Origin: a virus
Taxonomy: Duplodnaviria > Caudoviricetes
Reading direction: 5' to 3' (one strand)
Virus record (IMG/VR): IMGVR_UViG_3300037852_000033
Location: 1-57,335 of that record
DNA length: 57,335 nt
Part shown: positions 1 through 57,335 of the stretch, piece after piece
Layout: each line of letters starts with the position of its first letter
Position numbering within the stretch: the first letter of the stretch is position 1
Notes under the pieces: model-generated
What the model was told of the DNA's origin: nothing
Seen by the model: only the letters and a program-made list of their open reading frames with translations
The model's database searches: none
Made by a program: the position numbers and the translations under genes

Positions 1-100
1 GGTCGGAGGCGAAGCCGTAGGCTAAACCCTTGTGCCGCCTCTGTAATAAATAGGCAGAACGCAGGACATTGACACCAAAACGTGCTATATCCAATGACCA

Positions 101-706
101 ATGACCAAGCCAACACTAAGGGAGATTGCGGCTCATCTGAAAATCTCCAAAACGCATGCCCACCTACTGACGACCAAAGGCATGCCGACAACATCTCTGG
201 CGGCAGCCAAGAATTGGCGGGACAGGCAACAAATGAAGCGGGAGGCAACCAACGCGAAACGTGCAAGCGTGCAGGCGGCGAGAAGGAGAGGCAGACCGAC
301 CAAACCTCACAAACCAGCCAACACCGGGGACACCCTGAACGACGTGCTCCAGGATTGCATAGCAGTCCACCAGACAGCCTTCGTGGCCTACCAGAACGCG
401 GCTTGCCAGGAACTGACCAGCACGAGCGCTCGGCTGAGCGAGTTCAACAAGGCGGCCCAGAATCGACTGGAGGCGGAAAAGTCATACCGGGAGGAGCTGG
501 AGCGCCGGGGCATCCTTGTCCTCCGTGCGGACATCGTGGACCACTGCCGACGCGCTATCGATACTATAGCCCGCCGCGTGAAAAAGCTCCCAGCGGAGCA
601 GGGGCCGCAATGCAATGAACTTGAACCCCTCAAGGCGGTTCGCATCCTCCAGAGGGCGGTGGATGAAATCCTAAAGGCCGCCGATGCCACTCTCCACAAT
701 CTGTAG
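101..706 (+). CDS. terminase small subunit (Nu1-like)
   Basis: N-terminal HTH-like segment (TLREIAAHLKISK), helical C-terminus, immediately upstream of and overlapping a GpA-type large terminase. Confidence 0.7.
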   Translation: MTKPTLREIAAHLKISKTHAHLLTTKGMPTTSLAAAKNWRDRQQMKREATNAKRASVQAARRRGRPTKPHKPANTGDTLNDVLQDCIAVHQTAFVAYQNAACQELTSTSARLSEFNKAAQNRLEAEKSYREELERRGILVLRADIVDHCRRAIDTIARRVKKLPAEQGPQCNELEPLKAVRILQRAVDEILKAADATLHNL

Positions 707-2558
707 AGCAAAAGAGCATGATGAGGCGTTTGACCTCATCGGCTCGCCACTATCGCCCGTGCGGGTGGATTCGGTCTGCGACTGGGTGGAGGAGAACGTG
801 GAGCTTCCGACCGGAGCGATCACCGGAAAGATCAATCTGGACAAAACCCCCTACATGCGAGCCATCCTGGAGCGCTACGGTGACAAGAGCTGCCGACACC
901 TGGTTTTGTGCTTTGGGACCCAACTGGGAAAAACCAGTATTCTGAGCTGCGGGATGCTCTATCGTATCGCCATGGACCCCGAGGATGGGATGTGGGTCAT
1001 GGCCAACGCCGATCAGGCACGGGACTTCAACAAGGAGCGCTTCATGCCCTTCGTGCGGCGCTGTCCGCCCGTCTTCGATCTAGTGCCCAAAACGACCAAG
1101 GGAGTAGTGGACAAACACCTCTGGGGATTTCAGAACCAGCACTACCGCTCTATGGTCCTTAACTTCGTGGGAGCGGGCTCCCCGGCCAACCTCTCCTCCC
1201 GGCCTCGCGGGCTGATGTGCATGGATGAGTGTGACAAATACTACGATGTCATTAAATTCGACGCGGGCACCATCCAACTGGCCGAGGAACGGCAGAAGAC
1301 CTTTCACTTCCCCATCTCGATTAAAGCCAGCAGCCCAACCTTGGTGGACCGGATGATATGGCAGGAATATCTCCAAACCGACCAAGAGGAGCTATGGCTA
1401 CCTTGTCCGCGCTGTGAAAAGGATATTCTCCTAAAATTCAAGACCAAGAGCGATCGGCACGGGCTCTGTGGCGTGCGTTGGTGGCATGAGGACGAGAAGG
1501 AGGCTATGACCGATGGCGAGTGGGACCTCAAGAAGGCGCGAGCCAACGCCTTCTATAAGTGCCAGGAGTGCGGAGGAATGATCCATGACTTCGAGCGTGA
1601 GGACATGCTTCAGGTAGGAGAGTGGAGGCCGTCTAATCACCGCTCCGAGTCTGGCCGCATCGGCTACCACCTCAGTTCCCTCTACTCCATCCTCTCCCAG
1701 GAAACCTCCCTCGGGGCGATTGCCGTCAAATTCCTGGTCGCCAAGGGGCTGCGCTCCCAGTTGCAGAACTTCGTCAACGGCTGGCTGGCGGAACCCTGGG
1801 ACGAATCGCAAGCCTACGACTTCGAGGAGGTGCCATTAGAGGCGATCACCGACCTGACGATTCCCCAAAACGATGAAGACACCGTGACACTCATGGCGGT
1901 GGATGTCCAGGTGCGAGGATATTGGGTCTTGATCCGCCGATTCCAACGCCCATCCTCAAAATACCCCAATGGCCAGAGCTGGCTATTGACCGCCGACTTC
2001 GTGGATACCGATAACGACATTGTGGAATTGCAAAAGGAATATGGAGTAGACGGCAAAAACGTCACCCTCGATATGGCCAAGAACCCGACCAAGGTAGCCA
2101 AACGGATCGTCGAGCACGACTGGCGTGGCATCTGGGGATCAGACACCAAACTATTTGATCATCCTGGACCAGGCGGCACCAAGGTAAAACGTGAGTTTTC
2201 TGATACGAAATGGTGGGACCCAATGTTGGGCAGTAGATGGGAATCCAGAACCCTCAAGCGCTGCGCCTATGTGCTCTTCAATAAATCGCGGTTCAGCGAT
2301 CACGTCAGCGCCTTGCGCTATGCCAAGCCGACCATTTGGCACACGACCGTCAATGTGCATCCAAAATACTCACGCCACATGAATAGCCGCGTGAAGCGCC
2401 AGCAGAAAAACAAAAAGACAGGCAGGGTGGAGTGGGCCTGGGTGGAGCTGCACCAGGACAACCACCTGCTGGACTGCGAAAACCACGTCACCGTAAGGGC
2501 TATGCAACTTGGATTCCTCAACCTCCCCGATGACACCGATAAACAGCATGTCGCCTAA
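684..2558 (+). CDS. terminase large subunit, lambda GpA family (exact start uncertain)
   Basis: TPYMRAILE, Walker A FGTQLGKTS, Walker B MDECDKY, SSPT motif, Zn-binding PCPRC/CQECG, nuclease AVDVQ and NHLLDCE. Confidence 0.93.
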   Translation: MPLSTICRAKEHDEAFDLIGSPLSPVRVDSVCDWVEENVELPTGAITGKINLDKTPYMRAILERYGDKSCRHLVLCFGTQLGKTSILSCGMLYRIAMDPEDGMWVMANADQARDFNKERFMPFVRRCPPVFDLVPKTTKGVVDKHLWGFQNQHYRSMVLNFVGAGSPANLSSRPRGLMCMDECDKYYDVIKFDAGTIQLAEERQKTFHFPISIKASSPTLVDRMIWQEYLQTDQEELWLPCPRCEKDILLKFKTKSDRHGLCGVRWWHEDEKEAMTDGEWDLKKARANAFYKCQECGGMIHDFEREDMLQVGEWRPSNHRSESGRIGYHLSSLYSILSQETSLGAIAVKFLVAKGLRSQLQNFVNGWLAEPWDESQAYDFEEVPLEAITDLTIPQNDEDTVTLMAVDVQVRGYWVLIRRFQRPSSKYPNGQSWLLTADFVDTDNDIVELQKEYGVDGKNVTLDMAKNPTKVAKRIVEHDWRGIWGSDTKLFDHPGPGGTKVKREFSDTKWWDPMLGSRWESRTLKRCAYVLFNKSRFSDHVSALRYAKPTIWHTTVNVHPKYSRHMNSRVKRQQKNKKTGRVEWAWVELHQDNHLLDCENHVTVRAMQLGFLNLPDDTDKQHVA

Positions 2559-2743
2559 CGCCTTTGACCCTGTGGCCTGCGGTGCCCTCCTCATCCTCCT
2601 GCGGGACGTGGACCGGCGCAGTCACATCTACTGGGCGCGCATCGAAAAGAACGCGAAACGAGCACAGCGCGGAGGGTCTGCAAAAAAATCACTTGCAAGC
2701 CTTTCGCTTCAGACGAATGTGAAGAACTAAACACCAAAAACCA

Positions 2744-3468
2744 ATGACCAAATCAAAGTCGCTTATCGTCGCCCCAACCCTCCCCGAGGAATTTCAGATC
2801 ACCCTCACCAACGAGGGAGAACTCATCAAGAAGCGGCTCCTCGAATCATCCGGGGCCATCACCGTCATCGACACCATCGAGGAGCGCGACACCGCCATTG
2901 CCGTCGCCTCCGATATTGCCTCGCACCTCAAGGCCGTAGAGCAGAGCCGCAAGGCCATCAAGGAGCCGTTCTACAAAACTGGCAAAGAGATCGATCGCAT
3001 TGCCGAGGAACATTGCCACAAGCTCGCCGAGGAGAAGGTCAGACTCGACAGACATGTAGGCCAGTTTGAAAACGAACGCCTCAAGGCTATCCACGATGAG
3101 CAGGTCCGCCTCGATCGTGAACAGCGCGAGAAGGAAGCAGCCACCCAAGCCAAGGTGGACGCCGCGAAGACCAAGAAGCAGAAGCTCGCCTCCGAACTCG
3201 AATTGGAAAATGCCGAACAGGCCCGGCGCGAGGCCGACATCGAGCGCCAGCGCCTCGAAGAACTCAAGCGCCAAGAGGCCGCCAAAGGAGGCATGAGGCG
3301 TATGGAGGTCAATATCCAGGTGCTCGATATGCACTTTACAAAGCGCGCCCCGATTGCGTTCGGCTGGAGCCAGACCTCCGACAAATCCGTTACCTCCATG
3401 GCACCGGAGTTCAACTTCCAGGCGTGCTCATCACCGAATCACCTATCTACTCAGCCAAAAGCAAATAA
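2744..3468 (+). pseudogene. coiled-coil phage protein (Gp157/DUF1351-like) with an apparent -1 frameshift near 3329
   Basis: Coiled-coil ORF from 2744; a family-like C-terminus (ALYKARPDCVRLEPD...LPGVLITE, stop 3468) lies in the -1 frame from 3331. Confidence 0.55.
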
Positions 3469-3488
3469 CCAAACCACCAAAAACCAAT

Positions 3489-3803
3489 ATGCCAAGAAAT
3501 CAACAAACTCACGAAAGTCTACTCAAGCTCGCCTTCGAGCTACAACCACAGAAGGAGGAATTGCAGCGCAAGTTCGATAAGGGATACCAACTCATTGATT
3601 TCGCTGTTGCTCACAAGATCAGCGTTCATACCGCCAGAACCGTCCTTCATTCACTGAACGTCAATTACAGCGCTCGCGGACAAGGTAGTATTCAGCCCAA
3701 GAACCTACGCCGAGAACTCACGGCAGTAGTTACTGTCCTACGGCGAATAGCCAAGGGATTAAACGAGCCAACAACCGAACTCGACGAATTCCTAGACAAA
3801 TGA
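3489..3803 (+). CDS. hypothetical protein, possible HTH
   Basis: ATG at 3489 after an A/C-rich leader; stop overlaps the next start. Confidence 0.55.
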   Translation: MPRNQQTHESLLKLAFELQPQKEELQRKFDKGYQLIDFAVAHKISVHTARTVLHSLNVNYSARGQGSIQPKNLRRELTAVVTVLRRIAKGLNEPTTELDEFLDK

Positions 3804-5065
3804 GCGAGCAATTAACTACCACGGGCAATCCTTTCGAGATCGATAGTTTTGCCCAACTCGAAAAAGTTGCTGGTTACATCGCCAGCAGCCAGATGTTCGG
3901 GATCAAGACCCCGGCCCAGGCCATCACCCTGATGATGCTCTGTCAGGCCGAGGGTCTAAATCCAATCACCGCCCTGCGGCGCTACCACATGATCCAGGGA
4001 CGCCCAAGCATGCGGGCGGATGCCATGCAGGGGGAGTTTGAAAGCAAGGGAGGAAACATCATCTGGCATTATCGTTCAGACGAGATGGTAGCCGCGACAT
4101 TCTTCCGCAAGGGAGTTGTGGTGGACGACGCGGCACGCAAGCGGGCGATCGAACGATTCAGTCTGCAAAGCGATCTCCTTGATCCCGAGGTGAGCGATGA
4201 TGCCAAAATCGCGCTCATCCAGAAAATCTCGGAACTCAGCCGGTCAGGAGAAGCCCTCATCATCCGCACCTATGCTGATGCTGAAGAAAAGGGCCTATCG
4301 CTCACCTGGAAGGAGACCAAGGAAGGAAGCGGAGAATGGGAACAGGTCACCAAGGATAACTGGAAGGCATCCCCACGCCAGATGCTCACCGCCCGTGTTG
4401 TTTCCGAAGGCGTGAGGCTGGTGGAGCCCGCCCTTATCGCGGGCATCTACTCCGAGGATGAAACCGAGGACATCATCCGGCGTGAGGCCATGGAGAAATC
4501 GAAGGCCCCCGCCAGCCCACTCAACACCGCCACTGAAGAGCAGCGAATCCGGTGGATGATCGAGGAGAAACAGAAGGAGCTGGACATGGACATCACCGAC
4601 GCCAATCGCCAGAGGCTCCACGGGGAGATTTCCGACCTCAAGCTGGACTTGGAGGCGATTTACATCAAAGAGACTCCATCGCGCATGGCCCGCGCTGAGC
4701 CTACAAGCCCCGCCAAGGCCCCTCTGGACCCAAAACCAGTGTCTGGTAGCCAAAAGGGGGTACCAAGCAATCCTAGGGCATCCTCGAAGCAAGTTCCGGC
4801 ATCCACGGAAGAGGACGCCATCCCAGGACTCACTGTTGAGCCGCCACCTCCGCCTGACTGGAAGACGTATCGACTCAGGGTCGTTAAGAGCCCATCATAC
4901 AAAGGCAGGACCCTGGAAGAGCTATCCGAAGAGGAGATCGATATCCTCTTCGAGAAGCGATCCAAGCCATTCATGGACGATCCTAATAAGGACATCCGCA
5001 CCGAGGCCCGTATGATTGCCATCGCCCACGCCCACATCCACGAAAAGAAAGGAAAGAAGAAGTGA
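3800..5065 (+). CDS. RecT/Red-beta-like single-strand annealing protein
   Basis: GLNPITAL..HMIQGRPSMRADAM and NWKASPRQMLTARVVSEGVRLVEP..AGIYSEDE motifs typical of phage annealases; Pro-rich linker and C-terminal domain. Confidence 0.75.
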   Translation: MSEQLTTTGNPFEIDSFAQLEKVAGYIASSQMFGIKTPAQAITLMMLCQAEGLNPITALRRYHMIQGRPSMRADAMQGEFESKGGNIIWHYRSDEMVAATFFRKGVVVDDAARKRAIERFSLQSDLLDPEVSDDAKIALIQKISELSRSGEALIIRTYADAEEKGLSLTWKETKEGSGEWEQVTKDNWKASPRQMLTARVVSEGVRLVEPALIAGIYSEDETEDIIRREAMEKSKAPASPLNTATEEQRIRWMIEEKQKELDMDITDANRQRLHGEISDLKLDLEAIYIKETPSRMARAEPTSPAKAPLDPKPVSGSQKGVPSNPRASSKQVPASTEEDAIPGLTVEPPPPPDWKTYRLRVVKSPSYKGRTLEELSEEEIDILFEKRSKPFMDDPNKDIRTEARMIAIAHAHIHEKKGKKK

Positions 5066-5493
5066 GCAACCTCAGATACTGCAAACATGACTACCCAGAG
5101 AACAGCAACTGCCCCTATTGCCAACTTGAATCATTACAAATCATGAACTCAGCCGAAAAGCAACACCAACTCGACAAGAACCGACCACCCGATCCCAAAC
5201 CACCTGAAACGGAGTCCAAACCACCACATCAGGAGACAGCCGAGGAAGTCGCAGAGCGGGAAAGAGCCGAGCGCCAGCGCGCCTACCACGCCTATCGCAT
5301 CAAAGTCACACCCGCCTACCTCAACGCCATCCTAGTCATTGAGCGCGATTCTAACTTGGATATCGACTCCTTTTTCAAGGCCGCCATCCGCATCCTCCGC
5401 AGGGACGCCATGTTATTGGCCGCCCTCCAGGAAGGCGAACTTGATTGCAACCCAGGTAACCCCATCGCAGCTCAACGCCCGATCAATACATGA
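5062..5493 (+). CDS. hypothetical protein
   Basis: Overlapping start/stop with neighbours; N-terminal CKH..CPYC. Confidence 0.5.
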   Translation: MSNLRYCKHDYPENSNCPYCQLESLQIMNSAEKQHQLDKNRPPDPKPPETESKPPHQETAEEVAERERAERQRAYHAYRIKVTPAYLNAILVIERDSNLDIDSFFKAAIRILRRDAMLLAALQEGELDCNPGNPIAAQRPINT

Positions 5494-5849
5494 ATCTCAA
5501 CGACCAACACGCCGACCTAGTAGCCAAACTCTTCAAACGAGGTCGAGAAATGCAAGAGGAAGTCACCGCCTTAGATATGGAGGTAATGCACGCCGCCATT
5601 GGGATTGCAGGCGAGGCCGGAGAAATCATTGATGCCATCAAGAAAGTGGTGATCTACCGCAAATGCCTTGATCGAGAGAATGTCATCGAGGAACTCGGCG
5701 ATATGGAGTTTTACATGGAGGCTTTGCGCCGCCGACTAATGATTACTAGAGAAGAGTGCCTACTAGCCAACCTCAAGAAACTAAACCAACGCTACCACAG
5801 CGGTTCCTATAGCGATCAACACGCCCAAGAAAGGGCCGACAAAAAATGA
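5490..5849 (+). CDS. MazG-like nucleotide pyrophosphohydrolase
   Basis: GIAGEAGEIIDAIKK...EELGDMEFY...NLKKLNQRY matches the MazG-like EXXE/EXXD pattern. Confidence 0.88.
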   Translation: MNLNDQHADLVAKLFKRGREMQEEVTALDMEVMHAAIGIAGEAGEIIDAIKKVVIYRKCLDRENVIEELGDMEFYMEALRRRLMITREECLLANLKKLNQRYHSGSYSDQHAQERADKK

Positions 5850-8591
5850 AGACCATAGAAGTAGTTATCATCCACCCCACCGACCCCAACGGAGACTTCC
5901 GGGCAGCTATTAGCATCCATGCCATCACCATGGTAGTGGAGGCATCCAGTATTGACCAGCGCCAGCGCAAGGAGGTCAAGGGCGTCATCCATTTCATGAA
6001 CGGCAATGCCTATGCCACGGACTCCACGCTCGAAGAGTTGGTCCAGAAACTCAAAGAGGCCGAGAGCGACATCCCAAAGGAGGAGGATTAAATGGAGCCC
6101 ATCTATCGCTATCGCTGGCTACCAAGTAAGAAAGAGGGATGTTACTTCCTCGATGACGATATCGTTGTCATAGCCATCCATGTATTTCTATCCTGGTTTA
6201 GGATACTTGCCTACAAAGCATGCACAACCACCGGAGGCCCTCTTTACTACATCGATCCAAACTCAATACTGCTTACATGAATCTACTCTCTATATCCATC
6301 GATCCGCCAAAGCCGCAAACATGGTTGATAACATTCCACAACGACACCCAGGGCAAGTGGCGCTGCCGCTTCGACGGCCATCTCAACCACTTCCAAATCT
6401 GGCTGATCCGTATCCTGGTCGGCTGGTCTATCGAACCATATAAGCCATGAGCACATCAGTAGCTGATTACATCCTATCAAAACTGAAGCCATTCAAAATG
6501 CGCGAGGTTGAACGCTTTGCGGAAATAAGAGACGGCAAGATAGTCTCTCGCCTCTACGCTCACGAATACGAACCTCAACAGATCGAGGTCACTGGATATG
6601 AATTCCAGTATTTGCAAGAACTCATCCACAACGGCGCGATTCTTGATACCCCCAAGGGCTGCATTGCAGTTGTGGAGATCAACCAAGAGTGCAGGGCGTC
6701 CAATGTCACTGGTGGATCGAGATACTTCGCCAAATTCAACTTTTACGAAAGGATCGAATGAGCCAGGCCAAACTATCACCAGGAGACCACTTCTATATAG
6801 AGCAGAACGGAAGAAAGCTACGCGGCATAGTCGCTGACTTCCTTCCCATGAAGCATGGCCGCAAAACCATGATCCCATTCGTGCGCCCCCGTAACACCAA
6901 GCGGGTGGTTGCCGACAGCCCCAACCACAAGCCGATCAAGTGTCGGTGGCTGGAGAGAAAGCTCGTCCGAAAACTACCAAAACCATGAGCAACTTCATTA
7001 ACGACAATCCATTCATGCCCTGGAACGACGAACCAGAGCGGGACGACCCATTCAAACCCTGGAACAATCCCATGCACAGCGACGATCCGTTTGCGCCATG
7101 GAATAACCCACTAGCCACGGAAAGAGACTACGATCGCTATTGCGACGAGAAGCACATCAGGGAGCGCGACCGATGATCACAATTAACGACGACATCAAGG
7201 ATGCCCTCATGCGTCATGACTGGGTATGCCAGCACTGCGGAGCCAGGCCAGCAGTTAGCATCCGCCAGGACGAACAGAAGCGTAACACCTTTGTCGTATT
7301 TACGTGCCATGGCTTGGACGAGGTTCATCTAATTAACGTCGATGCTCATCACTGGCGTCAGCTCTTTAGGATCAAACCATTTAGGCCACTTATCCTCAGT
7401 CATCCCAAGCCACTGCGCTACGATCCTGAGACCCTTCCACCCATGGAACCAGAGCCTCCATGTATCGATATCTCCGACGAGGAGGTTAAACGCCTACCGG
7501 GACATTGATACACATACCTTATGAAAGACCAAATGAAGAAAAACTCAGGACCACTAAAACATCCACGCACACCCCGCCAAGTAGACGATGAGGCATGTAG
7601 AATCATCAGCAGCCTCAGTGGACAACTTAGCGAACACTTCGCTTCGGTCCAAATCGTGGGCACCATCCTTGATCCCAACGGGCGCACCCGTCGCTTCTCA
7701 TGGGGAGCCGGAGACCTTGCTGCGCGCTTCAAGGCTGCGGAGATGTTCCTTTGTGACGCCGAGAGGCAATTGATGTAATGGCCAAGAAACCAGCGGAAAC
7801 CAAAAAGCCGGAGCCGTCCCAGCGCGATCTAGCAGCCATGGCCTGTGGATGCCTGTCTGGAACCTCCGATCACATTGCCAGGATGCAGCAAGAGCTGGTG
7901 GATATAGCCGGACGATGCTCACTGATCCGTGACTTCTTGGGCAAGATGCCCGAAAAGGTATCAGGCAATAATGACGTGGACTTCCTGCTAGAGCTGAAGG
8001 GCTACTGCGAGAACCGCTTCGGCAACCTCCATGACATGCGCAAGCGGATCGAGGCGATCCTGGAGAAGGTCAACCAATATAAGCCATGAGAGTAACCAGG
8101 CTGAAGATATTTGTGGCTTCGACGCTTGAGGACATCGAAATGAAGTTCGACAGCTTCTTTACCGCCTTATGCCCAGGTAACGTCCTATCGACCAAGCTGT
8201 ATCGGCTTGGTGGCGTCTACCAATACGAAGTCCTTTACGCGATTGTGTTATGATCCACGGAGACGAGTTCCAGCCCTGCCCGGCCAAGTGCTTCAACGGC
8301 TACACCACCCTGCACGCCTTCAACACCCGTAACAGCCGCATGCTATGCCCGTCCTGCGATGGCAAGGGATACCTCATCCACCTGCACGTTGGCATGCCAC
8401 AGCCCACAGCTCCGATCCCCGCTCATGAGGACCGGAGCCGCATCCAGCGCACTGCTGATCGCCTGGAAGCCGGGTTGTGCATGCAGTGCGGAGAGGAGCC
8501 CCTCCTGGGCAAGAGCCTGGGAGCCCGCTGTATGGGGCTTAAGCGCCTCCAACATCAGCGGGCTCGGCATTGGGATGCGGAGATCGGCTAA
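5846..8591 (+). other. run of about 12 small, mostly translationally coupled hypothetical CDSs (5846-6091, 6092-6280, 6277-6450, 6447-6761, 6758-6988, 6985-7176, 7173-7508, 7521-7778, 7778-8089, 8086-8253, 8250-8591)
   Basis: Consecutive ATGA/TAATG overlaps; 8250-8591 and 7173-7508 carry CxxC pairs. Confidence 0.6.
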
Positions 8592-9175
8592 TGAGAGTCC
8601 TGATTGCCTGCGAATTCAGCGGCGTAGTGCGAGATGCCTTCTTGGCCAGAGGGCACGATGCTTGGTCGTGTGATATAATTCAATCGACTTCTCCAATTAC
8701 TGGGCGGCACATTCTTGATAATATCCTAAATGGAATCCTGTGTGGAACAAACGCAGGAGGCCCATGGGACATGATGCTCGCCTTCCCTCCCTGCACACAC
8801 CTTTGTGTCAGCGGGGCGCGTTGGTTTAAGAGAAAGAAGGATGAACAACTGGAGGCTATTAAGTTCTTCATGGCGCTCGTTAATGCCCCAATCCCACGCA
8901 TTGCCATCGAGAACCCAGTTGGAATTATGTCCACGCGATACCGCAAGCCAGATCAGATCATCCAACCATGGATGTTCGGCCACGGAGAAACCAAAGCGAC
9001 CTGCCTTTGGCTCAATAACCTTCCACTACTCACACCAACCAAGATCGTGTCTGGACGTGAAGCACGCATCCATAAAATGCCTCCATCAGCCGATCGAGGA
9101 CAGCTCCGTAGCATCACACTCACTGGTATTGCGGAGGCGATGGCCCATCAATGGGGAGAATCTCCTCCAATTTAG
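8591..9175 (+). CDS. phage DNA cytosine methyltransferase-like protein
   Basis: MRVLIACEFSG (motif I-like), FPPCTHL (catalytic PC), IENPVG (motif VI). Confidence 0.8.
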   Translation: MRVLIACEFSGVVRDAFLARGHDAWSCDIIQSTSPITGRHILDNILNGILCGTNAGGPWDMMLAFPPCTHLCVSGARWFKRKKDEQLEAIKFFMALVNAPIPRIAIENPVGIMSTRYRKPDQIIQPWMFGHGETKATCLWLNNLPLLTPTKIVSGREARIHKMPPSADRGQLRSITLTGIAEAMAHQWGESPPI

Positions 9176-12100
9176 CGCCGAGTTTGCGGGGATCAGTCCT
9201 CCAAGCGCGTCCATTGTAACTAATGTGCGCGACTGTCTTTCCGCTATTGAGATCAACAACTGTTACGCGCGGAGACTCACTAGCTCCAAGGCATCGCTCG
9301 TCTCGATAGCGCTCCCACGCTAGCTGAGCCTCCTGAATCGAGGCAACAGCAACAACCTTCCTACCCCTTCCAACCCGTAGGCCAAATGGATATTTGATGA
9401 TAGCTTGCTCGATTAAATCAGATGATGGTTTGATTTTCATAGTTTGACTCCTTTCTTAATAGGCCCGCAAACGCACGACGTTGACCGCCAAGGCCACCCT
9501 AACGCCCAAAAGGTATCAGGGTAGCGGACTAGGGGTCCCAAGCGATCTACGGGCGTTTTAATGGCCAGCCTCCTCCACAGTATACTGGATCGTCATCCAG
9601 TTGGTTCCATTGTTCGCATCGAACCTCCTGAATAGAAGCTCGGCCACATCCTCCCATTTATCATCCTTCCAATCGACCGCATCACCCTCATCGAGATCGC
9701 CATCAGGATGGGCGAAATCATCGGGACACCATGTTTCGATGTAGACCATGGGATATTTATCCCGCATGACCTGAAGATCGGCATAGAACTGCTCTCTAAT
9801 TGAGTTGTTTGGCATAATTGCTCCTTTCTTTTATGATTCAAACTCCTTGGCCAGGTCCAGTGACTCCTGACGGTGTTTGAGGAAGGTCTGCTCCCAGTAA
9901 ACCCCCTTGTTGTAACTATCCCTGGCCATCCACAGGAAGATCAGGGACCACACAACGAAGAACAAACTGAACGGCCAGGGCGTAAACGCCGCCACAGTGG
10001 ACTCCAATATACTGCAACAGAGGCATGCTATGGTCAGACCACGGAAGGCGCGCCTAGAAGACGCCGCCTCTTGGGTGGACTTCTCCGCCAATTCACGGAA
10101 GGTAGATGGCGTGCTCATGGCGTGCTCACGATCTTCATATAGACCAAACTCAGCGCCATCCCAATAATAGACGCCACAAAGATGGCGACCCACACTGGCT
10201 GCCTTAATTTTGCGGTTGCGAACCCAGCAAGACCACCGAGTAGCAAGCAGGACAGAGAATAGAGAAAGTAGTTCATGACTTCCTCCTCCTGCTGCGGCGC
10301 TTCTTACTCTTCCTTCTCTCTGGCCTGGCCGCATCAATCAAGGGATGGGCCTCCTCATAGAATTCCAGGGCGTAGACCAGGCGATCCAGCTTTGGAAATA
10401 GTAATCCAATAGCTCGCTGGTCCGCTTCATTCTCAAACTCCAGCCGAAGCTGGTTGAGGTGCTGCACTACCACATTAACGGGGACGTTTTTCATAATTTA
10501 TCCTTTCTTGGTTACTGTCTAGTGCCTCATCTGCGGCATCCTGGGCCATCTTGGCTAATAGCTGCACGGATGCAGCTCCGTGTTTTTCGAGCACCTCCTT
10601 AACCATAGTATCATCATGGATGTAATGGAACATCATACAGTGCTTGACCGCCTGGAGGAGGGTGCAGGCGCGCAGAGCGGTATCTAGTTTAGCTGCCTGC
10701 ATTCCAGCAAAACACGAGAAGTCTCCAAGCCGTAGGATAGGAACACCGAACATGCGAGACATCTCCTCGCAAAATTCCTTAATTTCGTCCTTCTGTTGTT
10801 CCTGTTGATCTCTCATCACTCTTTTCCTCCCGATTTAATGAAGAGGTCGATGCGCTTCACCGCCACTTTGGCGCGTTTCAATGGACTGCCTGCGGTTAAA
10901 TACGCATACTTGAGTCTCTCCGGCCAATTAGATATAAAGAACAAACGAGGTCCCATAAATCCTTCTATGTCCAAGTATATAGTCGCTCTGCCTTCAACAT
11001 TCATTAATCTCTCCCCCCTTTTAAGGCGGGTCCACCTATTGCTTAGGGCCACGGCAAAACCACCAATGCAGGCAGTGGTCCCACATGGAGATATTGAATT
11101 TCTCTCAAACCAGGATTGCATATCGAACCTCCTGGGTTCCTTGAGGATTTCCTTCTGCACCTTGCGTAGTAGTTTGATATTCATGGTTTTTGTTCCTTTC
11201 ATTTGGTTGTTTGCACCGCCTTGAGAGCTGCTTGCAGGGACGGCATAAAGCGATCCTGCTGGCTATTTGGTATAGTATCCCATCGTCCAACGCTTGGTGA
11301 TTTATCCTGACTGCGGATAATCGGGGCCATAATGATCGATCCAGCCTCCGCGTCCACACTCCAGATCGTAATCAACTCCACGCTGTCTGGTTCCTCTCCT
11401 AGGTTTTTGGCGATCCGTTCTCGCCTAATACGATCGATAAACTCACTGGTCTGGTCTTCGTCCATTCCTTTAACATCCTCCCGCTCGGCTTCGGTAAGTT
11501 TGTTGTAGAAATTATTCATCCACACTGGGGACATTAAGGCCACGGCCTGGATGCGATGCTCTTTTATGAATTCACTCATCTTCTCAGCCAGCGCGTCCTT
11601 GCCACCCGAGCTGCTCATACAGCTCGGGTCTATGACTACGACATCAAAATCACCATCGATGTCGATCATGATGGCTCCGGGATTGAGATTGTGATCCGGG
11701 TCGTTCATCTCATCCCGGCTATTACCAGCAGGTAGCTCATTCAGCCCACGCACTACGATCTCCATTATGGCTTGAGTGGCTTGATCTTTCTTTGATAGGT
11801 TGTCGGTTTTCATTGTTGGTCCTTTCATTTGTTGGTTAAGTCTAAATACTCATCTTCCCATTGCTCTGGCTCCGGTTCATCCCTCCACATGGTCAGCGCA
11901 TAGGCATCGCTACCATCAGGGATGGCCGCATTACACAGATCGCAGCACAGGACATCCACATCGATATTAGTAACTTTGCTCTCTGTCCTGACCGTGATGT
12001 GCAGGTCCTTTGGTTTGTGGGCCACACCGAGAACCTTGCGGAATTTCCATCCCTCGACCACATCCTCTGCGGAAACCAGCGTAGGTCTGAGGCCACACTT

Positions 12101-12402
12101 GGGGCACAGTAGTTGTCGTATCATATTGCGACTCCTTTCGTTGATGGAAGCGCCTGAATCTCTTCCAGTAGACCCTGTATTTCCTCTTCGGATAAATCAC
12201 CAATCACGTCATCAGTAATTGATGTGTCGTAGTTCAAACTCCAGGAGTCGGCGTCTCCGACGATAACCGCCAGCTCCCAAAGTCCGCAATTACCGCCATA
12301 CGAGAAGGAGTGTCGGACAACGGATGCTCCATATCCGTTGGGGAAAAAATACAATCGCTGCTCTCCGCCATGGATGTTGTTCGTTCTAGTTGGTTCGATC
12401 AT
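9120..12402 (-). other. minus-strand block of small early-type hypothetical CDSs (9120-9440, 9558-9815, 9831-10118, 10115-10276, 10273-10494, 10475-10819, 10816-11184, 11199-11813, 11825-12124, 12121-12402)
   Basis: Most starts are preceded by a GAAAGG Shine-Dalgarno; 10115-10276 (two hydrophobic helices) is absent from the ORF track; motifs such as ISYNGRAW, CGTTACIGG and FPNGYGASVV are typical of conserved phage hypotheticals. Confidence 0.65.
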
Positions 12403-12420
12403 TTGATTTCCTTTCGTTGT

Positions 12421-12954
12421 TTACTGTGGGTTATTGGCTTCGGCTTTAGCTTTATACAATTCTCGTCGCTTCTTATTACGGTTGGCCCGCGTCCGCTCAT
12501 AACAGATTCTACACTTCCTCTGCACGCCGCGCTGCGAGCGCGAGCATTTCCAAATAATGGCGTTCTTACCTGCTATTAGATGCCCCATCATGCAGCGCCC
12601 CATCATCGGGTGGATGCGCCGTCCTTTCGCCCAGCAGTCGGCCACATTGTCGCCACGAGTCCCAAGGAACAAATGTGCAGGGTTACAACATGGCGGATTA
12701 TCACACTTATGCAGCACACAAATCCGACCAGGATTAAGCCCAAGATTCACTGCCATGGCCAATCGATGGGCCAGCCATTTATCCCTTTTGGAGGCATAGA
12801 ATATGCCATAACCATCCTTATTTCTTCCACCATTCCACTCCCAGCATTCATTCGTATGTCCAGGCTCGATATTGGCGAAGAATCTACGCAAGACAGGATC
12901 ATCAACCTTCCATGGCAGCGGCGTTGCTTGTTCAAGTAGTTCTTTCAGTGTCAT
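12421..12954 (-). CDS. HNH endonuclease
   Basis: CWEWNG...GYG...AHRLA...VLHKCDNPPCCNPAHLFLGT..DN. Confidence 0.9.
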   Translation of the reverse strand: MTLKELLEQATPLPWKVDDPVLRRFFANIEPGHTNECWEWNGGRNKDGYGIFYASKRDKWLAHRLAMAVNLGLNPGRICVLHKCDNPPCCNPAHLFLGTRGDNVADCWAKGRRIHPMMGRCMMGHLIAGKNAIIWKCSRSQRGVQRKCRICYERTRANRNKKRRELYKAKAEANNPQ

Positions 12955-13028
12955 ATGGTCCTTTCGTTTGTTGCGGTTAAAAAATTCTCTTGCATCCCGG
13001 TCAAGTCTGGGCAGATTTCACTTGCCGC

Positions 13029-13137
13029 GTCGAAAACGGCAGTCCCAGAACCGTGAAACATTCAACTTCCATCTTCAGCTCTGTCGTCTCGTGGGTCCAC
13101 GGTGCCCGCTTTTCGACCGGGGCGGCAGAGCTGAGGG
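13029..13137 (+). promoter_or_regulatory. structured leader upstream of the replication operon with alternative pairings
   Basis: Long stem 13074-13091/13118-13137; 13029-13055 is complementary to its loop (13098-13117). Confidence 0.5.
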
Positions 13138-13149
13138 TAGAAGGAAAGA

Positions 13150-13347
13150 ATGAGCCTGAATGAAGTAACGGTCCTTAAGGAGGCGCTAGATAAGGGTCAA
13201 ACAGTAGTTTTTGCGCCACAGTCGAACTACCCAGAGTTGGTATCCAGAATCAAGGACGACATCATATTCATGTCTAGTGGATGGGCGCTTACGCTATCCA
13301 AGAGTGAGCTGTCTGACTTCGCCATCCTCACGAGGTTGCGGGTATGA
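13150..13347 (+). CDS. hypothetical protein
   Basis: ORF coupled to the initiator gene. Confidence 0.5.
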   Translation: MSLNEVTVLKEALDKGQTVVFAPQSNYPELVSRIKDDIIFMSSGWALTLSKSELSDFAILTRLRV

Positions 13348-14213
13348 GCGACAAACCAGAACGCGATTTTAAGGGGATATGGATACCAAAAGAGTTGTGG
13401 TTCGATCAATCTCTGACGCCCCTACAGAAAATGCTGATTGCTGAAATTGACAGCCTCAGCAAGGGTCCAAGTGGATGCACTGCCGATAACGCCTATCTAG
13501 CCAAATTCTTTGGAGTGTCAGAAGGAACCATGGCCAACATGATCACTGATCTCCGTAAATTAAAGCGCGTAGAAACACTCAGTTTTGATGGCAGAAACAG
13601 GGTTCTTCGGGTAATCCCAAATGAAAGCAGCCTTCATGGAAAACATGAACCCTGCTTTCATGAAAAAGGAGAAGACAGCCTTCATGGAAACCATGAGTCC
13701 CTATTAAGGTCTGATAACAAAGAAGATAACAAAGGGGAGGTAGTAGTGAAAAAGAAAGGTAAGAAGGTTGATATGGAACCGCTCCTCCTTGAATCAGAAA
13801 CAGGAATCAAACCATTCCCATTTATGGACCTCCCTGAATTCAAGACCGCTTGGGCTGCATTTAAAAAATCTCGCAAGAAGAAACTCGACCAATATACCGA
13901 GGCCACTATTCTCAAGCGAATTGCTGAGAGGCCGCAGTTTGCCATGACTGTGGTGAGAACCATGCTTGAATTCAGTTGGGAGAGCTTCGAGTGGGAGTGG
14001 GATAAACTCGCGTCCAGGATCGCCAAATCACCTGCACACACGCAGCCCAAGAAAGACCCCAGCGCCGGATGGGAGCGCTACCCAGAATTCATCGCCACTC
14101 ACCCAGCCGAGAAAGCCCGCAAGGATTACCCGCACTGGAAAAACGCCGCATCCAACCCAATCATCAAGAGCCAGTTTGAGCGCTGGTTAAAAACCGGAAG
14201 CTACGACCTATGA
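13344..14213 (+). CDS. phage replication initiator (N-terminal wHTH, lambda O/DnaD-like)
   Basis: RDFKGIWIPKELW...IAEIDSL...CTADNAYLAKFFGVS; directly upstream of DnaB; contains internal direct repeats. Confidence 0.8.
   Translation: MSDKPERDFKGIWIPKELWFDQSLTPLQKMLIAEIDSLSKGPSGCTADNAYLAKFFGVSEGTMANMITDLRKLKRVETLSFDGRNRVLRVIPNESSLHGKHEPCFHEKGEDSLHGNHESLLRSDNKEDNKGEVVVKKKGKKVDMEPLLLESETGIKPFPFMDLPEFKTAWAAFKKSRKKKLDQYTEATILKRIAERPQFAMTVVRTMLEFSWESFEWEWDKLASRIAKSPAHTQPKKDPSAGWERYPEFIATHPAEKARKDYPHWKNAASNPIIKSQFERWLKTGSYDL
13628..13696 (+). repeat. putative origin iterons within the initiator gene
   Basis: CAGCCTTCATGGAAA(A/C)CATGA at 13628 and 13676, plus a partial CTTTCATGAAAA between them, followed by an A-rich tract. 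Confidence 0.55.
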
Positions 14214-15676
14214 AACTACCGCCATCACCACGCCGCAAAACCACCACCAAACAGTCCACCAACGGAGGCAAGGCCAACCTCCACAAGCAGGAGCCAAAAC
14301 TACTGCCCGACATCCAGCGCATCCTCCCTCAATCCCCAGAGGCTGAGCAGGGAGCCCTTTGCTCATTCCTCTTCGCCCCGCGAGAGGTTGGAGCGTTGTT
14401 CAAGGAAAAATCCATCACCAAAGAGCACTTCCATCTCACCGCCAACCAGATCATCTTCGAGGCCATGATGGAACTCTGGGACGACAACAAGGATATCGAC
14501 CTCATCATCGTGACCCAGCTCCTGCACGATCGCAAGAAACTCGATCAAGCCGGGGGAGCGGCCTACATCACCCAGATTTCCACCCGCCTTGGGACCGCCC
14601 ATAACGCCCCGGCCTACTTGGAAATCCTCATCGAGAAATATATTCTCCGCGAGGGGATTAAGGTCGCCACCGAGTTTGCCACCCGACTCCATGAGGAGCA
14701 GGATGACTCCATCGGACTCATGGCGGAGTTTGAAACCCGCCTCTTGGGAATCTCCACCAGGCACACCTATTCCGAGGACGACTACGAGCCAACCCGCGCG
14801 ATCATCCTGCGCGCCGTGGAGAAAATTCAAAAGGCCATCGACAACAAAGGGCAGATCACTGGAATCTCCACCGGCTTCTTGGAACTTGACCGGCTCACCG
14901 ATGGTCTGCAACGCAAGGAGGTCTTCGTCATCGCGGCCCTCCCTGCGATCGGGAAGACGGCCATCGCCATGAATATCATGGAGCACATCGCCATCAACTT
15001 AAAAATCCCCGTGGGCATCTTCTCCCTGGAAATGTCCAGGAACCAACTGATTCAGCGGGCCATCATGGGACGGGCGCGCATCAACTGGGCGGCGCTGCGC
15101 ACTGGAGTCATCAACGAGAAAGACTCCAGAGCCATAGCCAAGTCTGCCTCCGACTTTGGCAGCGCACCCATGCACTTCAATGACCATGGTGACTCGACAC
15201 CCGCCTACATCAACGCCGTGACCCGGCGCTGGGTGCGGGAGTTCGGCATCCAGGCGGTGATGATCGACTACCTCCAGATGATTCGTGGGACCAAGCGCTA
15301 CAAGGGCAGCAACCGGGAGTCCGAAGTAGCCGAGATCAGCCGAGACCTCAAATACATCGCCAAGGAAAACAACGTCGCCGTGGTGGTGCTGGCCCAACTC
15401 AATCGTGAGGCTGCTAAACGAGGGGAGAGCGGCGGAGTCCCACGCCTAAGCGACCTACGGGAAAGCGGAGCTATCGAGGCCGATGCCGATGTGGTCGGGC
15501 TCCTCCATCGCGAGGAAGCCTACATCGAGGACGAGGAAAAAAGGAAAGAAGTTGCAGGCAAGGCCGATCTCCACATCGCCAAGCAGCGTAATGGACCCGT
15601 GGGCCATGCGCTTCTGACCTTCATCCGGGAGATCACCCGGTTTGAGAACCGCGCCATCGACGAGGTGTCATCATGA
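14210..15676 (+). CDS. dnaB: replicative DNA helicase
   Basis: PQSPEAEQ N-terminus, Walker A ALPAIGKT, FSLEMS, IDYLQ, LAQLNR, SDLRESGAIEADAD, IAKQRNGP. Confidence 0.96.
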   Translation: MKLPPSPRRKTTTKQSTNGGKANLHKQEPKLLPDIQRILPQSPEAEQGALCSFLFAPREVGALFKEKSITKEHFHLTANQIIFEAMMELWDDNKDIDLIIVTQLLHDRKKLDQAGGAAYITQISTRLGTAHNAPAYLEILIEKYILREGIKVATEFATRLHEEQDDSIGLMAEFETRLLGISTRHTYSEDDYEPTRAIILRAVEKIQKAIDNKGQITGISTGFLELDRLTDGLQRKEVFVIAALPAIGKTAIAMNIMEHIAINLKIPVGIFSLEMSRNQLIQRAIMGRARINWAALRTGVINEKDSRAIAKSASDFGSAPMHFNDHGDSTPAYINAVTRRWVREFGIQAVMIDYLQMIRGTKRYKGSNRESEVAEISRDLKYIAKENNVAVVVLAQLNREAAKRGESGGVPRLSDLRESGAIEADADVVGLLHREEAYIEDEEKRKEVAGKADLHIAKQRNGPVGHALLTFIREITRFENRAIDEVSS

Positions 15677-15763
15677 AATTCTTCCAATACCTATTCCTGC
15701 GCAGCGAGCAAAGGCGATTGACAGAAGCCAATCTTATGAGCCATACTTCTCCAACCAAAGCCA

Positions 15764-16336
15764 ATGCCAATCACCAAAGAGCCATCGAAGACGAAGGAGC
15801 AGACCGTCGTGGCGGCGACCCTGGCGATATTGAAGGGCATAGCCATCAACACCCCGCATCCACAGGTGAGATACCAACCCGACCTCTACGAGGTGGAAGC
15901 GATGGTTCCGGGTCCATCGGATCACGGGCGGGTTGTTGGCAAGCGAGGGGCGGTAATTTGGTCGATCAATTCGATCCTCTGGTGGATTGGTTCGGCCCAA
16001 GTGGCCCACCCTATTCAACTCAATCTTGTCCCACCGAGCGACAACAAGGAACGGGTGAAGATGCCCTACAAACCAATCACGAGCTGGCAGTCGGTCATCC
16101 TCACTCCGATAACGGAGATGTTGGATACGGTCCTGACCGCAACCTTCAAGACCAAGCAAGCCTGGACGGTGGAGAAGCTGAAGGAGCCAGGCCATGCCCG
16201 GATCAACATCCGGTTAGAGGGCTACCTCCAGACGGCCATGCTGGAGCCGAACTACGAGGAAGCGATCAAGGTCCTAATCCACGCAGCGGGGGCCTCGCGC
16301 GGCTACAACCTGGAGGTCAATGTGACATGGGCATAG
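15764..16336 (+). CDS. KH-domain RNA-binding protein (KhpA-like)
   Basis: DHGRVVGKRGAVIWSI carries the KH GxxG loop; the second half looks like a degenerate repeat. Confidence 0.65.
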   Translation: MPITKEPSKTKEQTVVAATLAILKGIAINTPHPQVRYQPDLYEVEAMVPGPSDHGRVVGKRGAVIWSINSILWWIGSAQVAHPIQLNLVPPSDNKERVKMPYKPITSWQSVILTPITEMLDTVLTATFKTKQAWTVEKLKEPGHARINIRLEGYLQTAMLEPNYEEAIKVLIHAAGASRGYNLEVNVTWA

Positions 16337-16430
16337 TAGAGCGCATCCTCAACCCACCCTGCGCGCCGAGAACGCCCGTCCGGGAAGCGGGGCGATTAAA
16401 CGGATCACTCATGGAGGTCGATTACAGCAA

Positions 16431-16733
16431 ATGACTACGACCAAGGACATCATTCCCGAAGAGACCCTCGAAGGCGCAAGACTGGAGCGAATCGGAAGAG
16501 GCCACTATCGGATTTGGTCATCCTCTCAGCCAGAGGTGGCATACTCCGTGGACGTAACTCACTATGGGGGGCTAGGGAGCTGCACCTGTCCAGACTTTAC
16601 CATGCGACGACTGCCGAGGTGGCGCGGCGTGCGCAAGCCCTATGATAGCTTTCGTTGCCGTCATTTACGCCGGGTTCGCAACCACATTATGGATCAGATC
16701 ATCAAATACATGAAAGACCACAAAGGATTATGA
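16431..16733 (+). CDS. SWIM zinc-finger protein
   Basis: YSVD...SCTCPDF...CRHL. Confidence 0.75.
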   Translation: MTTTKDIIPEETLEGARLERIGRGHYRIWSSSQPEVAYSVDVTHYGGLGSCTCPDFTMRRLPRWRGVRKPYDSFRCRHLRRVRNHIMDQIIKYMKDHKGL

Positions 16734-17248
16734 AAAACCCACACAGCATCCATCACTACCACCACAACCCTACACCAAAGAAGCCAAGCACCGCCATCAG
16801 GATAGTGCAGCTCATCTTCCTGGCGCTGATCATCCTTTGTGTGGTGGAGGCCATCCGCAACTATCGCGGCATCCACACCCTCATCTCGGGATGGGACGCC
16901 ACCCGCATCCCTCCACCGGAACCAATTCAACGGCCTATAGCGACCCCGGTGCCAACCATCATCTTCCATGAAATACCTAGCACCCCATTCCCCAATGTTC
17001 TGCCAACTCCAACGATTGATGTCCCAACCTTACCGCCAACCCCACCACCAGAACCACCGGCAACCGTGCAGGCCAACGCAGACCTGACACTGAACTGCGG
17101 CGATGGCCATATCGTGATCCACCCCAGTAACGGCTCCATCGAGTTCCAGAACTGCGACCCAGGGATGTCCGCCCAGGAATTCTGGTGGAGCGTGGCCCAA
17201 GCCTTCCCGGCAGCCAGGGAGGCGATGCTGCGCGGAGACCGGCCATGA
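16730..17248 (+). CDS. membrane-anchored Pro-rich hypothetical protein
   Basis: One TM segment ([15 protein letters not shown]) and a PTP-rich linker. Confidence 0.55.
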
Positions 17249-17757
17249 ATGAGTTACATCCATTGAGGCGGGATATATCCGGCATGAGATTCGGAAGGTG
17301 GTCTGTGATATCTCCAATTCCTAAATCAAGGCCGTCTAGATGGAGGTGTGTTTGTGACTGCGGAACACAGAAGGACGTATTAACACTACACCTCGTTCGT
17401 GGAATGACAAAGAGCTGCGGGTGCAGAAGGGCCGACATAGCAAGAAGGAACTTCACCACCCACGGTATGAGTAACTACCCTGAGTTTTCTATATGGGTAG
17501 GAATAAAAAACAGATGCAATAACCCAAATGAACCTGCATATAAGGACTACGGGGGAAGGGGTATTAAGGTATGTAAACGATGGAATTCATTTGAAAACTT
17601 CTACGCGGACATGGGGCCAAGGCCACCCGGAATGACCATCGAAAGGATTGAAAATAATAAAGGATACTCGCCAGAAAACTGTAAATGGGCCACAAGAATG
17701 GAACAGAGACACAATCGCCGCGATTCTATTAAAAACAGGGTTCCGAGCAATGAGTGA
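17245..17757 (+). CDS. HNH-type homing endonuclease
   Basis: [53 protein letters not shown]. Confidence 0.88.
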
Positions 17758-18337
17758 TGCTATTACGGGCAGGACCCTGGAACAACTTGTCATCTTCCGG
17801 GCGCAAAAACTTGAGGAGCAGGGAATCCTAACCCTTGGGCGATACGGAACAATGGTAGTGATGATGAACGACGAGCATGGGATTCCTCGCTGGCAGCCAA
17901 AGCCATCCCTACCAGACCTTGAGGGAGTAATTGCTGGCTCTGGCAGACAATTGATCTTGGAACTCAAGGCGTGCAGCCAAGCCTCCTACCCCATCTATGG
18001 GACCGACCGCAAGCGCCCGCGACAGATCGAGCACATGATGAAGCGCGCTAAATTCGGAGCGCTCTGCTACATCATGATCCACTTCAACCAAAGAGACCTG
18101 AAAACAAAATACCAAGGGGCTTTTACTATCGCCATCCCCGTCCATCCAGATCATGATTTTTGGAGGCAGGTAGAGGCCACCGAGATTAAAAATCTAGACC
18201 GCGCCACAGCCATTCTCTACGGAATCACCGTGCCGTGGAATCTCTATTCACCCAGGGCCTCCAAGCTCACGCCAGACCTGCGGGTTTTATTTTCTTCAAA
18301 AAAAGACTTGATACATGCAAGCGTGCAGGCAAATTGA
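17750..18337 (+). CDS. PD-(D/E)xK nuclease, RecU-like Holliday junction resolvase
   Basis: LE...PSLPDLEG...ILELKA...[19 protein letters not shown]. Confidence 0.7.
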
Positions 18338-18372
18338 CTCCGCAAAAGCAAACCACTAAAACAAAAAACCAT

Positions 18373-19245
18373 ATGCAAAATAAACTGGAAGCACACGAAC
18401 TCAGCACCATCTTTCCCGAGGCGTCCCCCGAGGATTACGGATCGATCCGAAAAAACATTCGCCAACACGGCTTCGACGGCAATCAGCCAATCGTCCTCTT
18501 GGATGGTAAAATCCTCGACGGTCGCACCCGCTACAAGGCGGCCAGGGATGAGAAAATCCCGGAAGATGAAATCCCCACCCGCCGCTTCAAAGGAGGCGAC
18601 CCGCTGGAATTCATCTTCACCCACAACCTGGCCCGACGCCACATGACCCCATCCCAAAAGGCCGCCGCCGCCGCCAAGCTGGTGGAGACCATGAAGGAGT
18701 TTGAGAAGGCCGAGAAGGAAGCCGCCAAAGCTAAAAACAAAAAGGTTAAGCGACCTAAGGGCGAGAAAGTCATTAAGGCCGCCAAGATGACCGGGGCCAG
18801 CCCACGCGCCGTGGCCGCCGCTAAGAAGCTCCAAGAACAGGACCCGGAAAAGTTTGCGGAAGTGGCCGCAGGCAAGAAGAGCGTGCGCAAGGCCACCAAG
18901 GAACTGGAATCAAAGAAGAGCGCCGAGGAAAAGAAGACCGCGCTGTTCACCAACGCCACCCTGGCCATCGACCGGGTTTACGGCGAGGGCTCCACCCTCA
19001 AGCTGGCCGAGCACCTCCAAAGCAAGGACATCCTCAAGCTGAGCGAGATTGAGAAGGACGAGCTGCTGCGCATCAAGCCAATGCTCTTCTCGGGCTGGAA
19101 GCTCAAGGAGGCACTTAGCTACAAGTCCACAACCTTGTCCTTCAAGCACAATCTCCAGGCGCTCTGTGATGCCGCCGTGGCTAGCGGGCTGCCGGAGTTC
19201 GTCCTCCACCTTGGCGACTACACCATCACAGTCAAGAAGTCATGA
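18373..19245 (+). CDS. ParB/Srx N-terminal domain protein
   Basis: IRQHGF..QPIVLLDGKILDGRTRYKAA...NLARRHMTPSQKA. Confidence 0.85.
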   Translation: MQNKLEAHELSTIFPEASPEDYGSIRKNIRQHGFDGNQPIVLLDGKILDGRTRYKAARDEKIPEDEIPTRRFKGGDPLEFIFTHNLARRHMTPSQKAAAAAKLVETMKEFEKAEKEAAKAKNKKVKRPKGEKVIKAAKMTGASPRAVAAAKKLQEQDPEKFAEVAAGKKSVRKATKELESKKSAEEKKTALFTNATLAIDRVYGEGSTLKLAEHLQSKDILKLSEIEKDELLRIKPMLFSGWKLKEALSYKSTTLSFKHNLQALCDAAVASGLPEFVLHLGDYTITVKKS

Positions 19246-19526
19246 TCCCATCCATCGGCAGGGTTGTTCACTATACGCTTCGTGATAGTGACCTTAAAAC
19301 CATTCAACATAATCGGACGGTATCCGCAACACCCTACAGCATGGGAAACGCAGCGCACGAAGGAGATGTCTTCCCGGCGATGATCGTTCGAGTCTTGGAT
19401 AAACCAGCCAGCGAGTTCTCCGTGGTCCAACTTCAGGTCTTTCTTGATGGCTGTGACCAACTCTGGGTAACCAGCGCAGAACAGGGCACCGGACCCGGAA
19501 AATGGTTTCAACCACCAACGATATGA
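19242..19526 (+). CDS. conserved phage hypothetical protein
   Basis: PSIGRVVHY...PAMIVRV...LQVFLDG pattern. Confidence 0.65.
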   Translation: MIPSIGRVVHYTLRDSDLKTIQHNRTVSATPYSMGNAAHEGDVFPAMIVRVLDKPASEFSVVQLQVFLDGCDQLWVTSAEQGTGPGKWFQPPTI

Positions 19527-19608
19527 ATCCAATCTCTTACGCCATCGGCTCACTGGTCACTATGCTGATCATGCTGATCTACCGCAAATAACACCAACTA
19601 CAAATCAT

Positions 19609-20244
19609 ATGAAACAAAACCTAACTGACCTCACCATCATCATCGACCGCAGCGGCAGTATGGACTCATGCGCCACTGAAGCCAGCAATGGCATCAACCA
19701 GCTCATCGAGGACCAGAAGAAACAGTCCGGCGAATGTCTGGCAACCCTGGTGCAATTCGACACATCCTACGAATTCGTTCACAAAGGCATCCAAATCGTC
19801 AATGTCCCGAAATACACCCTTGTCCCACGCGGGATGACCGCCCTGTTTGATGCGGTTGGGCGCTCCATCAACGAGGCGGGAGACCGGCTGGCAAAAATGC
19901 GGGAAGAAGACCGCCCCGGACTGGTAGTATTCGTCATCGTGACCGATGGACTGGAGAACTCCTCCCATGAGTTCACGGGCGACCAAATAAGGGCAATGAT
20001 CGAGCGTCAGCAAAAGGACTACAACTGGAAGTTCACCTACCTCGGGGCCAACCAGGACGCCTTCGCCGCCGCCTCCAATATCGGAATCCCCATTGCCGCC
20101 GCCGCCCCATTCAAGCCCGGTAATGTCAAGAAAGCCTACGCCGCCGCTTCCTCTAACGTAAGGCGAATGAGGGAGGCTGTCGCCGTTGGAGCAGTAGCGT
20201 GCAGCTCATACACCGACGAAGAGCGAGACGAAATGGAGAAATAA
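19609..20244 (+). CDS. von Willebrand factor A domain protein
   Basis: MIDAS motif DRSGSM, GMTALFDA, VTDGLENSS, YLGANQDA. Confidence 0.9.
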   Translation: MKQNLTDLTIIIDRSGSMDSCATEASNGINQLIEDQKKQSGECLATLVQFDTSYEFVHKGIQIVNVPKYTLVPRGMTALFDAVGRSINEAGDRLAKMREEDRPGLVVFVIVTDGLENSSHEFTGDQIRAMIERQQKDYNWKFTYLGANQDAFAAASNIGIPIAAAAPFKPGNVKKAYAAASSNVRRMREAVAVGAVACSSYTDEERDEMEK

Positions 20245-20332
20245 TTTCGGGGTATCTCCTCCTACTTTGTTGATACCATAAACTAAAACAGGATGGGCCA
20301 ATCCCGGCCCTCCGTAAACCACCAGAAAAACC

Positions 20333-20692
20333 ATGCCACCCTACGACATCATCAGAGCCCTCATCGCGGCGTTCACCTCCGCCGTCAACGCCAACAAAGT
20401 CGACCCAGGAACACTTACTGAGGCCAAGAAGGCCCAAGCCGACCTGCAAGCCAAACTCGATGCCTCCAACGCATCCCTTGCGAAGGACGACGAAGCCATT
20501 GCCGCCTTCGGCAAACCACTGTCACCAGACGAGACGTTCCACCTCAACAGCGTGCTGGCCACCATCCAGGCCGCCCCTGCGGTGAGCGTTCCTCCGCCTC
20601 CGGCCCCTCCCGTGGACGTTCCACCAGTGGACCAAAAGGCCGCCCCTCCCGTGGACGTGGTTGCCACACCAACGGCACCACCCGCCGCCTAA
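20333..20692 (+). CDS. hypothetical protein with Pro/Ala-rich tail
   Basis: Clean ORF after an A/C-rich leader. Confidence 0.6.
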   Translation: MPPYDIIRALIAAFTSAVNANKVDPGTLTEAKKAQADLQAKLDASNASLAKDDEAIAAFGKPLSPDETFHLNSVLATIQAAPAVSVPPPPAPPVDVPPVDQKAAPPVDVVATPTAPPAA

Positions 20693-21438
20693 AACCTTCC
20701 TTGGTTTGGAGCGAGACCGAGCAACCTGCGCAGTGGTGGCTCGCTAATTTCATGAAAGCAGTAGCGTCAATCGGAAAGTTCTTAGCCATGTTGGCTGGAG
20801 CCATGGGGTTGTTCCAACACAGGGGCAACCCCAAAGGTCCAGGTGGCAACCCGGAACCCGCCCGCAACCCCTTCGGTAAGAGCAGTGGAGGCAGTGGCCG
20901 CTTAAGCCGCAAGCGCCCGGAGGTTTTCGGCCACCGGAGACCACTAGGCGTGAGCCGTCATACGCTTTATCGCCAGCCTCCGGGCTATTACTTCCAGCCG
21001 GTCAAGAAAAACCACATCCACTCATACGGCCCAGCCTCACCCACCCTGCAAACACGCAGGCCAAAGCGACCCATCTTCGCGTGAAGACCAAGAATGTTCG
21101 TATTGAGCGCCACCCAGCATTTGATGAGCTGCGTAAAAGATACGAATGGAGCGACACTACCAACAAATTTCCAAAGCTTCTCAAGAGCGGTCGTAAAAAT
21201 CCGCTCTTCAAGGTCACAGGATTTATGGTGACAATATCATGATCAAGACCCGCCTAACTACCAGCGACATCATCAAACTCAACGCCGCCAGGGGCCTTGA
21301 TATGAATCTGCACGATGGAAACAGACGCCATCAGAACCGCCACGGAACACGCCCATCAGTGACGGACTACAATGCCGCTATTCACCAGGGGGTCTATATC
21401 GGGGATTTTATCTTTCCAATTGGTTGCGAGACTAATCC

Positions 21439-21912
21439 GTGAGAACAATCCCACTCACTCAAGGCAAGGTGGCTCTAGTTGACGATGAGGACTACGACCG
21501 TGTAATGCAATACAAGTGGTGCTTTGGTAAAATTGGATATGCCATGCGAAACATCAGCAAATATGCCAGGCGCGACGGAAAGCATGGCATGCAATATCTC
21601 CATCGCTTCATCATGGGCGAACCACCTGGAATGGAGGTTGACCACCGCGACGAAGACAGACTCAACTGCCAGAAATACAACCTCAGAGTAGCTACACATG
21701 CCCAGAACACACAACATCGAGGCCCGTTAAAAACTAACACTTCAGGCAGAAAAGGAGTTACCAGAAATCACAGAGCAGGAAAATGGGTAGCTCAAATAGA
21801 TGTTAATGGAGTCCACAAGAACCTCGGATATTTCGACGATATTCAATCAGCTCATGCCGCATATTGCATGGCGGCAGAAGAACTTCACGGAGAATTCGCC
21901 AAGACATCGTAA
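21439..21912 (+). CDS. HNH-AP2 homing endonuclease
   Basis: IPLTQGKVALVDDED, VDHRDEDRLNCQKYNLR, NTSGRKGV..KWVAQI..LGYF..HGEFA. Confidence 0.9.
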   Translation: MRTIPLTQGKVALVDDEDYDRVMQYKWCFGKIGYAMRNISKYARRDGKHGMQYLHRFIMGEPPGMEVDHRDEDRLNCQKYNLRVATHAQNTQHRGPLKTNTSGRKGVTRNHRAGKWVAQIDVNGVHKNLGYFDDIQSAHAAYCMAAEELHGEFAKTS

Positions 21913-21914
21913 TC

Positions 21915-22514
21915 ATGAAGCACAGCCACTACTACCGCACGTTTGCAGGCCGCAAGCTGGACTTCTATAAGATCGCCGAACTATTTGGCCCATGGCATCC
22001 CGCCCAAGAACATGCCCTCAAGAAGTTAATGTTTGCCGGGGTGCGCGGCAGCAAGAACCTCAAGCAGGACATCCAGGAAGCGGTGGAATCCATCGCCAGG
22101 TGGTATGAAATGCTAGAAGAGGACGAGAATCCGGCAGTAGCTCTTGGAGAGGCTAATGAGAATCAAGACCTCGCCGAGCAAGTCACCGAGCGCGAGCGTG
22201 AGGTCCTAGAAGAGCACAGCACCCAGGATCAACCATCCCCTGAGTTCTCCGAGGACGACCTGGAGGAAATCCGCCAGCAGTCCATCCGCCAGCGCCAGAG
22301 CCAATTCCGCAGCGAGGGCGCTAAAATCCCCGTAAAACGCTCGACCCCCCATATTCGCACTCCTATGCCTCCCAAGCCCACAAAACGCGCCCCAAGGGCC
22401 TCCAGGGCTCCGCAAAAGGCATCCCTGAAGCGCGCCAAACCCCAACAGGACAACCACCGGGGCGACCTCCAGCGCATCCTGGCCCAACGCCGTGCGCAGG
22501 TCTACGATAAATAA
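21915..22514 (+). CDS. hypothetical protein (DUF3310-like N-terminus)
   Basis: HSHYY..DFYKI..HALKKLMFAGVRGSKNLKQDIQEA. Confidence 0.55.
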   Translation: MKHSHYYRTFAGRKLDFYKIAELFGPWHPAQEHALKKLMFAGVRGSKNLKQDIQEAVESIARWYEMLEEDENPAVALGEANENQDLAEQVTEREREVLEEHSTQDQPSPEFSEDDLEEIRQQSIRQRQSQFRSEGAKIPVKRSTPHIRTPMPPKPTKRAPRASRAPQKASLKRAKPQQDNHRGDLQRILAQRRAQVYDK

Positions 22515-22833
22515 GGCAGGCCCCCGCACCCGCAAGCGGCAGGAGATGAATGCCAAACTCAAGCGGCTCTTCATCGAGCAGGGCTGGCCGCAGGAGTGCG
22601 AGCTAAAACTGCCTGGCTGCCTAAAGAACTGGGCTTTAACCTGGGCGCACTCTCGCCGCAGTAGATACCTTAAGACCGAAGAGGAGTGGATGCACGCCGC
22701 TCTCACGTGTGTTAATTGCCATCAGGCCGTGGACTCAAAACCACATAAAGAGACATTCAAGATAATATCTGACGCGATCAATCGCAGGCCAATGGCACGG
22801 CCAGCCTTGACGATCTGCGATCCTGATGAGTAG
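22492..22833 (+). CDS. Zn-binding HNH-like/NinG-type protein
   Basis: CELKLPGC...AHSRR...CVNCHQAVD. Confidence 0.55.
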   Translation: MRRSTINKAGPRTRKRQEMNAKLKRLFIEQGWPQECELKLPGCLKNWALTWAHSRRSRYLKTEEEWMHAALTCVNCHQAVDSKPHKETFKIISDAINRRPMARPALTICDPDE

Positions 22834-22853
22834 TTGTGCTGGGGAGCAGTAAA

Positions 22854-22887
22854 GCGCCAGCAGGCTTATCCTTTCACCTGCTGGCGC
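22854..22887. terminator. hairpin between convergent gene blocks, probable terminator
   Basis: Perfect 11-bp stem GCGCCAGCAGG/CCTGCTGGCGC located between stop codons 22833(+) and 22894(-). Confidence 0.65.
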
Positions 22888-22893
22888 AATTAC

Positions 22894-23322
22894 TTAGATT
22901 TCGACCTTGAATTCCGGTGGCGAATCCAGCGGGCGCTTGAGATCGCCATAGGTTTTATCGCCAACGATTTCCAGTTGATCATCTTCAATGTTCTGGATGA
23001 ACTTGACCAAGTTGAGTAATTGACGCGCCACGAGCTGGCGGGACAGCGTTTGATCCGGCGAGTGCGCCAGCTCATAAACTATCCGTTGCCACCAACACAC
23101 TGGCCGACCGGATAGAGTAATCATCATGGACTTATAGAGTTCATTGGCATTATAAGCCTGACCCGACCAGTTATCACCGAGCGTCTCGGTCATAGCCACT
23201 TGGTCGGCGTCGAAGAGATCGATGTCGTCCACATCCTTCATTCTGTGGCCGCGCATATCCTCCAATTGCTGATCGGTAAAGACACGTTCGTTGTCATCGT
23301 CATCATTCTGTTGTTTGATCAT
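22894..23322 (-). CDS. hypothetical protein
   Basis: Start MIKQQND at 23322 with GAAAGGA SD; the longer track ORF overlaps another gene. Confidence 0.6.
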   Translation of the reverse strand: MIKQQNDDDDNERVFTDQQLEDMRGHRMKDVDDIDLFDADQVAMTETLGDNWSGQAYNANELYKSMMITLSGRPVCWWQRIVYELAHSPDQTLSRQLVARQLLNLVKFIQNIEDDQLEIVGDKTYGDLKRPLDSPPEFKVEI

Positions 23323-23338
23323 GGTGTTTCCTTTCTGG

Positions 23339-23671
23339 TTATAGTTCCCCATTCTCCAGGAGCCTTTGCGACAGCTCCCGACGCAGAATAGGTTCGGCAA
23401 TATCCGCATTACGGCGGAAGATCGCTTGGGCAATCCGGCTCTCGCCATTGCGATAATCCATTCTTTTGACCCCACCCTTGTGCAGGCGGTAGGTGATCTG
23501 GTGCTGACTGAGGTTGGTCCTAGCCATGATCGCCTTATTGGAGAACCCCATGGCCCCCAAGAGGGCCACGGTAAAATCCTCCTCATCATGGAGTAGGTCC
23601 ACCCGCTTTCTGATAGCGGCATGGCGCTGCGGTCGGACAACAATGGCGCGGCTGGCGATATAGGTGGGCAT
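23339..23671 (-). CDS. putative HTH DNA-binding protein
   Basis: GFSNKAIMARTNLSQHQITYRL resembles a LuxR/sigma region 4 HTH. Confidence 0.5.
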   Translation of the reverse strand: MPTYIASRAIVVRPQRHAAIRKRVDLLHDEEDFTVALLGAMGFSNKAIMARTNLSQHQITYRLHKGGVKRMDYRNGESRIAQAIFRRNADIAEPILRRELSQRLLENGEL

Positions 23672-23675
23672 ATCT

Positions 23676-24119
23676 TTAGGCGCGTTTGGCCATCTCCATA
23701 GCCATGGTCACAGCAACGATATTACACCCGCACTCCGGGCAGAAGCGAACGGCAGGGCGGGCCTCCGGTCGTTTTGCGACGGCTGGACTGGCGGCCACGA
23801 CAGGACTCCTGCGCGACAATCCATGCACCCGGCGCTCATGGGCGCGCATATTCACGTCCTTGTCCGTGGTATAACCACAGCCCGGCTCCGGGCACATCAT
23901 TTCCTTAATTTCCAAGACCGCGCCATTGCCTGACCTGGACCGCTGGGCCTTGGTGACATTACGGGTCCAACTTTTGGCCTTTGGTCCGTGCTTCCTATTC
24001 CAGTGGACCATGATGGCCATCTGGGAATCGGTGGTGAAGGAACAACTCCGACACTTATAGGGCGGGGAGTTGTCATGGGTGAACTTGGCCAGACTGGCCA
24101 GTTGATTGTGCTTTTTCAT
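23676..24119 (-). CDS. C2H2 zinc-finger protein with C-terminal zinc ribbon
   Basis: YKCRSCSF....MVHWNRKH, CPEPGCGY....RAHERRVH, FCPECG; GAAAGG SD. Confidence 0.7.
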   Translation of the reverse strand: MKKHNQLASLAKFTHDNSPPYKCRSCSFTTDSQMAIMVHWNRKHGPKAKSWTRNVTKAQRSRSGNGAVLEIKEMMCPEPGCGYTTDKDVNMRAHERRVHGLSRRSPVVAASPAVAKRPEARPAVRFCPECGCNIVAVTMAMEMAKRA

Positions 24120-27100
24120 TTACTTTACCTTTCTTATTGCGCGGCTTTCGCGGCGCGTTTGGTTTTTGGTTTACTGACACTGACATTCGTTTCTTCCTCA
24201 CCGGATTAATCAACGGTTGGATCATCCGGTAGACGTTGAGCACCGCCAGGGACAGCTCATGGAAGGCGTGGATGGTCTTCTCCGCCTGGTCTTGCTTATT
24301 TGTCGATTTCATTGCGGATCAGATCAATCATCTGCCTTATAGCTGGCCCATACTCCTCAGTCATTTCCTGACAGAGCTGCTCGTCCATGGCCATATTTGC
24401 CGTGAGATTACACATCTCCACCATGAGATTAGCGAAGACCAGCAGCGAGGCCGCCCCAAAACCCTTGCCGGAAGAGGGGTCGAATTTGTCTGCCTCATAG
24501 GCCATCCTCTGCCAGACGTGGATCGGCAGCTTTTGGAGGACCTCGCTGGCCTCCAGGACGATTTTTACCCCTTGGCAAACAAAGATCGCCTTCTTACTGT
24601 AATCACCCAGTTGTTTGGTGAGTTCCACTTGCTGTGGAGTTTGGAGATCGAGGTCTCCGGCATTTTTCATTTTCTTATACATGGTTCATTGGTCCTTTCT
24701 GATTGTGGTTGTTTTTACCGTTCTTTCTGATGTTACGGGCGATGGTCGCCACCCCGCTGGCATGGACATATAGCCCCACCGACTCAAACAAGACCTTGAG
24801 CACAAAATGCTCACTGGCCTCCATAATGGCCACCCCGCTAAAGGTGGTCACCACCCCTATAAAGAGCCGGGTGATCCGGCGAGGATGGGGAGCGTTGGTC
24901 CTGCGGTGCAGGTGGTCAGAGATCGCATGCACCGGCCTAATGATGAAGTAGATGCCCTTGGCGATTTTAGTAGGTCGCTTCATCGTCTTGTGGTGGCGAA
25001 ACCCGCCCGATAATTTCCCCTTCACCAGCATCCTTCACGCTCTGCTCGATGCACACCACGATGGCGTCCTTTAACCTATTAGCCATCTCCCTTTCATCAT
25101 AGGTGGTTGCTCCAGCCTCAATGCCTTGCAGCGTGCCATGGATTATTGCCTCATTACTTTCAATAACAATCGTGAATATGATCATAGTCTTGGTCCTTTC
25201 TTTGGTTTATTGCAGTAGTCGTTGTAATTCACACACCTCTTCCAGAATCGACTGGAGGAAGCGTCTCATATCCTCCGGCGTGCCGTCCCCATCGGCGGCC
25301 TTCTCTCCCTTCACGGCATCTTGCTGGATATCGTCAAAGAGCGAAGCAATCTGAGCCCGGAGTTCTTCATCTCGGTCGTTCATATCATCTCCCCTGGTAG
25401 TGATACACCCCACTGATGATCTTGGCCGCGACCACGATAGCCATGGCAATGGCGCACAAGGCCGAGGTCATCGTATTATTCCTAAGAGCGGATTGCACCA
25501 GCTCATCAACCTTTTCCTCATTCATATCATTTCCCCCTTTATTGGCAGCGAGGAATCAAAGTCTTCCCGCGTGATCTTACGCTTCGGGTTGAAATACACA
25601 TTAATGTAGCCATCCTTGGTGATCGCCGGGAGGCAGAGGCAGTGATCCTGCATTTCCAGATAATCCTGCAACTGCCGGGCGGCGTCGTCCTTACTGGTGG
25701 CGCGGACCTCCCCGGCCACGCCAACCTGCCCCTCCGTAGAGTCGCCAAGTTGGAAGTGATACAATTTCTCATGCTGATTCTTATTCATTTGGTTTTCCTT
25801 TCTTTCTTGGCCATGATTTCACGGACCTTCTTCTTGCCATGGCCAGCGGCAAAGAGAAGGGATTGAATACGGACTTCGGAGTAATCCAGGCTCCGCAGGA
25901 AGGAGACCACCGTGGCAATCTCCCTGGCGTTCTTTAAGAGCTTAAGCGCCTGCCTGGCCTCCAGCTCCTTATTTGGATCGCTCATTTGGCCTCCTTTTGT
26001 TGGCCATTGTAGATGCCATTCGATCTGGCGCGGATCAGCCTATCCCTGGCCTCCCTGGCGGCATTGGCTGCATTGGCGTGCTCCATGCCATCTTTGGTCC
26101 CTTTCTGGGCGAAGAGCGCTCTTTCCCTTTCATAAACCTCGTCATACATGACGATCAGTGATTCGTTATCCACCCCACCAATCAGGTTGACTGCCTGGAT
26201 CGGCGGCGGAAGCTTGAAGCTCCGCCGCCACTCCTCCTCAAGCTGCCGCTGGTGCATCTGTTCGCGTTGCCGCTCGGAGAAATGGCGCTGTCGGCTGGCA
26301 ATGCGCCTCTTAATCTCTGCATTGTGCAGACTCTCCATTCTCCTTACTTTTTCGATCTCTTCACGCCTGGCTTGCATCAATGGTTTAGCCGCCTCATAGG
26401 TGGCGTCCAGTTGTGAATTAGTCATTCGTTGCAGCTCGGTGGAGCTAAATCCCACTACCGCCAGCATCTCTATTTTATGAATCCTGTGTCGTTCTTTCAT
26501 TTGGTTTGTCCTTTCTTGGTTTTGTCGATGACCTCGATGCCCGCCTCCCGGAAGTGGCGAGCAATACATTCAAAATCCCGCTGCTGATATTCTAACAGTG
26601 CCTCCGGCGTTGGCGGAACATCCGCTCCATTCTCATACGCCTCCGCCATCTCCGGCAGATAGGGCATGCGATGAACGAGGTGCAACTCATTGCCCTTTTT
26701 CTGGAATAGCAGGCCACTGCGCGGCACCATCCACATTCCACCATCGGCCAGCATCATGAATGTTTTATAGCTCCAGGCGACATCCTCCGGCCTCATACAT
26801 CCTCCTCCGCAGCGTTGACGTTCACAATCTCGTAGATATCGACCCATTGATTTTTACATTTATCGCAATCAACATTGGCCGTCGCAGTGTTAAAACCATC
26901 CGCATCCAGCTTGTCAGAGTTGATCTGGTAACTTCCGCAATACGGGCAACGGTTTGGATTCTTGAGATACTCTCGGACCTGCTTCTTGGTAAGCGGCGCA
27001 CTCATACGACCGCCTCCTTGAGCACTGGACCTACTTCCTCCCAGCGATCCTCTTTACGCAGTGCGATCACTCTGCGCACCTCCTTGGTGGTGGTATCCCA

Positions 27101-28080
27101 TTCACCGGGACGCCATTCTTCGACCAGGACCTTCTGTCTTTCGGTGTCATCGATGTCCAGCATTGCAGCGGTATTATTCATGTTCATTTGGTTTTACCTT
27201 TCGTTGTTTTGCCAGTGGAGATACTGGCGGGGTTGTGAATCTCTCCCTACACACCTCCGGCCCAAGGCCGAAGGTGTGGGTGGGGGTTATCCTTTCTATT
27301 TACTTTGATCCCGAATGGTCCGGCAATACTTAACTACGACGCTGTATTTACCGCTCTCTTTCACCAACTTCCCTTGTTGGTCGAAGGCGGCATACCGGGC
27401 CACGCCCGATGGCCTGGATGTTCTTTCATACACGGTGAGTTCACCGATGTCTTTTATCCTCTTTAGGAGGCAGCCGTTTGACATAGGATTACATGCAGAT
27501 GGCGATCTTGTGCAGGCGTCCAGGACACTCCACGCACGGCCCTGGAGCCGCACATTCATCCACACCCTCGTCTCGGGCATGTTTAGCATCTCGGATGACA
27601 CTGTGCCACCCACCGCTTACCTGCTGCGGATTCTCTCGGTTGCACACCTCAAGAATTTCCGCATCGGTGGCATCCGCTACCGCACACACCTGCATGGCCC
27701 TAAGGCCAGCGTAAGGCAGCGTGACACAGACCCGCTGTCCTGGCTTGGGCATAGGCAGGCTCATGCGACCTCCTCTACACCATTGGCGATCATGTGCAGT
27801 TGCTGCCTAGCGGAGCGGCGATCCTTGCGCCACTTCATTCGCTTGAGGTGATGTTTGAGCCGATGGGTGGCATGACTGTGGCGGTCCACCACTTTCTCGA
27901 TTTTGGTCTCTTTTATGCGGCCTCCTCACATTTGGCTTTCAGCCAATTCAACACCCAGGTAGCCCGTATGGCCCCCAGCTCGAAACGATTGACCCCCAGA
28001 AGCTCCAGGGCTTCCGTGACTTGTTGTCTCTGGACGTGCAGATACCAGGCGGCTTCAGCTTCCATGATTAACTCTTTCAT
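24073..28080 (-). other. minus-strand block of small early-type hypothetical CDSs (e.g. 24296-24682, 24675-24983, 24967-25185, 25207-25383, 25522-25788, 25785-25985, 25982-26500, 26497-26796, 26793-27005, 27002-27187, 27296-27484, 27489-27764, 27913-28080)
   Basis: Overlapping starts and stops; many starts have a GAAAGG SD and an AACCAAAATG-like context; 26793-27005 has two CxxC. Confidence 0.6.
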
Positions 28081-28084
28081 TTTG

Positions 28085-29075
28085 GTTCTATCTTCTTTCT
28101 TTTTCGGCTTGGGAGTTCAAGCCGGATTGTTGCTCCCTACTCTTCTGAGCAGACTGGAGCGGCGGCATTTCTACCGCCGCTCGGTGTCTGCGCATTTCCT
28201 GGGCTGCACACGTGCAGTTTTGGAATCAGCGCCACCTTGCCCATGGAATCGATCTCCATGGTGGTGTTTGGACCCTTGGGCCATGCTGCCTCAGATTGAG
28301 ACATCTGACAGGCATGAGCGAATGCGGAATCTCCACATCCACGATCTATAGCGTCCCATAGCCAGCAGCCCTTAATTACTCGGGCTCACTTTCGCTCTTG
28401 AACTGGCATCGCTACGACCCCCACAGGTTATGGGTTATAGTTTAATCGCAGGATAGGCACCCTTCGGCACCGCCCCGCTTCGCCCCATCATTGTCGCCCT
28501 ACCATCTGGAATCGGCACAGCCGGATCGAGGCGCTACCTCTCACCGGACGCATTTGCCTTGTGCAGCGGCCCCCTTGCTATCGGGGGTCAAAGCCAGACT
28601 GAAACGAACAATTACTCATGCTCTAAAATCCAGCGCCACAATACCTCGCGCTGGGAGCTTACCATCAGGCCATGATTCGGGACGGGATTTAGTCACTTCA
28701 CCCCATGTGGCCTTTGCTGATCGAAGTCGATGGACGAACTTCATGTTGCCATGAGTCATCGTTTGGTTTATCGCTTTCACTGCTCTTGGAGGAGTCAGCC
28801 TGATTATGCTTTTTAGCCATCTACCTGGCTTTACGGGTTTTTAGGCCCAACACGGATTCCCCGTGGAGATCAGGAACGCCGAGCCCACCGGACTATTGCC
28901 AAGGTGGGCGCAGTTCGCCTTATGCTTCGATCTGATAATGTCAAAGAACAACAAGCCCGGCTGAGCTGTCAGCCCTTCGGTGAAGAAGGTTCTCAGTGAC
29001 GGGCGGATAACGGAGCCACCACCGCCAATTGTGGAAATTGGAGCGGGGCCTTGAAACCGAGTCTCTATACCCCGT
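28085..29075 (-). ncRNA. candidate large structured non-coding RNA or leader
   Basis: About 1 kb without a convincing ORF and with more than 12 stem-loops; GAAA and GCAA tetraloops appear on the minus strand. Confidence 0.4.
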
Positions 29076-29154
29076 TTCGGCATTTTCCCCTCTTATACGT
29101 AGTTAATCATAAAGAATAACTTTTGGTGGAGGAGGCTTGACCGGGAGGCAGACC

Positions 29155-29161
29155 GTTGACA
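29155..29161 (+). promoter_or_regulatory. late element GTTGACA, 14 nt before ATG 29176
   Basis: GTTGACA tccttctc T ttgcc ATG. Confidence 0.7.
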
Positions 29162-29175
29162 TCCTTCTCTTTGCC

Positions 29176-29439
29176 ATGGCAATGCAGGACTACCTCATTC
29201 GATTCCGCTCGATGGATACACCGAGCTTAACTGCCTTACAGACTGCACTCATTGCCCAGGAATCTACGTTTGCGCAACAATCGAAAGGAACGACCTCATT
29301 CGCCCGCGATCTTCGCCGGTTCGACGACAAACTCAACTGTATTGCCTATGTCTTACGTGAACGCGGACCAGTCATCATAAACGCTCCAGATCAAACCAAC
29401 CCCCACATTGGCATCACAAATTTTGAGCTGATCGAATGA
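29176..29439 (+). CDS. putative head-tail joining protein (gpW-like position)
   Basis: Small helical protein at the start of the head operon upstream of the portal. Confidence 0.5.
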   Translation: MAMQDYLIRFRSMDTPSLTALQTALIAQESTFAQQSKGTTSFARDLRRFDDKLNCIAYVLRERGPVIINAPDQTNPHIGITNFELIE

Positions 29440-29897
29440 GCCGAGAAATTCCACTCACAAAGGGAAAGGTCGCCATCGTTGATGACGATGATTATGAACG
29501 TGTGATGCAGCACAAATGGTATTGCAGCAATAATGGATACGCTAAACGCGGAGTTGGCGCACATGGGAAAATCCATCAACTCCTTCACCGCTTCATCATG
29601 AATGAACCAGAGGGGTTGCAGGTGGACCATCGCGATGGATACAGGCTGAATTGCCGTAAGGAGAATTTACGGGTTTGCACGATGTCGCAAAATGGATGCA
29701 ACCGAGGAATGCAAATCAACAACACCTCCGGTAGGAAGGGTGTTACCTGGTGTAAGAAGCGAAAGAAGTGGCAGGCCCAAATAACAGCCAATGGAATCCA
29801 CAAATATATTGGTCATTTTTCAAGCGTAGATGAGGCTGGTGACGCCTATGCGAAGATCGCTATTGAGCTACATGGAGAATTTGCTCGGGTATCATGA
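29436..29897 (+). CDS. HNH-AP2 homing endonuclease (paralog of 21439-21912)
   Basis: IPLTKGKVAIVDDDD, VDHRDGYRLNCRKENLR, NTSGRKGV, HGEFA. Confidence 0.9.
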   Translation: MSREIPLTKGKVAIVDDDDYERVMQHKWYCSNNGYAKRGVGAHGKIHQLLHRFIMNEPEGLQVDHRDGYRLNCRKENLRVCTMSQNGCNRGMQINNTSGRKGVTWCKKRKKWQAQITANGIHKYIGHFSSVDEAGDAYAKIAIELHGEFARVS

Positions 29898-31792
29898 CAA
29901 ACACAAACGGAAACGGCACGCGAGAACTCCACATGGCCAGACTCTATGATGGCCAAGGCAACACCGTGACAGAATGGAACCCACGGTTTGAAGCCGTGAA
30001 ACGAGAGATTCAATTCTCATCGACCTACAACCCAGCCGTAGAACGCCGTGGCCGCGCTCCACATCTGGCCGCCAAGGCTGGATCAGAAAACTGGATTCAG
30101 AATAGGGACCGACTGAAGATGATGGCGGACGCACGGGATGCTGCTCAATACTCATGGATTGGCGGGGTCCTGGCCCGCATCGTCCTCTACGTCTGCGGAA
30201 AGTGCCACTGCAAGAGCAGCACTGGGGACGACATGGTGGACGCGGCTTATGACGACTACTTCCATGCTTGGTGTGGTGACACTCGCAACGACGACGGCAC
30301 CACCCGCTGTGATATCACTGGCCGTCATCGCCTGCTCAAGATGGTGCAAATGTCTTTCCTAGCCTTCTTGGTGGATGGAGACTGCGGACTAGTGGAGGTG
30401 GACCCACTTCTATCTCCAACCGCCCAACTCGATCTGGAAGGAAATCCCATCCCAGGCACCGGAGATTACTGCCTACAGTGCATCGAGGCCGACCGAATCG
30501 GCAGCCCCATAGAAACCGAAGTTCAGGAGGATTACATCGGCGGCGTGAAGATCGACATCCAGACCGGACGGGTCATCTACTACCGGGTCTACCGCCGCAC
30601 GCGGACGAACATGTATGTGGACAAACGGGAGCTGGAACCCAAGGACTTCATCCACGTCTTTGATGCCGACCGCTCGGATGAATACCGGGGGAGGACCAAG
30701 CTACTCCGACTACTCAACGACCTTCGGGACATCCGAGAAACCTTCGAGTCCGAGAAGGTGGCCATCAAAACTCAGAGCCAGTGGGCGGCCTTGGTCTCAA
30801 CTAAGGACCCATTCAACAACACCGGCTCCGCAGCCTGGGACGGTAAGACCATGTTCGGCACCCCCACCCAAGAAGCGGTTTGGGGGAAGATTCTCAAGAT
30901 GGGCGAAGGGGAGAACTTCGACATGCTGGCTCCATCGGCCCGCCCCAGCGGATCGACATTGGCTTTCGTTCAGACCCTAATCCGCATGATGTCTCTGAGT
31001 CTTGGGTTGTCCTACGGGCTTCTCTGGGATTTAGCCTCTCTTGGTGGGGCGACCGCCCGCATCGAGGTCCAGTCCGACCTGCGCAAGATTCAATACTGGC
31101 AGGACAACATCATCGCCAGCATCATCTTGAACCGCATCCGCAAGAAGGTCATCGCCCAGGGAATTTCCAGAGGCGAACTCCCTGCCGTGCCGGGATGGGA
31201 GAAATGCTCCTGGAACTTCGGCCCGCATATCACCGCCGATCTGGGTTACGAGATGGAAGCGGATATCCAGAGCGTCCACAGCGGGTTCCAGACGGTCGAA
31301 GCAATTGCCGCCAAGCACGGCAAGACCACTCGCGACATCTTCGAGCATAATGCGGATACCTTCCTTCAGGCCCTCAAAGTTGGAGCTGAGAAGGGTGCCC
31401 CAGTGGAAGCATTCGCGGGCGGATTGTATCCCGACGGAACCGAACTCAAGGCCGCCTTCGATATCAGCGGACCTGTCCCGCCACCCCCTCCTCCAGCCGG
31501 ATCGATCGCGGCCATCGGGGACAAGGGAGTGGCGAAGCTGCTGGAGCTTCTGGAAGATGTCGGAGACGGATCGATCGATCGCGAATCCGGCATCGAGACG
31601 GCCATACGGGTGTTTGGCCTCACCAGGGGACAGGCAGAAAAGATCATGCCAGAAGAGCCTTCAGAAGAAGAACTCAACCGCGCCGCAGGGTTGGATACCA
31701 AAGGCCGCCATGCTCCTATCGTAGCCGCTGGAAGCGCCAAGCCCGGAGCCAACAAGAGCACCAAGGCCAAGAAGAAGACCAAAAAGAAATGA
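29894..31792 (+). CDS. portal protein, lambda family
   Basis: R..MMADARD, CDITGR, LVDGDC, IEADRI, GVKID..GR...Y.V, IHVFD..R..EYRG, LGLSYGLL. Confidence 0.88.
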   Translation: MTNTNGNGTRELHMARLYDGQGNTVTEWNPRFEAVKREIQFSSTYNPAVERRGRAPHLAAKAGSENWIQNRDRLKMMADARDAAQYSWIGGVLARIVLYVCGKCHCKSSTGDDMVDAAYDDYFHAWCGDTRNDDGTTRCDITGRHRLLKMVQMSFLAFLVDGDCGLVEVDPLLSPTAQLDLEGNPIPGTGDYCLQCIEADRIGSPIETEVQEDYIGGVKIDIQTGRVIYYRVYRRTRTNMYVDKRELEPKDFIHVFDADRSDEYRGRTKLLRLLNDLRDIRETFESEKVAIKTQSQWAALVSTKDPFNNTGSAAWDGKTMFGTPTQEAVWGKILKMGEGENFDMLAPSARPSGSTLAFVQTLIRMMSLSLGLSYGLLWDLASLGGATARIEVQSDLRKIQYWQDNIIASIILNRIRKKVIAQGISRGELPAVPGWEKCSWNFGPHITADLGYEMEADIQSVHSGFQTVEAIAAKHGKTTRDIFEHNADTFLQALKVGAEKGAPVEAFAGGLYPDGTELKAAFDISGPVPPPPPPAGSIAAIGDKGVAKLLELLEDVGDGSIDRESGIETAIRVFGLTRGQAEKIMPEEPSEEELNRAAGLDTKGRHAPIVAAGSAKPGANKSTKAKKKTKKK

Positions 31793-31902
31793 AACCCAAA
31801 TCGCTGCTTACTAAAATCATTGAGTTCACTCAATCGGTGTTTGGATGTTTACCGAAAGCAATCAAACCACTGATTAAAAAGAAGACAGCCAAGAAGAAGT
31901 AA
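31789..31902 (+). CDS. 37-aa basic peptide carrying the KIIEF motif (not in ORF track)
   Basis: ATGA overlap with the portal stop; MKPKSLLTKIIEFTQSVFGCLPKAIKPLIKKKTAKKK. Confidence 0.55.
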   Translation: MKPKSLLTKIIEFTQSVFGCLPKAIKPLIKKKTAKKK

Positions 31903-32012
31903 TATGGCCCGCATTTGCGCCACAATGCCCGTGGCCGCGTTTTTATTCGCCGGGAGTAGTCTGGTAGCGGACCAGGGGTCCGGCGCATTCCTAGGGCATT
32001 TCTGGACAGAGC

Positions 32013-32019
32013 GTTGACA
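32013..32019 (+). promoter_or_regulatory. late element GTTGACA, 17 nt before ATG 32037
   Basis: GTTGACA tggctgca T aaatagcc ATG. Confidence 0.7.
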
Positions 32020-32036
32020 TGGCTGCATAAATAGCC

Positions 32037-35000
32037 ATGCCCAACCCACAGAGAAAGATCAAAGACACCTCCGCACACGATGTCGCCACCGGGGCACTAG
32101 AGGGCGGCATCCTCGGCCCAGTGACCGAGCCACTCTACAGCAAGCTGGGCGGAAAAGGATGGGGAGAATCAGTGCTCGGTGGCGGACCAAAGACCTTCAA
32201 GACTCGTGGGGGCTTCAAGTCCCTTGGCAAAGCCTCCCTCATCGGGGCTGGCTTAGGAGCGGCCTCGACCGCGCTCATTGGAGCAGGAGTCCATGCGATT
32301 GCCAAGAAGCGGGAAGAGGAACAGGAAATGTCCTCCAAGTCCCGCATCATCCGCTTCGCCAAGAGTGGAGAAATCCACGAGCGCTACGCCCCGAACTCGA
32401 TCTACAACACCACCAAGGGCGGACAAGAGATCAAGAAAGCGGTCCTCAACCGCAAGACCACCGACTTTGTGACTACAGGAAGAGGACGCAAACTGTTCAC
32501 TACCACCACCAGTCCATCTGGGCGGAAGGAACGCATCCCCAGAACCATTGGCAGCACTGGATTTAGCAAGGGTGGCGTCAGAGCATTCATCCGAGCTAAA
32601 TACAATCTCTCTGGAGCAGCCGCAAAACTCAAGGGCGACATTGATAAAATGGCAATTGATTACTCCAGGAGTGGTAGCACACCGGAGCAGATCAAGGAAG
32701 TGTCCAAGACGATGCGCCGAAAGCACATCGCCCACTACACCAAAGAGCTGCGCGGCAACATGAAGGCCCCTGAGAAAGTGAAGCCGGAGATGCAAGCCCA
32801 CCGCGATGTCATGGCCGGAGAGCTGCATGAATCTCGCAGGATCATCCAGGCGGAGAAACAACACCGCACTGGGGTCAAAACCAAGCCGCTCTCACCTGCA
32901 AAGATGCAAGAGATCAAGAGCCGCCCAATCCAGGGCAAGACCCATAAGGCATCCGGCCAGCCACTGATGGACAGAGACACCCTCCATACCCATCGTCAGA
33001 ACCTAGACGCCGCAGCATTGACCGAGCACACTCGCGCCCAGACCGCCTTGGAGCGGGTTCATGCCAAACTCAAGACCAAGATCGGTGCCGGACTGGAGCG
33101 GCTTGGGCTAATTGAGAAACACCAACGGGCAACTTCCGTAGAGAGCCTGATGGACCCACTCAAGATGACCGGCAGCACCCCCACAAAAACACAGAAGAAG
33201 CTCATCGCCGAGCCGCTAACCCACGGATACATTCCTACCGGAAGGCATCCACTGGATTACGAAATCAGAAAATCACCACGCCGCATTGGTATCGGCCATG
33301 TGAACAAGATCATCAGTCGTGTTCTTGGGATGCAAAACGCCGCAACGGGAGGTCTGGCCGGGGAGCGAATGGTTAAGGATAAGATTCTCAAGAAAGGAAC
33401 GATCTTTGATAAACCACTTCCAAAGGCCGCCCCACCTGAACCAGCCGGTTATCCGCATCTCAGGAAAGTAGGCATCGGACTCGGCGGGGCCGCCCTCCTT
33501 ACTGGAGGGATCATTGCGGGTAAGAAACTACTCGATCGCCGCAAGGAAAAACAACACGAGTTCAGCTCCGGCAGTAAGAAGCTCCGAACACTCCTTCAAG
33601 AAACCGAGGAAGCTGGTGGCGCAAAGGTCATCAAACACCTCACGGAAACTGGCGCTCTTGAATACGCCACCGAGGGAGGTGAGACTTATAAGAATAAGTT
33701 TGAGAACGAACTCAAGCGTAGTCACGACCTTAACAAGGAACTCACAGACCTTCACGCCAAGCGCGAGCATGTTGCCGGTCAGAAGAAATTCAAAGGTTCA
33801 GTTGAGGCCCGAAGCGAGGGCTTTAAGGAAGGCCGTAAGGCCAGCCTCAAGGAACACCTGGCATCTCAGGAAGCCTCCCGACTCCATCACGAGACCGAGA
33901 TCAAGGCATCCCGTGGTGAACGCGATGCCGCCAAAAGGACAGCCTCACGCATCATCCCTACCGCTATCGGAGCAGGAGCTATTGGTGGAGCAGGTGGATA
34001 CCTCATTGGCCGCAAGCCAAAGGAGACTCAATTCTCCGCTGATCCCATGGCCATCCGCAGCAACAACAAGAACGTCACCAAGGACAAATACGGCAAGTTA
34101 ATCAAGACCAACGAAGCCAACCGTCGTGACTCCAACTATGGCCGCAGCGCCCTGACTGGCGGAGCACTAGGGGCCGTGCTACGCGCCAAGATGAAGATTG
34201 TTAAACCCGGTCGCGCCGCGCTCATTGGGGCCGGATCAGGCATAGCCGTGGAGGCCGCCACCCGAATCGCCAACCGCAACAACCGAGACCAATTCGGCGA
34301 GAAGACCATTGGAGCCAAGCGCATCGAGGCCGCCCCATGGCAGGGTGGTGCCGCCGCCGCCGCCGTCATGGGAGCACGCAAGCTCTACAAGGAGAGCCCA
34401 GTGGTCCAGCGGACAGTCAGAAAGTATTTCAGCGCCATCGAGTTTGACCAACAGGATGATGACGAGCGCAGGGCGTCGTATCAAAAAGCCGCCTCTCGCT
34501 ACATCTACGGCAAACCACGCGCCGTCTACCCAAAGGCCGAGAAGTTCAAGCGCTACCTCGGACGCGGCAGCAGGCTGATTGAGAGCGCCAAGTCACACGT
34601 TAGCGGCAAACCCAACCTCGATGCCCGTGGACGGGAGAAGACGCCCGAATGGAAGAAGCCATGGGTCATTGGAGGACTCGCCACCACAGCTATTGCTGGC
34701 GGAGTCCTGGCTCACCATGGCGTCAAGAAGATCATTCGCGAAGCACCACACAACAGCAACCTTGGCCAGCTCCGCGAATCCTTCCTGCAAGGGCATCCGA
34801 CAGACGCGATGCGCAAGACTTTTCCAGCCACATCCAAAGTTGCTGACTTTATTACTGGAGTGAAGAGCGACATAGGAAAACTTATGAACAAAGCCGCCGC
34901 CCCAATGACCAAGGTGATTGGTGAGGCCGCTGGAAAACCGGGAGAAGTCCCTACCTCCAAAGAAACCCTGAAACGCCACAAGCAAGCTGCTACCGAGAAG

Positions 35001-36770
35001 GAGAATAAAGACATCGCTGAGACGCTTCACCAGAAAGGTCAAATCATCTCCGGCCCACGCAAGGGCAAAGGGCTATTCCCGGAAGACACTCACAAGTTCG
35101 CCGTCCACAACCCAGACTGGGATGTGCGCGACCAGCGCGGCAACAGCGCCCGCGTTTATGCCCCAGGACATCAGATCAGGGAGCGCCGACCCAAGGAATG
35201 GTATGAGCGCCAGGGCGTCCAGCGCACCGCTCTGGCCATCGCTGGCATCGGGGCTCCTGTTGGAGCCTACGTCGCCCACCGCAAAGGGATGTTCAAAGGC
35301 ATGGGAAAGGCAGTCCGCCGAGACGTGGATAGGTCCATACACAAGATCAGGCCAGCCAAGGGCACCCCATTTGGCATCGTCGATCCCATCGAAGCCTCAT
35401 CGAAGACCAAGCTCATCCACTTCCAGTCCGACGACCACGCCAAACGGAACAGCATTCTCACCGGCAGTGTCGGAGCATTGGCGGGATCGCAATATATCGG
35501 AGGCCGCGCCCCCTACCCCAACGAGGACCTAACCGGCAAACGGATTATCCGCCGCCATCGAGTTATTCCCATTGCCCAACATGAAGGTATTGGTATAGGT
35601 CACGATACCATTGCCGAGGTCCATCACCGTGGCATCCTTGGAGGTGGTAAAATAAGGGCCACTAAGATCAGCTCATTCAACAAAAGAGGAGATGCGAGAG
35701 TGGCCGACGAAGTAGGCAACATGACCGCCGCCCACCGAGCCAAGACCCAGATTGGCAAGCCATTCCGCTATAACCTCCTAACGAGCAACTGCCAGGATTT
35801 CACGGACTACGCTCGTCGTGTGACTCGTCCACTCTCCCGCCAGACCCGCAGAGCGATCGCTGGCGGAGGATTGGCAGCAGCGGCTGGATATGCGGCCTCG
35901 AAGATCAGCAGTCGCAAGGAGATGTCCTCACGCTCTCGACTCATCCAGTTCAAGGAAAAAAAGAACGACCACAAGGCTCTACGCACCGCCGCCATCGCCG
36001 GAGGAGTAGGAGCCGCCGCCGTAGGTGCAGCACTTCTGCCTGGTGCCTCCTCGCTGATGAAGATTCAGGGCCGCGAGGTGATGAGCGGGCTTAAGGGAAA
36101 GCTCTCCACCACCAAAGGACTCCGTTCATTCATCAACCCACCCAAGGCCGATCCAAATCGCGGCGGCAGGATGGTTGCTGATTACATCGACGCCTCCCAA
36201 AAGTTTCTCAATCAAGGTGTCCACGGAAAAGTGCTGGGAGCCGCCCTTGGGCATGCCAAGAGAAACCCAGAGGGTCCAGTATCCAAGGCCATTCAGAAGA
36301 TTCCAGGATCGAAGGGTGATTTCGGCATATCTCATTACGCCCGCTTCCGCGCCGGACACCGCGAAGCTCTTAATCACTGGGATTGGGAGGTGGGTGAGAT
36401 GATCAAGAAGCGCCCAGCAGTATCAACTCTCTGGGGCAGCAAGAAACCCAAGGGAGTCAGCAAGGAGGCGCATATCGCTTCCGAACATGAGACTCTAAGG
36501 ACGGGGCGCGAGAAGACCCACGCAGCCATTAACGAACAACTTTGGACCAAAGGTCTTAATGAACAGGATGCCATCCGCCACGTTGCCACCAGAACCGAAG
36601 ACCCAGAGATTCGCGGCTACTTCAATAAGCTGGCCATCACCAAGTCCGGCGCAGCCAAGGGATACGCCAAGAAGGCCCTTCTCTCCCCAGGATTGATCGC
36701 CGGAGGGGGAGCAACCGCCGTGGCCGGAGCCACCGTTAATCGCGACCGCAAGAAAAGAATCATCAGTTGA
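32037..36770 (+). CDS. 1577-aa basic modular polyprotein (putative internal head/ejected cargo) with Gly-zipper modules and an LRAT-like domain
   Basis: About 8 modules separated by EMSSKSRIIRF, HEF, TQF, KYFSAIEF, HKF, EASSKTKLIHF and EMSSRSRLIQF; located between portal and protease. Confidence 0.75.
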   Translation: MPNPQRKIKDTSAHDVATGALEGGILGPVTEPLYSKLGGKGWGESVLGGGPKTFKTRGGFKSLGKASLIGAGLGAASTALIGAGVHAIAKKREEEQEMSSKSRIIRFAKSGEIHERYAPNSIYNTTKGGQEIKKAVLNRKTTDFVTTGRGRKLFTTTTSPSGRKERIPRTIGSTGFSKGGVRAFIRAKYNLSGAAAKLKGDIDKMAIDYSRSGSTPEQIKEVSKTMRRKHIAHYTKELRGNMKAPEKVKPEMQAHRDVMAGELHESRRIIQAEKQHRTGVKTKPLSPAKMQEIKSRPIQGKTHKASGQPLMDRDTLHTHRQNLDAAALTEHTRAQTALERVHAKLKTKIGAGLERLGLIEKHQRATSVESLMDPLKMTGSTPTKTQKKLIAEPLTHGYIPTGRHPLDYEIRKSPRRIGIGHVNKIISRVLGMQNAATGGLAGERMVKDKILKKGTIFDKPLPKAAPPEPAGYPHLRKVGIGLGGAALLTGGIIAGKKLLDRRKEKQHEFSSGSKKLRTLLQETEEAGGAKVIKHLTETGALEYATEGGETYKNKFENELKRSHDLNKELTDLHAKREHVAGQKKFKGSVEARSEGFKEGRKASLKEHLASQEASRLHHETEIKASRGERDAAKRTASRIIPTAIGAGAIGGAGGYLIGRKPKETQFSADPMAIRSNNKNVTKDKYGKLIKTNEANRRDSNYGRSALTGGALGAVLRAKMKIVKPGRAALIGAGSGIAVEAATRIANRNNRDQFGEKTIGAKRIEAAPWQGGAAAAAVMGARKLYKESPVVQRTVRKYFSAIEFDQQDDDERRASYQKAASRYIYGKPRAVYPKAEKFKRYLGRGSRLIESAKSHVSGKPNLDARGREKTPEWKKPWVIGGLATTAIAGGVLAHHGVKKIIREAPHNSNLGQLRESFLQGHPTDAMRKTFPATSKVADFITGVKSDIGKLMNKAAAPMTKVIGEAAGKPGEVPTSKETLKRHKQAATEKENKDIAETLHQKGQIISGPRKGKGLFPEDTHKFAVHNPDWDVRDQRGNSARVYAPGHQIRERRPKEWYERQGVQRTALAIAGIGAPVGAYVAHRKGMFKGMGKAVRRDVDRSIHKIRPAKGTPFGIVDPIEASSKTKLIHFQSDDHAKRNSILTGSVGALAGSQYIGGRAPYPNEDLTGKRIIRRHRVIPIAQHEGIGIGHDTIAEVHHRGILGGGKIRATKISSFNKRGDARVADEVGNMTAAHRAKTQIGKPFRYNLLTSNCQDFTDYARRVTRPLSRQTRRAIAGGGLAAAAGYAASKISSRKEMSSRSRLIQFKEKKNDHKALRTAAIAGGVGAAAVGAALLPGASSLMKIQGREVMSGLKGKLSTTKGLRSFINPPKADPNRGGRMVADYIDASQKFLNQGVHGKVLGAALGHAKRNPEGPVSKAIQKIPGSKGDFGISHYARFRAGHREALNHWDWEVGEMIKKRPAVSTLWGSKKPKGVSKEAHIASEHETLRTGREKTHAAINEQLWTKGLNEQDAIRHVATRTEDPEIRGYFNKLAITKSGAAKGYAKKALLSPGLIAGGGATAVAGATVNRDRKKRIIS
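35540..35830 (+). other. LRAT-like (permuted NlpC/P60) domain within the polyprotein
   Basis: QHEGIGIGHDTIAEVH (His at 35580) ... RAKTQIGKPFRYNLLTSNCQDF (Cys at 35790). Confidence 0.75.
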
Positions 36771-36772
36771 CA
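36766..36772 (+). promoter_or_regulatory. late element GTTGACA, 14 nt before ATG 36787
   Basis: GTTGACA tccccatc T tcact ATG. Confidence 0.7.
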
Positions 36773-36786
36773 TCCCCATCTTCACT

Positions 36787-37401
36787 ATGAATCTCCAACA
36801 ACTCATACAGCTCCACGCAATCACCGATCAGGCACTTATTGAGCTTGGCAAGAAAGACTCGAAGGAAAAAACAAAGTTCAATGGTAAGATGATCAAAAAG
36901 AAAGACAAAAAGGAGATGTCATCCAGGATGGATAAGCTTATTCAGCTACGAGAGATGACCGATCGCATCATCGAGTTCGCCCGCTATGACGACGAGGACG
37001 AGCAAGGCAACATCCTCGGCACCGCTGCCAAAGTTGGCGTGGGCGCAGCCGGAGTCGGCGCAGTTGGCTACGGCGGATACAAGGCCGACCAGGCGATCAT
37101 GGGAAAATACGGAACCCGCAATACCCTCCAAGTCGGATCAACCAACCAAGTAGTTAATCCTGGGGCTGGTGGGTTCACCATGAATACGCCGGGAACACCA
37201 AACCCGCTCACCGCACAGGTAGGACGACCACAAGCCTACCGGGCCGCCGCCAGCGATCTCAGCAACGTGATCCGCAATCGCACCGGAGCCGCCTGGCAAG
37301 CTGGACGCCACGCCACCAACGTCACCGCAGGTCGCGGAGCAGGGACCCTGGAATCAATTCTCGCAGGTGTTAAGAAGGGTGCCAAAGTCGCCTTCCACTA
37401 A
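36787..37401 (+). CDS. 204-aa putative head cargo protein with repeated processing motifs and a Gly-zipper
   Basis: LIQLHAITDQALIEL, EMSSRMDKLIQLREMTDRIIEF, then GVGAAGVGAVGYGGY. Confidence 0.7.
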   Translation: MNLQQLIQLHAITDQALIELGKKDSKEKTKFNGKMIKKKDKKEMSSRMDKLIQLREMTDRIIEFARYDDEDEQGNILGTAAKVGVGAAGVGAVGYGGYKADQAIMGKYGTRNTLQVGSTNQVVNPGAGGFTMNTPGTPNPLTAQVGRPQAYRAAASDLSNVIRNRTGAAWQAGRHATNVTAGRGAGTLESILAGVKKGAKVAFH

Positions 37402-39203
37402 TGGCTCTTCAACCACCATTCCCGGAAAGCATGACGACCACCAGAATGGCTGGTCTGATCAAAGAGGCAAAGAAGAACAAGCCCTTCAGCAAGCGGATTC
37501 TTGGCGTCTTGAGCAAGATCAAATTCCAGGATGAACTGGATTCCATTTTATTTGACAGCGATGACGTTAAGGCGCGCTTCAAAAACTCAATCATCGGAGG
37601 CGCTGTTGGGACCGGCATCGGAGCCGGAGCAGCCGCACTATCACACAACAAAGTCAAGCTACCCAAAGTCTCTATCGACAAAGGAATACAAGTAAGCATG
37701 CAACATCTATCCAGACCAGGGGCGGCTCTATTTGGTGGTGGCGCTGGCGGAAAGATTGGCAGCTTGGCCGGTCTGACGGTTGGCAAGAAGAAAAACAAGA
37801 ACGGCAATCTCGTGCCCAACGATCAAGGCGGAGCCACCGCACTCAGGTCTGAGCTGAACGACATCATCGAATTTCAAATTCCTTGGCAGCAGATGGGCAA
37901 GGCCGCTATCAAGTGGGGAGGCATTGGAGCTGGTGTTGGAGCGGCAGCCGGAGGCATCAGTGGAGCACTAAGTAGCGATCCCAACCGAACAGCTCTTGGC
38001 GGAGCACTTAGCGGAGCTGTCACTGGAGGAGTTCTGGGAGCTGCCGGAGGAGCTGGCATGACAGCATGGAAGAGTAGACTGGCGGCCAGCAAGGGCATTG
38101 GAGGAGTGATTCCGGGATCAACTCCAACCGGGCCTATGACATCGCCACCAGTCAAACCACTCGACCCAGGCGGAGCATCCAGCATTCTCGGGGATCAGCA
38201 AGTCAAACAAGCTCAATACCAACAACTTCAACCACGAATGCTGAACCCAATGCCAGCACAAGTGCAGCCATCAATTACACCAAAGAGCCGATTCAGTAGT
38301 GCCGCCGAGGCCGTATCAACTCCGGTTGATGCCGACAAATTCAATTCCATGCAACCAAACATCCAAAAACGCGCCAGAGGTGTTGCTAATCTAGCCAACG
38401 ATCCTGGCACCGGAGGTGAAGGATCAGCAGCCCATCAGGCATTCTGGCGCATGCGCGAGGAGCATGGATTCCGTTCCGAACTAAATAACATCATTGAACT
38501 CTCCCGTGGTGATATGACCAAACTGGCCCGCAAGAAACTGGGCAAGAAAGTCATCACCGATGAGGAACTACAGGTGTCCAAGAACCGTGCCGCCAGGACC
38601 GCCCGCGACAAGCTGGCCAAGAAGGTCAGCGTGCTGCGGCATCTCACGGCACGGGAGGAGTTGATCCAACTCAAGGCCATCGACCTCGGCTACAGCTACG
38701 AGAGCATGTATGGCGGCTGCGGTATTGATGTTGCCGCCAAGCCAGATAGGAAGAACTACCCCTCCTTCTACGTCAGCGACCGACCGGACGAACTGGACAT
38801 CCCTATGGAAGGACAGGCCGTGATCAAATACAAGCTGCGCAGCAAGGAGATGCGCCAGAACGAGAAAGGTGAGAAGAAGCACTCCGCCAGCCTGGAGATT
38901 CATTCCATCGATCCCATCAAGGAGGACAAAAAACCCAAGCAGGGCGAGCGGGCCAAGCTGGTGAAGTTCCGCGCAGAGCTGGACTCGATCATCCACTTCG
39001 GCGATCCACGAAAGCGTAACAACCTGGGCGAGTTCAGCGGAGCCGAAGGCGGACCTGATCCGACCGCAATGGGTATCACCTACAAGAGCGGCCTCATCAG
39101 CTCCGCCGTGGGTGGCGCAGCCGGTGCGGCTGGCGGACTGGCGGTGACTAAGGGTCCTGCGGCGATCAAGAGCCTACTGAGTAAGATCAAGAAGAAGAAA
39201 TAA
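37401..39203 (+). CDS. 600-aa modular polyprotein (putative head cargo)
   Basis: Five spacer motifs FQDELDSILF, LRSELNDIIEF, FRSELNNIIEL, LTAREELIQL and FRAELDSIIHF separating Gly-zipper and basic modules. Confidence 0.75.
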   Translation: MALQPPFPESMTTTRMAGLIKEAKKNKPFSKRILGVLSKIKFQDELDSILFDSDDVKARFKNSIIGGAVGTGIGAGAAALSHNKVKLPKVSIDKGIQVSMQHLSRPGAALFGGGAGGKIGSLAGLTVGKKKNKNGNLVPNDQGGATALRSELNDIIEFQIPWQQMGKAAIKWGGIGAGVGAAAGGISGALSSDPNRTALGGALSGAVTGGVLGAAGGAGMTAWKSRLAASKGIGGVIPGSTPTGPMTSPPVKPLDPGGASSILGDQQVKQAQYQQLQPRMLNPMPAQVQPSITPKSRFSSAAEAVSTPVDADKFNSMQPNIQKRARGVANLANDPGTGGEGSAAHQAFWRMREEHGFRSELNNIIELSRGDMTKLARKKLGKKVITDEELQVSKNRAARTARDKLAKKVSVLRHLTAREELIQLKAIDLGYSYESMYGGCGIDVAAKPDRKNYPSFYVSDRPDELDIPMEGQAVIKYKLRSKEMRQNEKGEKKHSASLEIHSIDPIKEDKKPKQGERAKLVKFRAELDSIIHFGDPRKRNNLGEFSGAEGGPDPTAMGITYKSGLISSAVGGAAGAAGGLAVTKGPAAIKSLLSKIKKKK

Positions 39204-39212
39204 ATCCCCGCA

Positions 39213-39704
39213 ATGGACAAAGACGTGCTCCTATGGATATTCGGTATTACATTTACCGTAGTGGGATCGCTGTGGCTCATCATCTGGAATTCCGTGCGCA
39301 CAAATATCGACGAGGCGCACGATGACATCCGGGAGATGAAAGATAGGGTATCAAACATAGAGGGAAAACTCGGCGGCTACAGGAGTATGGACGACTCAAT
39401 TAAGGGTTTGATTATTCGCGTAACACGCATCGAAACCAAGATCGAACTGTTCTGGCAAAGCCTGGGAAATAGAGCAGCGGATATCCTCCACAGCTCCCAC
39501 ACCCCGGAGTTAGATGTCCTACTGGAAGCGTTTGGTAATAAAACCATTGACGATGCCGGGGTAAAAGAATTGATCAAGCGACTCGAAAACATTGAGCAAT
39601 CATCCGAAGACAAGGGATACAAAATTTCCAGTGCCATTCTCCTGCTCATCGTGAAATCAAACGCCGAGCTGAAAAAGGAGGAGAATAAAGATAAAACAGA
39701 ATAA
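39213..39704 (+). CDS. membrane protein, one N-terminal TM plus coiled coil (holin/XhlA-like architecture)
   Basis: VLLWIFGITFTVVGSLWLIIW followed by a heptad coiled coil. Confidence 0.5.
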   Translation: MDKDVLLWIFGITFTVVGSLWLIIWNSVRTNIDEAHDDIREMKDRVSNIEGKLGGYRSMDDSIKGLIIRVTRIETKIELFWQSLGNRAADILHSSHTPELDVLLEAFGNKTIDDAGVKELIKRLENIEQSSEDKGYKISSAILLLIVKSNAELKKEENKDKTE

Positions 39705-40042
39705 TGCCCTGGAAATCCAAAGCTCAGGAAGCATGGGGAAACTCACCTGCCGGTGAGGAGGCTCTAGGGACTGAAGGCGTGAAGCATTGGAATGAAGCAA
39801 CCAAAGGCAAGAAGCTGCCCCGGAAGATCGAGAAGAAACCCGAGGTCAAGATGTCGGCCAGAGACGAGTTGAACTCCATCATCCAGTTCAACATCGGGCC
39901 GATCCGAATCAAGCCGCCCAAGATTAGGCGCATCCAGGCTATTAAAGCCCCGCCAGTGAGCGATACGGACGCTCTCCATGCTCTGGCTAAGGCGGGCAAT
40001 GCCGACGCGCTAGCGGCCCTCCTGGGAAGAAAGAAGCGGTAA
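39704..40042 (+). CDS. 112-aa two-module protein with processing motif
   Basis: MPWKSKAQ N-terminus, MSARDELNSIIQF spacer, basic C-terminal module. Confidence 0.7.
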   Translation: MPWKSKAQEAWGNSPAGEEALGTEGVKHWNEATKGKKLPRKIEKKPEVKMSARDELNSIIQFNIGPIRIKPPKIRRIQAIKAPPVSDTDALHALAKAGNADALAALLGRKKR

Positions 40043-40147
40043 GCCTGTATTCGTGCAGGTGGTTGACAGCGGCGCATGAAAGTCGTAAAAGAAGCGCGCC
40101 CAGGTGATCCTTGCCGGGATCAAGTGGGCGCTAAACTGAAATGCACC

Positions 40148-41323
40148 ATGAATGCAAAACAGCCTGAACCAGTAATCGAGCCTGTCTCTAAGAATGGCGA
40201 GGAGAAACTCACGACGATCTACGCGCTGATCGACCCGAGAAATGGAGAGCTGTTCTACGTTGGAAAGTCCAACAACCCATCGCAGCGGCTGTATAAACAC
40301 CTATCCCACCCATTAAACAGCGGCAATGCAATGAGATTTAAGGGAATCACGGCAGCCGGACTGCTCCCAGAAATTGTAACACTTGAAATCTGCCCAATAG
40401 GGATATGGGAGGACAGGGAAAGATTCTGGATATCCAAGATGCGCGATGATGGTGTCCGATTAACAAATTTGACCGATGGCGGAAACGGAAAGGGTGATAT
40501 TTCAGAACGAGAGCACGAAGCGCGGGTTCGCGCCTGGACTCCAGAACGCAGGGAGGCGATGTCCAAATGGGCCAAGGCAAAGAATTCCGACCCAGTGATT
40601 ATGGCGGAAAATATAAGGCGAATGAAAGAGAGAATGACTGATCCAAAAAACAGAGCGAAATGCGCAGAAGGCATTCGTAAAAAATTCGCAGAAGACATGG
40701 AATTCAGAAAGGCCCACGCAGAACGAATGAAAGCAAGGAGCACCGATCCCATATTCGCAGCAAGGAGACTCAAGCGGCTAGAAAAATTAAATGCTGATCC
40801 TAAATTTATACAGGCCAAGCGAGATCGACTCAAGAAAATGCTATTAGACCCAGCTATGATAGTAAAGCGCGCTGCCGCGTCAAGCAGGGTGATTACCAAA
40901 CTTAACGCAGACCCCGAGTTTAGGGCCAAGCGAAATCAGGAACTTAAAAAACGGCATTGTGATCCAGAGTTCGCGGCAGCGCGAGACGCCAGACTTAAGG
41001 CGTTGCACGCTAATCCAGAGTTTACTAAGAAGATCAGCGAGCAGGCTAAAATCCATATAAGGAAACTGCACGCCGATCCAAAATTCCGAGCAGCACATGC
41101 GGATCGGTGTCGTATTAGAATGAAGCGCCTATGGGAAAACCAAGACTTTCGGGATAGGAAAAAGGAGGAACGAGAGCGCCACAATAGCGATCCAATTTTC
41201 CTAGATAAGCAACGGCGCGGACGCGAGGAATACCAAATGCGAGTAGTAAAATTCAGGAGAGCTGGTTATTCGTATCGAGATGCACAAAAGATAGCCGCAG
41301 CGAAGAAAAATTATAGGCAATAA
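40148..41323 (+). CDS. GIY-YIG homing endonuclease with C-terminal helical repeats (start 40148 or 40076)
   Basis: TIYALIDPR...FYVGKSNNPSQRL..H, EDRERFWI, LTNLTDGG; about 11 DPxF-type repeats. Confidence 0.85.
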   Translation: MNAKQPEPVIEPVSKNGEEKLTTIYALIDPRNGELFYVGKSNNPSQRLYKHLSHPLNSGNAMRFKGITAAGLLPEIVTLEICPIGIWEDRERFWISKMRDDGVRLTNLTDGGNGKGDISEREHEARVRAWTPERREAMSKWAKAKNSDPVIMAENIRRMKERMTDPKNRAKCAEGIRKKFAEDMEFRKAHAERMKARSTDPIFAARRLKRLEKLNADPKFIQAKRDRLKKMLLDPAMIVKRAAASSRVITKLNADPEFRAKRNQELKKRHCDPEFAAARDARLKALHANPEFTKKISEQAKIHIRKLHADPKFRAAHADRCRIRMKRLWENQDFRDRKKEERERHNSDPIFLDKQRRGREEYQMRVVKFRRAGYSYRDAQKIAAAKKNYRQ

Positions 41324-41330
41324 GTTGACA
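41324..41330 (+). promoter_or_regulatory. late element GTTGACA, 15 nt before ATG 41346
   Basis: GTTGACA tgcggctgcttggtt ATG. Confidence 0.65.
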
Positions 41331-41345
41331 TGCGGCTGCTTGGTT

Positions 41346-42764
41346 ATGCAGCTTGCTACTATTCATCTTCATAACCCGGAGGCATTCTCTGGCCTTACTG
41401 GTATAGTCGATACGGAAAATTGCGTGGTCCACGGAGTCAGTTTGATCATGATGGGAATTGCCGAGGGCCACCAGTTAGAGGTGGATAAAACGACCATCAA
41501 ACAGATTTACGAACTCGCAAAAGCCAAGGGGCAAATTCCGGTCAACCTAGACCACGGGAGCGGAATTTCGAGTATGAACGGATTTTGTGATGGTTTTCGT
41601 ATTGATGGGTCCAAGCTCCGTGGTGACTGGCACCTTCTGAAAACACACGAGGAAACTGAAACGATGCTGGAGCGCGCGGAGCGCCAGCCGGGGACATTTG
41701 GGCTTTCAGCAGCATTCAAAGGTCCGCCAAAGGGTGTGATGGAAAACGGCAGCGCCAAAGCCCGAGCGGAGGCATTATTGAGCTTCGATGTCGTTGTCAG
41801 GCCAGCCGCCAATGTTGGTCTCTTCTCCGTCAAAGAACCTCACATAGTTGACACCCAAAACTTTTCTAGCCCGGTTAAACTCTTCACCCTCGAAAATCCT
41901 ATGGCTCGTCAAAATACTCAAACCCAGGAAGCGTCCAACGAAGATATCGTGGCCGCACTCAACAACCTCAACGAGCGTTTTGAGGCCCAAACCAAGGAAC
42001 TCAACGAGCTGAAGGGGGCGCTGGATCAGCAAGGTGGCGGAGAGGAAGAGGGTTACGACGTGGATCAGCTTGAAGCCCTATTCAACATGAACCCGGCCCA
42101 GCTCGCCCAGTTCAACCGCGAGAACAACACCAAGATTTCCAGAGCTGAGATCGTCCAGGCCGTGGACCAGCACAATGCCAACGTGCAGGCCCAAATCGAC
42201 GCCCAGGGGCAAGGAGAAGGCGAAGGTGAAGGAGAAGGCGGCGAGGCCGGTGGTGAAGGCGAAGCAGGCAATCAGCATGCCGAGGGCGCTGCCGGGACAC
42301 CAGGACTGGAGACTTCCGCAGCGGGCACACAACTCGCGGCCCTGCGCCAAAAGGTCATCCAGCTTGAAGCCAAGCTCTCCAAGCGCGAGCAGCGCGAGGA
42401 AGAGGAAGCGGCCCGCATTGAGTTCGAGGCCATCCAGAACAACTTCGCCACCCTCCAGGAGAAGAACCAGAAGCTGGTCGAATTCGCGGAGAAGGTCGTA
42501 GCCGAGAACGAGGCCCTCAAGGTCTACCTCTCCACTGGCACCCGTCCGGTCAAAGCCGGGATTGATAACGGCGTCCGTCTCTTTAGCGCCAACGGCGACG
42601 GGGAACTCCACCCCTTCCAGGCCCGCGTCAAGGAGATCGAGAAGGAAAAGAAGTGCTCCAACGCCCAGGCCATCCTCTTCGCCAGCCGGGAGACTGGCGG
42701 CAGCGCCAAGCACGCGGACTGGATTCTCAGCCTGCGGAGCAACGGCCAAGAACTGCACAGCTAA
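41346..42764 (+). CDS. prohead maturation protease fused to scaffold
   Basis: Assemblin-fold motifs VNLDHG (His), FGLSAAF (Ser), SFDVVVRPAANVGLFS; acidic Gly-rich and coiled-coil scaffold C-terminus; upstream of cement and major capsid genes. Confidence 0.82.
   Translation: MQLATIHLHNPEAFSGLTGIVDTENCVVHGVSLIMMGIAEGHQLEVDKTTIKQIYELAKAKGQIPVNLDHGSGISSMNGFCDGFRIDGSKLRGDWHLLKTHEETETMLERAERQPGTFGLSAAFKGPPKGVMENGSAKARAEALLSFDVVVRPAANVGLFSVKEPHIVDTQNFSSPVKLFTLENPMARQNTQTQEASNEDIVAALNNLNERFEAQTKELNELKGALDQQGGGEEEGYDVDQLEALFNMNPAQLAQFNRENNTKISRAEIVQAVDQHNANVQAQIDAQGQGEGEGEGEGGEAGGEGEAGNQHAEGAAGTPGLETSAAGTQLAALRQKVIQLEAKLSKREQREEEEAARIEFEAIQNNFATLQEKNQKLVEFAEKVVAENEALKVYLSTGTRPVKAGIDNGVRLFSANGDGELHPFQARVKEIEKEKKCSNAQAILFASRETGGSAKHADWILSLRSNGQELHS
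41847..41853 (+). promoter_or_regulatory. internal GTTGACA element upstream of a putative nested scaffold start (ATG 41901)
   Basis: GTTGACA cccaaaac T t at the protease/scaffold junction; in-frame MARQNTQ. Confidence 0.5.
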
Positions 42765-42782
42765 TCCTCACCCACACCCACT

Positions 42783-43439
42783 ATGAACCTCGAATCCGTT
42801 GTTGACCGTCCGGTAGCCGTTGATCTCTCGGCTGACGCGAATGAATTTGTCGCCGTAACCCTGCGATCCACCGGCCTGGATATCGCCGGACCACAGGACT
42901 TCGTGTGGGGCACACTCCTGCGCGGAAATGTCGCACCCAGTAACGGCCAGACCATCCCGACTACTTTCAAGCCAGCGGCTACTTTCGTCTTGCGAGGAGG
43001 GGCAGTAGTGACCTTCATCCAACTTGGCAACAACGCCGCTGCCATCGCCATGGGCGACCTCCTGATTCAGGACCCAGTGAACCCCGGAGTCTTCCTTAGC
43101 GCACCGGCAACCACAGTAACCGGCGTAGCCTCCACTGGGGTATTTACCACGGGATCAGCCCATGGACTGGTGGTCGGCGATCCCATCCGCCTGATCAGCT
43201 CCACCGGAGCCACAGCGGGGTTGACCAACGGGGCCACCTACTACGTGGCCAGCGTCCCCAGCACCACCACCTTCACAGTGGCCACCACCCCCAATGGGGC
43301 GGGAATAACCTGGACCACCAACGTCAGCGCCGGTTCCTACGTGGCATTTGCCGAACCAGGACAGCTCAAGATTTTCGCCTGGGATTCATGCCCGTCCGGT
43401 CAGACCGGAGGAAAGATTCGCGCGGTCCTGTTCGGATAA
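42783..43439 (+). CDS. capsid cement/decoration protein with inserted beta domain
   Basis: Position between scaffold and major capsid; AAAIAMGDLL cement-like core; insert AHGLVVGD...YYVASVPSTTTFTV. Confidence 0.65.
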   Translation: MNLESVVDRPVAVDLSADANEFVAVTLRSTGLDIAGPQDFVWGTLLRGNVAPSNGQTIPTTFKPAATFVLRGGAVVTFIQLGNNAAAIAMGDLLIQDPVNPGVFLSAPATTVTGVASTGVFTTGSAHGLVVGDPIRLISSTGATAGLTNGATYYVASVPSTTTFTVATTPNGAGITWTTNVSAGSYVAFAEPGQLKIFAWDSCPSGQTGGKIRAVLFG

Positions 43440-43458
43440 CACTCACCCAAAATAAGCC

Positions 43459-44472
43459 ATGTATAATACCTCCGACTCAATCCCACGGGCAGATATCAGC
43501 ACGGTGCTAATGGAAGCCGTGGGCCAAGAACAGCTCTTCATCGCTCAAGAGCTACTGCCCGTCTATTCCTCAGTCACGGAGGTAGGACGCTATCCTCGCT
43601 TCCGTAAGAAAGCCGCCGAACTGCTGCGCGCTGGCCGCAACCCCAATGGAGATGGAACCTTCCAGTCAAACACCAAGCGTGGCGCAACCGGCACCTACCA
43701 GGAGCTGACCCGCAAGTTCGAGTGGGACAGCTACCAGACCGAGGAATACGGCCTGGAGGAGAGGGTTGATGATGTGGTGGCCCGCCGCATGGAGAACTTC
43801 TTCGACGCCCAGATGGTCACCGGCAAGTTCGTGATGAACGAGCTGATGCTCGATTACGAGATGGAGGTCAGCCTCAAGCTCAACACCACCATCGGCACGG
43901 ACGCCAATGAGGGGCTGGTATCCACCAATGTCGCCACCGCCTGGACCGGAGCAAACCTCGCCACCATGGATGTGCCCGCCGAGATGAATGCGGTCATCGA
44001 GCGCCTCACCCTACTGGGAGAGCTGCCCGAAGAGGCTGTGATGAGCCTTTCGGTCTGGAACCTGATCCGTCGATCCCAGAAGCTGCAAACCTATGTCTAC
44101 GGCTTTCTCAATGTCACCCAGGGCGGCAGCCAGATCACCGAGCAGATGTTCGCCGCCTGCTTCGGCCTCAAGCGCCTGATTGTGGCCAAGAAGTCCGTTG
44201 ATGTTTCCACCAAGGGCACCGCCACCAACCTCATCCCTGTCTGGGGTAACACCAACGTCCTGGTAGGACGCTTCGGAGAGGGCGACTTCATGAACGGAGG
44301 ACTCGGGCGCACCATCGTCTGGGACGCCGATTCACCGGGCGGCCTGTTCACTTCCGAGGAATACCGGGACGAGCGCAGGCGCGGCAGTATGTTGCGCATC
44401 CGCAGCAATCGAGCACTCAAAATGATCAACCCTGTCTGCGGCCAGCTAGTGGCTATCTCTTACGCTCCGTAA
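43459..44472 (+). CDS. major capsid protein (HK97 fold, gpE-like)
   Basis: 337 aa; FIAQELLPV, YQTEEYGLEERVDD, VMSLSVWNLIRRS, FGLKRLIV, GLGRTIVW. Confidence 0.85.
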   Translation: MYNTSDSIPRADISTVLMEAVGQEQLFIAQELLPVYSSVTEVGRYPRFRKKAAELLRAGRNPNGDGTFQSNTKRGATGTYQELTRKFEWDSYQTEEYGLEERVDDVVARRMENFFDAQMVTGKFVMNELMLDYEMEVSLKLNTTIGTDANEGLVSTNVATAWTGANLATMDVPAEMNAVIERLTLLGELPEEAVMSLSVWNLIRRSQKLQTYVYGFLNVTQGGSQITEQMFAACFGLKRLIVAKKSVDVSTKGTATNLIPVWGNTNVLVGRFGEGDFMNGGLGRTIVWDADSPGGLFTSEEYRDERRRGSMLRIRSNRALKMINPVCGQLVAISYAP

Positions 44473-44495
44473 TCAATCTTGGTTGTCTCATCACT

Positions 44496-44525
44496 CAGCC
44501 CCGCTAGGAAAACCTGGCTGGGCTG
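44496..44525 (+). terminator. stem-loop after the major capsid gene
   Basis: CAGCCC..TAGG AAAA CCTG..GGGCTG; no clear U-tract. Confidence 0.4.
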
Positions 44526-44529
44526 CTGT

Positions 44530-44536
44530 GTTGACA
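44530..44536 (+). promoter_or_regulatory. late element GTTGACA, 14 nt before ATG 44551
   Basis: GTTGACA ggggttcc T atggt ATG. Confidence 0.7.
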
Positions 44537-44550
44537 GGGGTTCCTATGGT

Positions 44551-44772
44551 ATGCCTGATGTTATTTCCGGTGATGATTGGAAGTCCAAAAACGTAGGATA
44601 CGGGGCAGAACTATCCAATCGCCTGCGGAAGATTTCCATCTATCCCAGAGCCAGACAGCAGGAGATGATCGACCAGGCATATCTGCGGGGCCAGATGACC
44701 AGGGACGAATGGAGTATCGAGACCAACCTTCTTAGCCAGAAAACGGCGGATGGAACCATGATCCTACAATGA
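44551..44772 (+). CDS. hypothetical protein
   Basis: Start defined by the GTTGACA element; coupled to the next gene. Confidence 0.55.
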   Translation: MPDVISGDDWKSKNVGYGAELSNRLRKISIYPRARQQEMIDQAYLRGQMTRDEWSIETNLLSQKTADGTMILQ

Positions 44773-45140
44773 GCCTCCTTAGCGACAGCTTCATGGGTGG
44801 GTTTAATCAAGGCAACGATGCCTTTGGGGCGGTCTGTCATGAGAGCTTTGTGGTCGAGCAGAAACAATCCGGCAGCCAGAACCCTGGCCTCGCCGGGACC
44901 TACCAGGCCAACCTGATCGACGACCTGGACAGCGGGGAACAAGGAGTCGCTGGCGGCAAGCTGGCCCTCAACAAGGTCAACATCTACTTACCTAAAATTG
45001 TGGTGGACCAGGCCCAGATCGGCCAGGGCTCTCTCTTGGTGGTGCGCGGCCAGCGGGTCAGGATCAAGGAAGTCCACGACCAAGGGGACAATGAATACAT
45101 GCTCGACTGTGACAAAACCGGCGTGTCGGTAAAGCTATGA
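44769..45140 (+). CDS. putative head closure/head-tail adaptor
   Basis: Position and beta-rich C-terminus (LLVVRGQRVRIKEV). Confidence 0.55.
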   Translation: MSLLSDSFMGGFNQGNDAFGAVCHESFVVEQKQSGSQNPGLAGTYQANLIDDLDSGEQGVAGGKLALNKVNIYLPKIVVDQAQIGQGSLLVVRGQRVRIKEVHDQGDNEYMLDCDKTGVSVKL

Positions 45141-45266
45141 ACATCCACACCCTCATCCGGCTGGGAACCAATGGCATTCCACGCAAACATTCCATCCTAG
45201 CTGAAGAGATGGAATGCCACGCCATGAACGTCATTACCAAGGCCGCGATCCGCCTGAAAAAGAAAG

Positions 45267-45728
45267 ATGGAAATCAAGCGCACAGTTGAACTCTATCTAG
45301 CCAGGCGGCTGATGATAGAGGAGTTGATGTTCTACGCCTACCACGGAGGCAGGGACGGTGATGATCGGGCGCTGGCGGGCACGGTAGAGCCACCATTCGG
45401 GGTCGTAGGGATCGCCGAGGCCGATGAGATGGTCACAGGAACCAACCTCTACACCCTCCAGGGAGCGGTGGTGATCGTCAGCCATCTTCAGGACACCAGC
45501 CCGGCAGACCAATCCGCCTGGGTGGAACACGCTAAGACGATTCTCGACCAGGTAAATGCCGACTGCCACACAGCCATCCTAACCCCTAAAGGATTTCAAT
45601 TCATCCTTCATGGTATCGATATAGGACGAAACCGATCCTCGGATTCCGAGGAGGATAAAGCCCACGCCGACACTCTGGGATTTACTGCCGGGGCCACCCT
45701 CCTGCCGGAGTTGACACCCATTAGTTAA
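45267..45728 (+). CDS. putative tail terminator/neck protein
   Basis: Position, size and a PPFGVV motif. Confidence 0.45.
   Translation: MEIKRTVELYLARRLMIEELMFYAYHGGRDGDDRALAGTVEPPFGVVGIAEADEMVTGTNLYTLQGAVVIVSHLQDTSPADQSAWVEHAKTILDQVNADCHTAILTPKGFQFILHGIDIGRNRSSDSEEDKAHADTLGFTAGATLLPELTPIS
45710..45716 (+). promoter_or_regulatory. late element GTTGACA, 18 nt before ATG 45735
   Basis: GTTGACA cccattag T taaacaacc ATG. Confidence 0.65.
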
Positions 45729-45734
45729 ACAACC

Positions 45735-46085
45735 ATGCCAATCACCAAGATTTATATTGGAGCGGTGGACGGAGCTGACCAAAAAACTCCGGCATATTTA
45801 TCAGTGCATGACAATGGGGATGGCACCGTTACCATAGATACCACAGGTGGAGGCGGAGGCAGTGGAGCGGTAACACCTAATTTTATTGCCGCCACAGCGG
45901 GAAGCACAACCGTCATTCCAATTAACGCTATCGGCGCTGGCATCATAATTATCACCGGCACTGGCGCGATCAACGGAGTGGCCTGGCCCACTGGAATACC
46001 GTGGAACGAACCGAACAAGCTGGCATCAACCGTGACGCTCGTGCTGGCTGATCCTGGAACAGCAGTGATTTATTACGGAACATGA
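45735..46085 (+). CDS. virion structural protein, hypothetical
   Basis: Gly/Thr-rich beta protein in the morphogenesis region. Confidence 0.55.
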   Translation: MPITKIYIGAVDGADQKTPAYLSVHDNGDGTVTIDTTGGGGGSGAVTPNFIAATAGSTTVIPINAIGAGIIIITGTGAINGVAWPTGIPWNEPNKLASTVTLVLADPGTAVIYYGT

Positions 46086-46579
46086 TCGGCCCAAACATAC
46101 TTAACTCAGGATCGATGCAGCGATCGGTCTACGACCCTCAAAACCAAGGAAAGATCAGTGGAGTAACAGTGAGCACCCCGTCAGGTGGGACGTTGAACAT
46201 GGATTCTTCCCGAGACCACGGAGGAGGCTCAATTGACGTTTCGGGAGGTGTTGGTGGTGATGGTGGATCAGTTAAAACATCCAACGGTGGTGGAAACATT
46301 GACACTACGGGAACTGGATCGATTCAACTTGGCACCTTTGGCACGCGAACAACATTAACTGGAACCGCAACAGCAGATCGCGCCATCACACTGCCTGATG
46401 CCGCTGGGGTCGTGGCCCTACAATCTTATGTGGATGCTGCTATCGCCGCCATACTCGCCAACCCAACCACCCTGGCATCATTGATGGCTGCTGCTGGTAT
46501 TACTCCAACTGCGGATGGCACGACCACTCCAGTCAACAGCGAAACAACCAAATTGGGTATTGTTACGTCGCTATCATGA
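46082..46579 (+). CDS. fibre-like virion protein
   Basis: GG(S/N)ID repeats and ATADRAITLPDAAG motif. Confidence 0.55.
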   Translation: MIGPNILNSGSMQRSVYDPQNQGKISGVTVSTPSGGTLNMDSSRDHGGGSIDVSGGVGGDGGSVKTSNGGGNIDTTGTGSIQLGTFGTRTTLTGTATADRAITLPDAAGVVALQSYVDAAIAAILANPTTLASLMAAAGITPTADGTTTPVNSETTKLGIVTSLS

Positions 46580-46586
46580 GTTGACA
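46580..46586 (+). promoter_or_regulatory. late element GTTGACA, 14 nt before ATG 46601
   Basis: GTTGACA ccaactga T taagt ATG. Confidence 0.7.
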
Positions 46587-46600
46587 CCAACTGATTAAGT

Positions 46601-46972
46601 ATGCCCGCCGACATTCGAGGACTACAGCTCATCTTTGGTATTACCAGTGCCGATACTCCTACGGGTGTCACTGGGTTTATTTGCCGATCACTGGACCTAA
46701 AAGAAGAACCGGAAGTGTTTGCCATGGCCATGGACGGCCAGGGAGCCGTGGAAGCGATCGCCGCCAGCAATACCAACGTCCGTATCCAGACAGCTACATT
46801 CACTGGTTACATCGACAAGGACAGCTTCAACGCCCAGACTACCGCCGCTAGCGGCATTCTTACTTTCAGGGGATTGAGCTACTTCGTCAAAAGCGTGTCC
46901 GAGCCGGTGAAAAAGGGAGAGTTCACCGAGGTCTCCATGGAGGCCGAACACCTGCCACTTGTGCAGAACTAA
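46601..46972 (+). CDS. putative tail tube protein, copy 1
   Basis: Small beta protein upstream of chaperone and tape measure; paralog of the next gene. Confidence 0.55.
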   Translation: MPADIRGLQLIFGITSADTPTGVTGFICRSLDLKEEPEVFAMAMDGQGAVEAIAASNTNVRIQTATFTGYIDKDSFNAQTTAASGILTFRGLSYFVKSVSEPVKKGEFTEVSMEAEHLPLVQN

Positions 46973-46975
46973 GCC

Positions 46976-47326
46976 ATGCCCAACATCAACACCACTCAGA
47001 CCAGGAACTACAAGTTCGGCGTGGAATCCGCCGACGCCCCGTCACTAGGGATGGCCGTGGTCAATTCAGCCGAGTTGAAATACGAGCCGGAAGTCTACGT
47101 CAAAGCCCAGGACGGCGAGGGACATACCATCAGCCTTGCCCGCACCCCGCCAAAAATCGTGGGCACCTTCGTCGGGTATGTAACCAGCCCCGACTTCAGC
47201 GCCCCCTTCAGTTTCAGTTTTTTGGGAATTACCTTCGTTGTCAAAAGCTCCACCCGCGCCCGCAAGAAGGGCGAGTTCATGGAGGTCACCGTCGAAGCAG
47301 ACGGATACGCCGGTCTGCCAGCATAA
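46976..47326 (+). CDS. putative tail tube protein, copy 2
   Basis: Shares FG..SAD.P, LK.EPEV...A.DG.G, TF.GY and KKGEF.EV..EA with 46601-46972. Confidence 0.55.
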   Translation: MPNINTTQTRNYKFGVESADAPSLGMAVVNSAELKYEPEVYVKAQDGEGHTISLARTPPKIVGTFVGYVTSPDFSAPFSFSFLGITFVVKSSTRARKKGEFMEVTVEADGYAGLPA

Positions 47327-47345
47327 TCATTAACCACTTACTAAC

Positions 47346-47768
47346 ATGGCCGTATTAGCAATCACACCTGACAACGTAATCAGCAGCGTTCCCGGAAGCG
47401 CCAAGAGGGCCATCGCCGGAGTCCCGATCCTGCCAGGACAACTGCTCTACATCGACACCAGTGACAGCTTCAAGGCCAAGCTGACCTCCTCCAATGGCGG
47501 CACCGCCCTGATCCGCACGGTCAATGGGGTAGCTTTAACCGAGGCCGCCGTAGGCCAACCAGTGCTCTACATTGATATTGATCCCCATCTGATCATCGGG
47601 GCATCAGGACTAACCATCGGGGATGCTTACTTTAGCAACGCCACCGCTGGAGCCATCGGACACCTGGCCGACCAGGCCACCGGAGACTACCCATGCTTTG
47701 TGGGTATTGCCAACAGCGCCACCGAGATCAACTTCGTTGCCGTCCCATCCAGTGGGGTGAAACCATAA
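47346..47768 (+). CDS. cement/decoration-like virion protein
   Basis: AGVPILPGQLLYID...GVAL.EAAVGQPV pattern. Confidence 0.5.
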   Translation: MAVLAITPDNVISSVPGSAKRAIAGVPILPGQLLYIDTSDSFKAKLTSSNGGTALIRTVNGVALTEAAVGQPVLYIDIDPHLIIGASGLTIGDAYFSNATAGAIGHLADQATGDYPCFVGIANSATEINFVAVPSSGVKP

Positions 47769-47769
47769 T

Positions 47770-48363
47770 GTGGACATCGACCCCGATTTCGCGGAAGTCT
47801 TCATCGACGAGGATCACCTCATCCTCGGTCGCTGGTTGCGTCCATTCTGCCTTTGGCACCTCTTCCTCCTCCAAACGCTCAAATCACCCTTACTGGGTGG
47901 AGGTGGCTCTCGGGTTGCTCCATTCGATCTACGGACTGCCGTAGGGGCGTGCTGCACCGGATTTCGGGAGAGCATCATCAAACGCCCTTGGATCGGCGCA
48001 GCCAACTTCGCTTGCTACCGGCGTAAGGCATTCCAGCGCGAGGTCGCCAAATTCCTGGATTACATTGACGACCATCTCCACCGACCAGAGTTCAATGTGA
48101 TCAGCACCGCCCACAGTGCGATCCGTGGACAGCCACCCGAAATTTTACGAGTAGCCGCCGAGATAGCCTCCACCTTCCACTGGACCCGCAAGGAAATATT
48201 TGAAATGCCGATTGGAGAAGCCTACTGGTGGGAAGCCATGAGCATCCGCTCCAAATGCGACACCGACTTCATGACGCCAGAGGAACGTGAGTTCCAGCGC
48301 CAACTCAAGGAACATCACCCCGGCCTAGCCGGTAACGGAAGGGGACCCAATGGCTCTCGGTAA
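47770..48363 (+). CDS. putative tail assembly chaperone
   Basis: Directly upstream of the tape measure; WTRKEIFEMPIGEAYWW. Confidence 0.55.
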   Translation: MDIDPDFAEVFIDEDHLILGRWLRPFCLWHLFLLQTLKSPLLGGGGSRVAPFDLRTAVGACCTGFRESIIKRPWIGAANFACYRRKAFQREVAKFLDYIDDHLHRPEFNVISTAHSAIRGQPPEILRVAAEIASTFHWTRKEIFEMPIGEAYWWEAMSIRSKCDTDFMTPEEREFQRQLKEHHPGLAGNGRGPNGSR

Positions 48364-50968
48364 ATTCATCGGCGACAACCTCAAGGGCGGGCTCAAGGAC
48401 TCCGTAAGCCTGGGCACAGCCGGGAGCGCCTTCGCCATCTTCGACCTGGCCCGGATCGCCCAGGCCAAGAGCAAGCTCCTGGAGACCTTGCGAGTCATCA
48501 AGGACATGGCCATTGTGCGCTTTACATGGCCCCTAGCGCTCGTCGGAATGCTCCGGGCAGGCCAAACCCTTATCCGGGGCATCGTGCGCGATACAGGGTC
48601 ACTGGAGGCCGCCATGAGGCGTATCTCACAAATGAGAGCATTAACCACCTTGTTCTCAAATTTGATGAGGGACACCCAGATGGCCACCCGCCATGTCGCC
48701 GAGCTGATGCGCTTCAGCAGCCGCTCCCCATTCAATATCTCCCAGGTGGGAGCGGCCAGTAAATCCTTCGAGTTGATGGGTAAGGGCGTCTACGGATCAC
48801 TGGAGGCCATGCAGGTCTTCGGGGACGTGGCCGCCAAGACCGGCAACTCCATCGAGGAGGTGAGCAGCGCGGCCAGCGTCTTCTTCAGCGAGGCCACCAA
48901 GGGAGAGTCAATCTCCGCCACCGTGGAGGAGATGCGCCAGATGGGCATCATCACCTCCGACAACGCCCGGCATTTCGTGCAGATGCAAAAGGACGGGGCC
49001 AGCGCCACGGCCATGATTAGCGCCATGCAATCCGCCTTGGCCGCCAGCCGTGGCGGAATGGAAGAGCACGCGGGCGATATCGGAGTGGTATCCAAGCAAT
49101 ACGAGGCTGCCAAGGAAGGGATGAAGGCTGGATTCGGCAATGAGTTCGTCAAGAACGAGACCGACGCCATGCAAGCCTGGACCAAGGTATTGATAATGCT
49201 GACCCCATTCCTAACAGCGCTTGGCAAACAGCTTTCTGATATTGCGGGATTCGCCAGCAATCTTGCAGTCCGATTTACCGCATGGATATCCAGTTTCAGT
49301 AAGATGCCAATCGTGATGGCGTTTGCCGGAACGGCCCTGGGGCATTTTATCAAGCTCCTGGCCGCGCTCGCGGTGGCGGGAACTCTCAGAAGCTTCAGCG
49401 CCCTATTCAATGGAGCCAGCCAATTCTCGAATGTGCTGAGGGAGGTGAATCAGAATATCAGCGAGATGATTTCCAGGATCAGCACTGTCGGAAAGTCGGC
49501 AGCCAACGCCATGGGAGCCAGCAGGATGGCGGGATGGGGAGCATCGATGTCTCAGGCTGGTCAATCCAAAATGATGTTTGCCAAAGGCATCTATCAACCA
49601 TCCGGCACTGGACAACTCATGCTGGAAGACAAAGGACCAAAGCTCGCCGACATGCAGGGTAAGCTCAATAGCATCAAGGCATCGGCCATGGCGGCAGGAC
49701 TGAGCATGCGTGGGCTTGGCATGGCTGTGGAATTCACCGCCGTAGCCTTCCGAGCGCTCATGGCCGCCACCCTCTTCCTCCTGGCTCTCCAGGTGGTCAT
49801 TGCGATAGTCCAGGGACTCTTTGCCGCCATCTCCGATCTGGCCACGGGATTTAGCGCCGGGAAGGATGCCGCAGCCAAGATGAGAGAGGAATTCGAGGCC
49901 ACCGACTCCGCCATGCGTCGGCAGATTGCCACCGTGCAGACCTTTGCTGACAAGATAGAGGCCATGACCGCCGCCAATAACGAGGCAGCGGAAGCCCAAA
50001 GGAAATACCAGGAACTCCTAGCCAAGGGCAGCGCGATCGGAAATCTAACCTATGGAATCATCGGCAACCGTAAAGCCAGCACGGCTGAGGTTCATGAGGC
50101 CAGAGCCGAGCTAGCCAGAGCCAAAGCCAATCAGGTAGCAGCTTCACTCACACCCACAGACGAGACGGAAGCCCAGCGAGCGCAAAGAATGTCTCAATAT
50201 CACCGGGAGCGAATGGAGAAGGAGGCCAGCTATGAAGCCCGCATGAGTGTGTCCGGCCCCGGCGGACAGCTTCTGACACGGGAACACAAGATCGCCAGCA
50301 TCCAGGCCGAGACAGACACTGGCGAGAAAGCCATCAAAGCCCGAGCAGATTTTGCCAAAACAGAGCAAGACAGGATGATGAGAATCAAAGAGATTGAGGG
50401 CAAACAAGCGGATCAGCGCTCCCAGCATCATAACGACAGGGCGGACGCGATGGATGAAAGCATCGCCCGAGAGAAAGCCGAATTGATCCGCGATCAACAA
50501 GCCCAGTCCAAAGGTGGATCATTGCGCGCTGAAGGAAATATAGCTGCTATTGACGCAGCCCTAAAACTCAGGGAACTGCAAGGCACCAAGGGAGCTGCTC
50601 AGAAGGATATCTACGCAGCATCCCAAGCGGCAGGAGGATACGCCGGTAGGAGCAAAGAAGAATTAATTAAGTCCCATGATGAGGAGCGAACCAAGCGTGA
50701 CAAAGCCAAGGAGATCGAAGACAGCTACGGAGACAATACCAAGCGCCTGGCTACCATGAAGAACGAGCAGATTGAGGCCATCCTCAAAGCATCCAGCGGA
50801 CCTGTCAGTTCATTGGCCCGCATTGGCGGTGGAGGTAACGTCGGGGAATCACCTATGATCTCCATCGCCCGCAGGTCAGAAGTGCTCTTGCAGAAGATTC
50901 TCGATGTGCAGATAGCCATCAATAAAGCTCCTCCTGGAGAGACCGGAGACCTCTTCGGAACTTTTTAA
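48350..50968 (+). CDS. tail tape measure protein
   Basis: 872 aa, Ala-rich helical; FSSRSPFNISQV..A and FGDVAA tape-measure motifs; hydrophobic stretches; C-terminal SSLARIGGGG. Confidence 0.85.
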   Translation: MALGKFIGDNLKGGLKDSVSLGTAGSAFAIFDLARIAQAKSKLLETLRVIKDMAIVRFTWPLALVGMLRAGQTLIRGIVRDTGSLEAAMRRISQMRALTTLFSNLMRDTQMATRHVAELMRFSSRSPFNISQVGAASKSFELMGKGVYGSLEAMQVFGDVAAKTGNSIEEVSSAASVFFSEATKGESISATVEEMRQMGIITSDNARHFVQMQKDGASATAMISAMQSALAASRGGMEEHAGDIGVVSKQYEAAKEGMKAGFGNEFVKNETDAMQAWTKVLIMLTPFLTALGKQLSDIAGFASNLAVRFTAWISSFSKMPIVMAFAGTALGHFIKLLAALAVAGTLRSFSALFNGASQFSNVLREVNQNISEMISRISTVGKSAANAMGASRMAGWGASMSQAGQSKMMFAKGIYQPSGTGQLMLEDKGPKLADMQGKLNSIKASAMAAGLSMRGLGMAVEFTAVAFRALMAATLFLLALQVVIAIVQGLFAAISDLATGFSAGKDAAAKMREEFEATDSAMRRQIATVQTFADKIEAMTAANNEAAEAQRKYQELLAKGSAIGNLTYGIIGNRKASTAEVHEARAELARAKANQVAASLTPTDETEAQRAQRMSQYHRERMEKEASYEARMSVSGPGGQLLTREHKIASIQAETDTGEKAIKARADFAKTEQDRMMRIKEIEGKQADQRSQHHNDRADAMDESIAREKAELIRDQQAQSKGGSLRAEGNIAAIDAALKLRELQGTKGAAQKDIYAASQAAGGYAGRSKEELIKSHDEERTKRDKAKEIEDSYGDNTKRLATMKNEQIEAILKASSGPVSSLARIGGGGNVGESPMISIARRSEVLLQKILDVQIAINKAPPGETGDLFGTF

Positions 50969-50969
50969 T

Positions 50970-51851
50970 ATGCCTGACGCCCTTCCAGCCAACTTTACCT
51001 CCGTGGGAAGCACTCTCGGCGACATAGATATACCAAAATGCACCAAACTGGTCACGGACTATTTTGGGGTGGTCACCGCAGAACTAACCAGACGCCGGGC
51101 TGAATCATGCCTGCCAGCATCATTGGATTGGTTGAGAACCGCTGAGTCCCCAAACTTCTTTGGGCTTCCATTGATGGGAGTAAGTAGAAGTTACGACCCA
51201 CCATGGGCTACCTACACCTACGGATACGAGGGACTGCCAGACGGCGAGAGCCTTACAGGAAATCTCACTCTGGAATACGACCTAAGCATGACCGAGGAAT
51301 CTATCCAAACTCATCCTAGCTGGCCAACCCTGCGCGACCAATTCCTCTGGAGCCCAATCACCGAGAAGTTTCCAGACATCTATCCAGCGGCGCTCAACAG
51401 TGATGGCACCCCTAAAGGAACCGGAGTAGTGCGCAACCCAATGGCTGGAGTGGAAGCTTATTTATCCCCTGGAGCTATTTTCAGGAAGACCGGAGTAGTC
51501 AAGCCGGATGATGAAAAATTCTTGGCGATCTTTCCATTAGTTGGAACCCCAGGCCACCCAGACGAAATAAAGGAGTTTCCAATCCCCCCAACCGGACTAC
51601 GTAATTGGCTTAGGCTGGCTCCAAAGATTCGCAAACGAGGAAATGTCTATGAAGTCATTGAAGAGTGGCAGCTCAGCGGACCATACGGATGGAATCCAAT
51701 CATTTATAATTCGGAAGCCATGTGGAATAGCGTCAATTTTGGATTAAGTGATAGCCAAGGCACGGACAGCGCTGTGCCCTCAAGCACTGGACAAGATATT
51801 CTCAGACCAGACGGCAGCGGCTTCACTTCAGGAGGAAACCTGAACGCCTAA
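50970..51851 (+). CDS. tail tip/distal tail protein
   Basis: Follows the tape measure; EESIQTHP, EEWQLSGPYGWNPIIY. Confidence 0.55.
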   Translation: MPDALPANFTSVGSTLGDIDIPKCTKLVTDYFGVVTAELTRRRAESCLPASLDWLRTAESPNFFGLPLMGVSRSYDPPWATYTYGYEGLPDGESLTGNLTLEYDLSMTEESIQTHPSWPTLRDQFLWSPITEKFPDIYPAALNSDGTPKGTGVVRNPMAGVEAYLSPGAIFRKTGVVKPDDEKFLAIFPLVGTPGHPDEIKEFPIPPTGLRNWLRLAPKIRKRGNVYEVIEEWQLSGPYGWNPIIYNSEAMWNSVNFGLSDSQGTDSAVPSSTGQDILRPDGSGFTSGGNLNA

Positions 51852-52423
51852 TGAATAAGGATATAGATGCCATTACTGAGACAAATGAGAGCCGCATCTA
51901 CGGAGGATATGGAGTTCGCGTCCAGCGCCGCAGCTCTGGAACTATTGTGTCAATGCGCAAGCGGACATTTTCTTGGGACCATCCATTTGGTGTTCGGGCT
52001 TATCATGGAACGGCCATAATTACCCTTGGGTTGGTTAATGGTATGATACCAACGATCAACGGTAAACCAATGATCAGAGAGAATGGGATTCCAGAGACAC
52101 TAAAGTTGAAAAACTTTAAAGGAACCTCCAGCTACGTCGCACTGGAGGTTATTAACAAATCAAACCCAGTAGACAAGACCACCACAATCGCCTCCATCGA
52201 GATAGTGCATGTCCAATACCTGGGTGACAATCCCATTAATCAGTTCTTCGGTGGTGCGCTTGGTTATCCCAATCTGGCCAACGGTGGCACCCGCTATCCC
52301 CTGGCGATGCTCAATGATGTGCGCTTCGGGAGGGCGGTATTTCAGATTGCCTACTTTAACCTCAATTATCGCACCGTCCCGTCCCAGAAGAAGAAGCCAA
52401 AGCATTACTTCTTCCCGGCATGA
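51851..52423 (+). CDS. tail protein
   Basis: Coupled ORF in the tail module; WDHPF..G.VNG..P. Confidence 0.55.
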   Translation: MNKDIDAITETNESRIYGGYGVRVQRRSSGTIVSMRKRTFSWDHPFGVRAYHGTAIITLGLVNGMIPTINGKPMIRENGIPETLKLKNFKGTSSYVALEVINKSNPVDKTTTIASIEIVHVQYLGDNPINQFFGGALGYPNLANGGTRYPLAMLNDVRFGRAVFQIAYFNLNYRTVPSQKKKPKHYFFPA

Positions 52424-53505
52424 TGGCGCAAGACATACGCGGCGGCCTAAACACCAGGGTCAAGCGCGGCCATGGCATTCGCATCGAAGGGCCTCATTTA
52501 GAGGACTGGGCGCACCCCTGGCGATGTATCCCATTTTGGAAGAATGAATGGTGTGCGGGAGTTACTCCGGGATTTATTAATGGGTATCCTCCAGTAATTC
52601 CCATGTCGGCGGTGCCGCTCAAAGAACAGGGCACTACCAGATTTCCTAAAGACAATCGAGACTTCGGACTTAATCCATTAACTGGAGAGACCTACACCCC
52701 ACTCATGATTACCCCCCATGGAGCCAAACAGGATATTTTCATCACTGATGAAGCCGGGCCTTATCTCATCAACACAGGATTCTTCAACCCCCTCCTAGCA
52801 GGAGTAGCGCAGCAGTCGGATGGCAGCGCCCTGGTTACGGCGGGATCATATCCGGCATTCTTCAAGCGGATGGTCAAACCACCACAATCCGCCGCAGAGG
52901 TCAATGCCGCCCTAGGTAATGAATCAACAACCACCGTGACCTTCGGGGGCCTCAACACTAATAAGCAGGGCAAGAGTGAACTGCGTAGTTTCGATATCGT
53001 CCTGCGCGCTGAGCACGGAGCCATCAAATCGGATAATTATCTCTCCGACCCATTAACAGGAACCGCCACCATTACTACCCCGGCATTTACGGCCTCGCCA
53101 ACTCGCTTCCCCTTCCGGCTATACACCACCTCCAAATTTACCGGCAGCCAGCCATATCCTGACATCCTCCAACGACTCCAAGGAGACCTGACTGAGCCAA
53201 CATGGGACGATTTAAAGATCGCCACGGTCTGGCTGGTTTCCCCAGAGAATGCCGACCCCAGTAGTAAACCAGACGAGACATGGAGTCCATTTGTGCAGCA
53301 CTTCGTATTCTGGAACCTTGGTTATACGCAGGCCAACTACGTGGCCAACACCCCATACGACCCAATCACAATCAATGTGCCGATCGGACTCGGCCTGGCC
53401 TCAGAGGTCGGAAATGTATTTCTTGCCCCGCTCAATCAGGCATTGCAGGATGCTGCCAACGCCCTTAACCTTACCTCCACCAAAGGTTCATTCTGGACTG
53501 TATGA
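52420..53505 (+). CDS. tail protein
   Basis: Coupled ORF; N-terminus (G.GIRI..WAHPW..GFING.PP) resembles the preceding gene. Confidence 0.55.
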   Translation: MMAQDIRGGLNTRVKRGHGIRIEGPHLEDWAHPWRCIPFWKNEWCAGVTPGFINGYPPVIPMSAVPLKEQGTTRFPKDNRDFGLNPLTGETYTPLMITPHGAKQDIFITDEAGPYLINTGFFNPLLAGVAQQSDGSALVTAGSYPAFFKRMVKPPQSAAEVNAALGNESTTTVTFGGLNTNKQGKSELRSFDIVLRAEHGAIKSDNYLSDPLTGTATITTPAFTASPTRFPFRLYTTSKFTGSQPYPDILQRLQGDLTEPTWDDLKIATVWLVSPENADPSSKPDETWSPFVQHFVFWNLGYTQANYVANTPYDPITINVPIGLGLASEVGNVFLAPLNQALQDAANALNLTSTKGSFWTV

Positions 53506-53678
53506 GCAATCTTAATCCCAAGATCAACAGCGAAAAAATCTCCCCTGCAAACTTGCAAAAACTTATCCAGGATGAAGCCCAGTATATGTTGCTTGATCCA
53601 GTCTTTCCTTATGTGGTCATAGAGGTCCCATGGGATACCCTAAACCTGACCGTTGACATCCAGCCATTTGTGGAATGA
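53502..53678 (+). CDS. 58-aa hypothetical protein (not in ORF track)
   Basis: ATGA overlaps at both ends; MSNLNPKINSEK...DIQPFVE. Confidence 0.5.
   Translation: MSNLNPKINSEKISPANLQKLIQDEAQYMLLDPVFPYVVIEVPWDTLNLTVDIQPFVE
53652..53658 (+). promoter_or_regulatory. late element GTTGACA, 16 nt before ATG 53675
   Basis: GTTGACA tccagcca T ttgtgga ATG. Confidence 0.65.
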
Positions 53679-56065
53679 CCACGTTCCTCTGCTACGCCAA
53701 TTTATTCACGCGGAAAATGACCAATGCCAGCGGTGGTAGCATTGCCTTTCCGCCCATCGTAGAGGGCGATACCTATGTCATGGCGGTGCGTTTTTTAGAT
53801 GTAGTAGCAGGCGCACTACAGGAGATCATCCTTCCGGTCAGAACAGCCAAGTGTTCCATCGGCACCGTCTTCACCGCTCCCACATCCGGGAGCTTCACAA
53901 TGAAGATCGGCGGTGGCGGAAGCACCTCGGCCTCGATTAAGTTTAATCAAGACAGCGCCATACTCGGTCAGATCATCAACGCCCTAACAGAATCGGCCAC
54001 CTATGGAGGAGTCACCGACTGCGAATTTGCGAACCCATCCTGCTGGATCATTACCTTCAATCATGTCGGAGCGGTGCCCCTACAGGTTTCGACCAACACT
54101 CTTGATCCTGTCAGCTTCGTGCGCGTGCGGGCCTTTCAACAGGATGGAGTATGGCGTCATGAAATACGACTGATCCAAGCTCCCGTGGTTTCAGTTGGCA
54201 CCTTTGCTAGGGTTCTAGCCCCCGCGCCGACCATTAAGGAGATTGTCGTCGGCAGCTCATCGGTTGTGGGACTTGCCACTATTAACGTCGATGAGGTTCA
54301 GTCACTAACTATTGATCCAAGATTTCGCGGGAGCTTCAAGCTGGTGGTTAATGGACTATCGACCTCCTTCCTTTCAGAATCCGCCCAACCAACCGATGTG
54401 CAGAACGCCCTGAATAATTTGGGAATTACCGGAGCATCGTTTCAATGCACCAACCCATTTCCGAATGAAATCTACATTGACTTCGGCGGACCGGCCTTAT
54501 CTGGAGTTCCTCAGCCACTTATGACTGTATCGGTTGGTGATTTCCAACCTGGCGACATAACTTTCACCATCGACACAAATACAGCCGAACTATACTCTGC
54601 CACCCGCCAATCTGATGGAGTGAAGATGGCTATTGAGGTGGAGATCGGAGTCGGCAAGGATGGCGAGGACCCAGCGCACCCAGACATGACGGTGCCAACC
54701 ACCTATAAGACCCTCTTCCGTGAGCCGGTGACCATTAACCGCGAGATCAACTACCGGGAGTTGAATACCATCGCTTCGATCGACTGGCAGACGCCGCCAC
54801 AGCCGGATAGTTACGTTCCCTTTGACGCCAATCTATTAACCACCGGGGTTATGACCTACACCGTCCCGTTCGGGGATGGAGCCGCGTCTGTTTTCCATAT
54901 CGACCACAATCTGGGCACCACACAAATCCTAACCCCGCTTATTGCGGTGAACACCGTGCCCGGTGCTATCCTGACTGAGGGCGTGGATTACACCCTGCAA
55001 ATCACCAGCGCAAACCGCCTGACGATCACCATGCTCACAGGGAACCCACGCGCCCTAAACAGCCTCTATGTGACCGTCAACTCCGCTGGCCCAGAGACGG
55101 CTTATGCAACCCCAATCACCATCCTTGAATCACAAGTCACCGGCCTAATCGGGGACCTCGCGGCGATCAATGCTTCACTCAGCTCATTGACCTCACTACT
55201 CCCAGCCGTCAATCCAGGCGTGCCCGCCACGGGATCGCCAAGCACCTCCTTTACTTTGCCAGAAATCATTAAGGCATACTTCGGACGCCTACCAACCGGC
55301 TTTGCCATCTCCTTAACTAATGGCCAATTCACCCTTACCTCACCTCCAGCCCATGTCGGCCTGCTTCTGCCCTGCGTCAATGCCAGCTCCACCACCTCAT
55401 GGGCTACCAGTAATCTACCAACGGCCACCGCCAATACGGTCTGGGTAAACACCGGCTCCGCCACCATTCTCGTTCCTGGAGGCGGAGGTAGAAGGAGTAA
55501 TAGTTGGGACGTTGGAGATTTTCTGGCATCGGACGGAACCGCCTTGTGGGTGGCCAATAAAAGCGGAACAAGCAGCAGCTATTTCCCGGCAGACTTCGAG
55601 CAAACCCTCTTCGAGTTCCCAATCCCAGCCGCCCAACTGCGCGGAGGAATGTCCATGGAACTCCTCTTCAATCTCAGCATGGCCTCCTATCTGGCCGCCA
55701 CCAAACTCCACTATCAGTTAGTTCTGGACTTCGGCACCGTCGAGCAGGACACCTCGCCCGGCGCACCGGCAAGCAACCTCAAAGACATCCTCTGGGGCAC
55801 CACTCCGGCGTTGACTCAAGACATCCTTATTACTGAAGACTCAACCCCCATGCAATTCGGCCTCCAAGTCATTCGGGCCATCGGTGGAACTCTAGCCTCC
55901 AACCAGAACAAGTTTAATGCCTGGACGGCAGCGGATGCCATTCCATCCGCCACGACGTTTATTGTGCGCGGGCGGGTAATCAACTTCGACATCGAGGACA
56001 ACACCGACGAACAGAACGGCATGGTCCTTTTGGGTTTTACCGGAGCAACTATTACCATCCAATAA
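53675..56065 (+). CDS. large tail/baseplate structural protein
   Basis: 796 aa, beta-rich; repeated (S/R)GSF.L/M...T..I/L units; DEVQSL; IDHNLGT. Confidence 0.65.
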   Translation: MTTFLCYANLFTRKMTNASGGSIAFPPIVEGDTYVMAVRFLDVVAGALQEIILPVRTAKCSIGTVFTAPTSGSFTMKIGGGGSTSASIKFNQDSAILGQIINALTESATYGGVTDCEFANPSCWIITFNHVGAVPLQVSTNTLDPVSFVRVRAFQQDGVWRHEIRLIQAPVVSVGTFARVLAPAPTIKEIVVGSSSVVGLATINVDEVQSLTIDPRFRGSFKLVVNGLSTSFLSESAQPTDVQNALNNLGITGASFQCTNPFPNEIYIDFGGPALSGVPQPLMTVSVGDFQPGDITFTIDTNTAELYSATRQSDGVKMAIEVEIGVGKDGEDPAHPDMTVPTTYKTLFREPVTINREINYRELNTIASIDWQTPPQPDSYVPFDANLLTTGVMTYTVPFGDGAASVFHIDHNLGTTQILTPLIAVNTVPGAILTEGVDYTLQITSANRLTITMLTGNPRALNSLYVTVNSAGPETAYATPITILESQVTGLIGDLAAINASLSSLTSLLPAVNPGVPATGSPSTSFTLPEIIKAYFGRLPTGFAISLTNGQFTLTSPPAHVGLLLPCVNASSTTSWATSNLPTATANTVWVNTGSATILVPGGGGRRSNSWDVGDFLASDGTALWVANKSGTSSSYFPADFEQTLFEFPIPAAQLRGGMSMELLFNLSMASYLAATKLHYQLVLDFGTVEQDTSPGAPASNLKDILWGTTPALTQDILITEDSTPMQFGLQVIRAIGGTLASNQNKFNAWTAADAIPSATTFIVRGRVINFDIEDNTDEQNGMVLLGFTGATITIQ

Positions 56066-56068
56066 CCC

Positions 56069-57073
56069 ATGGCTATTCCAGTCGTCGATCCAGAATCAAG
56101 CGTCCTGACTTACCCGCAGTGGTTAAAATGGGAACATCAATTCAGCGCTACCAATACTCCAACCTCCTGGCAGATCACCGCAGGTGGATTCCCCTCTGGT
56201 ATGACTTTCCAGCCATCGTGGGCCGTGACTGGCACTTCCAGCAGCAACCTCATCAATCTCACCGCCCACGGTTTCGCCAACGGCACCATCCTGACCTTCA
56301 GCGCCTTGACCGGAGGATCATCACTAGCCACCGCGACCAACTACTATGTAGTGAACACCGCCGCCAACACCTTCCAGCTCTCCCTGACTTCGGGTGGGGC
56401 CGTGCAGGCCCTGGGATCGGACATCAGCGCCGCCACCATCTATCGCCCCGGCTATCTCGTTGGTGCGGCTACGTTGCCAGGTATCTCAACCGTGCAGCTC
56501 ACCGCCACCAATGGAACCGGAGCCAGCACCCCACCCACCCTCTTTACCATCGGCATTGAACCAGCGGCGGTGTCGCCTGATTCCAATGTCGATCTTATCT
56601 GGAACTTCGCCACCAACGACATCATCGCCCAGCTCACTTCTTCCCTCTCCCTAACCCCGGTTGGCAAGGATGCCGCTGGGTTAGTCATCCCGCAAATCTT
56701 TGCCAAAGAGGATGACGATCTCATCATGCGCGTGCGCCTGGTTAAGAATAGCAGCGTGCTCGATCTTGGTGATCCAGTAGCCATGTCACTCATCCTAAAG
56801 GAGCTGGAGCCTGACGCGCAGGTAGTAATCAGCGATGGCGCGGTCAGGATAGGCACAGGAGACGCCACCAGCTACCTGATCCACGCCAAACTCGATGGCG
56901 CAATCCTGGCGGCCTCCCTGACTAATTACGAGGCCGATAGCGGAACCTTCTTCACCGCCTTAGCGGAGATCGAGCTGACCTTCGTCAACCCCTATGCCGT
57001 AGGGCCGACCAATCTGGTGAGGACATCCAAGACCTTTGGTATCCAAATCGAACGCGACCTAGGCATACTCTAA
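56069..57073 (+). CDS. tail protein with a He_PIG-like Ig domain interrupted by an inserted beta domain
   Basis: ATNTPTSW...FPSGMTF [insert AHGFANG..YYVVNTAANTFQLS] G.LVG..T.PG..TVQLTATN.TG. Confidence 0.6.
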   Translation: MAIPVVDPESSVLTYPQWLKWEHQFSATNTPTSWQITAGGFPSGMTFQPSWAVTGTSSSNLINLTAHGFANGTILTFSALTGGSSLATATNYYVVNTAANTFQLSLTSGGAVQALGSDISAATIYRPGYLVGAATLPGISTVQLTATNGTGASTPPTLFTIGIEPAAVSPDSNVDLIWNFATNDIIAQLTSSLSLTPVGKDAAGLVIPQIFAKEDDDLIMRVRLVKNSSVLDLGDPVAMSLILKELEPDAQVVISDGAVRIGTGDATSYLIHAKLDGAILAASLTNYEADSGTFFTALAEIELTFVNPYAVGPTNLVRTSKTFGIQIERDLGIL

Positions 57074-57335
57074 TGTGGTCACTGGACTGGTTTACCGCAG
57101 AGAGACTGGGACGATCCGGGGCCAAGATCAGGCGGGCAGCTTGGACGGATCACTGGTTGGAATTCCACGGGATATGGTTCATTATGACGGTCTCCTCTAC
57201 CGAGGTCGTAGAAACCACCGATATCGGCATCGTCGATCTCAACGCCCGTGACTGGACCGACCAGCCTTACGGAGCAGACCAATGCGGTGCCACCCCGGCC
57301 TTCAACTCCGCCCCTCCGGCCTATCAGCAGTGGAC
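57073..57335 (+). CDS. partial CDS running off the window, DUF2829/Tad2-like N-terminus
   Basis: MWSLDWFTAERLGRSGAKIRRAAW...DLNARDW. Confidence 0.4.
   Translation, partial: MWSLDWFTAERLGRSGAKIRRAAWTDHWLEFHGIWFIMTVSSTEVVETTDIGIVDLNARDWTDQPYGADQCGATPAFNSAPPAYQQW

Follow-up and report, generated by a model that had tools for sequence, protein, structure and literature searches.

A family of shuffled, tagged phage polyproteins with Gly/Ala-rich helices and a PLAAT/LRAT-like unit as candidate head-packaged cargo

What could a highly basic protein of 1577 residues, built as a chain of units, be doing directly next to a phage portal protein? Its gene lies in a window of 57,335 nucleotides (the whole stretch of DNA that was analysed) from a virus of the Caudoviricetes, IMG/VR record IMGVR_UViG_3300037852_000033. 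An original prediction, made from the letters of this DNA, saw modules that end in a hydrophobic Gly/Ala-rich helix, a basic cluster and a spacer, and proposed that released pieces insert into the host inner membrane. Our preferred reading, to which we give a probability of about one half, is that the open reading frames in 32037-39203 encode head-packaged 'polyvalent' or ejection cargo made of autonomous units, which would act at the host membrane by the steps set out further below. The genes on which the argument turns are the following.

29894..31792, + strand: portal protein of the lambda family (PF05136, E 4.7e-29)
32037..36770, + strand: candidate cargo polyprotein gene, 1577 aa, net charge +144, units M1-M8
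36787..37401, + strand: p204, second candidate cargo gene; tag-like helices at the N-terminus, aa 44-54 and 60-66; one Gly/Ala segment
37401..39203, + strand: p600, third candidate cargo gene; four helical tags, four Gly/Ala segments, basic C-terminal tail
41346..42764, + strand: p479; conserved N-terminal domain (invariant H70 and S121), then an acidic coiled coil
43459..44472, + strand: major head protein (phrog_1005, E 8.9e-26)

The 1577-aa gene is located directly downstream of the portal gene and upstream of a scaffold-like gene and the major head gene, and the three cargo ORFs together span 32037-39203 and 2381 aa. The same gene order was found in two related phages, L001 and L002, with 35% identity for the portal and 56% for the head protein. 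The phage also encodes an 872-aa tape-measure-like protein with strong hydrophobic helices and is probably long-tailed. A tblastn search of 50,697 phage records with the 1577-aa protein gave no matches, and in the same records the portal matched solely Akkermansia phage Moulinsart (27% identity over 28% of the query). Against PHROGs and NCBIfam, the three cargo proteins returned only a weak match of p204 to phrog_15344 (E 0.007) and a chance-level match to TraT, while a profile search of metagenome and genome contigs with the M8 alignment gave no confirmed locus, prophage or host. The small protein encoded at 39213-39704 combines a strong TM helix at its N-terminus with a weak match to a holin (E 0.0011).

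Judged by its relatives, the 1577-aa protein belongs to a metagenomic phage family. A 90%-cluster search gave nine proteins including the window's own, and 85 representatives were found at E<=1e-3, with 29 at E<=1e-30. The proposed modularity of the protein was borne out: units occur elsewhere separate or reordered, BLAST placed them in other orders in P0002-P0009, and in relatives they appear either as separate genes or fused in other orders. An InPase domain heads four of the 53 relatives scanned, and P0005 carries LigD_N and a ligase OB domain. ParB-like and HExxH motifs were also seen by eye in relatives, with no Pfam match.

The units measure 100-400 aa and every one of them is basic, with a net charge between +4 and +46. 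They appear to follow a common grammar of an N-terminal tag, a small domain, one or two Gly/Ala helices of ~20 residues bracketed by K/R, and a basic tail. In the window's protein they are arranged as follows, together with the first junction tag.

32037..32327, + strand: M1 (aa 1-97), HDxxxGxxEGG peptide, Gly/Ala helix 66-89, then KKR
32328..33548, + strand: M2 (aa 98-504), basic (+46), ends in helix 478-495 and KKLLDRRK
32328..32357, + strand: junction tag 1, MSSKSRIIRF (aa 98-107), PWM score 33.0
33549..34019, + strand: M3 (aa 505-661), degenerate tag FSSGSKKLRTLL (509-520), ends in helix 639-658 and RKPK
34020..34451, + strand: M4 (aa 662-805), 'DKY..I..RRDSNYGR', common to P0002-P0009; several Gly-rich stretches
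34452..35093, + strand: M5 (about aa 797-1019), tag YFSAIEF at 797-803, 'GREKTPEWKKPW' and helix 875-896
35094..35393, + strand: M6 (aa 1020-1119), 'WDVRD.RG.SARVYAPG' and helix 1064-1081
35394..35921, + strand: M7 (aa 1120-1295), tag ASSKTKLIHF, N-terminal Gly-rich helix, predicted PLAAT/LRAT-like Cys-His domain, helix 1273-1288, basic tail
35922..36767, + strand: M8 (aa 1296-1577), tag MSSRSRLIQF, helix 1317-1341, predicted ~200-aa all-alpha domain (WDWEV), helix 1547-1568, basic tail

M2 had no library or sequence match.

Hydrophobic segments were called by a fixed rule, as runs of at least 15 residues without D, E, K or R and with a Kyte-Doolittle 15-residue mean of at least 1.2. This rule yielded eight segments of 16-25 residues in the 1577-aa protein (aa 66-89, 478-495, 639-658, 875-896, 1064-1081, 1273-1288, 1317-1341 and 1547-1568); shuffles of the same sequence gave 0.87±0.85 segments and reached eight in 0 of 1000 cases. 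All five examples quoted in the original prediction were present, at aa 68-89 with KKR, 478-495 with KKLLDRRK, 639-658 with RKPK, 1273-1287 with SKISSRK and 1548-1567 with NRDRKKR, and the protein is indeed very rich in K, R and H (G 11.1, A 11.4, K 10.5, R 8.1 and H 3.6%). The four segments of p600 were likewise reached in 0 of 1000 shuffles, and the one segment of p204 was not significant (190 of 1000 shuffles). Every segment of the 1577-aa protein has K or R directly on both sides, upstream as well as downstream, and the 454 segments found family-wide in 74,637 aa (median length 20 aa) carry net flank charges of +1.5 before and +1.8 after. Membrane spans with basic residues on both flanks are unusual. 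The KD19 of the eight segments was 1.14-1.65, and only one of the eight reached the classical value of 1.6, as compared with 2.23 and 2.64 for the phage's own clear TM helices in p163 and the tape measure; the Gly/Ala helices are marginally hydrophobic.

The claim that modules end in such a segment, a basic cluster and then a tag or the protein end stood for five of the eight units (M1, M2, M3, M7 and M8). M6 fitted only after a gap of 38 residues, and M4, with a 14-residue run only, and M5 did not fit. Across the family a tag core occurred at most 45 residues after a segment in 53 of 454 cases (control 31±5), so that 'helix, then tag' is not a general rule. A segment was located within the last 30 residues in 57 of 87 family proteins versus 17.4±3.6 for random truncations, a count that is biased by the query module M8, and the 1577-aa protein itself ends in this way, with segment 1547-1568 at most 30 residues from its C-terminus. 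This suggests that the module ends, a hydrophobic Gly/Ala helix with a basic tail, correspond to natural protein ends in relatives.

The 'spacer' between modules is a real, conserved, short N-terminal amphipathic tag with the consensus [LMF]-S-[SA]-[KR]-x-x-x-[LI]-I-x-F, a shorter form [LMF]-S-[SA]-[KR]-x-x-x-I-x-F and the general form L-S-A-K-L-D-E-L-I-E-F. Strong copies were found at aa 98-107, 1120-1129 and 1296-1305 and degenerate ones near aa 509, 666 and 797, M1 has no tag at its N-terminus, and p600 carries the helical tags LRSELNDIIEF, FRSELNNIIEL, LTAREELIQL and FRAELDSIIHF. An hmmsearch with so short a motif model recovered few copies, and the tags were scored with a position matrix and counted, against shuffles, with a loose pattern. 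The loose pattern gave seven matches in the 2381 aa of the three cargo genes versus seven visibly poor ones in the 13713 aa of the other 59 ORFs, and 129 matches in 89 family proteins versus 40±5 in shuffles. In 13 of 80 proteins a tag core was present within 35 residues of the N-terminus, compared with 4.6±1.9 for internal windows; proteins that start with a tag include the M8 kinds P0016, P0038, P0072 and P0079, weakly the M7 kind P0049, and the polyproteins P0003, P0005 and p204. The segments are real and conserved, as are the tags, and both are specific to the cargo genes.

Two further candidates were set aside. The portal N-terminus RFEAVKREIQF was treated as a chance likeness to the tag (score 11.4 versus 31-33 for true tags), and purine runs upstream of the tag methionines say nothing on internal translation starts, because the true gene starts of this phage have no Shine-Dalgarno sequence.

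In M7 we recognise a Cys-His domain of the PLAAT/LRAT type, with predicted enzymatic activity and a hydrophobic helix after it. H63, N132 and C133 of this unit are conserved in at least 90% of 21 M7-type sequences; in the window they correspond to H1182 (codon 35580-35582, in QHEGIG) and to N1251-C1252 in NCQDF (C1252 codon 35790-35792), and in alignment with HRASLS2/PLAAT3 they fall on the motifs HWAIY and NCEHF. A profile of the 21 sequences matched the PDB sequences of HRASLS2 (E 1.2e-6) and PLAAT3 (E 3.7e-6). The Pfam LRAT model (PF04970) scored 19.8 bits on the whole protein and 21.4 bits on the fragment, below the gathering cut-off of 24.3, which three of the 53 homologs scanned did pass (P0037 28.8, P0042 25.6 and P0017 24.4 bits). 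With the AF2 model of M7, Foldseek ranked PLAAT/HRASLS/LRAT structures at 1-6 and 8-9 (top PLAAT2/3/4) and Aichivirus 2A at 7, with probability 1.0 for ranks 1-8 and 0.94 for rank 9, target TM-scores of 0.46-0.72 and a best E of 2.7e-4.

M8 is predicted to be a ~200-aa all-alpha domain without a known fold. It is a gene of its own (278 aa) in L002 and fused in L001 (69% identical), with permuted neighbouring units, and stand-alone M8 proteins have a tag at the start and a helix with a basic tail at the end. Seven residues are invariant among 22 M8 sequences, two of which are glycines within the two helices (G28 and G262). Foldseek returned nothing from the PDB at E<=1e-3 for this fold, and the best Z of VIA-align over 48,161 chains was 6.5, reached by helical hairpins only and below the noise level for helical models; in its best rows both M8 ends pair with helical hairpins of 60-70 residues (a TM1-TM2 hairpin and conjugative pilins). 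The best ESM Atlas score for M8, 0.84, is a lead only.

A Gly/Ala helix is present near both ends of M7 and of M8, the N-terminal ones spanning H16-32 and H4-37 in the models. The structural check suggested with the original prediction agreed with it in both units: the end helices were modelled at low confidence (pLDDT 50-67 in M7, where the tag was below 50, and 51-67 in M8) outside confident cores (83-98 and 86-98; M8 overall 83), so that the hydrophobic segments do not fold into a globular core in these AlphaFold models. The proposed tail anchoring fared less well. M7 does share the architecture of the tail-anchored mammalian PLAATs, PLAAT1-4 being described in passages of PMC10102619 as having a C-terminal hydrophobic membrane domain, but with helices at both ends M7 and M8 look hairpin-anchored rather than tail-anchored. 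Internal units would gain a helix near a true C-terminus only through a putative cleavage.

These results bear on the idea that the polyprotein is cut at its spacers into tail-anchored, bacteriocin-like pore peptides that make the inner membrane permeable, whether to let DNA in, for exclusion or for anti-defence. The cationic-flanked Gly/Ala helices it invokes are real and conserved, helix and basic tail precede natural protein ends, and tags stand at the junctions. However, instead of a string of peptides we found domains that measure 100-400 aa and include a predicted enzyme, with helices at both ends of M7 and M8, and the supposed likeness to bacteriocins or pore-forming peptides found no family match in searches of Pfam, PHROGs, NCBIfam and the PDB. 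With helices that are marginally hydrophobic and a cleavage that is putative, we consider this account unlikely.

The helices could also serve in the capsid. An inner-capsid protein that condenses DNA would use its charge of +144 to neutralise the DNA and its Gly/Ala helices to pack into an internal body, membranes being uninvolved. Such a role agrees with the extreme basicity of each unit, with the place of the gene in the head gene block and with the glycines. A small-xxx-small-xxx-small pattern was present in 410 of the 454 family segments, against a G+A content of 53%, and the z-scores for G-G pairs, which are inflated because the family sequences are related, were 4.7 at i+2, 4.2 at i+4, 9.7 at i+5, 7.8 at i+7 and -4.1 at i+3. 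With i+3 depleted this spacing does not look like a clean GxxxG zipper, the feature named in the original prediction; enrichment at i+2/i+5 and i+4/i+7 places glycines on two helix faces, and both end helices of M8 contain invariant glycines. Tightly packed GxGxG helices are known from ATP-synthase c-rings. On the other hand, it is hard to see what a PLAAT-type enzyme and its membrane-anchor-like helix would do in a DNA core, the InPase and LigD-like domains of relatives are enzymes destined for the host cell, and free shuffling and splitting of units would be unusual for an ordered structure. We regard a condensing core as improbable.

LRAT and PLAAT proteins are members of the papain-like NlpC/P60 superfamily. 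M7 with its conserved His and Cys might accordingly be a papain-fold peptidase instead of a lipid enzyme, opening the wall as a peptidoglycan endopeptidase or cutting the polyprotein at the tags as an autoprotease. Weak matches to PPPDE peptidases (E 0.0019 for P0002 and 0.0049 for the window fragment) point the same way, and wall hydrolases are frequent on phage virion proteins according to parts of PMC5512222. Yet all significant sequence and structure matches were to PLAAT/HRASLS/LRAT and the related picornavirus 2A, and the classical NlpC/P60 peptidase MepS appeared only at Foldseek rank 28 with probability 0.35, which makes a peptidase improbable. Late-expressed, unpackaged host-membrane proteins, for instance for superinfection exclusion or lysis control, would suit the numerous hydrophobic helices and the holin-like neighbour at 39213-39704, but we regard them as very improbable, given that relatives preserve the location between portal and scaffold/capsid genes, that InPase-headed relatives match packaged polyvalent proteins, and that the helices are too weakly hydrophobic and too basic on both sides for ordinary co-translational insertion.

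Under the preferred reading of head-packaged cargo, the tags would direct the units into the procapsid, in the manner of the T4 capsid targeting sequence, and would perhaps also be cutting sites for a prohead protease. The basic units may first rest on the acidic scaffold and then on DNA. During infection they would exit via the tail together with the DNA, and the Gly/Ala helices would insert as hairpins into the cytoplasmic membrane, the inside-negative potential pulling on their cationic flanks. Anchored in this way, the lipid-modifying enzyme and its companion domains could stay where the DNA enters, opening or holding a path for it. That the units anchor in membranes is plausible. We advance only tentatively, as rather unlikely in its entirety, the more specific proposal that a head-carried, membrane-anchoring PLAAT-like phospholipase/acyltransferase and hairpin-anchored units remodel the host cytoplasmic membrane for DNA crossing, as a counterpart of PLAAT3-dependent picornavirus delivery and of H-box/NC 2A, with the tag as a portable signal for loading (perhaps cutting) by which units can be freely swapped, split and fused. 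The 872-aa tape-measure-like protein could itself form a membrane channel, which counts against a mechanism based on cargo helices.

For the scaffold and the protease we infer a candidate in p479, as a prohead protease-scaffold fusion. H70 and S121 were invariant across 21 sequences. Searches of Pfam, PHROGs, NCBIfam and PDB sequences with p479 gave no match, and Pfam domains were absent from all 28 family proteins listed (27 homologs and the window's own). An hhalign comparison with HK97 gp4 paired GLSAAF with GMSVGF and PAAN with PANE at a non-significant E of 0.12 (probability 0.5%). Prediction of a complex between p479 and residues 1-75 of p204 gave a score of 0.00 (mark 0.32) and is evidence neither way. 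The tag-like SNAQAILF near the C-terminus of p479 was dropped, being absent at that place in L001 and L002.

How the DNA and proteins of long-tailed phages cross the cytoplasmic membrane is poorly understood to this day. In this family the grammar of tag, domain, Gly/Ala helix and basic tail can be read, and natural split, fused and permuted forms mark the unit borders. If the tag loads capsids, it could be put to direct use for packing foreign proteins into the heads of phages. Should the PLAAT-like unit be active on lipids of the host, a tailed phage would be carrying a lipid enzyme in its virion, much like those that animal viruses borrow or encode; the titles and abstract openings of the literature searched describe no lipid enzyme carried in a tailed-phage virion.

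Several known systems resemble this cargo in part. The tailless ssDNA phage PhiX174 carries in its virion the DNA pilot protein H, one small protein that oligomerises into a DNA conduit; its N-terminal membrane helix, rich in Gly, likens it to the cargo, as an analogy from description only. T7 gp14/15/16 and P22 gp7/16/20 are described, in the parts of the literature consulted, as head-internal ejection proteins that are expelled and rebuilt in the cell envelope. Searches of PHROGs and the 50,697 phage records showed no sequence similarity between these short-tailed ejection proteins and the window's cargo, and the window's phage differs from theirs in its tape-measure-like protein, its probably long tail and its modular, shuffled cargo. 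Among ejection proteins, T7 gp16 has an enzyme domain that modifies the wall or envelope. In T4, a protease removes the capsid targeting sequence. In passages of PMC3012670, the T4 internal proteins are diverse, basic and injected, and have in common only a short N-terminal peptide that loads them onto the scaffolding core. The likeness, a functional analogy only, is that a short N-terminal peptide is common to otherwise unrelated units; no likeness of the T4 sequence to the tag was noticed by eye, and the tagged units are here also chained into polyproteins.

Parts of PMC5512222 (Iyer, Burroughs, Anand, de Souza and Aravind, 2017) describe phage-type polyvalent proteins as giant multi-domain proteins that portal-terminase phages encode among their virion genes and that are presumed to be packaged and injected, with InPase as a domain specific to them. 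The 1577-aa protein, whose packaging we infer, shares with them the virion/late-gene location next to the portal and the InPase at the start of some relatives, whereas it lacks their hallmark domains (MPTase, InPase, DdrB-ParB and others) and has one recognisable catalytic domain, the LRAT-like one. The main text of that paper contains transmembrane, glycine, LRAT, papain and phospholipase zero times each and hydrophobic once, in a figure legend, so that junction tag, Gly/Ala helices and PLAAT-like unit are not described in that text. M7 in turn is comparable to PLAAT/HRASLS/LRAT proteins and picornavirus 2A H-box/NC in its permuted His...Asn-Cys order, its modelled fold and the helix after the catalytic domain, and it differs from PLAAT/HRASLS/LRAT in an identity of ~15-17%, an extra N-terminal Gly-rich helix and tag, and its place inside a phage polyprotein. 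According to passages of PMC10102619, PLAAT3 assists the delivery of picornavirus genomes across a membrane. The position between portal and capsid genes, together with the InPase of relatives, fits a phage polyvalent or ejection cargo.

We read the 1577-aa protein and the products of the two genes that follow it, p204 and p600, as a packaged, membrane-inserting modular cargo, a statement to which, taken as a whole, we assign a probability of about 0.5. Established are the conserved grammar of the units, their autonomy and the location of the cargo genes in the head gene block, as well as the succession of a PLAAT-like unit and a hydrophobic helix and the position of the hydrophobic helices outside the modelled cores. 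The block is part of a linear virus record from IMG/VR that is 57,335 bases long and has a CheckV completeness of 78%.

Genes of the head block (coordinates, product, library match)
29436-29897: HNH endonuclease (HNH/AP2), abutting the portal start; phrog_99, E 9.4e-41
29894-31792: portal; PF05136, E 4.7e-29
32037-36770, + strand: cargo gene, 1577-aa ORF
36787-37401: cargo gene, p204
37401-39203: cargo gene, p600
39213-39704: p163, short protein bearing one strong TM helix
40076-41323: GIY-YIG endonuclease, between the cargo genes and p479; PF01541, E 1.8e-5
41346-42764: p479
42783-43439: p218
43459-44472: major head protein; phrog_1005, E 8.9e-26

The block is interrupted by two homing-type endonuclease genes (HNH/AP2 and GIY-YIG), and a non-coding gap of 244 nt separates the portal from the cargo gene. 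The portal C-terminus is lysine-rich (..KSTKAKKKTKKK, 31742-31792), in the manner of the basic cargo-unit tails. The p163 gene sits in the middle of the block; its product (163 aa) consists of an N-terminal helix with a best 19-residue Kyte-Doolittle mean (KD19) of 2.23 and a coiled-coil-like remainder, and weakly matches a holin (phrog_689, E 0.0011). A domain of ~60 residues is common to p218 and a tail-fibre-like protein at the end of the window (56069-57073; BLASTP E 0.005), both of which also touch phrog_9370; for p218, a role as a decoration protein or a fibre-like protein of the head is conceivable. Further downstream, an 872-aa helical protein with strongly hydrophobic helices has the look of a tape measure, its PHROG match being at chance level only (E 0.68). 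Since no sheath-sized ORF is present between the head protein and this 872-aa protein, the phage is probably long-tailed and non-contractile. The sequence GTTGACAT occurs five times in the window, always on the + strand (at 29155, 32013, 36766, 41324 and 53652), compared with 1.58±1.16 in shuffles (1 of 100 reaches 5). Four copies lie 13-16 nt before the ATG of a gene, namely those of the 1577-aa protein, p204, p479 and a 796-aa protein at 53675. It might function as an initiation element or a late promoter; Shine-Dalgarno sequences are absent at the gene starts of this phage.

Relatives of the cargo protein were sought among cultured phages, where tblastn gave no match in 50,697 records, and in metagenomes, where a search of 90% clusters gave 9 proteins at E<=0.001, the window's own included. 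With aa 1110-1577 as query, 85 family representatives were obtained (E<=1e-3), of which 66 have E-values of 1e-10 or lower and 29 of 1e-30 or lower, and three IMG/VR contigs carry family members. BLAST against the first homologs divides the 1577-aa protein into units M1-M8, the order of which differs in the homologs P0002-P0009. Two related phages, L001 and L002, conserve the order, with the portal gene followed by the cargo genes, a phosphoesterase gene, a p479-like gene and the head protein gene, at 35% (portal) and 56% (head protein) identity to the window's proteins. The cargo is divided differently in the two: L001 has unit M8 fused to the units before it, whereas L002 encodes it as a gene of its own (278 aa; 69% identity), and two adjacent units are swapped in order between these phages. 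The phosphoesterase that follows the cargo genes is calcineurin-like (PF00149; L001 15169-16167, E 9.6e-7; L002 13927-14985, E 1.8e-5), and L002 has a weakly GNAT-like gene directly after the portal (4819-5724); the window has neither gene at the corresponding places. Some relatives carry enzymes ahead of the family's units: Pfam found InPase at the N-terminus of 4 of 53 relatives scanned (P0008, P0010, P0045 and P0075), and residues 38-435 of P0005 comprise LigD 3'-phosphoesterase and DNA-ligase OB domains before the tagged units, which suggests that a DNA-end repair or sealing enzyme is carried as cargo. ParB-like and HExxH motifs noticed by eye in relatives lacked Pfam support.

The original prediction had quoted five examples of a Gly/Ala-rich helix followed by a basic cluster, all of which were found in the 1577-aa protein. 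Defining a segment as a run of at least 15 residues without D, E, K or R and with a 15-residue Kyte-Doolittle mean of at least 1.2, we counted 8 segments of 16-25 residues in this protein against 0.87±0.85 in shuffles (0 of 1000 reach 8) and 4 in p600 (0 of 1000 reach 4), while the single segment of p204 is not significant (190 of 1000 shuffles). Every segment has K or R on both flanks. K and R make up 18.6% of the protein and H 3.6%, the net charge is +144, and all 8 units are net positive (+4 to +46). The segments themselves are only marginally hydrophobic: KD19 ranges from 1.14 to 1.65 in the 1577-aa protein, with one of the 8 reaching 1.6, and 19 residues hold 9-13 G/A/S/T and 5-7 large aliphatic residues; clear TM helices of the same phage have values of 2.23 (p163) and 2.64 (the tape-measure-like protein). 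The 87 family proteins (74,637 aa) contain 454 segments, or 6.1 per 1000 residues, whose median length is 20 and G+A fraction 0.53; the net charge is +1.5 before and +1.8 after the segment.

Glycine spacing was analyzed in 459 segments, i.e. the 454 of the family and those of p204 and p600, with within-segment shuffles as control. Glycine pairs were enriched at i+2 (z 4.7), i+4 (z 4.2), i+5 (z 9.7) and i+7 (z 7.8) and depleted at i+3 (z -4.1), z-scores that overstate independence because the segments come from related sequences. This spacing suggests small residues on two helix faces rather than a plain GxxxG zipper. It is reminiscent of the GxGxGxG helices that occur in ATP-synthase c-rings. 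The proposal of membrane-active peptides survives in part, in that membrane-anchoring units are plausible, while pore-forming peptides released by cleavage are unsupported; bacteriocin-like peptides we consider unlikely. The strong positive charge would also suit a DNA-condensing inner body that has no action on membranes, a reading which we hold to be similarly improbable.

What had been described as a spacer between the modules is a conserved tag, of which the 1577-aa protein has strong copies at aa 98 (MSSKSRIIRF), aa 1120 (ASSKTKLIHF) and aa 1296 (MSSRSRLIQF); degenerate copies lie around aa 509, 666 and 797, and the tags of p204 and p600 are helical and one residue longer (LRSELNDIIEF, FRSELNNIIEL, FRAELDSIIHF). 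A loose tag pattern matched 129 times in the 89 proteins examined, compared with 40±5 in shuffles; within the window, the three cargo genes (2381 aa) gave 7 matches and the remaining 59 ORFs (13,713 aa) another 7, which were visibly poor. The tag core was present within the first 35 residues of 13 of 80 M-starting family proteins (internal windows, 4.6±1.9), and stand-alone M8 proteins start with the tag (e.g. MIDRLKELAAFTGRLIEF.., MSIERIIEF.., MDLIEF.., MSLDSIFEF..) and end in a Gly/Ala helix and a basic tail. A segment lies at most 30 residues from the C-terminus in 57 of 87 family proteins versus 17.4±3.6 in random truncations, a count biased by the query, since M8 is frequently the terminal unit. 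Since the tag core follows within 45 residues of only 53 of the 454 family segments (control 31±5), the sequence "helix, then tag" is true of unit ends and not of every helix.

The PLAAT/LRAT-type domain of the protein is unit M7 (aa 1120-1295). Its score for Pfam LRAT, 19.8-21.4 bits, does not reach the cut-off of 24.3; among 53 homologs scanned the score is 19.2-21.6 bits in P0002, P0003, P0004 and P0006 and 24.1 in P0018, and exceeds the cut-off in three (P0037, 28.8; P0042, 25.6; P0017, 24.4). Against PDB sequences, a profile of 21 M7 sequences matched HRASLS2 (E 1.2e-6), PLAAT3/AdPLA (3.7e-6 to 6.1e-5), PLAAT4 and an HRASLS3/LRAT chimera, with Aichivirus 2A next (E 0.4-0.65), and the H and NC motifs aligned with their HRASLS2/PLAAT counterparts. 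H63, N132 and C133 of the profile, which correspond to H1182 and N1251-C1252 of the window protein, are shared by 90% or more of the 21 sequences. In Foldseek searches with the AlphaFold model (mean pLDDT 79, core 83-98), ranks 1-6 and 8-9 were PLAAT/HRASLS/LRAT and rank 7 was Aichivirus 2A. That M7 is a peptidase instead of a lipid enzyme is improbable in our estimation: the classical NlpC/P60 peptidase MepS is among the Foldseek matches, not before rank 28 and with a probability of 0.35. The tag (residues 1-14) is modelled at a pLDDT below 50 and without secondary structure, a Gly-rich helix spans residues 16-32 (pLDDT 50-59), and a helix containing AIAGGGLAAAAGYAAS follows the catalytic domain (residues 149-176, pLDDT 58-67).

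Unit M8 (aa 1296-1577) was modelled as an all-alpha domain of ~200 residues (mean pLDDT 83, pTM 0.74, core 86-98), flanked by two long helices with Gly/Ala segments (pLDDT 53-66 and 51-67). Neither Foldseek nor VIA-align gave a convincing fold partner; the best VIA-align rows were helical hairpins of 60-70 residues on both M8 ends (a TM1-TM2 hairpin in micelles; conjugative pilins), and the aligned ranges suggest that the end helices pair as an antiparallel hairpin. Two of the seven residues invariant in 22 sequences are glycines inside these helices, G28 and G262, which argues that the helices are constrained and not mere linkers. Units other than M7 and M8 had no match in library searches.

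The p479 protein, a 479-aa ORF when read from an upstream TTG start (net charge -25), has a conserved N-terminal domain of ~180 residues, in which H70 and S121 are invariant in 21 sequences, followed by an acidic coiled coil. Its place and shape make it a candidate prohead protease-scaffold fusion. No match was found in Pfam, PHROGs, NCBIfam or PDB sequences, nor any Pfam domain in the 28 listed proteins (27 homologs and the window's own), and an hhalign comparison with HK97 gp4, which paired GLSAAF with GMSVGF and PAAN with PANE, was not significant (E 0.12, probability 0.5%). Cleavage at the tags is suggested by their retention inside polyproteins across 35-50% identity and by their position exactly at natural gene starts; we rate it as somewhat less likely than not.

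Packaging of the modular cargo is likely. Its basic units would have the acidic scaffold as counter-charge at first and DNA afterwards, a prohead protease may cut ahead of the tags, and the units would exit with the DNA at infection. The weakly hydrophobic, cationic-flanked helices might then insert as hairpins from the periplasmic side, aided by the inside-negative potential, a step we rate slightly below even odds, and the putative lipid enzyme would work at the entry site together with the domain of M8. Hydrophobic segments could also belong to late membrane proteins that are never packaged, a very remote prospect for genes kept in the head block.

The main text of a paper on polyvalent proteins (PMC5512222) does not contain the words transmembrane, glycine, LRAT, papain or phospholipase, and phospholipase is likewise absent from the part covered of a review, published in 2018, on enzymes with which phages breach the cell envelope (PMC6116005). 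Judged by titles and abstract starts, with subscription journals outside coverage, we found no publication on an LRAT/NlpC domain in phage cargo and, among the matches listed, none on a phospholipase in the virions of tailed phages. PLAAT1-4 are described as having a hydrophobic membrane domain of ~30 residues beyond the catalytic domain, an arrangement that M7 shares, and PLAAT3 as aiding picornavirus genomes in reaching the cytoplasm (PMC10102619). In T4, a capsid targeting sequence loads otherwise diverse internal proteins (PMC3012670), and by analogy each unit would be loaded into the procapsid by its tag. The system probably belongs to the polyvalent/ejection cargo of phages, to which it adds a tag not described before, the grammar of the units and a unit resembling PLAAT.
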